Shown here piece by piece: positions 1 through 64,000 of a DNA stretch of 64,000 nucleotides (within the stretch, counting starts at the first letter, position 1; each line of letters opens with the position of its first letter). Position numbers and translations under genes: made by a program. The notes beneath the pieces were generated by a model. That model had not been told where the DNA came from. It searched no databases and saw nothing but the letters and a program-made list of their open reading frames with translations. This DNA comes from Dictyostelium discoideum (lineage: Eukaryota), in contig CM000155.2 in assembly GCA_000004695.1 (NCBI GenBank), positions 1,152,001 to 1,216,000 on the forward strand, in the 5' to 3' direction.

Positions 1-274
1 AAGTTTTTTTTTTTGGTTTTTTTTTTTTTATATTTTTTAAATTTTAAAAGGGATTTGTGTTCCCATTTTTACAAAAGTGGGGGGGGCAAAGGGGGGGGGG
101 GGGGGTCATATATAAATCATTTAAAAAAAACTCCAAAAAAAAAAAACTTGGGGTGTTTGTGAAAATTTGCCTTTAAGGGGTTAAGTAATAAAAAAAAATA
201 ATAAATTTTTGTGTTTTTCCAATTTTGATTATTTATATATAGAACATTTAATTTTTTTTTTTTTTTTTTTTTTT

Positions 275-307
<33 letters not shown>

Positions 308-1067
308 GGTTTTTAAAATTAGATTCATTATAGAGTGGGTTTCTCTCTTTTTCCTCTTTTAATTTATTATTATTATTATTTTTTTTTTTTTAATTTTTGC
401 TTTTTTTGATGAAAAAAAAAAATAAAAAATGAAAAAAAAAAAAAGTCACACTTACAAATAGATAGCATCATTATATACAGTATATAATTTTCATTTAAAA
501 AAAAATGAATGAATAAATAAATAAATATGTGATTATTAAAAAAAAAAAACAAAAAAAAAATTATAAAATAAAAAAAAATAAAAAAAAGACAAAATGTAAA
601 AAAAATTAAAAAAAATAAAATAAAATAAAATAAAAAAAAAACAAAACTAAAATTTTGTGTGTGTGGGTGTTAATCAAAACTATCATACAATGTTTTTTTT
701 TTTTTTTTTTTTTGAAATTATTCCTTTGGAGTCATGTTCTCAGTATTGTCATGTATGTATTTTTATAAATAAAAAAAAAAAAAAAATAAAAAATGAATAG
801 AAATAAAAATAAAAGGAAATTCCTTTAAGATGAAAAAAAAATGAAAGAAAAAAAAAAAAATAAAATAAAAAATAAAATTTAAAAAAAAAAAAAAAATAAA
901 ATCTTATTTTAATATCTTATCAAAACTTTTGTGCATCACAACGAAACGCGTGATTTTATTTCTCCAATGAATTCGAATTTGGTACTGGTTGATATTTTTT
1001 ATTTAATTTTTTTTTTTTTAACATTTTTTTTTTCCTTTCACAAAATTGATTTTATTATAAAAGAAAA

Positions 1068-1111
<44 letters not shown>

Positions 1112-1203
1112 AAAAAAAAATGTAAAAAAAAAATAAAAATAAAAATAAATAAAGAAAAAAAAAAAAAAAAAAAGATATTAAAAAAAAAAAACATATAACT
1201 ATT

Positions 1204-1247
<44 letters not shown>

Positions 1248-1350
1248 CGAATTTAATTTATTTTAAATTTTTTTTTTTATTATTTTTTTTTTTTTTAAAA
1301 ACGATTGGCGGCTGAGGCCACTGTTTTGATTTTTGATTTTTTATTTTTTT

Positions 1351-1383
<33 letters not shown>

Positions 1384-1509
1384 TTTTTGTTGTAATTTTA
1401 TCTTTTTTTATTTGTTGTTCAATTATCAACCACTTCATCCTCAATTACCAATTGTTGTGTTTTTTGTATAAATATATACACTCAAATAAATTTGTAAAAA
1501 AAAAAAAAA

Positions 1510-2993
1510 ATGCAATATATGAAATCACTTGCTCATCCAGATGAATTCCTTTCTTTATTAAAGATTGGTTACACTGAATCATTTAAGCCAAAATCACAAT
1601 TAAAAGAAAATTTAGGTAATAAAGAATGGTGTTACGAATTATTAAATAAAACATCAAGAAGTTTTGCTTTTGTAATTAATGAATTAGAACCAAGTTTAAA
1701 GGATGCTGTAAGTTTTAAAAAATTATAATAATAATAATAATAATTTTTTTTTTATTTGCAAAATAAAAATAAAAAAGAATAATAAAAATAATAAAAATAA
1801 TAAAAATAAAAAAATAAAAATGGAAATAAAAAATAAAAAAATAAAAAAATAAAAAAAATAATTTTCAAAAATGTATTTTTGTTTTTACTAATAATAAAAT
1901 TTTTTTATTTTTTTTATTTATTTTTTTTTTTATTTTATAGATTTGTATTTTTTATTTAGTATTAAGAGGATTAGATACAATTGAAGATGATACAACAGTT
2001 GAACTTAATACAAAATTACCAGTATTAACATCATTTTCAGAAGGATTATATCAACCAGGTTATAAGGTATTTGGATATGGTATGAATAATGATGAAAAGA
2101 ATTTAGTAGAGAATTTCGATAAGGTGGTTGATGTATTTTTGGGATTGGGTGATGGATATTGTACTATCATTCATGATATTACACGTCGTATGGCAAATGG
2201 TATGTCAGAGTTTCTCCAAAAGTCTGTTGTAACATTACCAGAATGGGATCTCTATTGTCACTATGTCGCAGGTCTTGTTGGCATTGGTCTTAGCAAGATC
2301 TTTCATGCTAGTGGTTTAGAGAGTGAATGGTTCGCAACAGCAGATGATGAATCCAACCAAATGGGTTTATTCTTACAAAAAACTAATATCATTCGTGACT
2401 ATTTGGAAGACATTAACGAAAAGAGAATCTTTTGGCCACGTGATGTTTGGGCTCGTTACACATTACATTTGGAGAATTTCAAAGAGGCCAAATACCAAAT
2501 TCCAGCACTCCACTGTCTCAATGATTTAATCACCAATGCTCTTTCACATGCTCTTATCGCTTTGGACTACATGAGTCGTTTAAAGAATCCACAAGTTATC
2601 AATTTCTGTGCTATCCCACAAGTTATGGCCATTGGTACTTTGAATGCTTGTTATAACAATTACAACGTCTTCACTGGTGTAGTCAAAATTCGTAAGGGTC
2701 AAAGAGCATTGATCGTCGATGCTATTCAATCCAAGGGTCTCACTGCTACCTATGAGCTCTTCTTTAAGTTTGCCAATGAAATGCGTCATAAAGTTCCACC
2801 AAATGATCCATCTGCAAAGAAAACCATTCAACATCTCGAATCAATTGAAAAACTCTGCATAGAGAAATTAGGTTATAGACCTTCTGGTTTCAATGATTTC
2901 ATCTCTTATGATTGGATGGCTGTTACTTCTTTAGCTGTTTCTTCTGCTTTCTTAATTGCTCGTCATGGTCCAAACTTTTTTTCGAAATTATAA
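1510..2993 (+). CDS. fdfT: Squalene synthase (farnesyl-diphosphate farnesyltransferase), 2 exons: 1510..1707 and 1941..2993 (~416 aa).
   Basis: The N-terminus (MQYMKSLAHPDEF..) matches metazoan squalene synthase starts. Conserved motifs are TSRSFAFVI, FYLVLRGLDTIEDD across the splice, YCHYVAGLVGIGLS, GLFLQKTNIIRDYLED and NFCAIPQVMAIGTL. The donor is GTAAGT at 1708 and the acceptor is tattttatAG at 1939-1940. Exon 1 ends in phase 0 and the ORF-track frame at 2082 is continuous with exon 2. Confidence 0.9.
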
Positions 2994-3113
2994 AATAAAA
3001 TAAAATAAAATAAATAATAGTAATAATTAAATGAAAAAGAAAAAAAAACAAAAAATAAAACTAAATTATTATATAAAAATTTATAAATATATTTCTTATT
3101 ATTTGATTTGATT

Positions 3114-3144
<31 letters not shown>

Positions 3145-3155
3145 TTTTAATTTAT

Positions 3156-3897
3156 TTATAAAGATTTTGCTTGTAAATGTTTCTGAATACTATTAATTTG
3201 TTGTAAAGTTTCTTCTAATTGATTTTTATCCATTTCAAATCTTATTAAATCATTTTTATTATTATTATTATTATTGGTATTGGTATTTTTTAATTTTAAT
3301 TCTACAATTGATACAGGTTCATTAATTTCACTAATTTCTTTTGATTTTGTTTTAACATCAATTCTCCAACTAATTTTTTGTAAAGAGTTATTGAATCTTG
3401 TGGTTTTATATATAATTTCATGAATCTTCTTTTTATTAACTTTCCAAAATTTATTTAAACATTCTTGTTGAACTGTTGTAAAATCACTTTCTTTAACTAT
3501 ATTTTCAAATGTTGAAATTTGCATATCAGAGTATGATGCTTTTTGAATAATTTCAAAACATTTATTATATGTAAATTCGATCACTTTATTATATACATAT
3601 ATGTTTTTTTTTTTATTGTTAATTTAAATTTATTTAATTTAGTTGGTATTTGTTTTTCATTTTTGGAATTTTTTTGTGGTATGTGTGTTGTGAAATAGGT
3701 TATTTTATTTTTTAATATTTTTATATTTTTTTTTTTTTATAGATAATAATTTTTAACTTACATTCTAATGTAACATCATCTTGTTCAGAGAACACCATTT
3801 CTTTTAATGTTTCCAAAGATTTACAATCTTCATCTTTTTCATATTCTTTTTTTAAAAGGAATCCTAATAAACTTGAAAAATATTTTGGTTGATCCAT
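3156..3897 (-). CDS. COMM-domain-containing protein, 2 exons on the minus strand: 3762..3897 and 3156..3583 (~187 aa).
   Basis: Exon 1 (MDQPKYFSSLLGFLLKKEYEKDEDCKSLETLKEMVFSEQDDVTLE) ends at a GTAAGT donor (rc of aacttac at 3755-3761). The acceptor AG is the rc of plus 3584-3585, and the phase-1 junction gives ..TLE-L-IEFTYNK... The C-terminal region (ISWRIDVKTKS..PVSIVELKL..IRFEMDKNQLEETLQQINSIQKHL) has a COMM-domain-like pattern. The ORF-track M at 3584 is a GTG, not an ATG. Confidence 0.55.
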
Positions 3898-4212
3898 TTG
3901 GTTTAATTAATAATAATAATAATACAATAAAATAAAAAAAAAAAAGAAAAAAAAAAAATTTACAAACTCGCGACTGAATTTTAATTTTTTTTTTATTTTT
4001 TTTATATTTAATTTAAAAAAAAAAATAAAATTCAAAAGAAATTTTTTTTTTTTTTTTTTATTACCATTTATATTACTTTTTTTTTATTACAATTTATATT
4101 ACTTTTTTTTTATTTTATTTTATTTTTTTTTCCAATTTTTACTATTTTTAGGGAACATAAAAAAAAACCTTTTTAAAAATTAATTTCTAAAAAAAAAAAT
4201 TAATTTCTAAAA

Positions 4213-4244
<32 letters not shown>

Positions 4245-4277
4245 TTATATAAATAAATTATTATTGTATATATATAT

Positions 4278-4595
4278 ATGACATATTCTATCATTATAAG
4301 AATACCATGGAAAAGACCAAACGATGAACTGATTTGGAATGAAGAAAAAGATAATATGTTATGGAGATTTATTGCACTTCATCCTCAACCAAACGATATA
4401 GATTGTAAGTTTAATTTTCCTTTTTTTCATTTTTACATTTTTCAATATTATTAACCATAATTTTAAATTATTAAAGGGAATTCAATATCATCACGATTAA
4501 ATATTAACGAGAGTGAGTGTAAATTAAGGGCGTCACATCTTTATAAACAACAATTTATTAAATTACAAAATGAAACATTATTAAACATATCAAGC

Positions 4596-4681
<86 letters not shown>

Positions 4682-5333
4682 CAACAACAATAACAACAAC
4701 AACAATAACAACAACAATAACAATAGTAATAGTAACAGCAGCGGTAGTTATTCATTTTCACAACAACAACATCAACATCAACAACAGCAACAACAGCAAC
4801 AGGTACAGCAACAAGTACAACAACCAAGAGCAACAACACCTAGGAATGATGAACTTCAAAGGTTATATAATAGTGTACAAAGAAATAGCTTCGATTGGAT
4901 AAAGGTATCCATGGAATTGGGTATTCCTCCAATGGAATGTAGAAATTTATTTTTATCATCTCAACAAAATCAACAAAATCAGCAAAAACCTCAACAAAAC
5001 CAATCTGGAACGCCACCTAGTACTTACAATTATAATAATAATAATAATAGTAATAATAATAGCAATAATTACAACAACAGCAACAGCAACAGCAACAACA
5101 ACAACAATAGTAATAATAATAACTCTACAAATAGTGGTTCACAAAGAACAAACCAACAACAACAATATCAAAACTATCAATCAATACAACAAAGCTATGG
5201 TTTTTTAAGTTCAATGGAGGGTTCAATAACTCAATCAGAATTAGTGGACGCATTAATTGATGAAGAAGATAGACAGCAACAACAACAAAAGCAGCAACAA
5301 CATAAACAAATACAGAGAGGTTTTCCGCAATAA
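4278..5333 (+). CDS. Asn/Gln-rich protein with two Myb/SANT-like segments, 2 exons: 4278..4404 and 4477..5333.
   Basis: ATG at 4278. Exon 1 ends in phase 1 at a GTAAGT donor (4405). The acceptor ttaaAG at 4475-4476 restores the frame (..NDID-W-NSISSRL..). The SANT-like pattern is W-x-EEKD-x-LW-x-IA...ECKLR. The (AAT)n tract at 4597-4733 is read as poly-N on the plus strand. A second W...ELG...EC segment (FDWIKVSMELGIPPMECRNLF) follows. The frame is continuous with ORF-track 4911..5333. The minus-strand poly-L/poly-Y ORFs here are antisense artefacts. Confidence 0.5.
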
Positions 5334-6168
5334 ATTAATACACAAAAATAAAGAATATATAAATATTTTTTTTTTTTTTAATTTAATTTAATTTAATTTA
5401 ATCTTGCATTTGACAAGAATTGTTTTATTAATTTGAAGTTTTTTTTTTTATTATTTATTTCTTTATTTCTTTCTTTCTTTCTTTCTTTTTATTTTTATTT
5501 ATTTTTTTATTTTGACTATCGATACAATTGCTTTTTTTTTTTATTTTTTATTTTTTAATTTTTTTTTATTTAATAATAATAATAAAATTTTGAAAGATTT
5601 TATTAATTGCTATTATTAATTGATTTTGATTGATAAATTGATAAAATTCTTAATTATGAACACAAAAATAATAATGCTTTATTAAGCAGTTGCAGTGCCC
5701 AAAAGTCTCTTTTTGTGAAATAATGAATAAATTAGGAATGATGATGCTGAAATTAAAATAAACCAAAAACTATTTGTTTTAGCAACACTTTTCTTTTTTG
5801 TTTCTTCTTCTTCTGTTGAAAACTTTTTAAAAATTGATCTGAAAATCATTTTTTAATATTATTTAATTTTGTATTTGATTTCGTAAAATATGAATAATGG
5901 GAAAAAATTAATGAAAAATGAAAAAAAAAAAAAAAAAAAAAATCAAAAAAAAAAAAGAATTAAAAAATTATAATTTTAAAATTGTTTCCACATTCAAATT
6001 AAGTGTGTAATTAATTTAAATATATTATTTTAAAACATTTCTCCACACACTCATTACATGAATTATAATATTTTAATTTTTTTATATTTTTTTTTGTAAA
6101 CCATTTTTAGAGAGGGGGTATATATGTTTGGGCATGGTTTTTTTTTTATTCATTTTTAAAATTTATGC

Positions 6169-6215
<47 letters not shown>

Positions 6216-6290
6216 AATATTATTAATTAAATAAATGAAATATAAGTATTAAGTTGGAATAAGAACTCTTATCAGACTTTTTTGTTAATG

Positions 6291-6322
<32 letters not shown>

Positions 6323-6498
6323 AAATACTAATAAAAAGGGTTATTGATTTTTCATTGAAAATATTAAAATTAAAAGGGATAAATTTCACTATAAATAAAA
6401 GGGATTTTTTTTTTTATAAATCATTTCAAATAAACATTTTAAAAAACAAAAAAAAACCTAAAAAAAAAAACTAAAAAACTAAAATCAATAATAAAAAA

Positions 6499-6640
6499 AA
6501 TGACAATCATTGGTAAATATCTTTTCAAAAAAAAAAAAAAAACCCAAAAAAAAACCCAAAAAAAAAGACCCAAAAAAAAAGACCCAAAAAAAAAGACCCA
6601 AAAAAACCCAAAAAACCCAAAATTACCCAAAAACCGAAAA
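6499..6640. repeat. Minisatellite of a ~13-bp unit (A8-9 GACCC / A7-9 CCC) repeated about 9 times.
   Basis: The tandem units aaaaaaaaagaccc and aaaaaaaaaccc are directly visible. Confidence 0.6.
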
Positions 6641-6744
6641 GAAATATTAATATTAAATTTTTAAATTAAAAAAAAGGGTTATGTTAATAGGTTAAATTTC
6701 TTTTTTAGGTTCAATAAAAAAATCAAAATCCTCATCAATTAAAG

Positions 6745-6942
6745 GTGGTAGCAGGGAATCAGGATTTGGTGGAAAAGGCAAATGCTGATTATAATGTCTT
6801 TACTTCATTAATTGGAGGTGCAATTTTATCAATTGTTGGGGCAACATCTGGCTTAGTAATTGGAGCAATCGATGGTTTTACAAGGGGTTTTGAATTTGGT
6901 GCCCCTTTATTTGCCCCCCCAATTGTTGGCAAATTAATTTAA
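6745..6942 (+). other. Open segment encoding a glycine-zipper hydrophobic peptide (..NVFTSLIGGAILSIVGATSGLVIGAIDGFTRGF..). It has no ATG. It may be a terminal exon or a non-coding part of a repeat. It is paralogous to 9168..9272.
   Basis: It shares ~85% nucleotide identity with 9168-9272, flanks included. The frame is open from 6718. The only start is a GTG at 6745, which follows ttaaAG. It contains a GxxxGxxxGxxxG motif. Confidence 0.2.
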
Positions 6943-6954
6943 TCTCATGTGCTC

Positions 6955-6985
<31 letters not shown>

Positions 6986-7597
6986 ATTCCAATTCTCCAA
7001 TTAATTTTACTATTACAATAAATTAAAAAACTAAAAATATAATATAATAAAACTAAACTAAAAATATAAATTTTTAAAAAAATTTAAAAAATTAATTATT
7101 AATGTTGATTTTAAAAAAAAAGAAAAAAAGAAAACATAAAATAATTTCTATTGGTACATTTTAAATACCGAAACCAGATATTTATTTTTTTCATAGAAAG
7201 AATCGCTCATTTTTTTTTTTTTTTTTTTTCAAAAAAAAATTTTTTTATTGGACAAGAAATAAAATCTAAATTTTTTTTTCTTTTTTTTTTTTTCTTTTTT
7301 TTTTAAAAATCATCGTTCGTTATCTTAAAATAAAATTTGAAAAAAAAAAAATTGAAAAAAAAAAAGAGTTCTTCATACTAAAAATATTTTTTTTCCCCCC
7401 CCTATTTTAAATATCATCCAATTCTATAGACTCTTTCTTTTTACCTTTTTGATTTTTTTTTTTTTTAATAAAAAAAAAAAGAATAAGAAAAAAAAAGTAT
7501 TTAAACAAAAAAAAAAAAAAAATATTATTCAATTAAAAACAAAAAATATTTATATCTTGTAATTAATAATAATAACATTAGAAATAAACATTTAACA

Positions 7598-7628
<31 letters not shown>

Positions 7629-7632
7629 AAAA

Positions 7633-8147
7633 ATGAAATTAATTATCTCATTATTAATTCTCATTTGTACATTAAAATTATCATTTGGATGTGAAGGTGA
7701 CTTCAATCCAACCACTGCCAATATTGGTCAATGTTCAGCAAGTCAAACCGTTGGTTGGGTACCAGCTGCACCAGAGTATGGAACTGAGACATTAAAAGTT
7801 TGGACTCCAGAAGAATTAAGCCCAGAAGAAAGAGATATGCATGAACATCGTATGGCCTACATTTTAGCAATCTCAAAACAAACCAGAAGAAAATTTGTCA
7901 CCTCCATCTATGCTCAAAATGGTACTCTTTTATGCCATGGTGTTAATACTGGTAAACCAAATTTAATGACTCATGGTGAAGTTGCTGCAATTAACAATTG
8001 TACATCATTATATAACATAAGTTCATACACTAATATGACTCTCTACACAACTGGTGAACCCTGCGCGATGTGCTTAAGTATTAGGACCAACAATTAATTA
8101 TCATTATTATTTTTTTATTTATATATTTATTAATTTTTTAATTATTT

Positions 8148-8194
<47 letters not shown>

Positions 8195-8758
8195 CTTTCT
8201 TCCCTACAGGCTAGTGCATTATTATGGTTAGACTTCAAAGTTGTTGTTTGGGGTACTTGGAATTCTGATCTTATGTGTAAAGTTTGTATGGGTCAAATTC
8301 CAATGGATTCAAACTATATTTTCTCACGTTACTATGGTGTTAGAGCAACTCCACCAACTTTAATTGGTGGTATTCTTCGTAATGAAACTGATGCTTGGTT
8401 CACACCATATTGTAATAACCCAGCTTCACCATACTATGTTAAACCAAAATGTGCATGTTACAACTCAACTTCACCATTGGTAATTAATCAAGTCTCTTCC
8501 TCTACTTGGTATGAAGGCCCAAACAACACCAAATACAGTCAATTCGATGGTAAAATCTTAAACAATGCTAATTACGCTGTTAACAATCCAACTTTCACAT
8601 CCTCACCATCAGGTGTTAAACCACGTACTATTTGGGGTTTAAAGAATGAAGGTGGTGATATTTGGTCATTATCATATTACCCAGTCATTAGCGGAAATGG
8701 TGGAGCTTTCCCATTTGGTTATATTAGCACTCAAGAAATTACCTTTAAAGCTAATTAA
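7633..8758 (+). CDS. Secreted TadA/guanine-deaminase-like (CDA-fold) zinc deaminase with a CBM-like C-terminal domain, copy 1. Exons 7633..8073 and 8210..8758. The donor at 8074 is the non-canonical TTAAGT, so this copy may be a pseudogene.
   Basis: N-terminal signal peptide (MKLIISLLILICTLKLSFG). The zinc motifs are HGEVAAI (H-x-E) and GEPCAMC (P-C-x-x-C). The second exon continues the fold (ASALLWLDFKVVVWGT..IGGILRNETDAWF) behind a polypyrimidine tract and ccctacAG. It is paralogous to 24701..25843. Confidence 0.6.
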
Positions 8759-8868
8759 TTATTTATTACCAATTAAAAAGTCTTACCGACTTTATATAAT
8801 CATAAAAAAAAAAAAAAAAAAAATTAATCCGAATAAATTAATAAAAAGTAATACCTTTTTGTTCACAA

Positions 8869-9165
<297 letters not shown>

Positions 9166-9167
9166 TC

Positions 9168-9272
9168 TTAACTTCACTATTTGGAGGTGAAATTTTACCA
9201 ATTGTTGGGGTAACATCTGGCTTAGTAAATGGAGCAATCGAAGGCTTTACAAAGGGGGTTTTTAATTGGTAA
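9168..9272 (+). other. Second copy of the glycine-zipper segment (..LTSLFGGEILPIVGVTSGLVNGAIEGFTKGVF..).
   Basis: Nucleotide-level paralogue of 6810-6940. Confidence 0.2.
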
Positions 9273-9453
9273 TTTAATTTAATCTACAAATAACTAACCA
9301 ATTCTCATCAATATTTTGGACTGAAAAAAAAAAAAAAAAAGAAAATCTATTGAAATAGTAAAAATAATTGGAGAATTGGAATATTAAAAAAAGTAATATA
9401 AAAAGTATTTAATTAAATATAATAATAAAAAAAAAATCCGCATTTTTTATATT

Positions 9454-9998
9454 TTATTTAATATAAAGAGATATAATTAACATAAGTTTATGCAGTTGGT
9501 TGGAAAGCAATTTGGTCTTCACCATCGATGATGTAACCGAATGAGAAGGTTTGACCTGTTGGATGACTGGATACCATTGGAGAGCCCAAGTATTTTTGGT
9601 TTCATCAACAGCAAGACCCCAGATTGAGTTTGGACGGAGTGGAGATGAGGTGAAGGTTGGGTTGGTGACGGTTACTGAACCAGTGTTGGTGATGATACCA
9701 CCGAATTGAGAGACAGTTTTACCGTTTTCGAACCATGAGGAGTAAAGAGTTTGATCGATCTTTAATGGTGAAGTAGTGTTGGTACAGACACATTGTGGTT
9801 TAATGTAATAGATTGAAGTTGGTTTGCTACAGTATGAACCGAAACAGGCGTCAGCTTCAGTACGTAAGACACCACCGATAACTCTTGGTGGGCTAGCTCT
9901 TAAACCATAGTAACGACCCAAGATGTATGAGGAATCCATTGGGATGTTTGACATTCAGATTTTGCAAAGTAAATCACTGTTGAAGGTACCCCAGACAA
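9454..9998 (-). pseudogene. Decayed 3' fragment of a deaminase paralogue (second-exon region only).
   Basis: Homologous to 24701..25230. There is an in-frame TGA where the intact copies have TAT (gacattcag vs gacatacag near 9950). A 1-bp deletion near 9555 (cctgttgg vs cctggttgg) shifts the frame of the last ~25 codons. Homology to the intact copy ends at 9998, and no first exon lies upstream. Confidence 0.6.
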
Positions 9999-10320
9999 TG
10001 TGCTGAATGGTCTATTCGTGCAAACCGGGTAATAAAAGGTATTTTTTTTAAAAAAAAAAATGGACTACATGGGCTGAACTGTTTATTAGTGCCAACCGGG
10101 CTGATACAAGGTTTTTTTTTTTTTAAAAAAAAATAAATTGACTGCAAAGATTGACTGATAAAAGGTTTTTTTTTTAAAATGGGCAAAAATAAGGTTTTAA
10201 ATTTTTGATACGGACTGCACGGGCTAATCGAGATAAAAAAAAAAATATCACACTGACTACAAATTATTTTTTTAAAATAAAAAAGGACTACACAGGCTTA
10301 TAAAAAGGTTTTTTTTTAAA
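9990..10320. repeat. Irregular array of short GC-richer motifs (GGACTRCAYGGGCTR...) separated by T(n)A(n) spacers.
   Basis: Four or more related units are visible: ggactacatgggctgaactg, gccaaccgggctgatacaagg, cggactgcacgggctaatcgag, ggactacacaggcttataaaaagg. Confidence 0.4.
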
Positions 10321-11261
10321 AAATTAAAAAAAAAAAAAAATAAAAACAATAAAAAAACGATAAAAACATTACAATTTTTTAATTTTTTTATTTTTTCTTT
10401 TTTAAATGTATTTAAAAAATAAAATATATTTAATAAGAAAATATGAATATATTGTTTGAGACTTTGCAAAAAAAAAAAAAAACCTGAATGTATGTAGTAT
10501 TTTTTATTATTAATTTTTATTTTTTTTTATTTTTATTTTCTGGAAAATTAAAATAAAAAATCACTTTGCATATTATTTTAAGTTTTGTATTATTAATAAA
10601 TAAATAAATTATTTTACATTCTTATTTAGGAGAAAACCAATAAAATAAAAAATAATAAAATGAAATAATAAATAACGTTAATTTTTTTTTTTTTAGGTAA
10701 TGTGTGGTAAATTTTGAAAAAAAAATAAAATTTAATTAAAGTAATAACTAACAATTTTACATTTATATTTAGGAGTTTAAATCAAAAAAAATGAAATTAA
10801 AAATAATCAAATTAATAATATTAATAAATAAATAAAAAAAAAAAAAAAAAAAAAAATAAAATTACCGCATTATTTCATTTTTATTATTTTTTATTGAATA
10901 CTTTTTTTTTAAAAATAGATGGTTTTTTTAAAAATATTTAAGCCCACGTATATCCTAAAAAAACCTTTAAATAAATAACCGTTTCAAAAAAAGACGGTTA
11001 TTTATTTAAATATCTAAAAAAATAATTTTGTAAGGGCTGTACTCAACCCTTTAAAGTGCTGTACGGGCTATGCCCAAAATTAAAAACTTTGAGCACAACC
11101 CGCACAGCACTCTTAAGTGTTGCGCACAGTCCTTACAATGTTTTTACAATTTTGTTTGGGCTGTTGGGGCTTATAGTGCCAAAGTTAAAATTTTTCTCAG
11201 TGGTCGTGTATCTTTTTATATATATATGTTTTACAATTGAACTATACCAGATTATTTAATT

Positions 11262-12231
11262 TATCTAATTGTTAGCTGGTTGTAAAGAAATACCTTCTAA
11301 TAATTCTTCATTTTCATCGGTATAATCGACCAAGTCCAAACCAATTTTATTACTCTTGTCTTTATGAATTTGTTTTTTACATGAACGTTCAGTTCTGATA
11401 GCTTCAAAATACTTTGATAATATTAGTACTGCTAATGATGCTTTATTTTTATAGGTGGAACTAAAAACATTCTTTACAATACTAAGTTTGCTCTAAGGTG
11501 TAACATTTCTTGAATTCCCAGAATCTTTTTTTAATTTTAAACCTTGCTTTAAAGGTTGATTTTGAATTTGTTTACATGTTGCAGTGATACCATGATTTGA
11601 TAATAATTTATCTCTAATAGTTGATACACTTGGATCATCTTCAAATAATTTTTTTAAATGGAGTTGATTGGTTTCATCCCATAATTGATCACCAATAAAT
11701 TTAAAATTTGGAAGTTTAGTTAAATTATAGTTTCTTCCATCAACCAAAGTTGTGAAGAATTTTGATTAGCAACATTTTCCATCATTTGTGGTCTGTTAGC
11801 ATATGCAAAGAGAGCAGTTACAAAAAGATTTTCTTGATGCATGTCCCATGCTTGGCCAACCTTAGTACCATTATTAAATTTAACCTCTTGCAAGATTGGA
11901 ATTTCTTTCTTGGCACCTTCTATTCTGTCAACAAAACTATTAACTTGAGTACTATTAATGTTGATACCAGAGCACTTCATTTCAACAGAGGTATGAATAA
12001 TTTCCACCATGCATGACGAAGGCTTTAACAAAGGCTTGGATTGATGGCAAACTCCAGAGATATGCATCTTTGCCAGAGTAAACAAGTTGGCAGATACTTT
12101 GATAGAATGAGAACATTCGGTTATCGAAATTTAACTTTCCTTCAGGTTGTTGAATACCTTCACACAAATTATTAGGAATTAAACTAATATTTGGATTATC
12201 AAAAGTACTAAAATCAACAAAATGAACATTT
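11262..12231 (-). pseudogene. Pseudogene copy of the 345-aa element protein (paralogue of 18735..19772).
   Basis: ORF-track fragments 11493..11747, 11720..12085 and 11982..12167 together cover the homologue in three frames. The start codon is lost (ttattaaa vs tactcat). Several indels shift the frame. Confidence 0.6.
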
Positions 12232-12257
12232 TTTTTTTTTTTTGAAACATATTTATT

Positions 12258-12260
<3 letters not shown>

Positions 12261-12349
<89 letters not shown>
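12261..12349. repeat. Poly(T) homopolymer of ~89 nt (poly-A on the minus strand) just upstream of the decayed 345-aa ORF copy.
   Basis: Direct inspection. The equivalent tract in copy B (19773..19819) abuts the ATG of the intact ORF. Confidence 0.9.
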
Positions 12350-12352
<3 letters not shown>

Positions 12353-12565
12353 TTTACATGTATGTTTATTTATTTATTTATATTTATTTATTATTATATT
12401 CATTTGAAACCTTTTATTCATTATATTTTTTTTTTTAATAAATTATAGATATTATATATATAGAATACTATGGGTAAAAGGAAATAATAATGTTTGTTTG
12501 TAGTTGAAAATATTAAAATTAAAAATAAAAAAAAAAATATAACAAAAAAGATTTTATTTTAATAA

Positions 12566-12606
<41 letters not shown>

Positions 12607-13562
12607 CTTAAAATTTTTTTTTAAAAATTGTGTTTTTATATTTTCCAAACATACTTCATTTAAGGGGGGTCAGATTTACAATCATTTTAAAGGAATGGGG
12701 TTATAAATTTTCTTAAAATAATATTTTAAAATATCTTTGAAGTTAAACATATTTATGTATTTATATAATGATACGATTAGTTTATCAAAATGTGTTTGGT
12801 TGTTTATTATTATAATTGGTTGTTTATTATTATTATTATTTTTTTTAATTAATTACTGCATTTCTTTATTAGATTTAATAATAGTTTAGAAATAATAAAA
12901 TAATATATAAAAAATAAAAAAAAATAATATTAGTTGAAATAATAAAATTTTATATGGTATAATAAATAATTAAATAGTTTGAAATAATATATTAGTAAAA
13001 TTAAATAGTAAAATTAAAATAATAATTTGATACATATATTATTTTATAGATAAATAGTTCAATCATTGAAATAATAACAACAACAACAATAATAATAATA
13101 ATAATTATATATATATCATATTAATAATTAAAACTAGTTTGAAATTAATGGTAATTTAAAGGTTGATATAAATAAATTCAAAAAAATTTGTATGTATTAT
13201 TTTAGTTACTACCTACTACTTTTAAACATGTTGTATTAACATTATATTCAAATTTTTTATTACAATTCCTATAGATACAACTGTCTTTGATAAAAACATT
13301 TCACCTCAAATTAGTAAGTATTTTATTTTTATTATAGTATAGGTAACACTAGCGTTATTCTACAACTTTTTATATATTAACCTTGATAATAAATAATTCT
13401 TTAATCCGATTACTATAAAGATGAAATTTTAGATCTATTTGAATTTGGTATGTTTTAAATTTTATTATTATTATTTATAATTGCAATTATTAATTCTCAA
13501 CATTGGTGTATTAATATAAATTCAATAATTATTTAGATACTACAAAATCATCATATGAAGAT

Positions 13563-14068
13563 GTGATTGAAGAATACAGTAAATTTGAAAATGATTCTCT
13601 TGGATCATTTGAATATCTTGATTACAGTGATTTACGTTTATTATCTAAAAGAAAGTGGAATAATAAAGAAGCTTTAATCATAGGTAATGGTAAAAGTAAT
13701 TATAAAACAACTGTACAAATAAAAGGTGATTTGTTAGATAAAGGTTATTTTAGAACTGAACTTGCTATTGATACATAGTTTGATAGAAATAAGTATTAAT
13801 AAATAAAATGGTTAAAAATTTTAAAAGTACTCAAGAAACCATCACCAGTCATTTCAAGAAATTGGAGTCCAGATGAACAAAAAGCATTAATGGTTGAAGT
13901 TTCTACACTTGGTAATAAATCTGAAATCAACTGGTTTTTCATTTCTCAACAACTCTTTTTAAAAGGTATTAGTAGAAATGCAAGAGAATGTCAAAGAAAA
14001 CATGAATCAATCCAATATGTTGGTCTTTCAGGTAATCCAAAAGCTAAATTTAAAGGAACTTTTGATTA
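13563..14068 (+). pseudogene. Pseudogene copy of the Myb/SANT-domain 171-aa ORF (paralogue of 21788..22303).
   Basis: TAG at 13776 where copy B has TAC. A 1-bp deletion and a 7-bp deletion downstream (aaaccatcacc vs aaattataaaaccatcacc) shift the frame. Confidence 0.55.
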
Positions 14069-14696
14069 GTTTGTCATATATTTTAAATAAATAACATCTT
14101 CAATATAAAAAATTTCCAATAATTTTATTTTCTTTTTTTTTTGTTATTGATAGTACTTATAACAAAAAATGAATGATAAATAATTAAATTCTAAAAATAA
14201 AATTTTTGATTTAAAAAATAAAATAAAAAATTCAAAAAATAGAATGATTACACGGTGTTTATGATAATAATTTTTTTTTTAATTTTAAAAATTTTTTTAT
14301 TTTAATTTTTAATTTTTTTTTTTATTTTTTTTACCAATTCCAGTCTGTAAACAACATTCATGTATCGATCGTTGTCTACTGGTCCATGTCGATCATGTAA
14401 GTTAAAAACAAGTCCATATGTCGTTGTGGAAAGACCATTGAAAATAGACAATGTGGTTCAACAAGATATGACAAAGCATTTACTTGTGATGTTTGCAAAA
14501 TTCATGAATGTTGTCCAAGCACACCAACACATGATGAAGCAGGTAACCAAGATTGTATAATTTATTCTACATTTTCTTCACTCGATCCAAATTCACAAGA
14601 ATATGCAAATAAATTACAAATTGAGCCATTACAGTCTATATCAATAGTATCACCAAAAATTATTAAAAAAATTGAACCAATCCTTATAAAGATTGT

Positions 14697-14698
<2 letters not shown>

Positions 14699-14785
<87 letters not shown>
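14699..14785. repeat. (AGT)n trinucleotide repeat of ~29 units, reading as poly-Ser in the open plus frame.
   Basis: Direct inspection. A shorter version lies at 23857..23888 in copy B. Confidence 0.9.
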
Positions 14786-14786
14786 T

Positions 14787-15110
14787 TTAATAAATAATAA
14801 AAAATGAATTAATAATAAATTGTAAAGATAAAAAATTAAATAAATTTAATAATAATGAAATTAGAGTAGTATGTTTGCATTCTAATGAATCGATGTATTG
14901 TTGATATGTTAATCTTGATAATGTATAGGTTTTCAAAATTGTCATCCTTGCTATTGTGATCGCTTGACTTTTCCATTTGCTAAGATTATCTTTGATTGCT
15001 GTCAATTTTGAATTTAAACCTATTTTGGTGAAATTGAGACCTAAATATCTTTCTGGTGCATCGCTTAATTTGAATGGTAACCTTGGAGGTATGTCCCCAA
15101 TTACCATCAG
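14787..15110 (-). mobile_element. Fragment of a non-LTR (TRE/LINE-like) retrotransposon reverse transcriptase (3' thumb region only).
   Basis: The minus-strand translation ..PFKLSDAPERYLGLNFTKIGLNSKLTAIKDNLSKWKSQAITIARMTILKTYTLSRLTYQ.. matches the conserved post-YxDD segment of LINE RTs (F/YLG, K..KW...GR..L.K...L..Y). There is no upstream RT, endonuclease or ORF1. Confidence 0.4.
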
Positions 15111-15970
15111 GAAATCCCAAATACTTAATTCGGTTACTTATTTTAAATATGGAGTTAATATTTTGAAAAACTCTATAAATTGGATCATCTGGTAGTTGTG
15201 TTGAAGCAGTAGTGGTATTTGCAGTTGGTTTGTTTAAATTAAAAGTTGTTGGAGTATTTGAGGTTTGACCAACTGAATTATGGTTAGCAGAATTAGTATT
15301 GGTGGTGTTACAGGTAGCCATTATTTGATTAAAAATTTAAAATAATTATAAAAAATAATTTTACAATAAAATGAAAAATTTAATTTGTTATTAATATATT
15401 ATTATATTATTGTATATTAAAAAAAGATTGATTATTATTTTTTTTCAGAACCAATTAAAAAAGTACAAATCAGGTGGTAGTATTAACCAATTTGTATTTC
15501 ATCAGATGAAGGAGAATCATCAAACAAATATGATAATTATGATGATTATGAATCAGTCCTTAATCACCAATTTTACTAAAAAAGATGTTCCAACACAATA
15601 CCAACATTATTTGATAATACTAATTCAAGCAAATGCCCTGGTGTTTTTTTTCCAATACTTCAAATTTAAAACTTTATCGAAAATAATATTCGTTAAATTA
15701 TTAAATTAAGTAATATTACCATTTGAGCCTTAAAAAACACAATAGGTATTATCATCTTTGAAAAGTAAAAACATCCCTGCACAAACTGGGATATACAATT
15801 TAAAAAAAAAAAAACATTTTAGCTTTTTCTTGTAATTAATTTATTTTGTTATTTTGTATTATGTTTTGTATAAAAAGAAATTCCAAAAATAAAAAAGTTA
15901 TTCCAAAAAAAAAAATCGGCGTTGTTGTTTATATTTTATTTAATATAAAGAGATATAATTAATTATAAGT

Positions 15971-16477
15971 TTATGCAGTTGGTTGGAAAGCAATTTGGTC
16001 TTCACCGTCGATGATGTAACCGAATGAGAAAGTTTGACCTGGTTGGATGACTGGATACCATTGGAGAGCCCAAGTATTTTTGGTTTCATCAACAGCAAGA
16101 CCCCAGATTGAGTTTGGACGGAGTGGAGATGAGGTGAAGATTGGGTTGGTGACGGTTACTGAACCAGTGTTGGTGATGATACCACCGAATTGAGAGACAG
16201 TTTTACCGTTTTCAAACCATGAGGAGTAACGAGTTTGATCAATCTTTAATGGTGAAGTAGTGTTGGTACAGACACATTGTGGTTTAATGTAATAGATTGA
16301 AGTTGGTTTGCTACAGTATGAACCGAACCAGGCGTCAGCTTCAGTACGTAAAACACCACCGATAACTCTTGGTGGGCTAGCTCTTAAACCATAGTAACGA
16401 CCAAAGATGTATGAGGAATCCATTGGGATGTTTGACATACAGATTTTGCAAAGTAAATCACTGTTGAAGGTACCCAT
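15971..16477 (-). pseudogene. 5'-truncated deaminase paralogue (second-exon region from ..GTFNSDLLCKICM.. to the stop, intact frame).
   Basis: Near-identical to 24701..25210. Homology stops at 16477 (gaaggtaccc|atcttataag). No first exon or acceptor is present. The 3' flank is shared with copy 4. Confidence 0.6.
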
Positions 16478-17191
16478 CTTATAAGACCAATTAATTCCAA
16501 TGTGGCTTCATCTGTTGCAAATCGATTTTCATTTATTAACTCTTATAATAATCTATCAAAAATTAATAAAATTTCTTTTTTTTTAACATATTTTAAAATT
16601 ATTTATTAATTTTTAATAAATTTTATTATTAGTATTATTTTTTTAATATTAAAATTATAAATAAATGATTAATAAATTATTATTATTCACTAAATAATAT
16701 TATTTTTTGATTAATAAATAATTTCTATAATAAATAAGGAATATATTATTTGAAAAAAAATAAAAATTCTTATATTTTAAAATTTTTTATTTACACCCAT
16801 TATTTTTTATCATTTTATTATAGTTTTTAATAATATATAATATCATATTGTAACTCAAAAATATCTTGTTTATACTAATATTTATTTAATTTTATGAAAT
16901 GTTCTAAATAGAACATTTAAAAATAACTATTAATATTGAATTAATAATTCAATATTAATTATTGCTAACTTAATTTATTTTAATAAATTGTTTCATTTTA
17001 TATAATAAACTCACTAAACACAACTAAATAATAATTCAAAAATAAATAATAATAATTTAGAATATAGTTTTGTTTCAACATTTTATTATAACACATACAA
17101 TTCAGAAAATAATAATAATTTATTTTATTGTTTTGTTTAAAGGGGTTTTCTCCCGTTGTAATTAAATTTAATTAATTTTAAATTTAATTTT

Positions 17192-17233
<42 letters not shown>

Positions 17234-17414
17234 TTAATTTGAATTTCACAAAAGTTTTCATAATAGATATTAGATACCAGATATTAAAAATGTCACACAA
17301 AATCACCATATAAAATAATAATATAAATTTAAAAATAATTTAATTAAAAAGAAAATAATAATTAATTAGAATAAAATTAAAATAATATAATATTGTAGTT
17401 TAAATTGGATCTAA

Positions 17415-17542
17415 CCCTATCGGCTGAGGTTGGAGTAGTTAACAGATTTGAGTCTGCTCAAATCTGAGGACTATAAAAGGAAACTAGGTTTCTAATTCAA
17501 CCTCAGTAATAAATATATACAAATAATAAAAACGCGATAGGG
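17415..17542. other. Conserved nested-hairpin element. It may be a structured RNA or a repeat-internal structure.
   Basis: Outer stem ccctatcg (17415-22) pairs with cgataggg (17535-42). Second stem ctgaggttg (17424-32) pairs with caacctcag (17498-506). Inner 10-bp stem cagatttgag / ctcaaatctg (17443-66) has a 4-nt loop. The copy at 22876..23000 keeps all the stems but has a different loop (tctg vs cgaa) and differences in the unpaired part. Confidence 0.3.
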
Positions 17543-17701
17543 CTACGGTCATTAATTAAATACATGTGTACATTTATTTCTTAAATAATTAATCATTTAT
17601 TTTAATAATAAAATAAATAAATTGAATAATAATAAAACAATAAATAAAATTAATAATAATAAATAATCAAATTTTATTAAATAATTTATTAAAAAAAAAG
17701 A

Positions 17702-18070
17702 ATGTCAACTAATAATAATAATAACAACAATAATAATAATGAAGATATTGATAATGATGAATTGCAACAACAGGATAATGAGGAACAACAACAACAACCA
17801 CAGGTATCAACTTTCAATGAACAGCAACGTCAAATAAGGGAACAGCAACAGGTAATAGATAAACAAAATCAACTTCTTCAACAACACATTCAATTAATAA
17901 ATCAACAATCTCAACAACAATTAAATAACCATTCGACACCACCATCATCACCCAACATTACAACACCAATAACTTCAGCAGCAATAACCAACACAATAAA
18001 GAAATCATTAGGAAAAATTAACACTGATGACACCGACCACCAGTTGTTACACATATATGATAAACTATAG
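17702..18070 (+). CDS. 122-aa Gln/Asn-rich ORF of unknown function belonging to the composite repeat.
   Basis: ATG-initiated ORF. A truncated direct copy lies at 23164..23322. An inverted partial copy of its 3' half lies at 23470..23640. Confidence 0.35.
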   Translation: MSTNNNNNNNNNNEDIDNDELQQQDNEEQQQQPQVSTFNEQQRQIREQQQVIDKQNQLLQQHIQLINQQSQQQLNNHSTPPSSPNITTPITSAAITNTIKKSLGKINTDDTDHQLLHIYDKL

Positions 18071-18734
18071 TTTTATGTTTTAAAAAATGAGAAATTACAA
18101 TAGTATTATTTCCTATTAATTGTTGTATATTATTAAATTATAGGTTTATGTTTTAAAAAATGAGAAATTACAATAGTATAATTTCTCAAAATATGGTAGA
18201 TAAATAAATTTTTTATAGTTTAATGACAAATTAATATTCAATTTTAATTAAAATATTATTAGATTTTATCAATTTTTAATTTATATTAAAATATATTTTT
18301 ATTATGGCCAGATTCTTTTTTATTATTTTATGATAATTTAATAATAAAGTGTGATTAATTATTAATTAGAAATTAATATTAGTTTGTTATAAATTTTATT
18401 AAATTATAATATCATTTCTTAAAATATAAGTTTTTGCGGGTTTAATTTCTCACAAAATAGTAAAATTTCTTAGTTTTTTTTCTCTGGTGAAATAAAATAA
18501 TATAAAATAAAATAAAATAAAATAAAACAAAATAAAACAAAACAAAACAAAACAATTTGAACCCATTTCATCTTCTAAATACACGAAAATTAAAATAAAA
18601 AACACATGTGTTGCAACACTTTTTTTTTTTATTACTTTTTTTATTATTTTTTTTATTATTTTTTTTTTATGATCTTTTTATATATATATTTTACAATTTT
18701 ACTATTCTATAATACCAGATTATTTTATTTAGAT

Positions 18735-19769
18735 CTAATTGCTAGCTGGTTGTAAAGAAATACCATCTAATAATTCTTCTTCATTTTCATCGGTATAATC
18801 GACCAAGTCCAAACCAATTTTAATACTCTTGTCTTTATTAATTTGTTTTTTACATGAACGTTCAGTTCTGATAGCTTCGAAATACTTTGATAATATTAGT
18901 ACTGCTAATGATGCTTTATTTTTATAGGTGGAACTAAAAACATTCTTTACAATACTAAGTTCTTCTTTGCTCCAAGAGGTAACATTTCTTGAATAAGTAG
19001 AAACTTTTTTTAATTTTAAACCTTGCTTTAAAAGTTGACTTTGAATTTGTTTACTTGTTACAGTGATACCATGATTTGATAATAATTTATCTCTAATAGT
19101 TGATACACTTGGATCATCTTCAAATAATGTTTTTAAATGGAGTTGATTGGTTTCATCCCATAATTGATCACCAATAAATTTAAAATTAGGAAGTTTAGTT
19201 AAATTATAGTTTCTTCCATCAACCAAATTTGTGAAGAATTTTGGACTTAAATTATAACCATTTAAATGAAAAATGTTGCTAATCATTTGTGGTCTGTTAG
19301 CATATGCAAAGAGAGCAGTTACAAAAAGATTTTCTTGATGCTCGTCCCATGCTTGGCCAACCTTAGTACCATTATTAAATTTAACCTCTTGCAAGATTGT
19401 TGGAATCTCTATCTTGGCACCTTCTATTCTGTAAACAAAACTTTTAACTTGAGAACCATTAACGTTGATACCAGAGCACTTCATTTCAACAGAGGTATGA
19501 GTTTTATTTCCACCATGCATGACGAAAGCTCTAACAAAAGCTTGGATTGATGGCAAAGTCCAGAGATATGCATCTTTGCCAGAGTAAACAAGTTGGCAGA
19601 TACTTTGATAGAATGAGAACATTCGGTTATCGAAAAAAAATAATACCTTTCCTTCAGGTTGTTGAATACCTTCACACAAATTATTAGGAATTAAACTAAT
19701 ATTTGGATTATCCAAAGTACTAAAATCAACAACATGAACATTTTTTTTTGTTTTTGAAACCTTTTTACT

Positions 19770-19772
<3 letters not shown>
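18735..19772 (-). CDS. 345-aa ORF of unknown function with a Myb/SANT-like C-terminal segment. Element-encoded protein.
   Basis: Intact ATG-to-stop ORF. The start codon is immediately preceded by a 47-nt poly-A (minus-strand sense). The C-terminal WSKEELSIVKNVF...LSKYFEAIR resembles a SANT/Myb helix pattern. I recognised no DDE or transposase motifs. Confidence 0.5.
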
Positions 19773-19821
<49 letters not shown>

Positions 19822-20607
19822 TTAATAAATTATTGATATTATATATATATAATATTATGGGTATAGTTGAAAATATGAAAATTAAAAATAAAAAAAAAAT
19901 ATAACAAAAAAGATTTTATTTTAATAACAAAAATAAAAAAAAAAAAAAAAAAAAAAAAATCTTAAAATTTTTTTTTAAAAATTGTGTTTTTATATTTTCT
20001 AAACATACTTCATTTAAGGGGGTCAGATTTACAATCATTTTAAAGAGATGGGGGGTTATAAATTTTCTTAAAATAATATTTTAAAATATCTTTGAAGTTA
20101 AACATATTTTAAAATAATATTTTAAAATATCTTTGAAGTTAAACATATTTATGTATTTATATAAATATATATAATGATACGATTAGTTTATCAAAATGTG
20201 TTTGGTTGTTTATTATTATAATTGGTTGTTTATTATTATTATTTTTTTTTTTTTTAATTAATTACTGCATTTCTTTATTATTAGATTTAATAATAGTTTA
20301 GAAATAATAAAATAATATATAAAAAATAAAAAAAAATAATATTAGTTTGAAATAATAAAATTTTATATGGTATAATAAATAATTAAATAGTTTAAAATAA
20401 TATTAGTAAAATTAAATAGTAAAATTAAAATAATAATTTGATACATATATTATTTTATAGATAAATAGTTCAATCATTGAAATAATAACAACAACAACAA
20501 CAACAATAATAATAATAATTATATATATATCATATTAATAATTAAAGCTAGTTTGATAAATTATTATATATTAGCATATTAAATAAAATTAATAATAATT
20601 TATAAAA

Positions 20608-21354
20608 ATGGATGAACCTTCAACAGATAAAATTTTAATTGGTGCTCAAATCATTACAACAGTTATAACATTGTTCACTGGTGTTTTTGAATTTATTATT
20701 GCTGCAAAAAGCAAAATGAAAAGAATGAAAAGTGAACAAATGTTTTCAGTAAATCAAGATGGATTAATACATATTATTAAATCACTATTACCAGGTCGTA
20801 ATATAATTTTCATCAGCAATGCACCAACCAGCACCACAGATCCATCATTCAACAGCCAGACAATGAAAAACTTTTTAAAAGTAATATTTAGATTACTACC
20901 GTTTTTCATTGGTGCTGTCTTTATACATTTAAATATAATACCGTTTCATCATTTAATTATTTTTACTGAAAATGGTAAATGGTACTTTGATAGTATACAA
21001 GAAGAATTAATACCTATTGTAAAAGAAAGATTAAAGCAAATAATGTCATCTCAACCTGATGTCATATTTGCATGTGGTGCTGTGGTAAGGGATATATTTT
21101 ATATGTATCTTGAAGAAGGTTCAATTGAAATGGTTGGTAATAATATATTCGTGTATATAAATAAAGATGGTACGAAAAAAACTATTATTTGTTTTGTTCC
21201 ACACTTTTGTACTCGTAAAGATCATTGGAAGTTTATTGCTCAAGGATTATTATTTATTCATACTCATTTCAAATTATCAACATTCAATACAAATTATTTT
21301 GAAAAAAACAAACCAGAAATTAATTTTAAAGATATTAGATATATAGTTCTTTAA
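20608..21354 (+). CDS. 248-aa ORF of unknown function with a hydrophobic N-terminal segment. It is present only in copy B of the element.
   Basis: ATG at 20608. Absent from copy A, where the flanks ctagtttga.. are fused. Confidence 0.35.
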   Translation: MDEPSTDKILIGAQIITTVITLFTGVFEFIIAAKSKMKRMKSEQMFSVNQDGLIHIIKSLLPGRNIIFISNAPTSTTDPSFNSQTMKNFLKVIFRLLPFFIGAVFIHLNIIPFHHLIIFTENGKWYFDSIQEELIPIVKERLKQIMSSQPDVIFACGAVVRDIFYMYLEEGSIEMVGNNIFVYINKDGTKKTIICFVPHFCTRKDHWKFIAQGLLFIHTHFKLSTFNTNYFEKNKPEINFKDIRYIVL

Positions 21355-21787
21355 ACTAGTTTGAAATTAATGGTAATTTAAAGGTTGATATAAATAAATT
21401 CAAAAAAATTTGTATGTATTATTATTTTAGTTACTACCTACTACTTTTAAACATGTTGTATTAACATTATATTCAAATTTTTTATTACAATTCCTATAGA
21501 TACAACTGTCTCTGACAAAAACATTTCACCTCAAAGTAGTAAGTATTTTATTTTTATTATAGTATAGGTAACGCTAGCGTTATTCTACAACTTTTTATAT
21601 ATTAACCTTGATAATAAATAATTCTTTAATCCGATTACTATAAAGATGAAATTTTAGATCTATTTGAATTTGGTATGTTTTAAATTTTATTATTATTATT
21701 TATAATTGCAATTATTAATTCTCAACATTGGTGTATTAATATAAATTCAATAATTATTTAGATACTACAAAATCATCATATGAAGAT

Positions 21788-22303
21788 GTGATTGAAGAAT
21801 ACAGTAAATTTGAAAATGATTCTCTTGGATCATTTGAAAATCCTGATTACAGTGGTTTCCATTTATTATCTAAAAGAAAGTGGAATAATAAAGAAGCTTT
21901 AATCGTAGGTATTGGTAAAAGTAATAATAAAACAACTGTACAAATAAAAGGTGATTTGTTAGATAAAGGTTATTTTAGAACTGAACTTGCTATTGATACA
22001 TACTTTGATAGAAATAAGGTATTAATAAATAAAATGGTTAAAAATTTTAAAAGTACTCAAGAAATTATAAAACCATCACCAGTCATTTCAGGAAATTGGA
22101 GTCTAGATGAACAAAAAGCATTAATGGTTGAAGTTTCTACACTTGGTAATAAATCTGAAATCAACTGGTTTTTCATTTCTAAACAACTCTTTTTAAAAGG
22201 TATTAGTAGAAATGCAAGAGAATGTCAAAGAAAACATGAATCAATCCAATATGTTGGTCTTTCAGGTAATCCAAAAGGTAAATTTAAAAGAACTTTTGAT
22301 TAG
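21788..22303 (+). CDS. Myb/SANT-domain protein (171-aa ORF). The 5' end is unresolved. The track start is GTG and the frame is open from 21740, so an upstream exon is likely.
   Basis: The motif WSLDEQKALMVEVSTLGNKSEINWFFISKQLFLKGISRNARECQRKH is a canonical Myb/SANT repeat. An acceptor-like ttatttAG lies at 21759-21760. Confidence 0.45.
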   Translation: MIEEYSKFENDSLGSFENPDYSGFHLLSKRKWNNKEALIVGIGKSNNKTTVQIKGDLLDKGYFRTELAIDTYFDRNKVLINKMVKNFKSTQEIIKPSPVISGNWSLDEQKALMVEVSTLGNKSEINWFFISKQLFLKGISRNARECQRKHESIQYVGLSGNPKGKFKRTFD

Positions 22304-22641
22304 TTTGTCATATATAAATAAATAACATATTCAATATAAAAAATTTCCAATAATTTTATTTTCTTTTTTTTTTTTTATTGATAGTACTTTTAACAAAAAA
22401 TGAATGTAAATAATTAAATTGTAAAAATATAATTTTTGATTTAAAAAATAAAATAAAAAATTCAAAAAATAAAATAATTACACCGGGTGTCTAATTTGAA
22501 TGTTACTATTAATAATTTTTTTTTTAATTTTAAAAATATTTTTATTTTAATTTTTTATTTTTTTTTTTATTTTTTTTACCAATTCCAGTCTGTAAACAAA
22601 ATCATTAAATACTTAATTAATTTTAAATTAAATTTAATTTT

Positions 22642-22686
<45 letters not shown>

Positions 22687-22875
22687 TTTGAATTTCACAA
22701 AAGTTTTCATAATAGATATTAGATACCAGATATTAAAAATGTCACACAAAATCACCAAATTTATATATTTTATAAAATAATAATATAAATTTAAAAATAA
22801 TTTAATTAAAAAGAAATAATAATTAATTAGAATAAAATTAAAATAATATAATATTGTAGTTTAAATTGGATCTAA

Positions 22876-23000
22876 CCCTATCGGCTGAGGTTGGAGTAGT
22901 TAACAGATTTGAGCGAACTCAAATCTGAGGACTATAAAAAGAAACTAGGTTTCTAATTCAACCTCAGTAATAAATATATACAAATAAAAACGCGATAGGG
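22876..23000. other. Second copy of the nested-hairpin element.
   Basis: Same three stems as 17415..17542. The loop differs. Confidence 0.3.
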
Positions 23001-23163
23001 CTAGGGTCATCAATTAAATATATGTGTACATTTATTTCTTAAATAATTAATCATTTATTTTAATAATAATAAAATAAATAAATTCAATAATAATAAAACA
23101 ATAAATTAAATTAATAATAATAATAAATAACCAAATTTTATTAAAAAAATTTATTTTAAAAGA

Positions 23164-23322
23164 ATGTCAACTAATAATAATAATAACAACAATAATAATA
23201 ATGAAGATATTGATAATGATGAATTGCAACAACAGGATAATGAGGAACAACAACAACAACAACCACAGGTATCAACATTCAATGAACAGCAACGTCAAAT
23301 AAGGGACAGCAGCAGGTACTAG
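23164..23322 (+). pseudogene. Truncated copy of the 122-aa Q-rich ORF (first ~50 codons, then a stop).
   Basis: Identical N-terminus ([47 protein letters not shown]), then a divergent sequence and TAG. Confidence 0.4.
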
Positions 23323-23895
23323 ATAAACATTACCACAAGTAAATACATTGTCATATCTTGTTGAACCACACCACATTGTCTATTTTCAGTGGTCTTTCCA
23401 CAACGACAGATGGACTTGTTTTTAACTTACATGATCCACATGGACCAGTAGACAACGATCGTGTAACAACTGGTGGTCGGTGTCATCAGTGTTAGTTTTT
23501 CCTAATGATTTCTTTATTGTGTTGGTTATTGCTGCTGAAGTTATTGGTGTTGTAATGTTGGGTGATGGTGGTGGTGTCGAATGGTTATTTAATTGTTGTT
23601 GGGATTGTTGATTTATTAGTTGAATGTGTTGTTGAAGAAGTTGACTTTGTTTGCAAAATTCATGAATGTTGTCCAAGCACACCAACACATGATGAAGCAG
23701 GTAACCAAGATTGTATAATTTATACTAGATTTTCTTCACTCGATCTAAATTCACAAGAATATGCAAATAAATTACAAATTGAGCCATTACAGTCTATATC
23801 AATAGTATCACCAAAAACTATTAAAAAAATTGAACCAATCCTTATAAAGATTGTAAGTAGTAGTAGTAATAGTAGTAGTAGTAGTAGTATTTAAT

Positions 23896-24000
23896 AAATA
23901 ATTAAAAATGAATTAATTCATTAATTATAATTAATTATAATTAATTCATTAATTATAATTAATTATAATTAATTCATTAATTATAATTAATTATAATTAA
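23896..24000. repeat. Tandem repeat of ~3 copies of the 32-bp unit aattcattaattataattaattataattaatt.
   Basis: Direct inspection. Confidence 0.8.
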
Positions 24001-24700
24001 TTATTTATATATATAATATATAAAGAAAACAAACAATTAAATATTTAATTGATTCAATTCAATTATTTTAATTCAAATGGAACTATCAAATGAAATATAG
24101 AGAAAAGAAAGCATTAAATAAAATTTTTTAAGAAATCATCTTATCAAATACCATCACTAAGATTAAGTGAAACTGTTGGAATAGGTACATCAGGTAATAG
24201 TTCAAGTAATAGTATCAACAATAACAACAGTAGTAATGGCCAAAATTATGCATCCATTAAGTCCAATTCGTTGTGGTGGTATTAATAATCAAAAACAACC
24301 AAAATTAGAAGTTTTATCACCTGCTTTATTATTTAGAGAATTTTAGAAATTTAGATTCAATTTTAATATACCTCTCAAATTAAAATCATTTTAATCAATA
24401 TGATCCATCCATGTTTTATACAACTAATAATATTAATAATGAATCTACTAAAAGACACAATCAACAAAATTAAAATCATTGACTGTTTTTAGTAGATAAA
24501 ATCATTTTTAAAAGATTGTTGGTGAAAAAAAAAAAAAACATTTTAGCTTTTTCTTGTGATTAATTAATTTATTTTGTTATTTTGTATTATGTTTTGTATA
24601 TACAAAAAGAAATTCCAAAAATAAAAAAGTTATTAAAAAAAAAAATCCGCATTGTTGCTTATATTTTATTTAATATAAAGAGATATAATTAATTATAAGT

Positions 24701-25335
24701 TTATGCAGTTGGTTGGAAAGCAATTTGGTCTTCACCGTCGATGATGTAACCGAATGAGAAAGTTTGACCTGGTTGGATGACTGGATACCATTGGAGAGCC
24801 CAAGTATTTTTGGTTTCATCAACAGCAAGACCCCAGATTGAGTTTGGACGGAGTGGAGATGAGGTGAAGGTTGGGTTGGTGACGGTTACTGAACCAGTGT
24901 TGGTGATGATACCACCGAATTGGGAGACAGTTTTACCGTTTTCAAACCATGAGGAGTAACGAGTTTGATCGATCTTTAATGGTGAAGTAGTGTTGGTACA
25001 GACACATTGTGGTTTGATGTAATAGATTGAAGTTGGTTTGCTACAGTATGAACCGAACCAGGCGTCAGCTTCAGTACGTAAGACACCACCGATAACTCTT
25101 GGTGGGCTAGCTCTTAAACCATAGTAACGGCCAAAGATGTATGAGGAATCCATTGGGATGTTTGACATACAGATTTTGCAAAGTAAATCACTGTTGAAGG
25201 TACCCCAGACAATGGTTTTGAAGTCAGCCCACAAAAGAGCAGCTGAGCACATGGCGCATGGCTCTATAGGAGTTTGTTAGTTGTTCAATTGATTGATCAC
25301 ATGATCATTCATTATTATTTTTTAAAAAAATAAAA

Positions 25336-25395
<60 letters not shown>

Positions 25396-25843
25396 AGTAT
25401 TTGTAGATTAAAACATTATTATTACATATTAATTACTTACCTCCAGAAGTGTAAAGAGTGTAGTTGGTGAAAGAGGTGATACCGTGTAAAGCAGTACAGT
25501 TGTTGATGGCAACGATTTCACCATGTGAAATGATATTTGGTTTACCAGTGTTGACACCAAGACACATTAAAGTACCATTTTGGTGGTAGATTGAAGCAAC
25601 GAATTTCTTATTTTGTTGTTTGGCGATGGCAAGGACGTAAGCCATACGTTCTTCGTGCATACCTAATTCTTGTGGATCGAGATCAGCTGGAGTGAGAACT
25701 TGAGCATTGTCGGTTGGTTTCCAGCTTACTTTTTGAGTGGCTGTACATTCACCGATGGTTGAAATGTTTGGATTGAATTCATCGCATGCAAATGATAATG
25801 CAATAAATGCGAGTAAAATAGTTAATAATAAAGCAATCTTCAT
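24701..25843 (-). CDS. Secreted TadA/guanine-deaminase-like zinc deaminase with a CBM-like C-terminal domain, copy 4 (apparently intact). Minus-strand exons 25441..25843 and 24701..25263 (~321 aa).
   Basis: Signal peptide MKIALLLTILLAFIALSFA. Core motifs are HGEIVAI and, across the intron, G|EPCAMCSAALLWADFKTIVWGT. Exon 1 ends at phase 1 on a GTAAGT donor (rc of acttac at 25435-25440). The acceptor is cctatAG (rc of ct at 25264-25265). The C-terminal ~110 aa (CVCTNTTSPL..WFENGKTVSQFGGIITNTGSVTVTNP..NTWALQWYPVIQPGQTFSFGYI) reads like a CBM2-type beta-sandwich. Confidence 0.65.
25337..25393. repeat. Poly(A) homopolymer of ~57 nt inside the deaminase intron.
   Basis: Direct inspection. Confidence 0.9.
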
Positions 25844-26098
25844 TTTGAATTTGTTTTATTATATAATTTTTAAATTTGTTTTAATAATAGTACAAAAGGT
25901 AATGTTAACAAATATAAGAATGTATATAAGAGAGATGTTTGTTTGTTTTGAATGATTAAAAAAAAAAAATTATTTTAAATTTATACAAAAAAAAAAATAA
26001 AAAACTTTTCGAGATATTTCCAAACTGTCACAAACGAAAATTTAATTTGGTGTTTTTTGAGCTTGTTTTTTTGAAAAAAATATCAAAAAATAAAAAGC

Positions 26099-26130
<32 letters not shown>

Positions 26131-26317
26131 GTTATTTTTTGTTGTTATTTTTAGAGCCATATAATAAAAATACAATAAAACGACCACTGCTCGTTTTCTA
26201 TTGGTAATTAAAAAAGAGTTTTCATTATTTTTTTATTGGTTTATTGTTTTCTTTTAAAAATAAAAAAACCATATGGCACAATTTTATACAAACTGCCAAA
26301 TTATTAATTGAGGCACT

Positions 26318-26355
<38 letters not shown>

Positions 26356-27220
26356 TAACCTCCATATTTTCGATTTCAATTGTTAATCGACAATCATTTT
26401 TCACACAGAGTTTCACTAAAATACTCGAATAAATTAGAAAAGAAAAAAAAACAGATCATCAAAGATTAAAAATGAGATAAAATAATGATTTGAATAATTT
26501 TCATTTTATTTCAAAAAAAAAAACTGATAAAAACGATTAAAAATTTCAATCTCCTACAATCTAATTTTAACAAGAGATAAACTACATTTATGTATTAGTA
26601 CAAGTTCAACATAATTGTCACAAAAAAAAAAAAAAAAAAATATAAACTTTCAATGAATTTTTAAATTTTAAACAAAATTTCATTACATATCTTTTTTTGA
26701 AGATATCTTTTTTTTTTTTTTACAATAAAATTAATTCTTTCATATTTAAATAGTTTTTTTACTTTATAATTTAATTAAATGTTGTAATTTAATTTAATTA
26801 AAAAAAATAAAAAAAAGTGTAGAATCAAATTCATTATGATAATGCAAATATGATTGAAAATTCTTGCTTTAAAATAAAAAGTTTTAATTAAAAAGAAAGA
26901 AAATGATTGGTCAAAGTGGTTGATGCTATTTTTGAAACCCATGTTTTGATTTTACTAAAAAACTGTTTTAAAGTGTAAAACAATATCGTCATTTAATTTT
27001 AGACTAAAATTTGCGTATGCTTTTTATTTTTAATTTTTTTTATTTTTTTTTTTATTTTTTTTTTTAATTTTTTTTTTTTTATTTTTATTTTTTAACTGCA
27101 ATGAAAAAAATCTTTTGAATACCAATAGGTTATAACAATTTATTAATTTTTATTTATATTCCAATAATAATAATAAGATAATATTATCTTTGACCATTCA
27201 TTTTCAAATTTGAATAAATG

Positions 27221-27254
<34 letters not shown>

Positions 27255-28006
27255 AAACTTAATTTTAAAAATAATGCAATTTCGGTTTCTCTCATAAAAA
27301 ATTGAAAAGTAATTTTATGCGGCACTGGGTTTGTCTCTTTTTTTTACTTTTATTTTTTTATTTTTATGTGACTCCCTTAAAATATCTTTGTGATTACAAA
27401 TTTTTTTATTTTATTTTTATTTTATTTTTATTTTTTATTTTTTTTTTTTTTATTTTATATTTTATTTTATTTTATATTTTATTTTATTTTTTTTTTACTC
27501 AAAAAAAACCGTGTTTTTTGAATCTAACAAATAACCAATTCAATGAGATTCAATTGGTGGCCAAAATGTAATAATTTTATATTTATTGAAATTTTAAATA
27601 GAGTAATCCAAATACTATCAATTTATTCAATAGTTGAAAGAATGGTAATAGAAAGGTAGTGAGTTATTAAGATAGTTGTATAAAGAAAATAATGGTATTA
27701 AAAATAAAGAATCTATAATTTCAATTTTATCAAATATAAAAAAAATATGTCGTAAAAAAATTTAATAAAAATTAATTAAAAATAAAATAAAACCTAACAA
27801 AATTCAATTTAAAGCGTTTAACCAAATAGTGTTGGTTTTTTTTTTTTTTTGAAAAATTTTATTATTTTTTTGATAAGTTTCAAAGTAAAAAAAACTGCAA
27901 AAAAAAAAATCATTCCGATGCGGCAAGAGATCATTTTTTATTAAAATTTTTTTTTTTTTTTAGTTTTTAAATTAATTTTATATACATAACATTTTAATTA
28001 ATCAAA

Positions 28007-28332
28007 ATGAAATATTATTATATTTTAATTGTTTTTTTATATTTAATATTTTCAATAAATATTAGTTTTTCAATTGATGTTATAAGTAGTCAAGGTAAGT
28101 TTTTTTTTTTTTTTTTATTTAAAATTTAATTTATATTATTATTATTTTCTAATTTTATAAAAAATACATATAAAAAAAAAAAAGTACAATGTTTAAATAA
28201 TATTGCAATAAATACTGGTGATGTTACTTTAAATCCAACAAATGGTGCTGAACTTAAAACAATATTTTGTGGTTTAGGTTCTAATTTATGTCATGATAAT
28301 GGTTCAGTTTCACAAATGTAAGATTAATAATA

Positions 28333-28369
<37 letters not shown>

Positions 28370-28761
28370 ACATATTAATTTAAAAAAATTTAATTTTTTT
28401 TAGATCAATCACTCAAGTTACTCAATATTCATTATCAAGTGCTGATATCCTCTGTTTTCCAAATTTAGTATATTTTAAAGGAAAAAAATTGACAAGTATT
28501 AGTCCAAGTTTTTTTATAACTTTTAATCCTTCAATTACAGATATGTAAATATTTGTTTATATTATATATGTATATTAATCTATAAATATAATTGATTACT
28601 AATTATTCCATATTTAGGGATATTTATGCATCAAATTTAGTTCAATTGGATTTCCCAATTAACCCATTGCGTCAATTATTATTTGGTGGAGTATCATTAA
28701 TAAAAATGACATCATTAAATAATGTTAAAAGTTTGTATGTATTAAAATATTTTTATTATAA

Positions 28762-28795
<34 letters not shown>

Positions 28796-31700
28796 TGTAT
28801 TAATTTTAATTTTAAAAGTGGTGCATATGATGATTCAGACATTACAATTGATACTAGTGGTGATACAAGTAATAGTGTTTTATGGAATTTTGGTTGTTAT
28901 ACTAATAATATACCGAATTTTTCAGTTGGATTACCATTATTAACATCACTTAGTTTTGGAATTGGTAGTGCATTTGTTGAATCATCATTGGATAATGTTA
29001 TATCATATGATGGTAAAATAAAATCATTAGCATTTTCTGGTGCTGGAAAAGAGATTCCATTTCCAATGAAATTATCAGAATTACAAAATTGTAAAATTAC
29101 TACTTTGTAAGTACTTTGTTGAGTGATTTGATGTATTTGAAAAAAAAAAAAAAAATTATATAAATTATTAATTGTTTTTTTTTTTTTTTTTTAAAAATCA
29201 GAAATTTCCAATATGGTGTTAATCTTAAAACAAGTAATTATATTGATTTAAGCAATATTCCATTTTTAAATACATTTTACATTTTAGAAGCAGGTCCAAA
29301 CTTTAATATTAATGGTAATTTCCCATTTAAAGCATTACCAACTACTGTAACTGATTTGTAAGTTGTACCATTTTAATATTATTTCAAAATCTTTTTAAAT
29401 ATTAACAAAAATCATCTTAATTATAATAATTTAGGGAAATTAATAATGGTAATATTCCAAATTTTCCAGATTTAAATATTTTTAATAGTACAAGTTATGT
29501 AATGTTACAAAATCTAAAAATGACAGGGTCATTACCAGTAAATCCATTAAAAAATACAAATACTATAAATTTAAGTCAAAATTTGATAAATGGTACAATT
29601 GATGATTCATGGTGTAATATATTTTTAACAATAAATAACAATCAATTAACTGGTTCAATACCAGATTGTAATTATTGTTATTTAAAAGATTCATCAGTAT
29701 ATCTTAGATTTGCAGGTAATAATTTTAATAATTATTTACCAGGTACTGCAACATGTGATCATTGTATGTATAATTATAATTAAAGAAATTTAAATTTATT
29801 ATTAAAACACACACACACAAACTAACACACACACACACATATCAATTTAATTTTAGCAAAAATTATTGCAAGTTTTGATAAAAATTCAAAAGGTTTGATT
29901 TTACATGGTAAAAACTTGGGAACATTACCAACAAATATTAAATCAAAACCAAGTTGTACATTTACATATGATTGGAAAACATTAAATTATACAGCATCAT
30001 GTAATGATGATCCAGATAAAGTCGAACTTTATTTTGTTCCACCAAATGTTAATTTTACACTTTCAACTGGTAAACTTGCACCAATTATTACTAGTATGGT
30101 TCAAGATAATGATACATTTACAATTGAAGGTTCCTATTTATCATATATTGGTTCAGAGGTTAAAGTAACCATTGGTGATACTCCAATTCAATGCATGGTA
30201 ATTGACGATGATCCAATGAATACAAGTTTTTATCAAGCAAAATGTAAAATTAATTATCCAATTGTAGAATATGGTGAAAAATTAGTATCGGTTTCAGTTT
30301 ATAATAAAGTTGGTACTATTAAAATTAATTTAAAACATACACCAGTACCATGTCCAATTGAAGATTGTAATGGAAATGGTATTTGTAATGATCATATTGG
30401 TGTTTGTGAATGTAATGAAAAATGGGCAACTGTTGGATCAAGTATTTGTACTGTTGCAAATCATTATGTTTCATCCTATGTACCATTGGTTGATGATGAA
30501 ACTGTAATTTCATTTTATGGTTGGTTTGGTTTGTCTTATAATAACCTTTCAATTACTATTGGTGAACAAAATTGTGGTAATAATATTTTTATAAATCAAA
30601 CTTTTTTCAATTGTACATTATTACCATCTTCATCACCATCATTGTTGGATAAAGCATTCACTCAACAATTATTAAATGTTACACAAAATGGAATTTCATG
30701 GTCCTCTTTAATCTATCCCTATGTAAATCCAATTTTATCATGTCCAAATAATTGTGGTAATAATGCAACCAATGGTCGATGTGATACAAAAACTGGAAAT
30801 TGTTGGTGTAATACTGGATTTACAGGTTTAGATTGTTCACCAATACCATCAACAAAATCAGATATACCAACTTCAAATACAAATGTCGATAATGTTGGTG
30901 TAGTTGGAATTTCAAATGAACAAAGTCAATTTTCAATTTCAATTGATTCCATTTTAGAGATTGATTTTTATGGTAATCCAGTAGCAGGTAAATCAAAAAT
31001 ACTTTCAAAAAATTGGATTTTATCACAATCTAAAGATAATCAAGGTATTACAATTTTCAAACAAACATTTGATACAGCAATAATGGAATTAAAAATTCAA
31101 GAGGTTCAACAAACTACATTATTCACCTTTGCAAATAATCAATTTACAGTTCAATCTGGTGGTATTAAAATTTCAATGTCCATTTCAAATTGGAATTTTA
31201 CAAATACTTTAAACACATTGGATATTAAATTATCATCAAACTCAACCATTAATCCAAAAGCAACCACTGAAAACAAATGTAATGATGATGATTTATTTAA
31301 TGTTGAATCTGAATCTAATAATAAATTTATTTCAAGTTTAAATTATATTAAAATTTCAAAACAAGGTAAACAATTATATGGTCGTTTTCAAGATAAATTC
31401 CTTAGTGATGGTAGACCAACTATGTTGACAACCAAATTATTATCATTTGATAATGAAAAAGTAATAATGGTAATTTCATTACCACATTGCGAAAACAAGT
31501 GTGAATTAGATCCTGGTATGTATAGGCTATTCTTTTATTATTATAATTTTTACTATTATTTTCAAATATTAATATTTTAAAATAATTTTATTTCCAAGAC
31601 TTTTCTGTATTGGTTTCACCAAATTTCAAATCATCAGATTCTTGTATTTCAAATAATCAAAATGGTGGTAAAAATAAACCATGGTTAATTCCAGTTGCTG

Positions 31701-31816
31701 TGGTAATTCCAATCGTTGGTGTTTGTTTAATTGCTGTCATAGTTATTATAATTATTAAAAAGAATTCAATCGCTATTAAAATTGGTTTAAATAGTATTTC
31801 AATGAAAAGAAGATAA
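28007..31816 (+). CDS. Type I membrane protein with a signal peptide, LRR-like repeats, an IPT/TIG domain, two EGF-like Cys-rich modules and a C-terminal TM helix. Nine exons: 28007..28094, 28185..28317, 28404..28544, 28618..28734, 28819..29106, 29202..29357, 29435..29763, 29857..31515, 31599..31816.
   Basis: All junctions are GT..AG and phases match (1,2,2,2,2,2,1,1). IPT/TIG: KVELYFVPPNVNFTLSTGKLAPIITSMV..TFTIEGSYLSYIGSEVKVTIGDTPIQC. EGF-like: CPIEDCNGNGICNDHIGVCECN and CPNNCGNNATNGRCDTKTGNCWCNTGFTGLDC. The last exon encodes a TM helix (LIPVAVVIPIVGVCLIAVIVIIII). The 28735..28818 segment is in frame and stop-free, so it could instead be coding. Confidence 0.6.
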
Positions 31817-32433
31817 ACTAAAAAAATAAATATTAAATCTTTTTTAAACTTTTTTTATTTTAAATCTTCAGAATCATCTAAATTTGAAATTATAGGTGTT
31901 GTTGTTAAATTACTACGTTGTAATTGTTGGTTGTTGCTGTTGTTGTTGTTGATTATTATTTACAATTATATTATTACTATATATAACACGTGAAATGACA
32001 TTGTATATTTATAAATTTTTAATAATATATTTTTTCTTAGTATTAAATCTTCAAATGCTAAAACCTTTTTATTTTTACCTTTAACAATAAATTCCATAAC
32101 ATCATTATTAATTAAAAAACAATTGCATTCCATATTCATCAAATATTAATTAATTATCTTATCTGCTTAAATGTTCCATTGGTGTTGATGACTGTGGTGT
32201 GTATGTTTTGAAAATAAATTTTTAAAAAAAAAAAAAAAAATAATAATAATAAGAAAGAATTTTAATAGTTTTTTTAAAAAGATTACTTTCATTTATGATT
32301 GAAATTTTATTTTTATTTTATTTTTACATATAATTATAATTGTTTTATTATTCAACTCATTTATTAATGGTTGTTTAAAAAAAAAAAAAAAACAATTATT
32401 TTAAAATATTTTTTAATTTAAAAAATATAATTA

Positions 32434-34464
<2,031 letters not shown>

Positions 34465-34636
34465 TTTAATATTTATTTATTTATTTTTATTTTTTATTTT
34501 TATTTATTAATTTATATATTTGTTTTTTTTTTTATTGTTTTTGAAAACAAAAAAAATAAATGAGAATAATATATCTAAAATAAGAAAATGTATATAAAAA
34601 AAAATATTATGAATTGTTTTTTTGTTTGTGTATTTG

Positions 34637-34692
<56 letters not shown>

Positions 34693-35183
34693 TAAAAAAA
34701 AAAGGACTTGTAAAAAATCAAAAACTATGAATTGGGATTTTGATTTTCTCAATAATCAAAAAAAAGTTATTTTTATTATTTTTTTTTTCAAAAAAAATAA
34801 AAAAAAAGGAGGAAATGGGCTGAATTTGTTCAAATAAAAGTATTGATAATAAAAAAAATCACATTTTTCAAATCATTTGAAAAATGAAAAGCCACTAGCA
34901 TTCCTTTTTTAACAAGAAAATGGTTCACTTATTTAAAAACCACGACAAATTCGTTTTTTTTATTCATTTTTTTTTTAATTTTTTTTTAAAATTCCTCATA
35001 TTGAATATGGGTTCCTTGCAGAGTGGAACATGTTCGATTTGAAAAAAAAAAAAAAAATTAAAATTAAAATTATAAAAATAAAGTTGATATTTTTTTTTTT
35101 TTTTTTTTGGTGCGGGTATTTATTTTATAATTTTACAATTTTTTATTTTTTTTTTAATTTTTTATTTTTTTATTTTATTTTTT

Positions 35184-35620
35184 TTAATCAGTTTCTTCTA
35201 ATTCAACATCATATGCATCTTTATCACCTAATCCAAACATAGTTGCAATGTATGATGATTTAATGAGTAATAATGTTTCTTTTGAGAATAAATAAAATGC
35301 GAAAATTTCAATTCCGAGTAATCTAACAAAGAATAAAAAGGCATATTGAGAAGAGAAAGTTATAGTTTCATTAAAAGTACATTCACCTGCGTAAACAATT
35401 CCCGGTACTTTCATTTTTGCAAGTGCATTATTAAAAATACATCCAACTTGTTCTGCAAGAATATTTTGATAATGATCTTTCTTTTCATTAATGATACCAT
35501 AAAAGATAATCATATAAAGATATTGACAGAATAATAAGAATACTAAAATTAATGGTGTAACATGTTTTAATGTATTTCCATCACTAGTTTTCTATAGATA
35601 TAAAAAAAAAATTTTGTTAG

Positions 35621-35658
<38 letters not shown>

Positions 35659-36485
35659 TTTATACATACTCTAATTAAACTATAAATTGTTAAACAAATA
35701 CCAACGAAACCAATTGCTAATGAAACAATTAATTCAGCCCAAAAGAAAGCATATTGCCAATTTTTAACTAAAATCCAACAATTAACTTGACCTACGAAAT
35801 AAGCACCATATTGGTCACCACCCATTGGAGCAAATGAAAGGACGATGTTTAAGATCCAAATTGAAGCCAAAACAATTGCAAATGCAATTTTATTCATTTT
35901 TTTGCCTGAAGCTCTAAAGAAACCATCAATGGAAAGGAAAGCAAACCACATAACAGAACCTAACCAACCAAATTGGAATAAAACACCATTGGTAGCACAT
36001 GTTTTATCAGTTTGTCTGGCATAACGATGACTTTCTGGGCAAACCATGTCAACATCATTCGTTGCAAACATAAGATCGGAAACACCAATAAAGAAAGTTG
36101 ATAAGGCAAAGCAGAAAACTGTAATAGTATGTCTATCAAATTTAAAGAAACTTCTATTCATCAATGGACCATAGATAATCATTATAATGGCACTACATGT
36201 AAATGCAACGGCACCCATTTGTTTCACTAATTTATTGAATGAATTCCAACTATCTTGTTCAAAAAATGATGATTGGCATGGCATTAAACAGTTATTAAGG
36301 AATGAAAGTTGAGGTGGAAGTGGCTTACCAATATTAATATATTGATAACCTAAATCATAATCTCCAACTGTATCATTGGTAGCTCTATATAAAAATGGAC
36401 TTGGACATGCAATTTGACCATTTACAATTTTTGAAATTCCTAAAAAGGAAATTATTACCAAAATTACAGAAAATAAAAATTTCAT
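35184..36485 (-). CDS. Frizzled/smoothened-like (fsl-type) 7TM receptor, gene B. Two minus-strand exons: 35670..36485 and 35184..35591 (~407 aa).
   Basis: Signal peptide. CPSPFLYR...CLMPCQSSFF linker motif. Seven TM helices. Exon 1 ends in phase 0 on a GTATGT donor. The acceptor is ctatAG. The second exon adds TM6-7 (VTPLILVFLLFCQYLYMIIFYGI, AFLFFVRLLGIEIFAFYLF). Confidence 0.65.
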
Positions 36486-37080
36486 TTTTTCTTACTTGGA
36501 TTATTTTTTATTTTTTTTTTTTATCTAAATTTTTATTTTTTTATTTTATTTTTTATTATTAATGATGTTATATAAATATAAAAAAAGAAATTTAAAAAAT
36601 TATTATGATGTTACAAATGTTTTAAAAAAGAAAAAAATGATTTTCTATAAAAATAAAATGAAAAAAAAAAAAAAAAAAAATTCTTTTCGTTTATAAATAG
36701 TTTCACTGCACTCCATTTTTTCGTTCCACCCCAAAAAATAATAAAAAAAAAACTAAAAATAAAATAAAAAATTAAATATCTAAACATCTTGGTTGGCTAT
36801 TTTTTTTATTCATTTTATTATAATTAAATTCAAATTTTATTTCAGTTTCCCAATCTTTAACAAATCTCAAGAAAGGAACTAACGGTTAAACTCATTATTT
36901 GAAAATTCCCAATCAACACACCTTCCATTCATTGTAAATAAGATTTTGATTAAAAATTTTTAAAAAAAAAAAAAAAAAAGAGAAAATTCACTTTTAAAAA
37001 TATCTCAAAGTTGATCGTTTGATCAATATTTAAATTTTTATTTTTTTTAATTTTTTTAATTTTTTTTTTTAAATTTAAAA

Positions 37081-37111
<31 letters not shown>

Positions 37112-37808
37112 TCATATTATTTATTTTTTCTTTTTTTTTTTTTTTTTTTTCTTTTATTTTTTCCAAATCTTTTTAGAAGCCTCAGTGTTTCCATATTTAA
37201 GAAATCAAGATAAAAAGAAAGATTCAATTCTATTAAAATTTCAATTAGAAAAAAAAAAAAAAAAATCCAATTCCACTCAAAAAAAAAAAGGATTTTTCTA
37301 ATAAACTTTGACAAAGACCATTGTTGGTTGAAATAAGATTGGTTATTTTTGTTGATGAGTTGAGGTGGAAAAATAATTTTTTTTTTTCTTTTTGAACATT
37401 ATAATTCTCACTTATATTCTTTCAAATAATATTCCTTGATTAAAAAAAAAAATAAAAATAAAAAAAATAATTAAACCATCTACATTCAGGTTTAAGTTGT
37501 CCATATTTTCTTACTCCAAAAGTTTTTAAATAAACACATCCAAGTATTCATTGCTGCCTTCCATTTTGCGAAGAATAATTTAAAAAAAAAGATTTTATTT
37601 TTTTGACAGTGGGTTATACTGTATAACTTATACATCTTCCAAATTTTTTTTTTTTGTTTTTTCAATTTTCCGTAAAACCATTTATTTTGAAATAATTTCT
37701 AAAATGATATTAGCATTCACATTCTGTATTTCGTGAGATGATAATATTTCAAAATATGAAAAGGTGGCATTGAACAAAAATTATGAAAACTAATTGATGT
37801 GTGGTTAA

Positions 37809-37839
<31 letters not shown>

Positions 37840-37974
37840 ATTTAAAAAAAATGAAAAAAATAAAAAAAACGGTAAATTACAGATAGGGTCAAAAATTGCT
37901 TTTAAACAAGGTTTTTAAATAAATAATTTTTTTTTTTTTTTTTTTTTAATTTTAATTTTTTTTTTTTTTTTTTT

Positions 37975-38007
<33 letters not shown>

Positions 38008-38068
38008 CTCGATTGTCATGTGTCAAAAAATACAAAACAAAAGGAAAAAAAAAGAAAAGAAATAAATA

Positions 38069-39163
38069 ATGACTTCAATTAAAAATAATAATGAAAATAA
38101 ACATATTGTAGTATACAGAAAGATTCATCAAAGTTTAATTGAAAAACTTGAAAATCAAGGCTACAAAGTGACACAATTCGAACCAATAAATAGTAATAAT
38201 ATTCAAGAATTTTATGAAGCAATAAAGACAGCTAACGGTTTAATTGGATCAGTATTTAAAATTGATGAAAATGTATTATCAAAAGCACCATTTTTAGAAT
38301 GTGTTTCAGCAATTTCAGTGGGATATGATAATTATGATTTGGTAGTATTAAATGATAGAAAAATACCATTAATGCATACACCAAATGTGTTGAATGACTC
38401 CATGGCTGATATTATGATGGGTTTAATGATAACAGTTGCCAGAAAATTAGCATACTGCGACAAACGTATGCGTAATGGTGAATGGAATGGACCATTGGAT
38501 AAAAGTTGGTTTGGATTAGAAGTTCATCATAAAAAAGTGGGTATTATCGGTATGGGTAGAATTGGTGAAGTTTTGGCCAAACGTTGCAGAATGGGCTTCG
38601 ACATGGAAGTGGCCTACTATTCTCGTAGTAGACATTTAAAAGTTGAAGAACTTTATGATGCAAAACACCAAGATTTAGATACAATCCTTTCAACAAGTGA
38701 TTTCATTTGTGTAGTTTTACCAGGATCACAAGAAACTAAACATTTCTTTAGTTTTGGCCAATTTTCAAAAATGAAAAACTCTGCAATTTTCATTAATGCT
38801 GGTAGAGGTATGACAGTTGATGAAGTTGCATTAATAGATGCTTTAGAAACTGGTAAAATCGCTGGTGCAGGTTTAGATGTTTTTGAAAAAGAACCATTAA
38901 ACAAAGATTCAAAACTATTAACATTAGATAATATAGTATTATTACCACATATTGGTACAAGGTAATTATTTTATTTTTTTTATTTCTTTTTAATTAATTT
39001 TATAATAAATTTTATAATATATTAACTTTTTTTTTTTTTTTTTTTAAATAGTACAATTGAAACCCAACACATAATGTCAGAATGTGCTGTCAATAATTTA
39101 ATTTCTGCACTTAATGGTAATTTAGAAAAGAATTGTGTAAATGCATCAATAATTAAAAAATAA
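38069..39163 (+). CDS. D-isomer-specific 2-hydroxyacid dehydrogenase family (glyoxylate/hydroxypyruvate reductase-like). Two exons: 38069..38961 and 39052..39163 (~334 aa).
   Basis: NAD-binding GIIGMGRIGEVLAKR. Catalytic-domain motifs FINAGRGMTVDEVALIDAL, GLDVFEKEP, and LLPHIGT|STIETQ across the phase-2 junction (donor AG|GTAATT at 38962, acceptor aaatAG at 39050-39051). Confidence 0.85.
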
Positions 39164-39355
39164 AAAATAAAAAATATCTAAAATATCATATTTATATTTT
39201 TAATTTTCAAATAATCGGATGTTCTGTTTTTTATTTTTTATTTTTTTTTTTTTTTTACAAGAATGAAATTTTTTTTTTTTTTTCACCTTTTTTTATTTTT
39301 ATTTTTTTAATTTTCATTTGCAGCAAACACACAAATAAAAAAAAAAAAAAGTAAA

Positions 39356-40342
39356 ATGTCAAACAAAAATAAAAAAATAGTTCAAGGTGAAGAGGATGAA
39401 GAAGAGGATGATTTATATGATGACTATGATGATAAACCAAAAACAACTACAACTACTACAACATCAACATCAATGAATAAAAGTGATAGTAATATAAGTT
39501 TAAATAAAGAAATGTTAATAAATGATCACCCAGAAGATTTAATTGTTGGTGCAAATTCACCATTAAATGTTTCTGTAACAACTACACCAATAGAGAATAT
39601 CAATGAAAATCCATCACCTGTTAATTTAGATGAACAAACACAACAAACACAACCACAACAAAACCCAATATCACCAATCACACCATTATCATCATCATCA
39701 CCATCATCATCAACCACAACTACAACTATAACAAATTCTGCGGTATCTCCATCAAATATATTAATCACTCCAACTCAATCACCAATTGAAATAAAACCTA
39801 TAATAGAAACACAACAACCATTGCCATCACCACCACAACAAGGACCTTCTCCAATTATATTACAACATCAACAACAACAACAACCATTGCAATCACAATA
39901 CATAACACCACCAATACCACAACCACAATATCAACCAATAGCATCACAACAATCACAACAACCACAACAAATACCAACAAGAAAACTTTCAGGTTCACAA
40001 ATGTTACCACAAAGAATACCGTAAGTATACCATTCATAACGATAATTTGGAAATTATTTATTAATAATCTTTTTTTTTTAAAAAAAAAAAAATAAAAATA
40101 ATAGATTAAGTTTAGGTGAAAATAAATTAAAAGAATTTAATGAAAATCTAAGAAAAAGTTATTGTACAAAAACTCATATGTTATATTACTCAATTAATAA
40201 AGAAGTTAGTGGCGCAAATCAACATTTAACTGGTGTAATAGATTTAATTAAAAGTGTTCAACATAATATTAGACAATATAATGATGATATTTTAACACTT
40301 GAAGAAAAATTAGAACAAACTGAATGGTCATTACAATGTTAA
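39356..40342 (+). CDS. Ser/Thr/Pro/Gln-rich protein with a short C-terminal coiled-coil; function unknown. Two exons: 39356..40020 and 40105..40342 (~300 aa).
   Basis: ATG at 39356. Donor GTAAGT at 40021 (phase 2) and acceptor aataatAG at 40103-40104. Exon 2 encodes ..GVIDLIKSVQHNIRQYNDDILTLEEKLEQTEWSLQC*. Confidence 0.45.
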
Positions 40343-40583
40343 CAAATCAATTAATAATTATAATTTGTAATAGATTATTTGTATATAACAATTTAAAAAA
40401 AAAAAAAATAAAAAAAAAAATAATAATAATAGTAATAATAATAGTAATAATAATAGTTAATCAATATATATATTTTTAAAAATTATAAAAACTATAATAA
40501 ATAATTTATTTCTTTAAAAAAAAAAATATATAAATATAAATATTATTTTTTATTTTTTATTTTTTTTTTTTTTTTTACATTTT

Positions 40584-43073
40584 TTAATCATTTCTTTTTC
40601 CGAATCTTATTGGATCATTTTTAATATTTTTAAAAGAACGTTTGGTTTCAATTTTTGAAGGTAAAAAGACACGAGTTTTCTTTTCAGGTAAACCAACACC
40701 TCTTTTGAGTGCACGTTTTCTATCGAAATCATCAAGTACTTGATGATATTGACCCTCTTTAAAATCGGTTAAATGGGGTAGATCATGAATTTCACCCTTT
40801 CTATCTACAACAATCTTTGAGATTTTTGATTCACGTGATTTTACATTTGGATTGAATTTAACACGTGGTAAACCATCTTTTGTTGGTGGTCCTTTATAAG
40901 TTTCTAAAATCTTTTTCTTTACTAATAATTCAGCAACTGCTCTCTTTTCAATTTTATTTTGATAAACTTCTTCTCTATTAAAGAATTTTGGTGGAGCTGT
41001 TTTTGGGAATTCATTTGATATATCTTTGAATTTTTCAATAGTTTCAAAATCTTCATCGCCATCTTCTAATAAGTCTTCATAAATTTCATCATCTCTTTGT
41101 TTAATTCTTTGTTGTTGATTTGGTTGATTTCTTGGAACAATGAGTGAACCTTGACCAGTTTGGTGTTTACCTTCACCCAAACCTCTCCATGGACCAGGGA
41201 TTTTTGAGAATCTACCAACTACACCAGTTGATTTTTCAATTGCTTGAATTAAATGACCTTCATCTAAGCCAACTGTACGTTCACCAACTTTAAAGATCAA
41301 TCTATCAGGTGAGACAAAAGTTAAAGAGAAACCATTCTCACCATTACGGCCAACACGACCAATTCTGTGAAGATAATCTTCTGAAACATGTGGTACATCT
41401 AAATTTACAACTGCATCCAATCCTTCAATATGTACACCACGAGTTAAAACATCTGTACAAATCAATACATTTGTTCCACCAATTGGTGATTCTTTAAATT
41501 GAGTTAGGACTTCATTTCTTTGTGCTAATGACATATCGGCATGAATTGAAAATGCATTTACATCTTTAAATGTTGATTGTAACATTTTCTTTGTATTTTC
41601 AACACGTTGTTGAGTACGTGCAAATACAAGGGTTTTCTTTTGTTTTAATGAAGTTTTACCATTTCTTCTTAAAAAGTAAATAAGTAAATGATTCTTTTGA
41701 CGATAATTAACATAGTAGAAATATTGTTTCACTGATGATGGTGCTGACATTTCCTCATTTAAATTTGCAATTAAATGATTTGGTGCGAAACGAGTTATTA
41801 AACTATCCATTCTATGAGTTAATGTTGCAGATGTCAAAACGGTTTGCATTGAGAATGGTTTAGTACGTGATCTAATTTGTGGTAAATATTGGAAAATATC
41901 TCTAATATCTGGGAAGAAGCCAAGATTAAACAATTTATCAAATTCGTCAATCACTGTCATTCTAACTTGTTGTAATGACAATTGCTCTTGGTTAAGTAAT
42001 TGATAAATTCTACCAGGTGTACCAATGATAATATCAACACCACTCTTTAAAGTTTTAACTTGTTTTGGTTCATTTACACCACCCATTAATGATAAAACTC
42101 TAATTTTACCACCTCCCTCGATTGTTGATTCCTCAATTCTAATATTCTTTATCAATTGATTAATTTCATTTGAAACTTGTGTTACCAATTCTTTACTTGG
42201 TAATAATATTAAACCAATTGGATCAATCTCATTAAATGGTTTTTTAATTTTTAATTTTCTAATTCTTTCTAATTTTTCAACTAATTCTTTATTACCCAAT
42301 TCACTTTGTTTATTTTTATAATATTCATCAAATTCTTTAAATTCATCTTCATTTTCATCATCATCTTCTTCTTCTTCTTCAAATTCTTCTTCTTCTTCTT
42401 CTTTATATTCAGCTTCTTCTAATTTTTCAAATTTTTCTTTTTTAAATTTATTATTTTTTACAATTTTCTTTTCAAATGGTTTATCACCATAATCTTCTTC
42501 ATTAAATAATTCATAATTTTCATCAAATTCATTTTCAATTTGGCCATTCTCTTTGTCTTGTTTTTGTTTTTTTAAATAATTTAATTTATTTCTTTTAAAA
42601 GTTGTTAAAATTTGTATAAAAGGTAAGAGGTAAGCACCAGTTTTACCACTACCTGTAACTGATGAGAAAACTGTATTTCTACCTTTAAATATTAATGGTA
42701 TAACTTGTTTTTGAACATCTGTTGGTTTTTCCCAATTATTCTCTTTAATTGATTCAATCAATTCATTACTTAAACCAAATTCTTTAAAATCATTCTTTAA
42801 TTTTGGTTCATGTCTTTCTGAATATGTTTTAAATATTGGTCTTTTAATCGTTCCAATTCTTTTATTATTATTATCAACTGGATTATCTTTTCTTTTGGTT
42901 CTTGTTGTTGATGTTGAGTAATTTAATGATAATATTGAATTATCATTATTTGAGGGGGGGAAAATTATACTATTATTTATACTATTCCTCAATATTAAGT
43001 TTGTTGTTGTTACTTTTGAAAAATTTTGAATATTTAATCTCTTTGATCTATTAATGAGATTTAATATATTCAT
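40584..43073 (-). CDS. ATP-dependent DEAD-box RNA helicase (829 aa, single exon). It carries a DEFD variant of motif II and a large acidic insertion, and may be mitochondrial.
   Basis: Q-motif region (PTDVQKQVIP). Motif I SVTGSGKT, Ia LPSKELV, II VIDEFDKLF, III LTSATLT, VI HRIGRVGRNG. The N-terminus is basic and hydroxylated (MNILNLINRSKRLNIQNFSKV). A ~110-aa Glu/Lys-rich insertion sits between motifs I and Ia. Confidence 0.9.
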   Translation of the reverse strand: MNILNLINRSKRLNIQNFSKVTTTNLILRNSINNSIIFPPSNNDNSILSLNYSTSTTRTKRKDNPVDNNNKRIGTIKRPIFKTYSERHEPKLKNDFKEFGLSNELIESIKENNWEKPTDVQKQVIPLIFKGRNTVFSSVTGSGKTGAYLLPFIQILTTFKRNKLNYLKKQKQDKENGQIENEFDENYELFNEEDYGDKPFEKKIVKNNKFKKEKFEKLEEAEYKEEEEEEFEEEEEDDDENEDEFKEFDEYYKNKQSELGNKELVEKLERIRKLKIKKPFNEIDPIGLILLPSKELVTQVSNEINQLIKNIRIEESTIEGGGKIRVLSLMGGVNEPKQVKTLKSGVDIIIGTPGRIYQLLNQEQLSLQQVRMTVIDEFDKLFNLGFFPDIRDIFQYLPQIRSRTKPFSMQTVLTSATLTHRMDSLITRFAPNHLIANLNEEMSAPSSVKQYFYYVNYRQKNHLLIYFLRRNGKTSLKQKKTLVFARTQQRVENTKKMLQSTFKDVNAFSIHADMSLAQRNEVLTQFKESPIGGTNVLICTDVLTRGVHIEGLDAVVNLDVPHVSEDYLHRIGRVGRNGENGFSLTFVSPDRLIFKVGERTVGLDEGHLIQAIEKSTGVVGRFSKIPGPWRGLGEGKHQTGQGSLIVPRNQPNQQQRIKQRDDEIYEDLLEDGDEDFETIEKFKDISNEFPKTAPPKFFNREEVYQNKIEKRAVAELLVKKKILETYKGPPTKDGLPRVKFNPNVKSRESKISKIVVDRKGEIHDLPHLTDFKEGQYHQVLDDFDRKRALKRGVGLPEKKTRVFLPSKIETKRSFKNIKNDPIRFGKRND

Positions 43074-44688
43074 TTTTTTTTTTTTTTTTTTTTTTTTTTT
43101 GGATATTAAAAATAAATAAAAAAAAAAAGTAAAAAAATTAATAAATTAAAAAAACGAAAAATTGACTTTTTAAAAAAACGAAAAAAAAAAATAAAAAAAT
43201 GATTTCAAAAAACGAAAAAATAATTTTAATAACTCCAATTACTTTTAAATTAAAATTTAAAAATGCTTATAATAATATTAATAATAATAATCCATTTGTT
43301 TCTGGCTTTTTCCTGTTTTTTTTTTTTTTTTTATTATTTTTGTTATTTATTTATTTTTTATTTTTAATTTTTATCTTTTTCCAAAAAATAAAAAATAAAA
43401 AAGATATTTTGAAAAAATATTAATTTTCGTAAGAAATCTGAAAGGAAAAAATAAAAAAATAAAAAATGAAAAAACAACTTAAATACTTTCACTCAACTTT
43501 TAAAATTTAATATAGTTTCATTTAATTTTTGTCCAAACTATCTCTTATAGTTTTTTTATGTATCTCTTCATTTTATGCAAATAAAAAAAAATAAATATAA
43601 AAATAAAAAAGTGACTGTTCAAATTTTAAAAGATTTTTATTATTTTAAAATTTAGTTTATTTACATAATTTCCTTTGTAAATATTAAAATTACTTGTTTT
43701 AATTTGTTCCATTTCACTAATCCATTTGATTGCCAAATAAAAAACACCAATTTTTTTTTGGATTGGCTTTAATTTGATATCAAATTTTTTATTTTTTTAT
43801 TTTTTTTTATTCTTTTTTTTTTTTTTATATTCAAGAATTTGTGAGATTTGTTACCTTTAAATGAAGTAAATAAAATTTTTTTTTAATTTTATTTTAATTT
43901 TTTTATTTTTTATTTTAAGACCACCATTATTTCGAAATTATTTTAGTATGGGTCCCTCGATATTCAATGAAAATTAGTAAACGTTATTTAAATTTTAAAA
44001 ACGTTATTAAAATTTTGGATTAAAAAAAAAAAATAAAAATAAAAAAAATTAAAAATTTTCTCCCACATATAACCACACAATAATATTGGTAATCAATTAT
44101 TATTTGTTTTACTATGAAAAATATATTCAAAAACGAAAAGACACCACCAATCTTTACACACTAATTAAAATTTTCATATAAAAAGCCTTAAGATTTGGAT
44201 ATTTCGAAATATTTTGATTTTTTTTTTCATTTTTTTTTTAATGGCGGCATGGTGTTGATTTTTCTGATTTTTTATTTTTGTTATTTTTTTATTTTTTTAA
44301 ATTATTTTTTTTTTTTTTTAATTTTTTTTTCAACCAACTTTTTCTATTGTTTTTTTTCATATTTACATCACATCTACCTCAATAGTTTTTTTTAAAATAA
44401 AAAAAAAAAAAGAAAAAAAAAAAAAACATTTTTTTTTTATTTTTTTTTATTTTTTTTTTTATTTTTATTTTTTACTCTCAACCCAAACGATAGGTTATAA
44501 TAATATATATATATTTATTTAAATATAATATCCCTATTATAACTTTAAAGAAATCGGTTTTTTTTTTTTTTTTTTTTTATATAAAACTTTTCTCTTTTTT
44601 TTTTAATTTTTTTTTTTTTTTTTTTTTTTTTTTTCATTCAAAAATAAAAAATAATTAAAATATCTAATTATTATTATTTTCCGATTTA

Positions 44689-44725
<37 letters not shown>

Positions 44726-44811
44726 AAAAAAAAAAAAAGAAAAGAAAAAAAAAAAAAAAAAAAAAAGAAAGAAAAAAAAAAAACAAAATTAAAATAAATA
44801 AATAATCACAA

Positions 44812-48751
<3,940 letters not shown>

Positions 48752-49166
48752 AAATTAACCTGTACCATAAAAATAAATAAAAAATAAAAAAAAAAAAATA
48801 AAAAAAAAAATAATAATCACAATAATAATAATAATAACTTGTAAAATTACTGATATATCACCCCCATAACACCCACTTCTCATAATTTTTTTTATATAAT
48901 AATCATTTATATCTATATCAAATTCAAATAAATAAAAATAAAAAAATAAAAAATAACCCCAGAAACGTCTTTTTTGTAAATTGGATTTTAAAATTTATTG
49001 ATCGGTTATTTTTGTTTTTGTTTTATTTTGGTTTTATTTTTATTTTTATTTATTTATTATTATATTTTTTTTTTTTTTTTTTTTTTTGTAATCAAACATT
49101 TTTTTTAGTTTTTTTATTTATTTTTTAATTAATAACACAATAAACAAACAGTTTATAAACTAAAAA

Positions 49167-49402
49167 ATGAGTGAAGGAGCTAATAAACAAAAAATTTTTA
49201 TTTCATTAGATGGGTTTGTTATTATTAAAAATAAAAAAAAAAAAAAAAAAAAAGTAAATTTAAATTCTAATTTATTTTAAATTTATAAAGCGGAGGTACT
49301 CGTGGATTAATGACAATCCAAATTTTAAGTCATTTAGAAAAAGAATTGGGAAGAAATATTGGAGGTAAAATGATTTATTTTTTTTTTTAATTTTAAATTA
49401 TA

Positions 49403-49439
<37 letters not shown>

Positions 49440-50325
49440 TTTATGTGATATTATTGCAGGTACAAGTGCTGGTGGTATAATATCATTTTGTAAAATGAAT
49501 GGTATTGATAATGAATTAATTAATGAACTTTATAAATGTGTTGGTAAAAAAGTTACAAAATTTAATTGTTCAAATTTTACAGAATCTCAATCAATTGCAA
49601 ATACAAATTTATTAATTGAAGAATTATCAAAACTTTTTTCAGGAAATATTAAAGATTTTGCAAAACATAGAAAAGGTTTTGTTTTAACATGTCTTTCACC
49701 AACATTATTACCAATTGATTATAGAGCTTATATGATTTCAAATTATGATAATGATAATCGGTTCTATATGGAGCCAAAGAAAATGTTAGATATTTCAGTG
49801 GTCGATTCAATTCGTGCCACTAGTGGAATTCCTTTACTATTCAATGTACCAAGATATCAAGGTAAAAACTTTTTAGATGGTGGTTATTTAAATAATAATC
49901 CAACACCAATACTTTATCAAGAGGCAATTTCATTATTTGGTGGTGAGAATTCAAAAGATTTCATATTCATTTCCATTGGTACTGGTAGAAAACCAACAAC
50001 AAATTTTTCAAGTAAATTGATTGCTGGTGCAAAATTACCATTTAAATATTCAAATACAATTGTTAATAATCTGACTGGTATTGAATTGGATTCACCAATT
50101 CATAGAATTGTAAATTTCATGACTTCATCTGGTGAAGAATCTCATTTACAATTTAAAAATGCTCATCCAGATTTATCATATTTCAGATTTGATACATATA
50201 TCGATAAAGATATTGCTGTTAATGATGCCTCGGACGAGACTATTGAATATATGAAAAAATCAACAAATGATTATTTAAATTCTGATGAATGTAAAAAATT
50301 AATTTCAGATTTAAAAAAATTAATA

Positions 50326-50362
<37 letters not shown>

Positions 50363-50370
50363 TATTTTAA
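49167..50370 (+). CDS. Patatin-like phospholipase domain protein. Three exons: 49167..49213, 49291..49364, 49439..50370 (~350 aa).
   Basis: Oxyanion region IFISLDGGGTRG, assembled across the first intron. Nucleophile GTSAGG (G-x-S-x-G). Catalytic Asp in FLDGGYLNNNP. Junction phases are 2 and 1 with GT..AG. The poly-K tail comes from a terminal A-tract. Confidence 0.75.
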
Positions 50371-51165
50371 ATTTAAAGAAATATGGCAAATTGGTTTATT
50401 TTTAGAATTTAAAAAAAAAAAATAAAAAAAAAAGAACAATTTAAAAAATATTTTTATTTTTTTTTATTTTTTTTTTATTTTTATGGCCATAAAAGAACAA
50501 TTCAAAAATATTTTTTTTTTTTTTTTTTTTTCCATTTTTTTTAATCTATTTTTAACTATAAAATTTAATTAACCAATCGTGAACTCTATAACAAAAAAAT
50601 ATTTTTTTTTTTTTTTTTTTTTTTTTTTATTGGTACTTTGGATTTTATTTTATTTTTTTTTATTTTATTTTTTTTTTTATAAAAATGATATTTTTGGAGG
50701 TGGCTTTGATATAGATCTATGTGCAAATTTCATAAAAATAAAAAAAAAAAATTAATTTTTTAAATTTCCCATTCACAAAATTTTATTTTTTTATTTTTTA
50801 TTTTTTTTTTTTTTTTTAATTTAATTTTTCATACCCACCAATTATTTCAAATTCTACCAAAATTTGGGGTGATTTATTTTACTTATTTGTTTAATACATT
50901 ATTAAAACTGCATACCATTTTTTTTTATCATCTAATATAAAAAAAAAAAAAAAAATTAACTAGATAAAACTAAAACGGTATACCATTTTTATCATCTAAT
51001 ATAAAAAAAAAAAAAAAAAAAGTTTTAACTTTTTTCTAACCAACTTTTTTTTTTTTAAAAAATTATTTGATTAATTTTTAAATCCCATCAAAATAAAAAT
51101 AAAATAAAAAAAATAAAAAAAATAATCTCTTTAAAAAAAATTCTTTTTTTTTAAAAGTCAAATAG

Positions 51166-51242
<77 letters not shown>

Positions 51243-51260
51243 AATAAATAATAATTTAAA

Positions 51261-52462
51261 ATGGATAGTTTTAACCCAGCATTACCATCAATCGTTGAAT
51301 CATTAGATGATATTTATAAAAATTTTGAAAATAATAAGAAAAGATATGAAGAATTAAATGAAACATTTTCAAAAATTTATAATGGTGATAAACCAATATT
51401 TTATTTTAGAGCACCTGGTAGAGTTAATTTAATTGGTGAACATGTTGATTATAGTGGTTATTGTGTATTAGTAAGTATAAATTAAAAAAAAAAAAAATAT
51501 TAATTTTTTTGAAATATTAATTTTTTTTTTTTAAAAAATAGCCATTTGCATTAGAACAAGATACAATAGTTGCAGTTTCATTTAATAAATTAAATAATGA
51601 TATTATAAATATACATAATTGTAATGAAAAATATACACCAAAATCAATTGATGTTAGTGGTGGTGGTGATATTGAGATTGATATGAAGAGACATCATTGG
51701 ACAAATTATGTATTGGCAGCATGGAAGGGTGTTTCACAGGCGATGGAGAAAGGTGGCAAATTGAAATCGGTTAATTTATTATACAGTGGTAATGTGCCAA
51801 TGGGGGCAGGTGTGTCGAGTTCAAGTGCGTTAGTTTGTGTATCAACATTGGCAATCTCCTATTGCAATAATTTAATATTGAATAAGGAAGAGTTGGCCCA
51901 ACTTTCAATAAAGAGTGAAAGATATGTCGGTGTCGAGAGTGGGGGTATGGACCAAAGCATTTCGTTCCTCGCCGAGCAGAACACTGCCAAATTAATTGAA
52001 TTCCATCCAAGCTTAAAGACATTTGATGTACAATTGCCAAAAGGTGTTTCATTTGTAATTTGTAATAGTTTAGTTGACTCGTTGAAAGTGGTGACCGGCG
52101 CAACTAACTACAATTTACGTGTGGTTGAATGCAGATTGGCTGCGGTGTTATTAGCATTCCATTGCGGTCTCTCGTGGGAAAAAGTCAGACGTTTGAGAGA
52201 TGTCCAATATCAAGGTAACTTTGACCTTCCTCAATTAATTCAATTAACTGAGCAACACCTCTCAGAGAAACAAACCTACACTCGTGAAGAAGTTGCAACA
52301 ATATTAGATATCTCTGTTGAACAATTAGTTAAAACTTATTTCCCATCAGGTATAACTGTTCAATCTGAACATTTTGAACTTTATAAACGTGCTAGACATG
52401 TTTTCACTGAAACTCAACGTGTTTATAAATTTAGTGAAATTTGTAAACAACAATCAAATTTC

Positions 52463-52493
<31 letters not shown>

Positions 52494-52837
52494 GTAGTAA
52501 TAATACAAATATTATACAAGAATTAGGTAAACTTATGAATGAAAGTCATGAAAGTTGTTCAAAATTATTTGAATGTTCATGTTCAGAATTAGATAGTTTA
52601 ACAAAGATTTGCCGTGAAAATGGTGCTTTAGGTTCACGTTTAACTGGTGCTGGTTGGGGTGGTTGTGTTATCTCATTAGTTCCGAATTCAAAAGTTGACT
52701 CTTTCTTGGACGCAATTGATACTCATTATTATTCAAAATTTGTAAATCCTGAAAAATTAAAAAATATTGAAAAATCATCTTATTCTTTCTTTACAACTCC
52801 ATGTAAAGGTGCTTGTATAGTTTCTTCAACTGTTTAA
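51261..52837 (+). CDS. galK: Galactokinase (GHMP kinase family). Two exons: 51261..51470 and 51542..52837 (~501 aa).
   Basis: Galactokinase signature [14 protein letters not shown] in exon 1. GHMP ATP loop [11 protein letters not shown] in exon 2. Phase-0 intron (GTAAGT at 51471, aaaatAG at 51540-51541). C-terminal GAGWGGC motif. Confidence 0.85.
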
Positions 52838-52928
52838 ATTCAAAAAAAAAATATAAAAAAAAATAAAAAAAAAAAAATAAATAAATATCAAATACCTATT
52901 TTTAGAAATAAAAACAAATTAATTAAAA

Positions 52929-53072
<144 letters not shown>

Positions 53073-53232
53073 AAAAAAAAGGAAAAAAATAAAAAATCTT
53101 TTTAAAATTAAATAATAATAAAATTATATTTAGGAATTAACAAAATTGGAGAATCTTTGCAACAGAGTCTTGAAATTGATTTTTTTGAATTTTTTTGATT
53201 TTTTTTTTTTTTGATTTTTTTTTATTATTTTA

Positions 53233-53275
<43 letters not shown>

Positions 53276-54605
53276 TAATTTTTTTTTTTTTTTATTTTTT
53301 TTTTTTTTTTTTTGGTTGACCTTAGTATTAATTTTCATATAAAAAAATTTTCCTCTTTGTCCATCACTCTTCGTATTAATAAATTATTTTTTTTTTTTTC
53401 TTTTTTTCAAAAAAAATATAAAAGCCAAATTCAAAAATTGGAAGTTTGTTATTAAAATAAAAAAAAAAAAATTTAAAAAAAAAAAAAAAAAGGAGAATTT
53501 AAAAAAGAAAAGAAAAGGAAAAAAATAAAAAAAACGGGTTTGGTGTTTCGAATTTTGTTTATATAACTATAAAATAATAAATAATTAAACATTGGTAAGT
53601 GGAATTAAAAAAAAAGAAATCGAATTCCAAAACTCCCAATATTGTTTCATAATTTGGTCAACCACTCCCCCAAATGTTGATAATCTTGTTATTCACATCA
53701 AAAAAAAATAAAAAAATAAAAATCAAAAAAATAAAAAAATAAAAAAAAAAAAAAAAAAAAAAAAATCACATCAAAAAAAAAAAAAAAAAAACAATAATAA
53801 TAAAAATATTTGGTATGTCATTAAAATTGGATAGCGTGAGTGACCCAAATATAAATTCTCCATCTCTTGTATATTTATATTAGTTTTCATATATATATAT
53901 ATATTTTTTTTTTTTGTGGGGGTGGTTGCATTTTTTTTTTTTTTTTTTTTTTCTTCCATTTTGATTTTGTATTTTATTCTTTTTATTTTTTTTTTCTCTT
54001 TTTCTTATTTCTATAAAATTCCGTCTTGTGTAAAATTTGATCAAAATATAACCAAAGTAAAAAAAAAAAAAAAAATAATGATAATACAAATAAAAAATAT
54101 AAACAAAGTAAAAAAAAAAAAATAATGATAATACAAATAAAAAAAAAAATAAAAATAAAAATAAAAGAATATTTCAAACACTACTCCACCACACATAAAA
54201 CAGACACACATGCACAGCACGGTTTCAACAAATATTGCCTAAAATAAATATTTTAAAAAAAAAAAAAAAAAAAAACAATAAAAATAATAATAATAATAAA
54301 AATTGTGTAACACAACTAAACTTCAACATAATAACCTTTATTTTTTTCATTTTTTTATTTTTTATTTTATTTATTATTAATAATAAATATTTATTTTTAA
54401 GTAATATAAATAGGTATTCATTCTCAAATTGAGATAACAATTTGTAACAACAGAAACAACAGGTAATAGTTTGTAGTAGTAGTAGTAGTAGTAGAAGGCA
54501 ATATTAAAAAAAGATTTGAATAAGTTTATTTTATTTTTTTCTTTCAAGAAAATAAAGAAATAAATAAATAAATAGAAAAGTAAAAAAAAAAGAAAAGAAA
54601 AGAAA

Positions 54606-54801
54606 ATGTTTAAGTGGCACCAAAGTAATAATTTGGTTTACGTTACATTTAACATTCCAGCAAATGTTACAAAACAAGATATTCATGCTGAAATTACAAG
54701 TTCATCAATTGGATTAGGTGTTAAAGGTTTTGGTTTAAATTGTGAAGTATGTATCTTGTTTATTGATTTTTATTTTTAGGATGATAATAATAATAATAAT
54801 A

Positions 54802-54886
<85 letters not shown>

Positions 54887-57800
54887 ATAGGGAACATTAT
54901 TTTCAAGTATTAAAGGATCAAAATGGGCAATTAAAGATGATACAGTTCAAGTTCAAATGGATAAACAACAAACAGGTGTAAAATGGAGTCATTTATTATC
55001 AGAAATTACAGAATCAAATGCAAAAGCAGTTGTGTTATTTGAATATGAGGCAACCTCTGAAGAGGAATTATCATTAATACCACATCAAGTCATTGATATC
55101 ATTTCAAAGGATGATTCTGGTTGGTGGGAAGGTTCAAAACAACAAATGAATGGTGTATTTCCATCAAATTTCGTACAAGAATTTCCAACTGATTATCAAC
55201 CACCTGAAGATGAGGATGCAAGTGCAGAGGCTACAAAAGAGGAGGAAATATCGAAACCAATTAGTCAAGTCTCAAGACTTGGTATTAATATTAGTTTAGG
55301 TAGTATGGATGAATTAAAGAATAAATTAGCAAATAGAAAAACTGCAACTTATACATCTGCTGATATTGAAGAGGCTCATAATAATAATAATGCTTCAAAT
55401 GAAGAATCTAATAGTAGTAGTAGTAGTAGTAGTAGTAGTAATATTAATAGTAGTGGTGGATTTGTAGCAGTTAAACCAAGTGGTGCTGTAAATACACAAC
55501 AAAGACAACCAGGTAAAGTTTTATTAAATAATAGACAATCAACTATACTTTCAGGTGTACCACCAGCAATTCAATCAATTCCATCATCAAATACAAATAC
55601 AACCACCACCACCAATACTACACCAGCAGTTCAACCATTAATTCAATTAAAACCAAAACAAACAAATACAGAGATTAATACGAGTGGAAATTCAATCCCA
55701 GCAACAACATCAAAAGAATCACAATCAACTAAAGAGGAATCATCTAGTGGTGGCAATAAAATTACATCATTATTTAAAAAACCATTGAAAAAGATTACAG
55801 CGATTTCAGCATTAACAGGTTCACATTCAAGTAATGAAAGTAGTAGTGGTGGAGATAAAAATAATAGCGGTAGTAAAACAAAAGCGAAAGTAGTTTATGA
55901 TTTCGAAAGTAAAGAACCAAATGAATTAAATTTGAAAAAAGGTGATATTATCGTTGTTTTAGCAAAGGATTCATCCGGTTGGTGGCAAGGTATAAATCAA
56001 TCAACTCAAGCAACTGGTTGGTTTTCAAATACATTTGTCGAGGAGATTAAAGAGGAGAAATTACCACCACCACCATCATCATCTGAAAATAAACAACCAT
56101 TAAAGATTGTTAAATCACCACCACCAAAATCATCATCATCATCACAACCACAAACAGTTGAAGCAAAATTACAATCATTATCAGATACACCAAAATTGGA
56201 AACAGCAAGAAAAGCAGGTGCTGCTAAAGGTAGAAAACCACCATCAAGAGTACGTGCCTCTTATTTATTATCTGATGATGAAAAAGCAGAGAGAGAAAAA
56301 CTTAAACAAAGTTTTTATTCTCATGTTGTTTCTTCACAAAAAGAACTTTCAATGTATGATAATAATGAAGATGGTGGTGAACATCTATCTGATGATGATC
56401 AACCATCAACACCACCTTCAATTTCACGTAGTGGAGGTTCATTCACTCCAACACAACAACAACAACAACAATCAGTTGATAAACCTATTGAAAGACCATC
56501 AAAACCACCACCACCAAAACGAACAGCGGCAATGAATAGCTCACTTAATAATATAAATGAACCACCACCACCAAGTAATAAACCACCACCACCACCAAAA
56601 TCATTAAAACCACTCTCAACTAGTGATGGATATGAACCACCATCACCACCATCATCATCGTCAACAACTCCAATTACAACAAGTGGTGAAGATACTCTTC
56701 AAAAATCACCTACATTACAAAGAAAAGTTGCGCCACCACCACAACAACAAAATGAACAAGATTTACCATCTTCACTTGTCGGTAAACCACCACCACTTAA
56801 ACCAACTCCAAAACCAAGAGCAATACAGACAAACAGCGAATCAACAGCACCAGCACCAACACCTTCACATGAAGTTAACTTTAAAGCAAACCTAAAACCA
56901 GCAAAACCTTCATCACCACCAATTGGTAATTCACAAGAAATTCCAACAGATACATCATCACCACCAAATGCAACTACACCACAACCAACACCTCCACCAT
57001 TAAAAAGAGTAGCTAAACCACCTGTACAACAACAACAACCATCAAATGAAAATATTGAAAATATAACACAATTTAAATTAAAACCATCACCAGCTTCACC
57101 AACTTCACCAAGTTCACCAACTATTGATCCAATTTCAACCACAACTAAACCACCAGCTAGACCACCATTAAAGAAATCAGCAGCAGCAGCAGCACCACCT
57201 TCACCACCAAATGAAGAAGCTACAACCACATCACCACCAACATTAGCAGCAAAACCAAAAGTAGCCTTAAGAAATGGACCAAGCTCAGCACCAACATCAC
57301 CATTATCACAACCACAACAACCACTACCACCATCAACTCATAAGAGAAATCTTTCAAATCCAAATACAACCAACAATGAAAAACCACCACCACCAACTAA
57401 AAAACCACAATTAATAAAACCATTACCACAATTTAATGACATTTGTGTTGAAGTATCAAATATTTGTAATGAAATTCAAGAGAGAAGCGATAACTCTCAA
57501 GAGACAACCACCACCTTTAAACATAATTACCCATCATTGATTGATTCATTCTTTTCAGTTGCCGTTTGTAGTAATGATGGTCAATTTTGGGGTAACGATG
57601 ACCAATTGAATGATCATTGTGTACCAATGTTTCAAGTTATCTATCCATTCCTTTACTCGATACTTTGCGAAGAGATTGGTTTGGATGAAGTTTCAAAGTT
57701 TATCTCTGATCAAGCTAGACCTGACAGTTACGACAATCAAAAACCACTAAACGATCAAAAGAAATCACATAATCCATTCACATTGGCTGGTCAATTGATT

Positions 57801-58418
57801 ACAGCAAATCTGTTCACTGGTAAATATCCAAATGCCGTCACTAGAATCTACCAATTTTTAAATATAATTCAAGAGTTGGTAAATTGTAGTAGTGTTTCAT
57901 GTGATATGGTCTCTTATTTATCTCAAAAATCTGAAACCTCTGATGAGATATTGGTGGGTCATTTATTGAAATCCTCTGGATTAATTAAACAACCTGATGA
58001 TGTTTTAGACTTTTTCTATCAAATCAATTCAATTCAATTAAATTCAAAACAGGTTTCAGTATTGGCTGCAACACTTGCCAATGATGGTGTTTGTCCATTC
58101 TCTCAAGATTTGAAATTAGCCCCTAAAAATATAATCTCAAAAACTATTGACCTCATTAGAATTTGTAATTCAACTCCAATAACCTCTTCAATTTTCGATA
58201 ACAATATTGATAATATTAATAATTCTAAAATAATTCCTATCTTAAGTGATAGTGGTGTCTTAATGATTATCATTCCTGGTTTAATGGGTGTTTCAATCAT
58301 CTCTCCATGTAATAATAATAATAATAATAATAATAACAATAATGATAATTTCAATCATTATCCAAATAATAATCATATTGAATTTTGTAAAAAATTATGT
58401 TCAATTTTAGATCAATAA
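54606..58418 (+). CDS. Multidomain protein: CS (p23/NudC-like) domain, two SH3 domains, a long proline-rich region and a C-terminal glutaminase-like domain lacking recognisable catalytic residues. Two exons: 54606..54746 and 54891..58418 (~1222 aa).
   Basis: The CS-like start WHQSNNLVYVTFNIPANVTKQDIHAEI..GLGVKGFGLNCE continues after a phase-0 intron (GTATGT at 54747, ttaattatAG at 54889-54890) with GTLFSSIKGSKWAIKDDTVQVQM. SH3-1: AVVLFEYEATSEEELSL..DDSGWWEG..NGVFPSNFV. SH3-2: KVVYDFESKEPNELNLKKGDIIVVL..SSGWWQG..GWFSNTFV. The glutaminase-like C-terminus (KSHNPFTLAGQLITANL, DVLDFFYQINSIQLNSKQVSVLAATLANDGVCPF, LSDSGVLMIIIPGLMGV) aligns with kidney-type glutaminase, but the catalytic S-x-x-K position reads FQVIYP. 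Confidence 0.7.
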
Positions 58419-58753
58419 TTAAAAAAAAAAAAAAAAAAACTATAAATAAATAAATAAATATATAAATATATTTTAAAAAAAAAAAAAAAAATAAATTAAA
58501 TTAAAAGAAAAAAAAAAAATATGTGTATAACAATATTTTAGCTAATTGTCCAATAATTTTTTTTTTATTTTTTTTATTTATTTATTTTTTTTTTTTTAAA
58601 AAAATATAAATATTCTTGGATTTTTTTTTTTTTTTTTTAAAAAAAATATAAATAACTACATAAACACAATTTTGATATCTTCTGTTTGTGTGTTTTATAA
58701 TTATTTTAAATTAAAAAGATGGCTTTCTTCAAATAATTTTTTTTTTTTTTTTT

Positions 58754-58794
<41 letters not shown>

Positions 58795-58815
58795 TTTTTT
58801 TTTTTAATTTTTTAA

Positions 58816-58846
<31 letters not shown>

Positions 58847-58910
58847 ATATTTTTTCACATACTATTTTTTTTCAAATAAAAAAAAAGAAAAAAAATAAAA
58901 TAAAAATAAT

Positions 58911-59002
58911 ATGGTTACAGGTATAAAGGTAATGAATTTATATCAAAATATAATTTTACCACATATGGTTTGATTATTAACATTTTAAAAAAAATTTTTT
59001 TT

Positions 59003-59036
<34 letters not shown>

Positions 59037-59718
59037 ACAGAAAACTGTTAAAGTAGTAGTTGTAGGTGATGGTGCTGTTGGGTATGTATTTTTTTTTTAT
59101 AACACATTTTCAGAAATAGAAAAAAAAAAAAAAAATACTAATTTTTTTTTTTTTTTTTTTTTTTTCTAAAAAAAATTTAATAATCCCCACCAATATTTTA
59201 TTATTACTATTTACGAAATTACAATGAAAATCCAATAAAATTTGGTTGAATTTTTTTTTTTTATAATACAGTAAAACTTCACTTTTAATTTTATATACAA
59301 CTAAAGCATTCCCAAAAGATTATGTACCAACAGTATTTGGTATGTGTTGGATTATTTATAATAATTAAGTTAATCCTCAATCATCATCAATCATCATCAA
59401 TCATCATCATCATCATCATTATAGTGATCGTGATTTAATAATTGACCAATATCAACAATCAAAAACAACTCAACAGCAACAAGAGCAATTATACTTATAT
59501 TTTATTTATTGAAAAAAAAAAAAAAAATTATTATTATTATTATTATTATATAGATAACTTTAATTGTTTAGAGATGTACGATAATAAACCAGTTAATTTA
59601 GTATTGTGGGATACCGCTGGTCAAGAAGATTATGATAATTTACGTCCATTGTCATATCCACAGGTAAGTTTTCATTGTTACTTAATTTTAAATAGATATT
59701 TATGATTAATTCTAATAT

Positions 59719-59761
<43 letters not shown>

Positions 59762-60299
59762 TTATTTCTAGACTGATGTATTTATAATATGTTATTCAGT
59801 AGTTAAAAGAGATTCGTTAGATAATATAAAGTATAAATGGTTACCTGAAATTAATCAAACTAATCAGGGTACACCAATTATTTTAGTTGGTACAAAGACT
59901 GATTTAAGGGAGGACAAAAAAACATTATCACAATTACAAGAATCAAAACAAGAACCAGTTTCAAGAGATGAAGGTGTAGCATTAGCAAAAGAGATAGGTG
60001 CAGTACAATTTTTCGAATGTTCTGCATTGACAGGTAATGGTGTAAATGATATTTTCGCTGCTGCAATTAAAGCAGCTTTTAATAAACCTGCTGTAACTTC
60101 ACCAACTTCGAAATCTAGTGGTAAATCTTCACCTTCATCTACCTCTTCAAAACCTTCTAAAACTACTACTACAACTACAACCTCTTCTTCTTCTTCTTCA
60201 CCACCTGCTGCTTCAACTGCAAAACCAGCAGGTGAAAAGAAATTAAGTTGGGGTTTGTTCCGTAAAAAAGATAAAGATGAAAAGAAACCAGCAAAATAA
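58911..60299 (+). CDS. racD: Rho-family GTPase (Rac-like) with a Ser/Thr-rich C-terminal extension and no CAAX box. Five exons: 58911..58928, 59041..59081, 59272..59339, 59554..59663, 59772..60299 (254 aa).
   Basis: G1 [14 protein letters not shown], assembled across introns. Switch region YVPTVFDNF. G3 [23 protein letters not shown] and SAL motifs in exon 5. Junction phases are 0,2,1,0. The symbol rests on my recollection that Dictyostelium RacD is 254 aa and unprenylated; confidence in the symbol is ~0.5. Confidence 0.7.
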
Positions 60300-60514
60300 A
60301 TTTATAATCAAATAAAAAAAAAAAAAAAAAAAAGAATAAAAAAAAAAAAATAAAAAAAAAAATAAAAAAAAAAAACCAACAAATGAGATATTATCACACA
60401 TAACTTTAAACATCCCTGGAAAAAAAAAAAAAAAAAAAAAAAATTGTTTTTTTTCCGGCTATTTATTTTTTTTTTTTTATTTTAGGTTTAAAACCCTGCC
60501 ATTTCCCCGGGAGG

Positions 60515-60555
<41 letters not shown>

Positions 60556-60817
60556 CCATTAAACCAATTATTTAAAAAAAAAACTTTTAAGATTCCCTTT
60601 TTTTTTTTTTTTTATTTTTTTTAAATTTTTTATTTTTTTTATTTTATTTTCATTCCTTTTTAATAGGGGTTTTGTTTAAATTATTAAATTTCACTATGTT
60701 CACAAACACACCAATCATTTTTTTATTTATTTTTTATTTTTTTTTTATTTTTTTTTTTTATTTTCATTTTTTTTAATTTATTTTTTTTTTTTTTAAAAAA
60801 AAATTTTATGCTTTGAA

Positions 60818-60853
<36 letters not shown>

Positions 60854-61026
60854 TTTATTATAAATGAAAATAACAATTATCCCAACATCATCAATCAATT
60901 AAATATTTTATAAATTTATAAAAAAAAAATAAAAAAATAAAAAAATAAAAAAATAGGATTAATTCTTATCAAAATTATTTTCAAAAAAAAAAAAAATAAA
61001 AATAAAATAATTAAATCATTTAAACA

Positions 61027-64000
<2,974 letters not shown>

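What the first reader, a model, noticed from the sequence alone, without database searches (positions are those of the whole stretch)
8060..8215. Paralogous deaminase genes have introns at different positions; copy 1 has TTAAGT where a GTAAGT donor is required
In copy 4 the single intron splits the Glu codon of GEPCAMC (..TSG|gtaagt...atag|AGCCATGC..). In copy 1 that region is contiguous (ggtgaaccctgcgcgatgtgc), and the only frame-preserving intron lies 5 codons later, after Cys (TGC|ttaagtatt ... ccctacag|GCTAGTGCA). The canonical GT alternatives in copy 1 either shift the frame or delete the second zinc-ligand Cys. So either copy 1 is a very recent pseudogene (a G>T donor mutation), or it uses a non-canonical donor, or there is a sequence error. 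Either way the two paralogues differ in intron position.
Basis: seen in the sequence. Interest (0 to 1): 0.5.

Follow-up and report, generated by a model that had tools for sequence, protein, structure and literature searches.

The report
Deaminase gene with TT splice donor
A secreted deaminase gene of the Dictyostelium discoideum reference strain really has T instead of the obligatory G at the start of its only intron; the variant is genuine and recurs in relatives, but without RNA data I cannot tell whether the gene is broken or the odd intron is still spliced.

Summary
The window is D. discoideum AX4 chromosome 6. Copy 1 is DDB_G0292080 and copy 4 is DDB_G0292096, the "CDD" protein of multilamellar bodies. 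Orthologues fix copy 1's intron at 8074-8209, phase 0, after the second Cys of PCxxC. One D. discoideum strain has TGT|GTAAGT there and three sister species have GT. AX4 has TGC|TTAAGT.

It is not a sequencing error. An independent AX4-like assembly and a divergent strain also carry T. So does a group-2 paralogue in a cryptic sister species that acquired this intron. All have intact reading frames.

No canonical GT/GC-AG intron yields the conserved protein. The 320-aa database model is a forced fit that deletes the helix after PCxxC.

The donor lies in a 75-nt patch about ten times more variable than the rest of the gene, with footprints of gene conversion between paralogues.

Intron positions are unstable here. 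Copy 4's intron lies 17 nt upstream and is a recent gain. One relative's copy-1 intron has moved 4 nt.

Most likely (about 0.5) the T allele is splicing-defective, made or spread by conversion. A functional TT-AG intron (about 0.3) is not excluded. RNA data would decide.

The parts
7633..8073 (+). Copy 1 (DDB_G0292080) exon 1. It encodes the signal peptide, the HGE motif and PCAMC, and ends with the codon of the second zinc-ligand Cys (TGC).
   Evidence: Pfam PF00383 E=7e-11 on the spliced product. The same exon end is seen in 6 orthologues.
8074..8209 (+). Copy 1 intron, 136 nt, phase 0, TTAAGTATT...(T)~50...CCCTACAG. The ancestral boundaries are kept but the first base is T instead of G.
   Evidence: It is homologous to the introns of strains ACTFIW (TT) and ACTFIR (GT) and to the intron of the ACTFIY neighbour gene (TT).
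8074..8074 (+). The variant base: T at intron position +1. It is G in D. discoideum ACTFIR, D. cf. discoideum ACTFIZ, D. firmibasis and D. dimigraforme.
8210..8758 (+). Copy 1 exon 2. It encodes the rest of the helix after PCxxC (ASALLWLDF), the remainder of the deaminase fold and the CBM49 domain. The stop codon is at 8756-8758.
   Evidence: The TadA alignment spans the junction.
8014..8107 (+). Hypervariable patch around the exon 1 / intron junction, covering codons 128-147 and the first ~35 intron bases.
   Evidence: Any two of AX4, ACTFIW and ACTFIR differ at 18-22 positions per 100 bases here, against 0-5 elsewhere in the gene. In the coding sequence, 11-15 of 21-29 differences fall within 75 nt (codons 128-152, which continue into exon 2 at 8210-8224), p = 1e-6 to 1e-11.
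8078..8240 (+). The 'intron' used by the AX4 database gene model (EAL61396.1 / Q54DQ7, 320 aa): TTAA|GTATTA ... TTCAAAG|TT. It is a forced GT-AG fit that removes 9 residues of the conserved helix.
24701..25263 (-). Copy 4 (DDB_G0292096, 'CDD') exon 2. It starts AG CCA TGC GCC ATG TGC TCA GCT.
25264..25440 (-). Copy 4 intron, 177 nt, canonical GTAAGT..CTATAG, phase 1 inside the Glu codon of GEPC. It lies 17 nt upstream of the copy-1 intron position.
   Evidence: It is absent from the D. firmibasis, D. purpureum and P. violaceum orthologues.
25441..25843 (-). Copy 4 exon 1.
   Evidence: The translation is a complete 321-aa protein.
9562..9999 (-). Copy 2: a 3' fragment of a group-2 deaminase gene, truncated upstream at a 71-nt tandem repeat. 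It carries an in-frame TGA and a frameshift, so it is a pseudogene fragment.
16001..16474 (-). Copy 3: a second 3' fragment of a group-2 gene, 98% identical to copy 4 over 300 nt.

Best explanation
Copy 1 is DDB_G0292080, a secreted CDA-fold zinc deaminase with a C-terminal CBM49 domain. Its real structure is two exons split by one phase-0 intron immediately after the second Cys of PCxxC.

In the AX4 lineage the first intron base is T instead of G. The most likely consequence (inferred) is that correct splicing fails or is very inefficient. U1 can still pair with positions +2 to +9 (UAAGUAUU). But with U at +1, catalysis is expected to stall or to move to the GU four bases downstream. That adds 4 nt to exon 1 and gives TGC TTA AGC TAG, a stop after two extra codons. 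On this reading the AX4 allele is a young null or strong hypomorph in an otherwise intact gene.

The T was most likely made or spread by ectopic gene conversion between copy 1 and the group-2 paralogues. Those paralogues have no intron at this site and usually have a T (Ser TCN) directly after the Cys codon. The intron is flanked by G...G, so a looped-out intron in a heteroduplex can sit one base off register. The paralogue's T would then lie opposite intron +1. This register-shift mechanism is my hypothesis and is not shown.

The family is redundant and turns over quickly: copy 4 is expressed, and copies 2 and 3 are truncated. Such alleles could therefore persist.
For: Shown directly:
- A canonical donor at the identical boundary in strain ACTFIR (TGT|GTAAGT) and GT in three sister species fixes the intron position. 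It also shows that G is ancestral.
- T is real. It is present in an independent AX4-like assembly and in strain ACTFIW.
- No canonical intron restores the conserved protein in AX4, ACTFIW or the ACTFIY neighbour gene.
- The junction lies inside the helix that follows PCxxC (residues 145-154 of the model) and aligns with TadA [20 protein letters not shown]. Every canonical-site isoform therefore removes core structure or a zinc ligand.
- The junction is a substitution hot spot, with 15-20% difference in 75 nt against 0.8-1.6% elsewhere.

Conversion footprints:
- AX4 copy 1 has TGC GCG ATG TGC T. This is identical to the ACTFIW group-2 neighbour (TGC GCG ATG TGC TCC) and includes the rare GCG codon.
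- ACTFIY copy 1 carries 18 nt of group-2 sequence at the start of exon 2, TCT GCT GCT CTT TTG TGG.
- The ACTFIY group-2 neighbour carries a copy-1 tract that includes the intron.

From established knowledge:
- Changing G to T at position +1 of a U2-type donor normally abolishes correct splicing.
- Dictyostelium lacks the minor spliceosome (PMC11347168).

Family turnover: copies 2 and 3 are truncated fragments inside 98%-identical segmental repeats.
Against: - The same T occurs in three contexts: AX4 copy 1, ACTFIW copy 1 on different flanks, and the ACTFIY group-2 neighbour. These span two lineages with dS of about 0.15-0.2, and every reading frame is intact.
- If T were shared by descent and disabling, AX4 and ACTFIW should differ in a neutral pattern. 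They show 18 synonymous and 8 non-synonymous differences, omega 0.12, p = 3e-7 against neutrality.
- The null reading therefore needs several recent, independent origins at the same base.
- The register-shift mechanism does not obviously explain ACTFIW. Its patch (PCSMC|ASA) resembles a paralogue that has Ala (GCN), not Ser, after the Cys.
- Two of three distinct D. discoideum haplotypes carry T. That is a high frequency for a deleterious null in a gene with omega of 0.1-0.2 between species.
- No transcript or peptide data were available either way.
Confidence: 0.5

Rival explanations
1. The intron is a functional non-canonical U2-type TT-AG intron. The otherwise perfect donor (T|TAAGTATT) and a normal branch, polypyrimidine and AG region let the Dictyostelium spliceosome remove it at the ancestral boundaries. 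The product is the full 329-aa deaminase. On this reading the T allele is old, nearly neutral and still under purifying selection. It has been carried between alleles and paralogues by recombination and gene conversion.
For: - Three genes or alleles in two lineages carry TTAAGTATT at the identical boundary, all with intact frames.
- TT-AG at the ancestral boundaries is the only splice that gives the conserved protein in all three. No canonical in-frame alternative is shared by all three.
- The four homologous introns (AX4, ACTFIW, ACTFIR, ACTFIY neighbour) form one family, and three of the four have T. This fits a single old origin.
- AX4 versus ACTFIW has omega 0.12. The ACTFIY neighbour spliced TT-AG has omega 0.14-0.18 against its D. 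discoideum orthologues.
- There is a precedent: a constitutive TT-AG junction in human ETV1 (PMC4176328).
Against: - From established knowledge of the spliceosome, G at +1 is needed for both catalytic steps, and +1 G>T mutations are classic null alleles.
- TT-AG introns are extremely rare and are often treated as artefacts (PMC5716242).
- Much of the synonymous excess lies in the conversion patch, where it could be copied from functional paralogues rather than reflect selection on this gene.
- Lineage-specific substitution counts outside the patch are too few to test constraint.
- The ACTFIY copy-1 allele looks like a repaired version with a new canonical GT 4 nt upstream. That suggests TT was disadvantageous.
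- There is no transcript evidence.
Confidence: 0.3
2. A cryptic canonical donor is used and gives an in-frame but internally deleted protein. One case is donor 8078 with acceptor 8231 (323 aa, CAMC-LN-FKVVVW). Another is the database model, donor 8078 with acceptor 8240 (320 aa). The protein would be secreted with an intact CBM49 domain but a crippled deaminase domain.
For: - These combinations are in frame in both AX4 and ACTFIW.
- Gene predictors chose them: 320 aa in AX4 and 323 aa in ACTFIW.
Against: - The acceptors lie inside conserved coding sequence, 22-31 nt downstream of a strong pyrimidine-tract acceptor that would have to be skipped.
- The deletion removes the helix at residues 145-154, which packs behind the zinc site.
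- The codons that would be skipped (ASALLWLD) are conserved in the TT alleles.
- No equivalent in-frame option exists in the ACTFIY neighbour gene.
Confidence: 0.12
3. The T at 8074 is a sequencing or assembly error in the reference, and the real base is G.
For: The AX4 reference is known to contain single-base errors that distort gene models (PMC5282741).
Against: - An independent assembly with an identical coding sequence but a different poly-T length (GCA_054883475.1) has the same T.
- A divergent strain (GCA_054859355.1) has T on different flanking bases.
- A G-to-T substitution is not a typical homopolymer-length error.
Confidence: 0.02

Closest known systems
Splice-donor +1 G>T loss-of-function alleles / polymorphic unitary pseudogenes
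   Same: A single transversion at the invariant first intron base in an otherwise intact gene. It segregates within the species: G in strain ACTFIR, T in AX4 and ACTFIW.
   Different: The same change recurs in three sequence contexts and two lineages without any secondary disabling mutation. It also lies in a gene-conversion hot spot, so it may be templated rather than a simple point mutation.
Rare U2-type non-canonical introns, e.g. the constitutive TT-AG junction of human ETV1 and GA-AG in the FGFR genes (PMC4176328)
   Same: A non-GT first dinucleotide, with the rest of the donor matching the U2-type consensus and a normal AG acceptor.
   Different: Those cases are supported by transcripts, and here there are none. 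Dictyostelium has no minor spliceosome to fall back on (PMC11347168).
Intron sliding / intron position shifts between paralogues (reviewed in PMC3488318)
   Same: Within one small gene family the intron sits at three positions inside 17 nt: phase 1 in the Glu codon, phase 2 in the Met codon, and phase 0 after the Cys. The protein alignment is unchanged.
   Different: The review reports support only for 1-bp sliding. Here a 4-nt shift separates close relatives, and the 17-nt difference reflects a separate recent gain or a conversion-mediated replacement rather than gradual sliding.
DDB_G0292096 'CDD' protein of D. discoideum multilamellar bodies (PMC4920372)
   Same: Same family and architecture (signal peptide, CDA-fold deaminase, CBM49), with 48% amino-acid identity in the local alignment. 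It is copy 4 of this window.
   Different: CDD has a canonical intron 17 nt upstream and is detected as a protein. For copy 1 no expression or protein evidence was found.
TadA, yeast cytosine deaminase and guanine deaminase (CDA fold, PF00383)
   Same: The HxE and PCxxC zinc motifs and the helix after PCxxC align (E = 7e-7 to TadA variants).
   Different: The Dictyostelium proteins are secreted, are fused to a CBM49 carbohydrate-binding domain, and have an unknown substrate.

Membership tests
U2-type GT-AG spliceosomal intron | GT (or GC) as the first two intron bases | tested here: not met
   AX4 has TT at 8074-8075. The homologous intron of strain ACTFIR and those of three sister species have GT.
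U2-type GT-AG spliceosomal intron | AG at the 3' end preceded by a pyrimidine-rich tract, with the short AT-rich length typical of Dictyostelium | tested here: met
   The intron ends ...(T)~50 CTTTCTTCCCTACAG|G and is 136 nt long.
U2-type GT-AG spliceosomal intron | Donor positions +2 to +6 match the consensus TAAGT | tested here: met
   The donor is T|TAAGTATT. The same bases occur in ACTFIR, where the donor is G|TAAGTATT.
U2-type GT-AG spliceosomal intron | Removal restores an open frame collinear with homologues | tested here: met
   Joining 8073 to 8210 gives a 329-aa protein that is 95% identical to P0001 with no gap at the junction.
U2-type GT-AG spliceosomal intron | The intron is actually removed from the transcript | not testable with these tools
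   No RNA data were available. There is no record of the read-through ORF, and no paper mentions the gene.
U12-type (minor) intron | Donor consensus RTATCCTT and presence of a minor spliceosome | tested here: not met
   The donor TTAAGTATT does not match that consensus. No minor-spliceosome snRNA genes are found in D. discoideum according to PMC11347168.
Pseudogene | Disabling lesions in the coding sequence (stops, frameshifts) | tested here: not met
   Both exons are open, and 990 nt are collinear with the orthologues. The only lesion is the donor base.
Pseudogene | Relaxed selective constraint on the lineage carrying the lesion | tested here: inconclusive
   Pairwise omega between the two TT alleles is 0.12. 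However, only about 5 AX4-specific substitutions lie outside the conversion patch.
CMP/dCMP-type (CDA-fold) zinc deaminase, PF00383 | HxE and PCxxC motifs and a Pfam score above the gathering cut-off | tested here: met
   The 329-aa product has HGE at 114-116 and PCAMC at 143-147. PF00383 scores 42.3 bits against a cut-off of 25. The 326-aa canonical-site model retains only a CBM49 hit.
Intron sliding (same intron, shifted boundaries) | An orthologous gene, unchanged protein alignment, and boundaries displaced by a few bases | tested here: met
   ACTFIY copy 1 reads GCA AT|GTAAAT...TTTTTAG|G TGT TCT. The boundary is 4 nt upstream of the position in six other orthologues, and the protein is still 329 aa. 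Homology of the intron bodies themselves is uncertain.
Ectopic gene conversion between paralogues | Clustered multi-base differences that match a paralogue, flanked by normal divergence | tested here: met
   The clearest cases are in ACTFIY, in both directions. For AX4 the matching tract is 13 nt. For ACTFIR no donor was identified.

The most novel reading that the evidence does not exclude
Dictyostelium splices a genuine U2-type TT-AG intron. On this reading the TTAAGTATT donor is an old, selectively tolerated allele. It has persisted across a species split and has been copied by gene conversion from copy 1 into a group-2 paralogue. The same conversion traffic moves intron boundaries by 4 and 17 nt within the family. 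That would be a natural system showing that G at +1 is dispensable in a major-spliceosome-only organism, and it would show how introns relocate.
Probability: 0.3. Interest if true: 0.7.

Novelty: new member of a known kind. Interest (0 to 1): 0.45.

Why it matters
Three practical points follow.

1. The reference annotation of DDB_G0292080 (Q54DQ7, 320 aa, named only "carbohydrate binding domain-containing protein") is a forced GT-AG model that hides a deaminase domain. The ancestral product is a 329-aa paralogue of the multilamellar-body CDD protein. AX4 and its derivatives may be natural nulls for it, which matters to anyone studying this family in lab strains.

2. The locus is a ready-made natural experiment on the need for G at intron position +1. 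T and G alleles of the same intron exist in the same species, so one RT-PCR would give a clear answer.

3. The family shows a recent intron gain, a 4-nt intron shift and transfer of an intron between paralogues, all within 17 nt and at shallow evolutionary depth. Such cases are rarely caught while the intermediates still exist.

Tried and rejected
- **Sequencing error.** Rejected on two independent assemblies.
- **U12-type intron.** Rejected: the donor does not fit, and there is no minor spliceosome.
- **An overlooked canonical splice.** I enumerated all in-frame GT/GC-AG introns in AX4, ACTFIW and the ACTFIY neighbour gene. None gives the conserved protein.
- **Transcript evidence through the protein and contig collections.**
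  - The 154-aa read-through ORF is not on record.
  - Both 90% clusters hold only NCBI genome-derived proteins, so D. discoideum RNA-seq is apparently not represented. The absence is therefore uninformative.
- **Literature.** Nothing on DDB_G0292080 or Q54DQ7, and nothing in the supplements of the transcriptome re-annotation paper.
- **Common origin of the copy-1 and copy-4 introns.** Local alignment against shuffles gave z mostly below 3. There is no convincing similarity beyond AT-rich and consensus sequence.
- **Lineage-specific dN/dS to date the T.** Too few substitutions outside the patch.
- **A GENECONV-like scan of derived sites matching group 2 along the whole gene.** Not discriminating, because many shared derived sites match group 2 everywhere.
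- **tRNA scan of the window.** None found.
- **DNA of the PCSMC-type paralogue (P0030),** the possible conversion donor for ACTFIW.

Full report
**Identity of the locus**

The window has 22.6% G+C. Protein searches identify it as Dictyostelium discoideum AX4 chromosome 6.
- Copy 1 is DDB_G0292080 (EAL61396.1, UniProt Q54DQ7).
- Copy 4 is DDB_G0292096 (Q54DP5).
- Copy 4's product is the "CDD" protein, one of four major proteins of secreted multilamellar bodies (PMC4920372).

Both encode a signal peptide, a CDA-fold zinc deaminase domain and a C-terminal CBM49 domain. For the spliced copy-1 product, PF00383 gives E = 7e-11 and CBM49 gives E = 5e-9.

tblastn finds four copies.
- Copy 1 is at 7633-8758 on the plus strand.
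- Copy 4 is at 24701-25843 on the minus strand.
- Copies 2 and 3 are 3' fragments at 9562-9999 and 16001-16474, both on the minus strand. They are 98% identical to copy 4 and lie in segmental repeats. Copy 2 carries a stop and a frameshift.

**Checking the observation**

- Exon 1 of copy 1 ends ...GGT GAA CCC TGC GCG ATG TGC at 8073.
- The next bases are TTAAGTATT.
- The acceptor ...CCCTACAG ends at 8209, and exon 2 starts GCT AGT GCA.
- Copy 4's intron (25440-25264, GTAAGT...CTATAG, 177 nt) splits the Glu codon: GGA G|...|AG CCA. That is 17 nt upstream of the copy-1 position.
- I enumerated every in-frame GT-AG or GC-AG intron around the site. None gives PCxxC followed by the conserved ASALLWLDFK.

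One correction: two canonical combinations (donor at 8078 with acceptors ending at 8231 or 8240) keep both Cys but delete 6 or 9 residues.

**How the databases handled it**

The 90% cluster around copy 1 holds several differently spliced models of nearly the same gene.
- The AX4 model is 320 aa and reads CAMC-L-IVVW. It uses TTAA|GTATTA...TTCAAAG|TT, window 8078-8240.
- The model from assembly GCA_054883475.1 (locus tag prefix ACTFIT) is 326 aa. It uses GCGAT|GTGCTT...GCTAG|TGC and loses the second Cys.
- The model from GCA_054859355.1 (ACTFIW) is 323 aa.
- Strain ACTFIR and all sister species give a clean 329 aa with ...PCxxCASALLW....

The odd models are artefacts of predictors that insist on GT-AG.

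**DNA of the orthologues**

All copy-1 orthologues have one intron at exactly the same place, phase 0 after the second Cys.

| Source | Exon end and donor |
|---|---|
| ACTFIR (D. discoideum) | TGT\|GTAAGTATT |
| D. cf. discoideum ACTFIZ | TGT\|GTATGT |
| D. firmibasis | TGT\|GTAAAG |
| D. dimigraforme | TGT\|GTAATG |
| AX4 | TGC\|TTAAGTATT |
| ACTFIT | same as AX4 |
| ACTFIW | TGT\|TTAAGTATT |

- ACTFIT has the same coding sequence as AX4 but a poly-T run 17 nt shorter, so it is an independent assembly.
- ACTFIW carries T on clearly different flanking sequence.

G is therefore ancestral, the boundary is fixed, and T is a real variant rather than an error.

**What the correct product looks like**

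- The closest solved relatives are TadA variants and yeast cytosine deaminase. TadA's [21 protein letters not shown] aligns with EPCAMCASALLWLDFKVVVWG across the exon junction.
- I modelled the 95%-identical orthologue P0001 with AlphaFold2 (mean pLDDT 80.6). The model has a helix at 145-154 directly after PCxxC and a strand at 158-161.
- Every canonical-site isoform removes part of that helix or the second zinc ligand.

**A hypervariable, conversion-prone junction**

- Across about 4 kb aligned between AX4, ACTFIW and ACTFIR, the 100 bases from 8008 show 18-22 differences in every pairwise comparison. Elsewhere in the gene the figure is 0-5.
- Within the coding sequence, 11-15 of 21-29 differences fall in 75 nt. 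That is 15-20% against 0.8-1.6%, with p between 1e-6 and 1e-11.
- Most of these differences are synonymous.

There are clear paralogue footprints.
- AX4 copy 1 has TGC GCG ATG TGC T. The ACTFIW group-2 neighbour has TGC GCG ATG TGC TCC.
- In D. cf. discoideum ACTFIY, copy 1 carries TCT GCT GCT CTT TTG TGG at the start of exon 2. That is the group-2 sequence, where copy 1 normally has GCA AGT GCA TTA TTA TGG.

**The ACTFIY locus**

This locus gave two unexpected results.

First, its copy-1 intron sits 4 nt upstream: GCA AT|GTAAAT...(68 nt)...TTTTTAG|G TGT TCT. The protein is still 329 aa.

Second, its neighbouring group-2 gene differs from the D. discoideum group-2 genes in two ways.
- It has no intron at the group-2 site (TCT GGT GAA CCC is contiguous).
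- It carries a copy-1-type tract: GAA CCC TGT TTA ATG TGC|TTAAGTATT...(102 nt)...ACAG|GCA AGT GCA. The sequence returns to group-2 type after that.

That intron is homologous to the D. discoideum copy-1 introns. Its donor is again TT. Spliced TT-AG, the gene gives an intact group-2 protein. Against its D. discoideum orthologues, dS is 0.19-0.23 and omega is 0.14-0.18.

**Age of the introns**

- The group-2 orthologues of D. firmibasis, D. purpureum and Polysphondylium violaceum have no intron.
- The Cavenderia fasciculata gene has one intron elsewhere, after residue 49.
- So the copy-4 intron is a recent gain in the D. discoideum lineage. The copy-1 intron is older, because D. firmibasis and D. 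dimigraforme share it.
- The two introns show no convincing sequence similarity.

**Null allele or functional TT-AG?**

*For a defect*
- Established spliceosome biochemistry and human genetics treat +1 G>T as abolishing correct splicing.
- Dictyostelium has no minor spliceosome (PMC11347168).
- The nearest GU is 4 nt downstream. With the normal acceptor it gives a stop after two codons.
- The family is redundant and visibly decaying in AX4.
- The ACTFIY copy-1 allele looks like a repaired derivative of a TT allele. ATGTGCTTAAGT without GCTT would give AT|GTAAGT.

*Against a simple defect*
- T occurs in three contexts and two lineages, always with intact frames.
- If T were shared by descent and disabling, the 18 synonymous and 8 non-synonymous differences between AX4 and ACTFIW would be very unlikely (p = 3e-7).
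- No canonical in-frame option is common to all three TT genes.
- A constitutive TT-AG junction is documented in human ETV1 (PMC4176328).

*Limits of the evidence*
- Part of the synonymous excess sits in the conversion patch and could be templated from functional paralogues.
- Substitutions outside the patch are too few for a lineage-specific test.

To reconcile recurrence with a defect, I propose that the T is templated (a hypothesis only). Group-2 genes have TGC TCN at this point, and the intron is flanked by G...G. A looped-out intron in a heteroduplex could therefore sit one base off register, which would place the paralogue's T opposite intron +1. This fits AX4 and the ACTFIY neighbour. 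It does not obviously fit ACTFIW, whose patch resembles a PCSMC-ASA paralogue.

**Verdict**

| Reading | Probability |
|---|---|
| Real, recurrent donor variant that most likely cripples splicing, generated or spread by paralogue conversion | about 0.5 |
| Genuinely functional TT-AG intron | about 0.3 |
| Use of a cryptic in-frame site | about 0.12 |
| Sequencing error | about 0.02 |

The question is cheap to settle with RNA data that these tools do not provide. Whatever the answer, the AX4 gene model is wrong. The family also documents an intron gain, a 4-nt intron shift and transfer of an intron between paralogues, all within 17 nt.

Noticed in passing
L007:3001-4058 (D. cf. discoideum ACTFIY, orthologue of window 7633-8758): The copy-1 intron sits 4 nt upstream of its position in six other orthologues: GCA AT|GTAAAT...68 nt...TTTTTAG|G TGT TCT. 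Group-2-like sequence follows at the start of exon 2. This looks like a real 4-nt intron shift between close relatives.
   Followed up: partly
L007:~6061-7058 minus strand (group-2 neighbour gene in ACTFIY): This group-2 gene lacks the group-2 intron. Instead it carries a copy-1-type tract that includes the copy-1 intron, with a TGC|TTAAGTATT donor. So the intron was transferred between paralogues by gene conversion, and TT appears in a third context. The database model (318 aa) is probably mis-spliced.
   Followed up: partly
window 25264-25440 (-), compared with L011, L008 and L009: The copy-4 (group-2) intron is absent from the D. firmibasis, D. purpureum and P. violaceum orthologues. It is therefore a recent intron gain, only 17 nt from the paralogue's intron. 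The mechanism of gain is unknown.
   Followed up: partly
window 8014-8107 and 8210-8224: The junction patch differs by 15-20% between D. discoideum strains, against about 1% elsewhere in the gene. The two middle residues of PCxxC vary (AM, SM, TL, TM, LM). No donor paralogue was identified for strain ACTFIR's version.
   Followed up: partly
window 9380-25071: Segmental repeats spaced 6.5-8.7 kb apart carry two truncated group-2 deaminase fragments (copies 2 and 3), 98% identical to copy 4. In strains ACTFIW and ACTFIR the gene next to copy 1 is full length (321 aa), so AX4 has lost the 5' half of that neighbour.
   Followed up: partly
window 9998-10134 (degenerate copies continue to ~10300): A 71-nt tandem repeat (1.9 copies, 80% matches) directly abuts the truncation point of copy 2. 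Its nature is unknown, and no tRNA gene was found in the window.
   Followed up: no
window 8146-8196: The poly-T run in the copy-1 intron is about 50 nt long. It differs by 17 nt between AX4 and the otherwise identical ACTFIT assembly. This may be true length polymorphism or homopolymer assembly noise.
   Followed up: no
Protein cluster of P0003 and sequences: Other strains and species have a further group-2 paralogue on another contig (MNKIALLFTIFF..., 322 aa; P0030, P0031, P0036). No AX4 member of this type appears in the cluster, where the only AX4 entry is DDB_G0292096. Whether AX4 lacks it was not checked.
   Followed up: no

Follow-up and report, generated by a model that had tools for sequence, protein, structure and literature searches.

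The locus and its composite block

The window analyzed here is a 64,000-nucleotide stretch of Dictyostelium discoideum nuclear DNA with a G+C content of ≈22%. Two ORFs in the window are identical to the AX4 genes DDB_G0292090 and DDB_G0292094, and the same locus was found in assembly GCA_054883475.1. At positions 17415–17542 on the + strand lies a nested hairpin, an island of ≈37% G+C in intergenic DNA of ≈10–15% G+C. A first-pass annotation, made from the sequence of the window, had described a second copy of this hairpin at 22876–23000 and had placed the structure inside a composite element. The second copy is present, and the composite element was substantiated: a 14.6-kb composite block (≈10000–24635), which includes both hairpins, is present here and missing at the syntenic locus of another D. 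discoideum strain (L006). The hairpins are embedded in a duplication of ≈700 bp, in which positions 17178–17865 are repeated at 22628–23329. We refer to the repeats containing the upstream and downstream hairpins as copy A and copy B, respectively.

Fold of the hairpin

Minimum-free-energy folding of positions 17405–17555 reproduced the nested, branched hairpin that had been proposed for 17415–17542. The outermost helix, P1, has 8 bp and is formed by 17415–17422 (CCCTATCG) and 17535–17542 (CGATAGGG). Inside it are helix P2, of 10–12 bp (17423–17434 with 17496–17507), helix P3, of 6 bp including two G·U pairs (17435–17440 with 17469–17474), and a perfect apical stem of 10 bp (17443–17452 with 17457–17466) closed by a tetraloop at 17453–17456. 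The predicted fold also includes a side hairpin of 6 bp (17479–17484 with 17488–17493), which was absent from the first-pass annotation, and an unpaired A/T-rich bulge of 27 nt on the 3′ side (17508–17534). The longest uninterrupted helix is 10 bp, and most of the folding energy comes from the apical part of the structure.

As + strand RNA, the hairpin had a predicted folding energy of −52.3 kcal/mol, compared to a mean of −25.9 kcal/mol for shuffled sequences (z = −7.4), and none of 200 shuffles folded as well. The − strand RNA folded with −44.1 kcal/mol (z = −6.0). With DNA folding parameters the fold yielded z = −7.5, a significance matching that obtained with RNA parameters.

Comparison of copies A and B

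In the first-pass annotation, the two hairpin copies were said to preserve every stem base and to differ in the loop and in unpaired stretches, so that conservation would be confined to paired positions. The loop difference was borne out, with TCTG in copy A and CGAA in copy B, and so was a difference in an unpaired stretch, where 3 nt are deleted from the A/T stretch in copy B. P1, P2, P3 and the apical stem are indeed identical, but the side hairpin is not: the copies differ by a G/A substitution at position 17479, which changes a G·U pair to A–U.

As a control for the loop-only divergence, we used the substitution rate of the unstructured flanks. The duplication carries 21 substitutions in 680 aligned bases (3.1%), and the upstream flank, 235 nt of unstructured, nearly pure A/T sequence, carries just one. 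The confinement of conservation to paired positions therefore did not hold up, as the unstructured flank is kept equally well as the stems or better. At the background rate, the probability of finding no substitution in 54 stem bases is ≈0.25. Because the flanks are as little diverged, the stem invariance has this probability and position 17479 has changed, stem-only conservation is not demonstrated by the comparison; the sole feature that goes beyond chance is the run of four adjacent differences in the tetraloop. As judged from this alignment, the data show that copies A and B descend from one element ≈3–7% divergence ago. Their likeness is that of recent copies of one element and can be explained without invoking selection on base pairs.

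The hairpin lies inside a mobile element

The duplicated sequence is part of a repeat of ≈1.2 kb that houses the hairpin and that we call H. Further H loci were traced via homologues of the 122-aa ORF downstream of the hairpin, yielding seven copies from ≈160 kb of sequence: two in the window, two elsewhere in D. discoideum and three in D. cf. discoideum (assembly GCA_054859235.1). Copy A is full length and occupies 16849–18051 on the + strand, and the same ends were found at four other full-length sites. H runs from TGTAACAAGATCTC to CCAGTTGTTACA, and the five full-length copies, which come from two species, share TGTAACAAGATCTC...TTGTTACA. The termini are 5′-TGT...ACA-3′ and include a terminal inverted repeat of 8 bp (TGTAACAA/TTGTTACA). 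Copy A begins with TGTAAC, from which the 6 bp AAGATC present in the other copies are deleted, and ends in CCAGTTGTTACA.

Copy A is flanked by a target-site duplication of the 5-bp sequence CATAT, at 16844–16848 on the left and 18052–18056 on the right. Duplications of 5 bp, all different, were present in all five full-length insertions, three in D. discoideum and two in D. cf. discoideum. The other D. discoideum insertions are a copy on another chromosome-scale contig (L002, 3164–4326; duplication AGTTT) and one at the locus of DDB_G0271474 (L004, 3234–4190; duplication AATTG), each with 93% identity to copy A. In D. cf. discoideum, the duplications are AAATA (L009, 2166–3341) and ATAAA (L008, 2192–3338). 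The full-length copies are 91–94% identical along their whole length. By our own estimate, a chance match of 5 bp in DNA of this base composition has a probability of ≈0.004 per site, and the occurrence of a duplication at five out of five copies thus excludes chance.

The third D. cf. discoideum copy (L003) is 5′-truncated, as is copy B. Both truncated copies start 10–40 nt upstream of an A(37) tract inside H (17193–17229 on the + strand) and retain the exact 3′ end of the element. A search of 158 kb with a covariance model built from the seven copies found no further copies, and exact-pattern scans of metagenome contigs for the apical hairpin and for a conserved 21-mer gave no match.

The hairpin is internal to H: ≈570 nt of the element precede it and ≈510 nt follow. 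The idea of a transposon terminal hairpin, put forward in the first-pass annotation, was thus right about the transposon context, with its defined ends and target-site duplications, but not about the position of the hairpin, which is not terminal. Given these ends and duplications, the hairpin is very probably an internal imperfect palindrome of an integrase-type mobile element.

Copy B and the 122-aa ORF

The main part of copy B lies at 22628–23329 on the + strand, with P1 formed by 22876–22883 and 22993–23000 and the CGAA loop at 22914–22917. The 3′ end of the copy, corresponding to 17861–18052, is found in inverted orientation at 23461–23652 on the − strand, together with 123 bp of host exon (23330–23452) that correspond to 14361–14483, likewise inverted. 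The 3′ end of copy B is joined to this exon, and the upstream repeat unit contains a paralogous empty site at 14361. The insertion lacks a target-site duplication and is accompanied by the loss of 11 bp from the target. Judging by these junctions, copy B is an aberrant insertion of which the last 190 bp were inverted later, along with the 123 bp of exon.

The 122-aa ORF (17702–18070, + strand) starts 160 nt downstream of the hairpin. It has no stop codon within H and continues past the 3′ terminus of the element into the flank of each copy; the predicted products P0006, P0009, P0012 and P0013 accordingly have a common H part and diverge from the element end onward. A Pfam search at curated thresholds found no domain in the H ORF or in the neighboring ORFs, and the lack of a Pfam domain in the H ORF suggests that H is not autonomous. 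By hand count, the last 27 codons of the H ORF differ between the species by 4 synonymous and 8 non-synonymous changes. As there is no clear purifying selection in the 27 codons compared, we do not claim the H ORF as a real gene. H is also found inside coding sequence, both in an FNIP-repeat gene copy and in an exon in the window.

Which class of element is H?

H has the same ends at unrelated sites, is flanked by 5-bp duplications and has TG...CA/TGTNR termini, which are the marks of an integrase-type element. Together, the TGT...ACA ends, the 8-bp repeat and the 5-bp duplications are the footprint of a retroviral-type integrase or a DDE transposase. In D. discoideum, 5-bp duplications and TG...CA or TGTNR ends are found with LTR retrotransposons and with Tdd-4 and Tdd-5, which are Ginger2 elements (PMC2836005). 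On this basis, H may be either a solo LTR or, among DNA transposons, a non-autonomous Tdd/Ginger2 element.

H resembles a solo LTR of a Ty3/gypsy or Ty1 element, such as Skipper and DGLT-A in Dictyostelium, in its TGTNR ends, short terminal repeat and 5-bp duplications. The Ty1 gag gene starts within the LTR and extends past the LTR 3′ end; likewise, the ORF of H has its start within the unit and is still open at the 3′ end. However, the known D. discoideum LTRs are 208–390 bp long (PMC5006619), and H, at 1.2 kb, is three to six times longer. No full-length element, consisting of two direct H units around gag-pol with a primer-binding site behind the 5′ unit and a polypurine tract ahead of the 3′ unit, was found in the ≈160 kb of sequence. 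At one further locus (L010), the last 141 nt of H (96% identity) are directly followed by TGGTAGC and an ORF of 369 aa. The resemblance of TGGTAGC to a primer-binding site extends over only 7 nt of the typical initiator-tRNA site. The 369-aa ORF belongs to a multi-copy family (P0016, DDB_G0294302-like) with no Pfam domain and lies among DIRS-1 fragments.

Copies A and B are in direct orientation and 5.4 kb apart, and were considered as a possible LTR pair of one element. This was rejected because copy A has a target-site duplication of its own, copy B is 5′-truncated and lies in an exon, and the intervening sequence also occurs upstream without H. The name H3R, which in the literature denotes a DGLT-A solo LTR adjoining tRNA genes, does not apply to H.

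With the Ginger2/Tdd elements TDD-4 and TDD-5, H shares the host, the 5-bp duplications, the TGTNR termini and the A/T-rich targets (PMC2836005). In contrast, the terminal inverted repeats of these elements are 145–300 bp (PMC2836005), and the 8-bp repeat of H also falls short of the ≈50–300 bp used to define the group. Furthermore, the TDD elements encode an integrase-like transposase and H has no such gene. H could be a non-autonomous element that is moved in trans. A gene with a DDE_Tnp_4 domain upstream of the truncated copy L003 raised the possibility that H was part of a Harbinger-type element; this was rejected, since the other copies have no DDE_Tnp_4 neighbor and Harbinger elements make 3-bp duplications.

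A conserved base and a probably dispensable top

Between D. discoideum and D. cf. discoideum, H has a mean identity of 82%, with many indels. Against this background, two blocks of 21 nt are exact matches between the species: GATCTAACCCTATCGGCTGAG (17408–17428, + strand; identical in copy A and L009), which contains the 5′ arm of P1 and its neighbors, and ATAATAAAAACGCGATAGGGC (17523–17543, + strand), which contains the 3′ arm and its neighbors. These are the longest G+C-containing blocks identical between the species in the whole of H. P1 is also the helix around which the D. cf. discoideum sequence folds (z = −4.6). A pair in P0 is U–A in D. cf. discoideum and U·G in D. discoideum, a one-sided change.

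The top of the structure presents a different picture. A segment of ≈40 nt, consisting of the 5′ arm of P3 and the apical hairpin (17428–17469, + strand), occurs in the D. discoideum copies only, bounded by the direct repeat CTGAGG; L003, L008 and L009, the three copies from D. cf. discoideum, all lack it. Since it is missing from one species, the apical part cannot be essential to H, and we infer that the 40-nt apical hairpin is a dispensable extension specific to D. discoideum. With P1 arms identical between the species and the apical ≈40 nt missing in one, the base of the structure looks constrained, an argument that rests on two subfamilies and for which the two 21-nt blocks are suggestive and do not amount to a rate test. 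As there is no compensatory change, what is kept in the arms could be the primary sequence, for instance that of protein-binding sites, instead of a helix.

The apical tetraloop is a mutation hotspot

The four D. discoideum copies have three different apical loops: TCTG in copy A (17453–17456, + strand), CGAA in copy B and TTCG in both L002 and L004. In a second assembly of the locus, copies A and B have the same TCTG and CGAA loops, so that assembly errors are not the cause.

CGAA is the exact reverse complement of TTCG, and the 10-bp arms are unchanged. Just beyond the 10-bp arms, copy B retains the orientation of an asymmetric internal loop. This combination, in which the loop is reverse-complemented and the outer internal loop is not, is expected of break points inside the arms and points to a flip at the DNA level, so that one of the loop states most likely arose by inversion within the palindrome. 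Either template switching at an extruded hairpin or cruciform, or recombination between the 10-bp arms, would flip the loop. If so, the flip indicates that the palindrome extrudes in vivo. The recombination site suggested in the first-pass annotation thus stands in a narrow sense, as copy B carries the L002 and L004 loop in reverse-complemented form.

A flip alone does not explain TCTG, which differs from TTCG at two positions. By our estimate, two hits within 4 nt at 3.5% divergence per lineage have a probability of <1%, and this double change suggests that the loop is a hotspot beyond the flip itself. Compared across these copies, the loop shows itself to change much faster than the rest of H.

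Small inversions of loops between perfect inverted repeats ("flip-flop") have been described mainly for chloroplast non-coding DNA. The H palindrome matches them in that the loop is an exact reverse complement, the arms are unchanged and the loop changes faster than its surroundings. Unlike the chloroplast cases, the H copies are nuclear and lie in a mobile element, and TCTG requires two further substitutions.

Decay and covariation in the seven-copy alignment

The four D. discoideum and three D. cf. discoideum copies were combined in one alignment (A4), in which 93.6% of the cells were paired and 39 of 48 pairs were invariant. No two-sided, compensatory change was found among the 48 pairs in the seven copies, a result made uninformative by the low variation. 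With the same seven copies and little variation, the covariation score was 0.019, below the shuffled mean of 0.028.

Three substitutions among the seven copies break a stem and are uncompensated. In L002, the closing pair of the apical stem changed from C–G to C·A and a pair of the side hairpin from G–C to A·C; in L004, a C in P1 changed to A. The first-pass annotation had named stem substitutions of this kind in additional copies as an argument against its own proposal, and L002 and L004 supply them. These hits say little about function, however, because in a mobile element the dead copies accumulate changes neutrally, whichever features the master copy required. What the seven copies show, as far as an alignment can, is that H copies decay after insertion.

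Tests for a non-coding RNA

The structured non-coding RNA (ncRNA) envisaged in the first-pass annotation found no backing in any Rfam, tRNA or checked small-RNA match, nor in compensatory changes across the seven copies. Rfam release 15 gave no hits in the whole window at the gathering threshold. At E ≤ 10, positions 17300–17650 matched only a chance A/T-rich lncRNA fragment outside the hairpin, and at E ≤ 1 there were no hits in the whole of H from either species. ARAGORN detected no tRNA or tmRNA in the window, whereas a tRNA gene or a tRNA-derived SINE should show a cloverleaf.

Like class I RNAs, snoRNAs and miRNA precursors, the hairpin is structured and stands out by its relatively high G+C content from A/T-rich intergenic surroundings. 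Class I RNAs are ≈42–65 nt long, with a short terminal stem, a conserved 11-nt motif and a DUSE located ≈60 nt before the start. The hairpin, by comparison, is a branched structure of 128–150 nt, not a single short stem of ≈42–65 nt, and no DUSE ([AT]CCCA[CT]AA, or WCCCAYAA) was found in the ≈80 nt preceding it (17330–17414). It also differs from snoRNAs, having no visible C/D or H/ACA box arrangement. The definition of a Dictyostelium miRNA includes a hairpin that gives a ≈21-nt duplex and small RNA reads mapping to both of its arms (PMC6161686). With its longest helix at 10 bp, the hairpin does not provide such a duplex, nor are its helices long enough for Dicer. With up to 3 mismatches allowed, the nine small RNAs of PMC4894637 (Table 2) still had no match in the window or the loci. 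Hairpin substrings matched only unrelated primers in the literature, and no match was found in the supplements of Dictyostelium small-RNA papers.

An independent structured ncRNA gene (snoRNA-like, class I-like or a miRNA precursor) that lies in the duplicated segment by chance is thus very improbable. The strongly structured G+C island would suit such a gene, and some Dictyostelium miRNAs do come from a repeat, thug-S (PMC4894637, PMC6161686). Against it stand the searches just described, which found no Rfam match even at permissive thresholds, no tRNA, no mapping small RNA and no upstream WCCCAYAA, the short helices, and the absence of the apical hairpin from the sister species.

Possible function of the conserved base

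As a composite, the reading that we find probable is that the hairpin is an internal palindrome of mobile element H and that its base is a cis-acting part of H. Taken by itself, the second part is tentative, and we would give slightly less than an even chance to the base (P1, the start of P2 and the flanks) being cis-acting. We take it as cis-acting because it surpasses all other complex non-coding sequence of H in its conservation between the two subfamilies, lies 160–290 nt upstream of the only ORF of H on the same strand, and folds better as + strand than as − strand RNA, with several G·U pairs. Retroelement RNAs usually have structured leaders that are closed by long-range helices. In the preferred reading, P1 would be such a long-range closing helix in the leader of H's own + strand transcript; equally preferred, the P1 arms would be an inverted pair of protein-binding sites in the H promoter. 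A leader or promoter structure of this kind would control the expression or handling of H RNA. The RNA version is favored by the strand, the G·U pairs and the one-sided change between U–A and U·G.

A serious rival, although an unlikely one, is that the palindrome is purely neutral, a functionless relic of a foldback or MITE-like insertion or of a template-switch duplication in the ancestor of H, carried along passively. This reading treats the conserved arms as a sampling effect. The apical 40 nt, bounded by the 6-bp repeat CTGAGG and missing in D. cf. discoideum, fit an insertion, a duplication or a slippage deletion; there is no covariation, the stems take uncompensated substitutions, and the fold is as significant with DNA as with RNA parameters. 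However, uncompensated hits in dead copies are silent on the master lineage, and neutral remnants of that age should have diverged like their surroundings, whereas in H, with an identity of otherwise 82% and many indels, no G+C-containing exact match is longer than the P1 arms and flanks. The inverted blocks might instead act as DNA, as paired sites for a transposase, an integrase or a transcription factor, or as part of a promoter, which we regard as rather unlikely. The arms are kept as exact sequence that includes unpaired neighbors such as ATAATAAAAACG, and the spacing between them differs by 40 nt between the species, which a protein-bridged or independent-site model tolerates. A − strand promoter is one candidate, the T(37) run ending in a G at 17192; the start sites of Dictyostelium pri-miRNAs are G residues after T-rich runs (PMC6161686). 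On the other hand, no binding protein or motif is known for the arms, their complementarity over 8 bp with further pairs on either side would be unneeded for independent sites, and the G·U pairs favor + strand RNA.

An improbable joint version holds that H is an unclassified integrase-type element in which the basal helix is an RNA leader for translation, packaging or dimerization, the ORF fuses to the host and the apical palindrome flips. The UUCG and CGAA loops are mutually complementary, and a flip would give the copies a variable loop identity.

Implications

A strong fold and loop-only differences between recent repeats, as in copies A and B, are no evidence of a functional RNA. Two points look to go beyond neutral decay in the present comparison, namely the basal helix conserved between species and the flipping loop hotspot. 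H itself is a low-copy mobile element of the D. discoideum species complex, present in two species. Its ORFs are annotated as ordinary hypothetical genes, as in DDB_G0271474 and the 122-aa ORF adjoining DDB_G0292094, and H insertions create chimeric gene models. Should the basal helix prove to be a leader element, the expression of H could be studied starting from it. The H palindrome, with its apparently inverting loop, would offer, on a small scale, a natural readout of how hairpins or cruciforms extrude in a nuclear genome extremely rich in A/T.

Read-through of the H ORF into flanking sequence

The 122-aa ORF of the mobile element H (window 17702–18070, + strand) contains no stop codon within the element and is read through into the flank at every copy, including the full-length one at another D. 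discoideum site (ORF at L002 4001–4432) and the 5′-truncated one in D. cf. discoideum (ORF at L003 4001–4408). The annotated "proteins" P0006, P0009, P0012 and P0013 have a common N-terminal part and diverge at the exact end of H, because the stop-less ORF continues into each flank. P0012 is a chimera between copy B of H and the host gene that copy B disrupted. A 320-bp inversion (window 23330–23652) comprises the 3′ end of copy B as well as 123 bp belonging to the exon that it joined; after the inversion, the H sequence is still in frame with the exon, as a fusion (…DHQLLHDRCLLVHVDHV) in the ORF at 23422–23688 (− strand).

The 5′ end of H and the A(37) tract

A small hairpin, TGT-AACAAGAT-CTCAAAAAT-ATCTTGTT, was observed at the 5′ end of H (window 16849–16880) and is kept in both D. 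discoideum and D. cf. discoideum. It is clearer at L002 (3164–3200), and copy A, the full-length copy in the window, has lost 6 bp of it. Further into the element is an A(37) tract (17193–17229), which on the − strand is a T(37) run with a G at its end (17192). The arrangement matches the one reported for transcription start sites in Dictyostelium, a G preceded by a T-rich run (PMC6161686). The H copies at copy B and L003 were truncated independently at their 5′ ends, and both start 10–40 nt upstream of the tract.

A composite block absent from another strain

The 14.6 kb block at window 10000–24635 is missing from the syntenic position in a different D. discoideum strain (L006, GCA_054859385.1), where the sequence of window 289–10000 is joined directly to that of window 24635–36336. 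The block holds both H copies, a deaminase/CBM49 gene fragment in two additional copies and a 3–4 kb unit present twice (11210–14361, matching 18672–22605). At its left edge (10000–10300 and 10950–11200), repeated, relatively G+C-rich short motifs (GGACTACATGGGCTGAAC, GGACTGCACGGGCT, GGGCTGTACTCAACCC and similar) lie among long A and T runs; these could be left over from a different repeat family.

Surroundings of H at other loci

The L002 copy (3100–4700) lies among tandemly arrayed FNIP-repeat/B-box genes, where it takes the place of ≈145 bp of one gene copy when compared with the paralogue of that copy (L002 6019–6537). At L003, a DDE_Tnp_4 (PIF/Harbinger-type) transposase gene (891–2538) was found upstream of the truncated H, at a distance of 1 kb. 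Since no such neighbor is present beside the other H copies, its position is probably a coincidence.

At L010 (10104–10244 and onward), the coding sequence of P0016, a gene of 369 aa (AX4 relative DDB_G0294302), includes a stretch with 96% identity to the last 141 nt of H. This H-like stretch stops precisely where H terminates, and next to it comes TGGTAGC, a sequence similar to a primer-binding site. The gene is flanked by reverse-transcriptase and tyrosine-recombinase fragments of DIRS-1, and could represent either a gag-like gene or ORF1 of DIRS-1.
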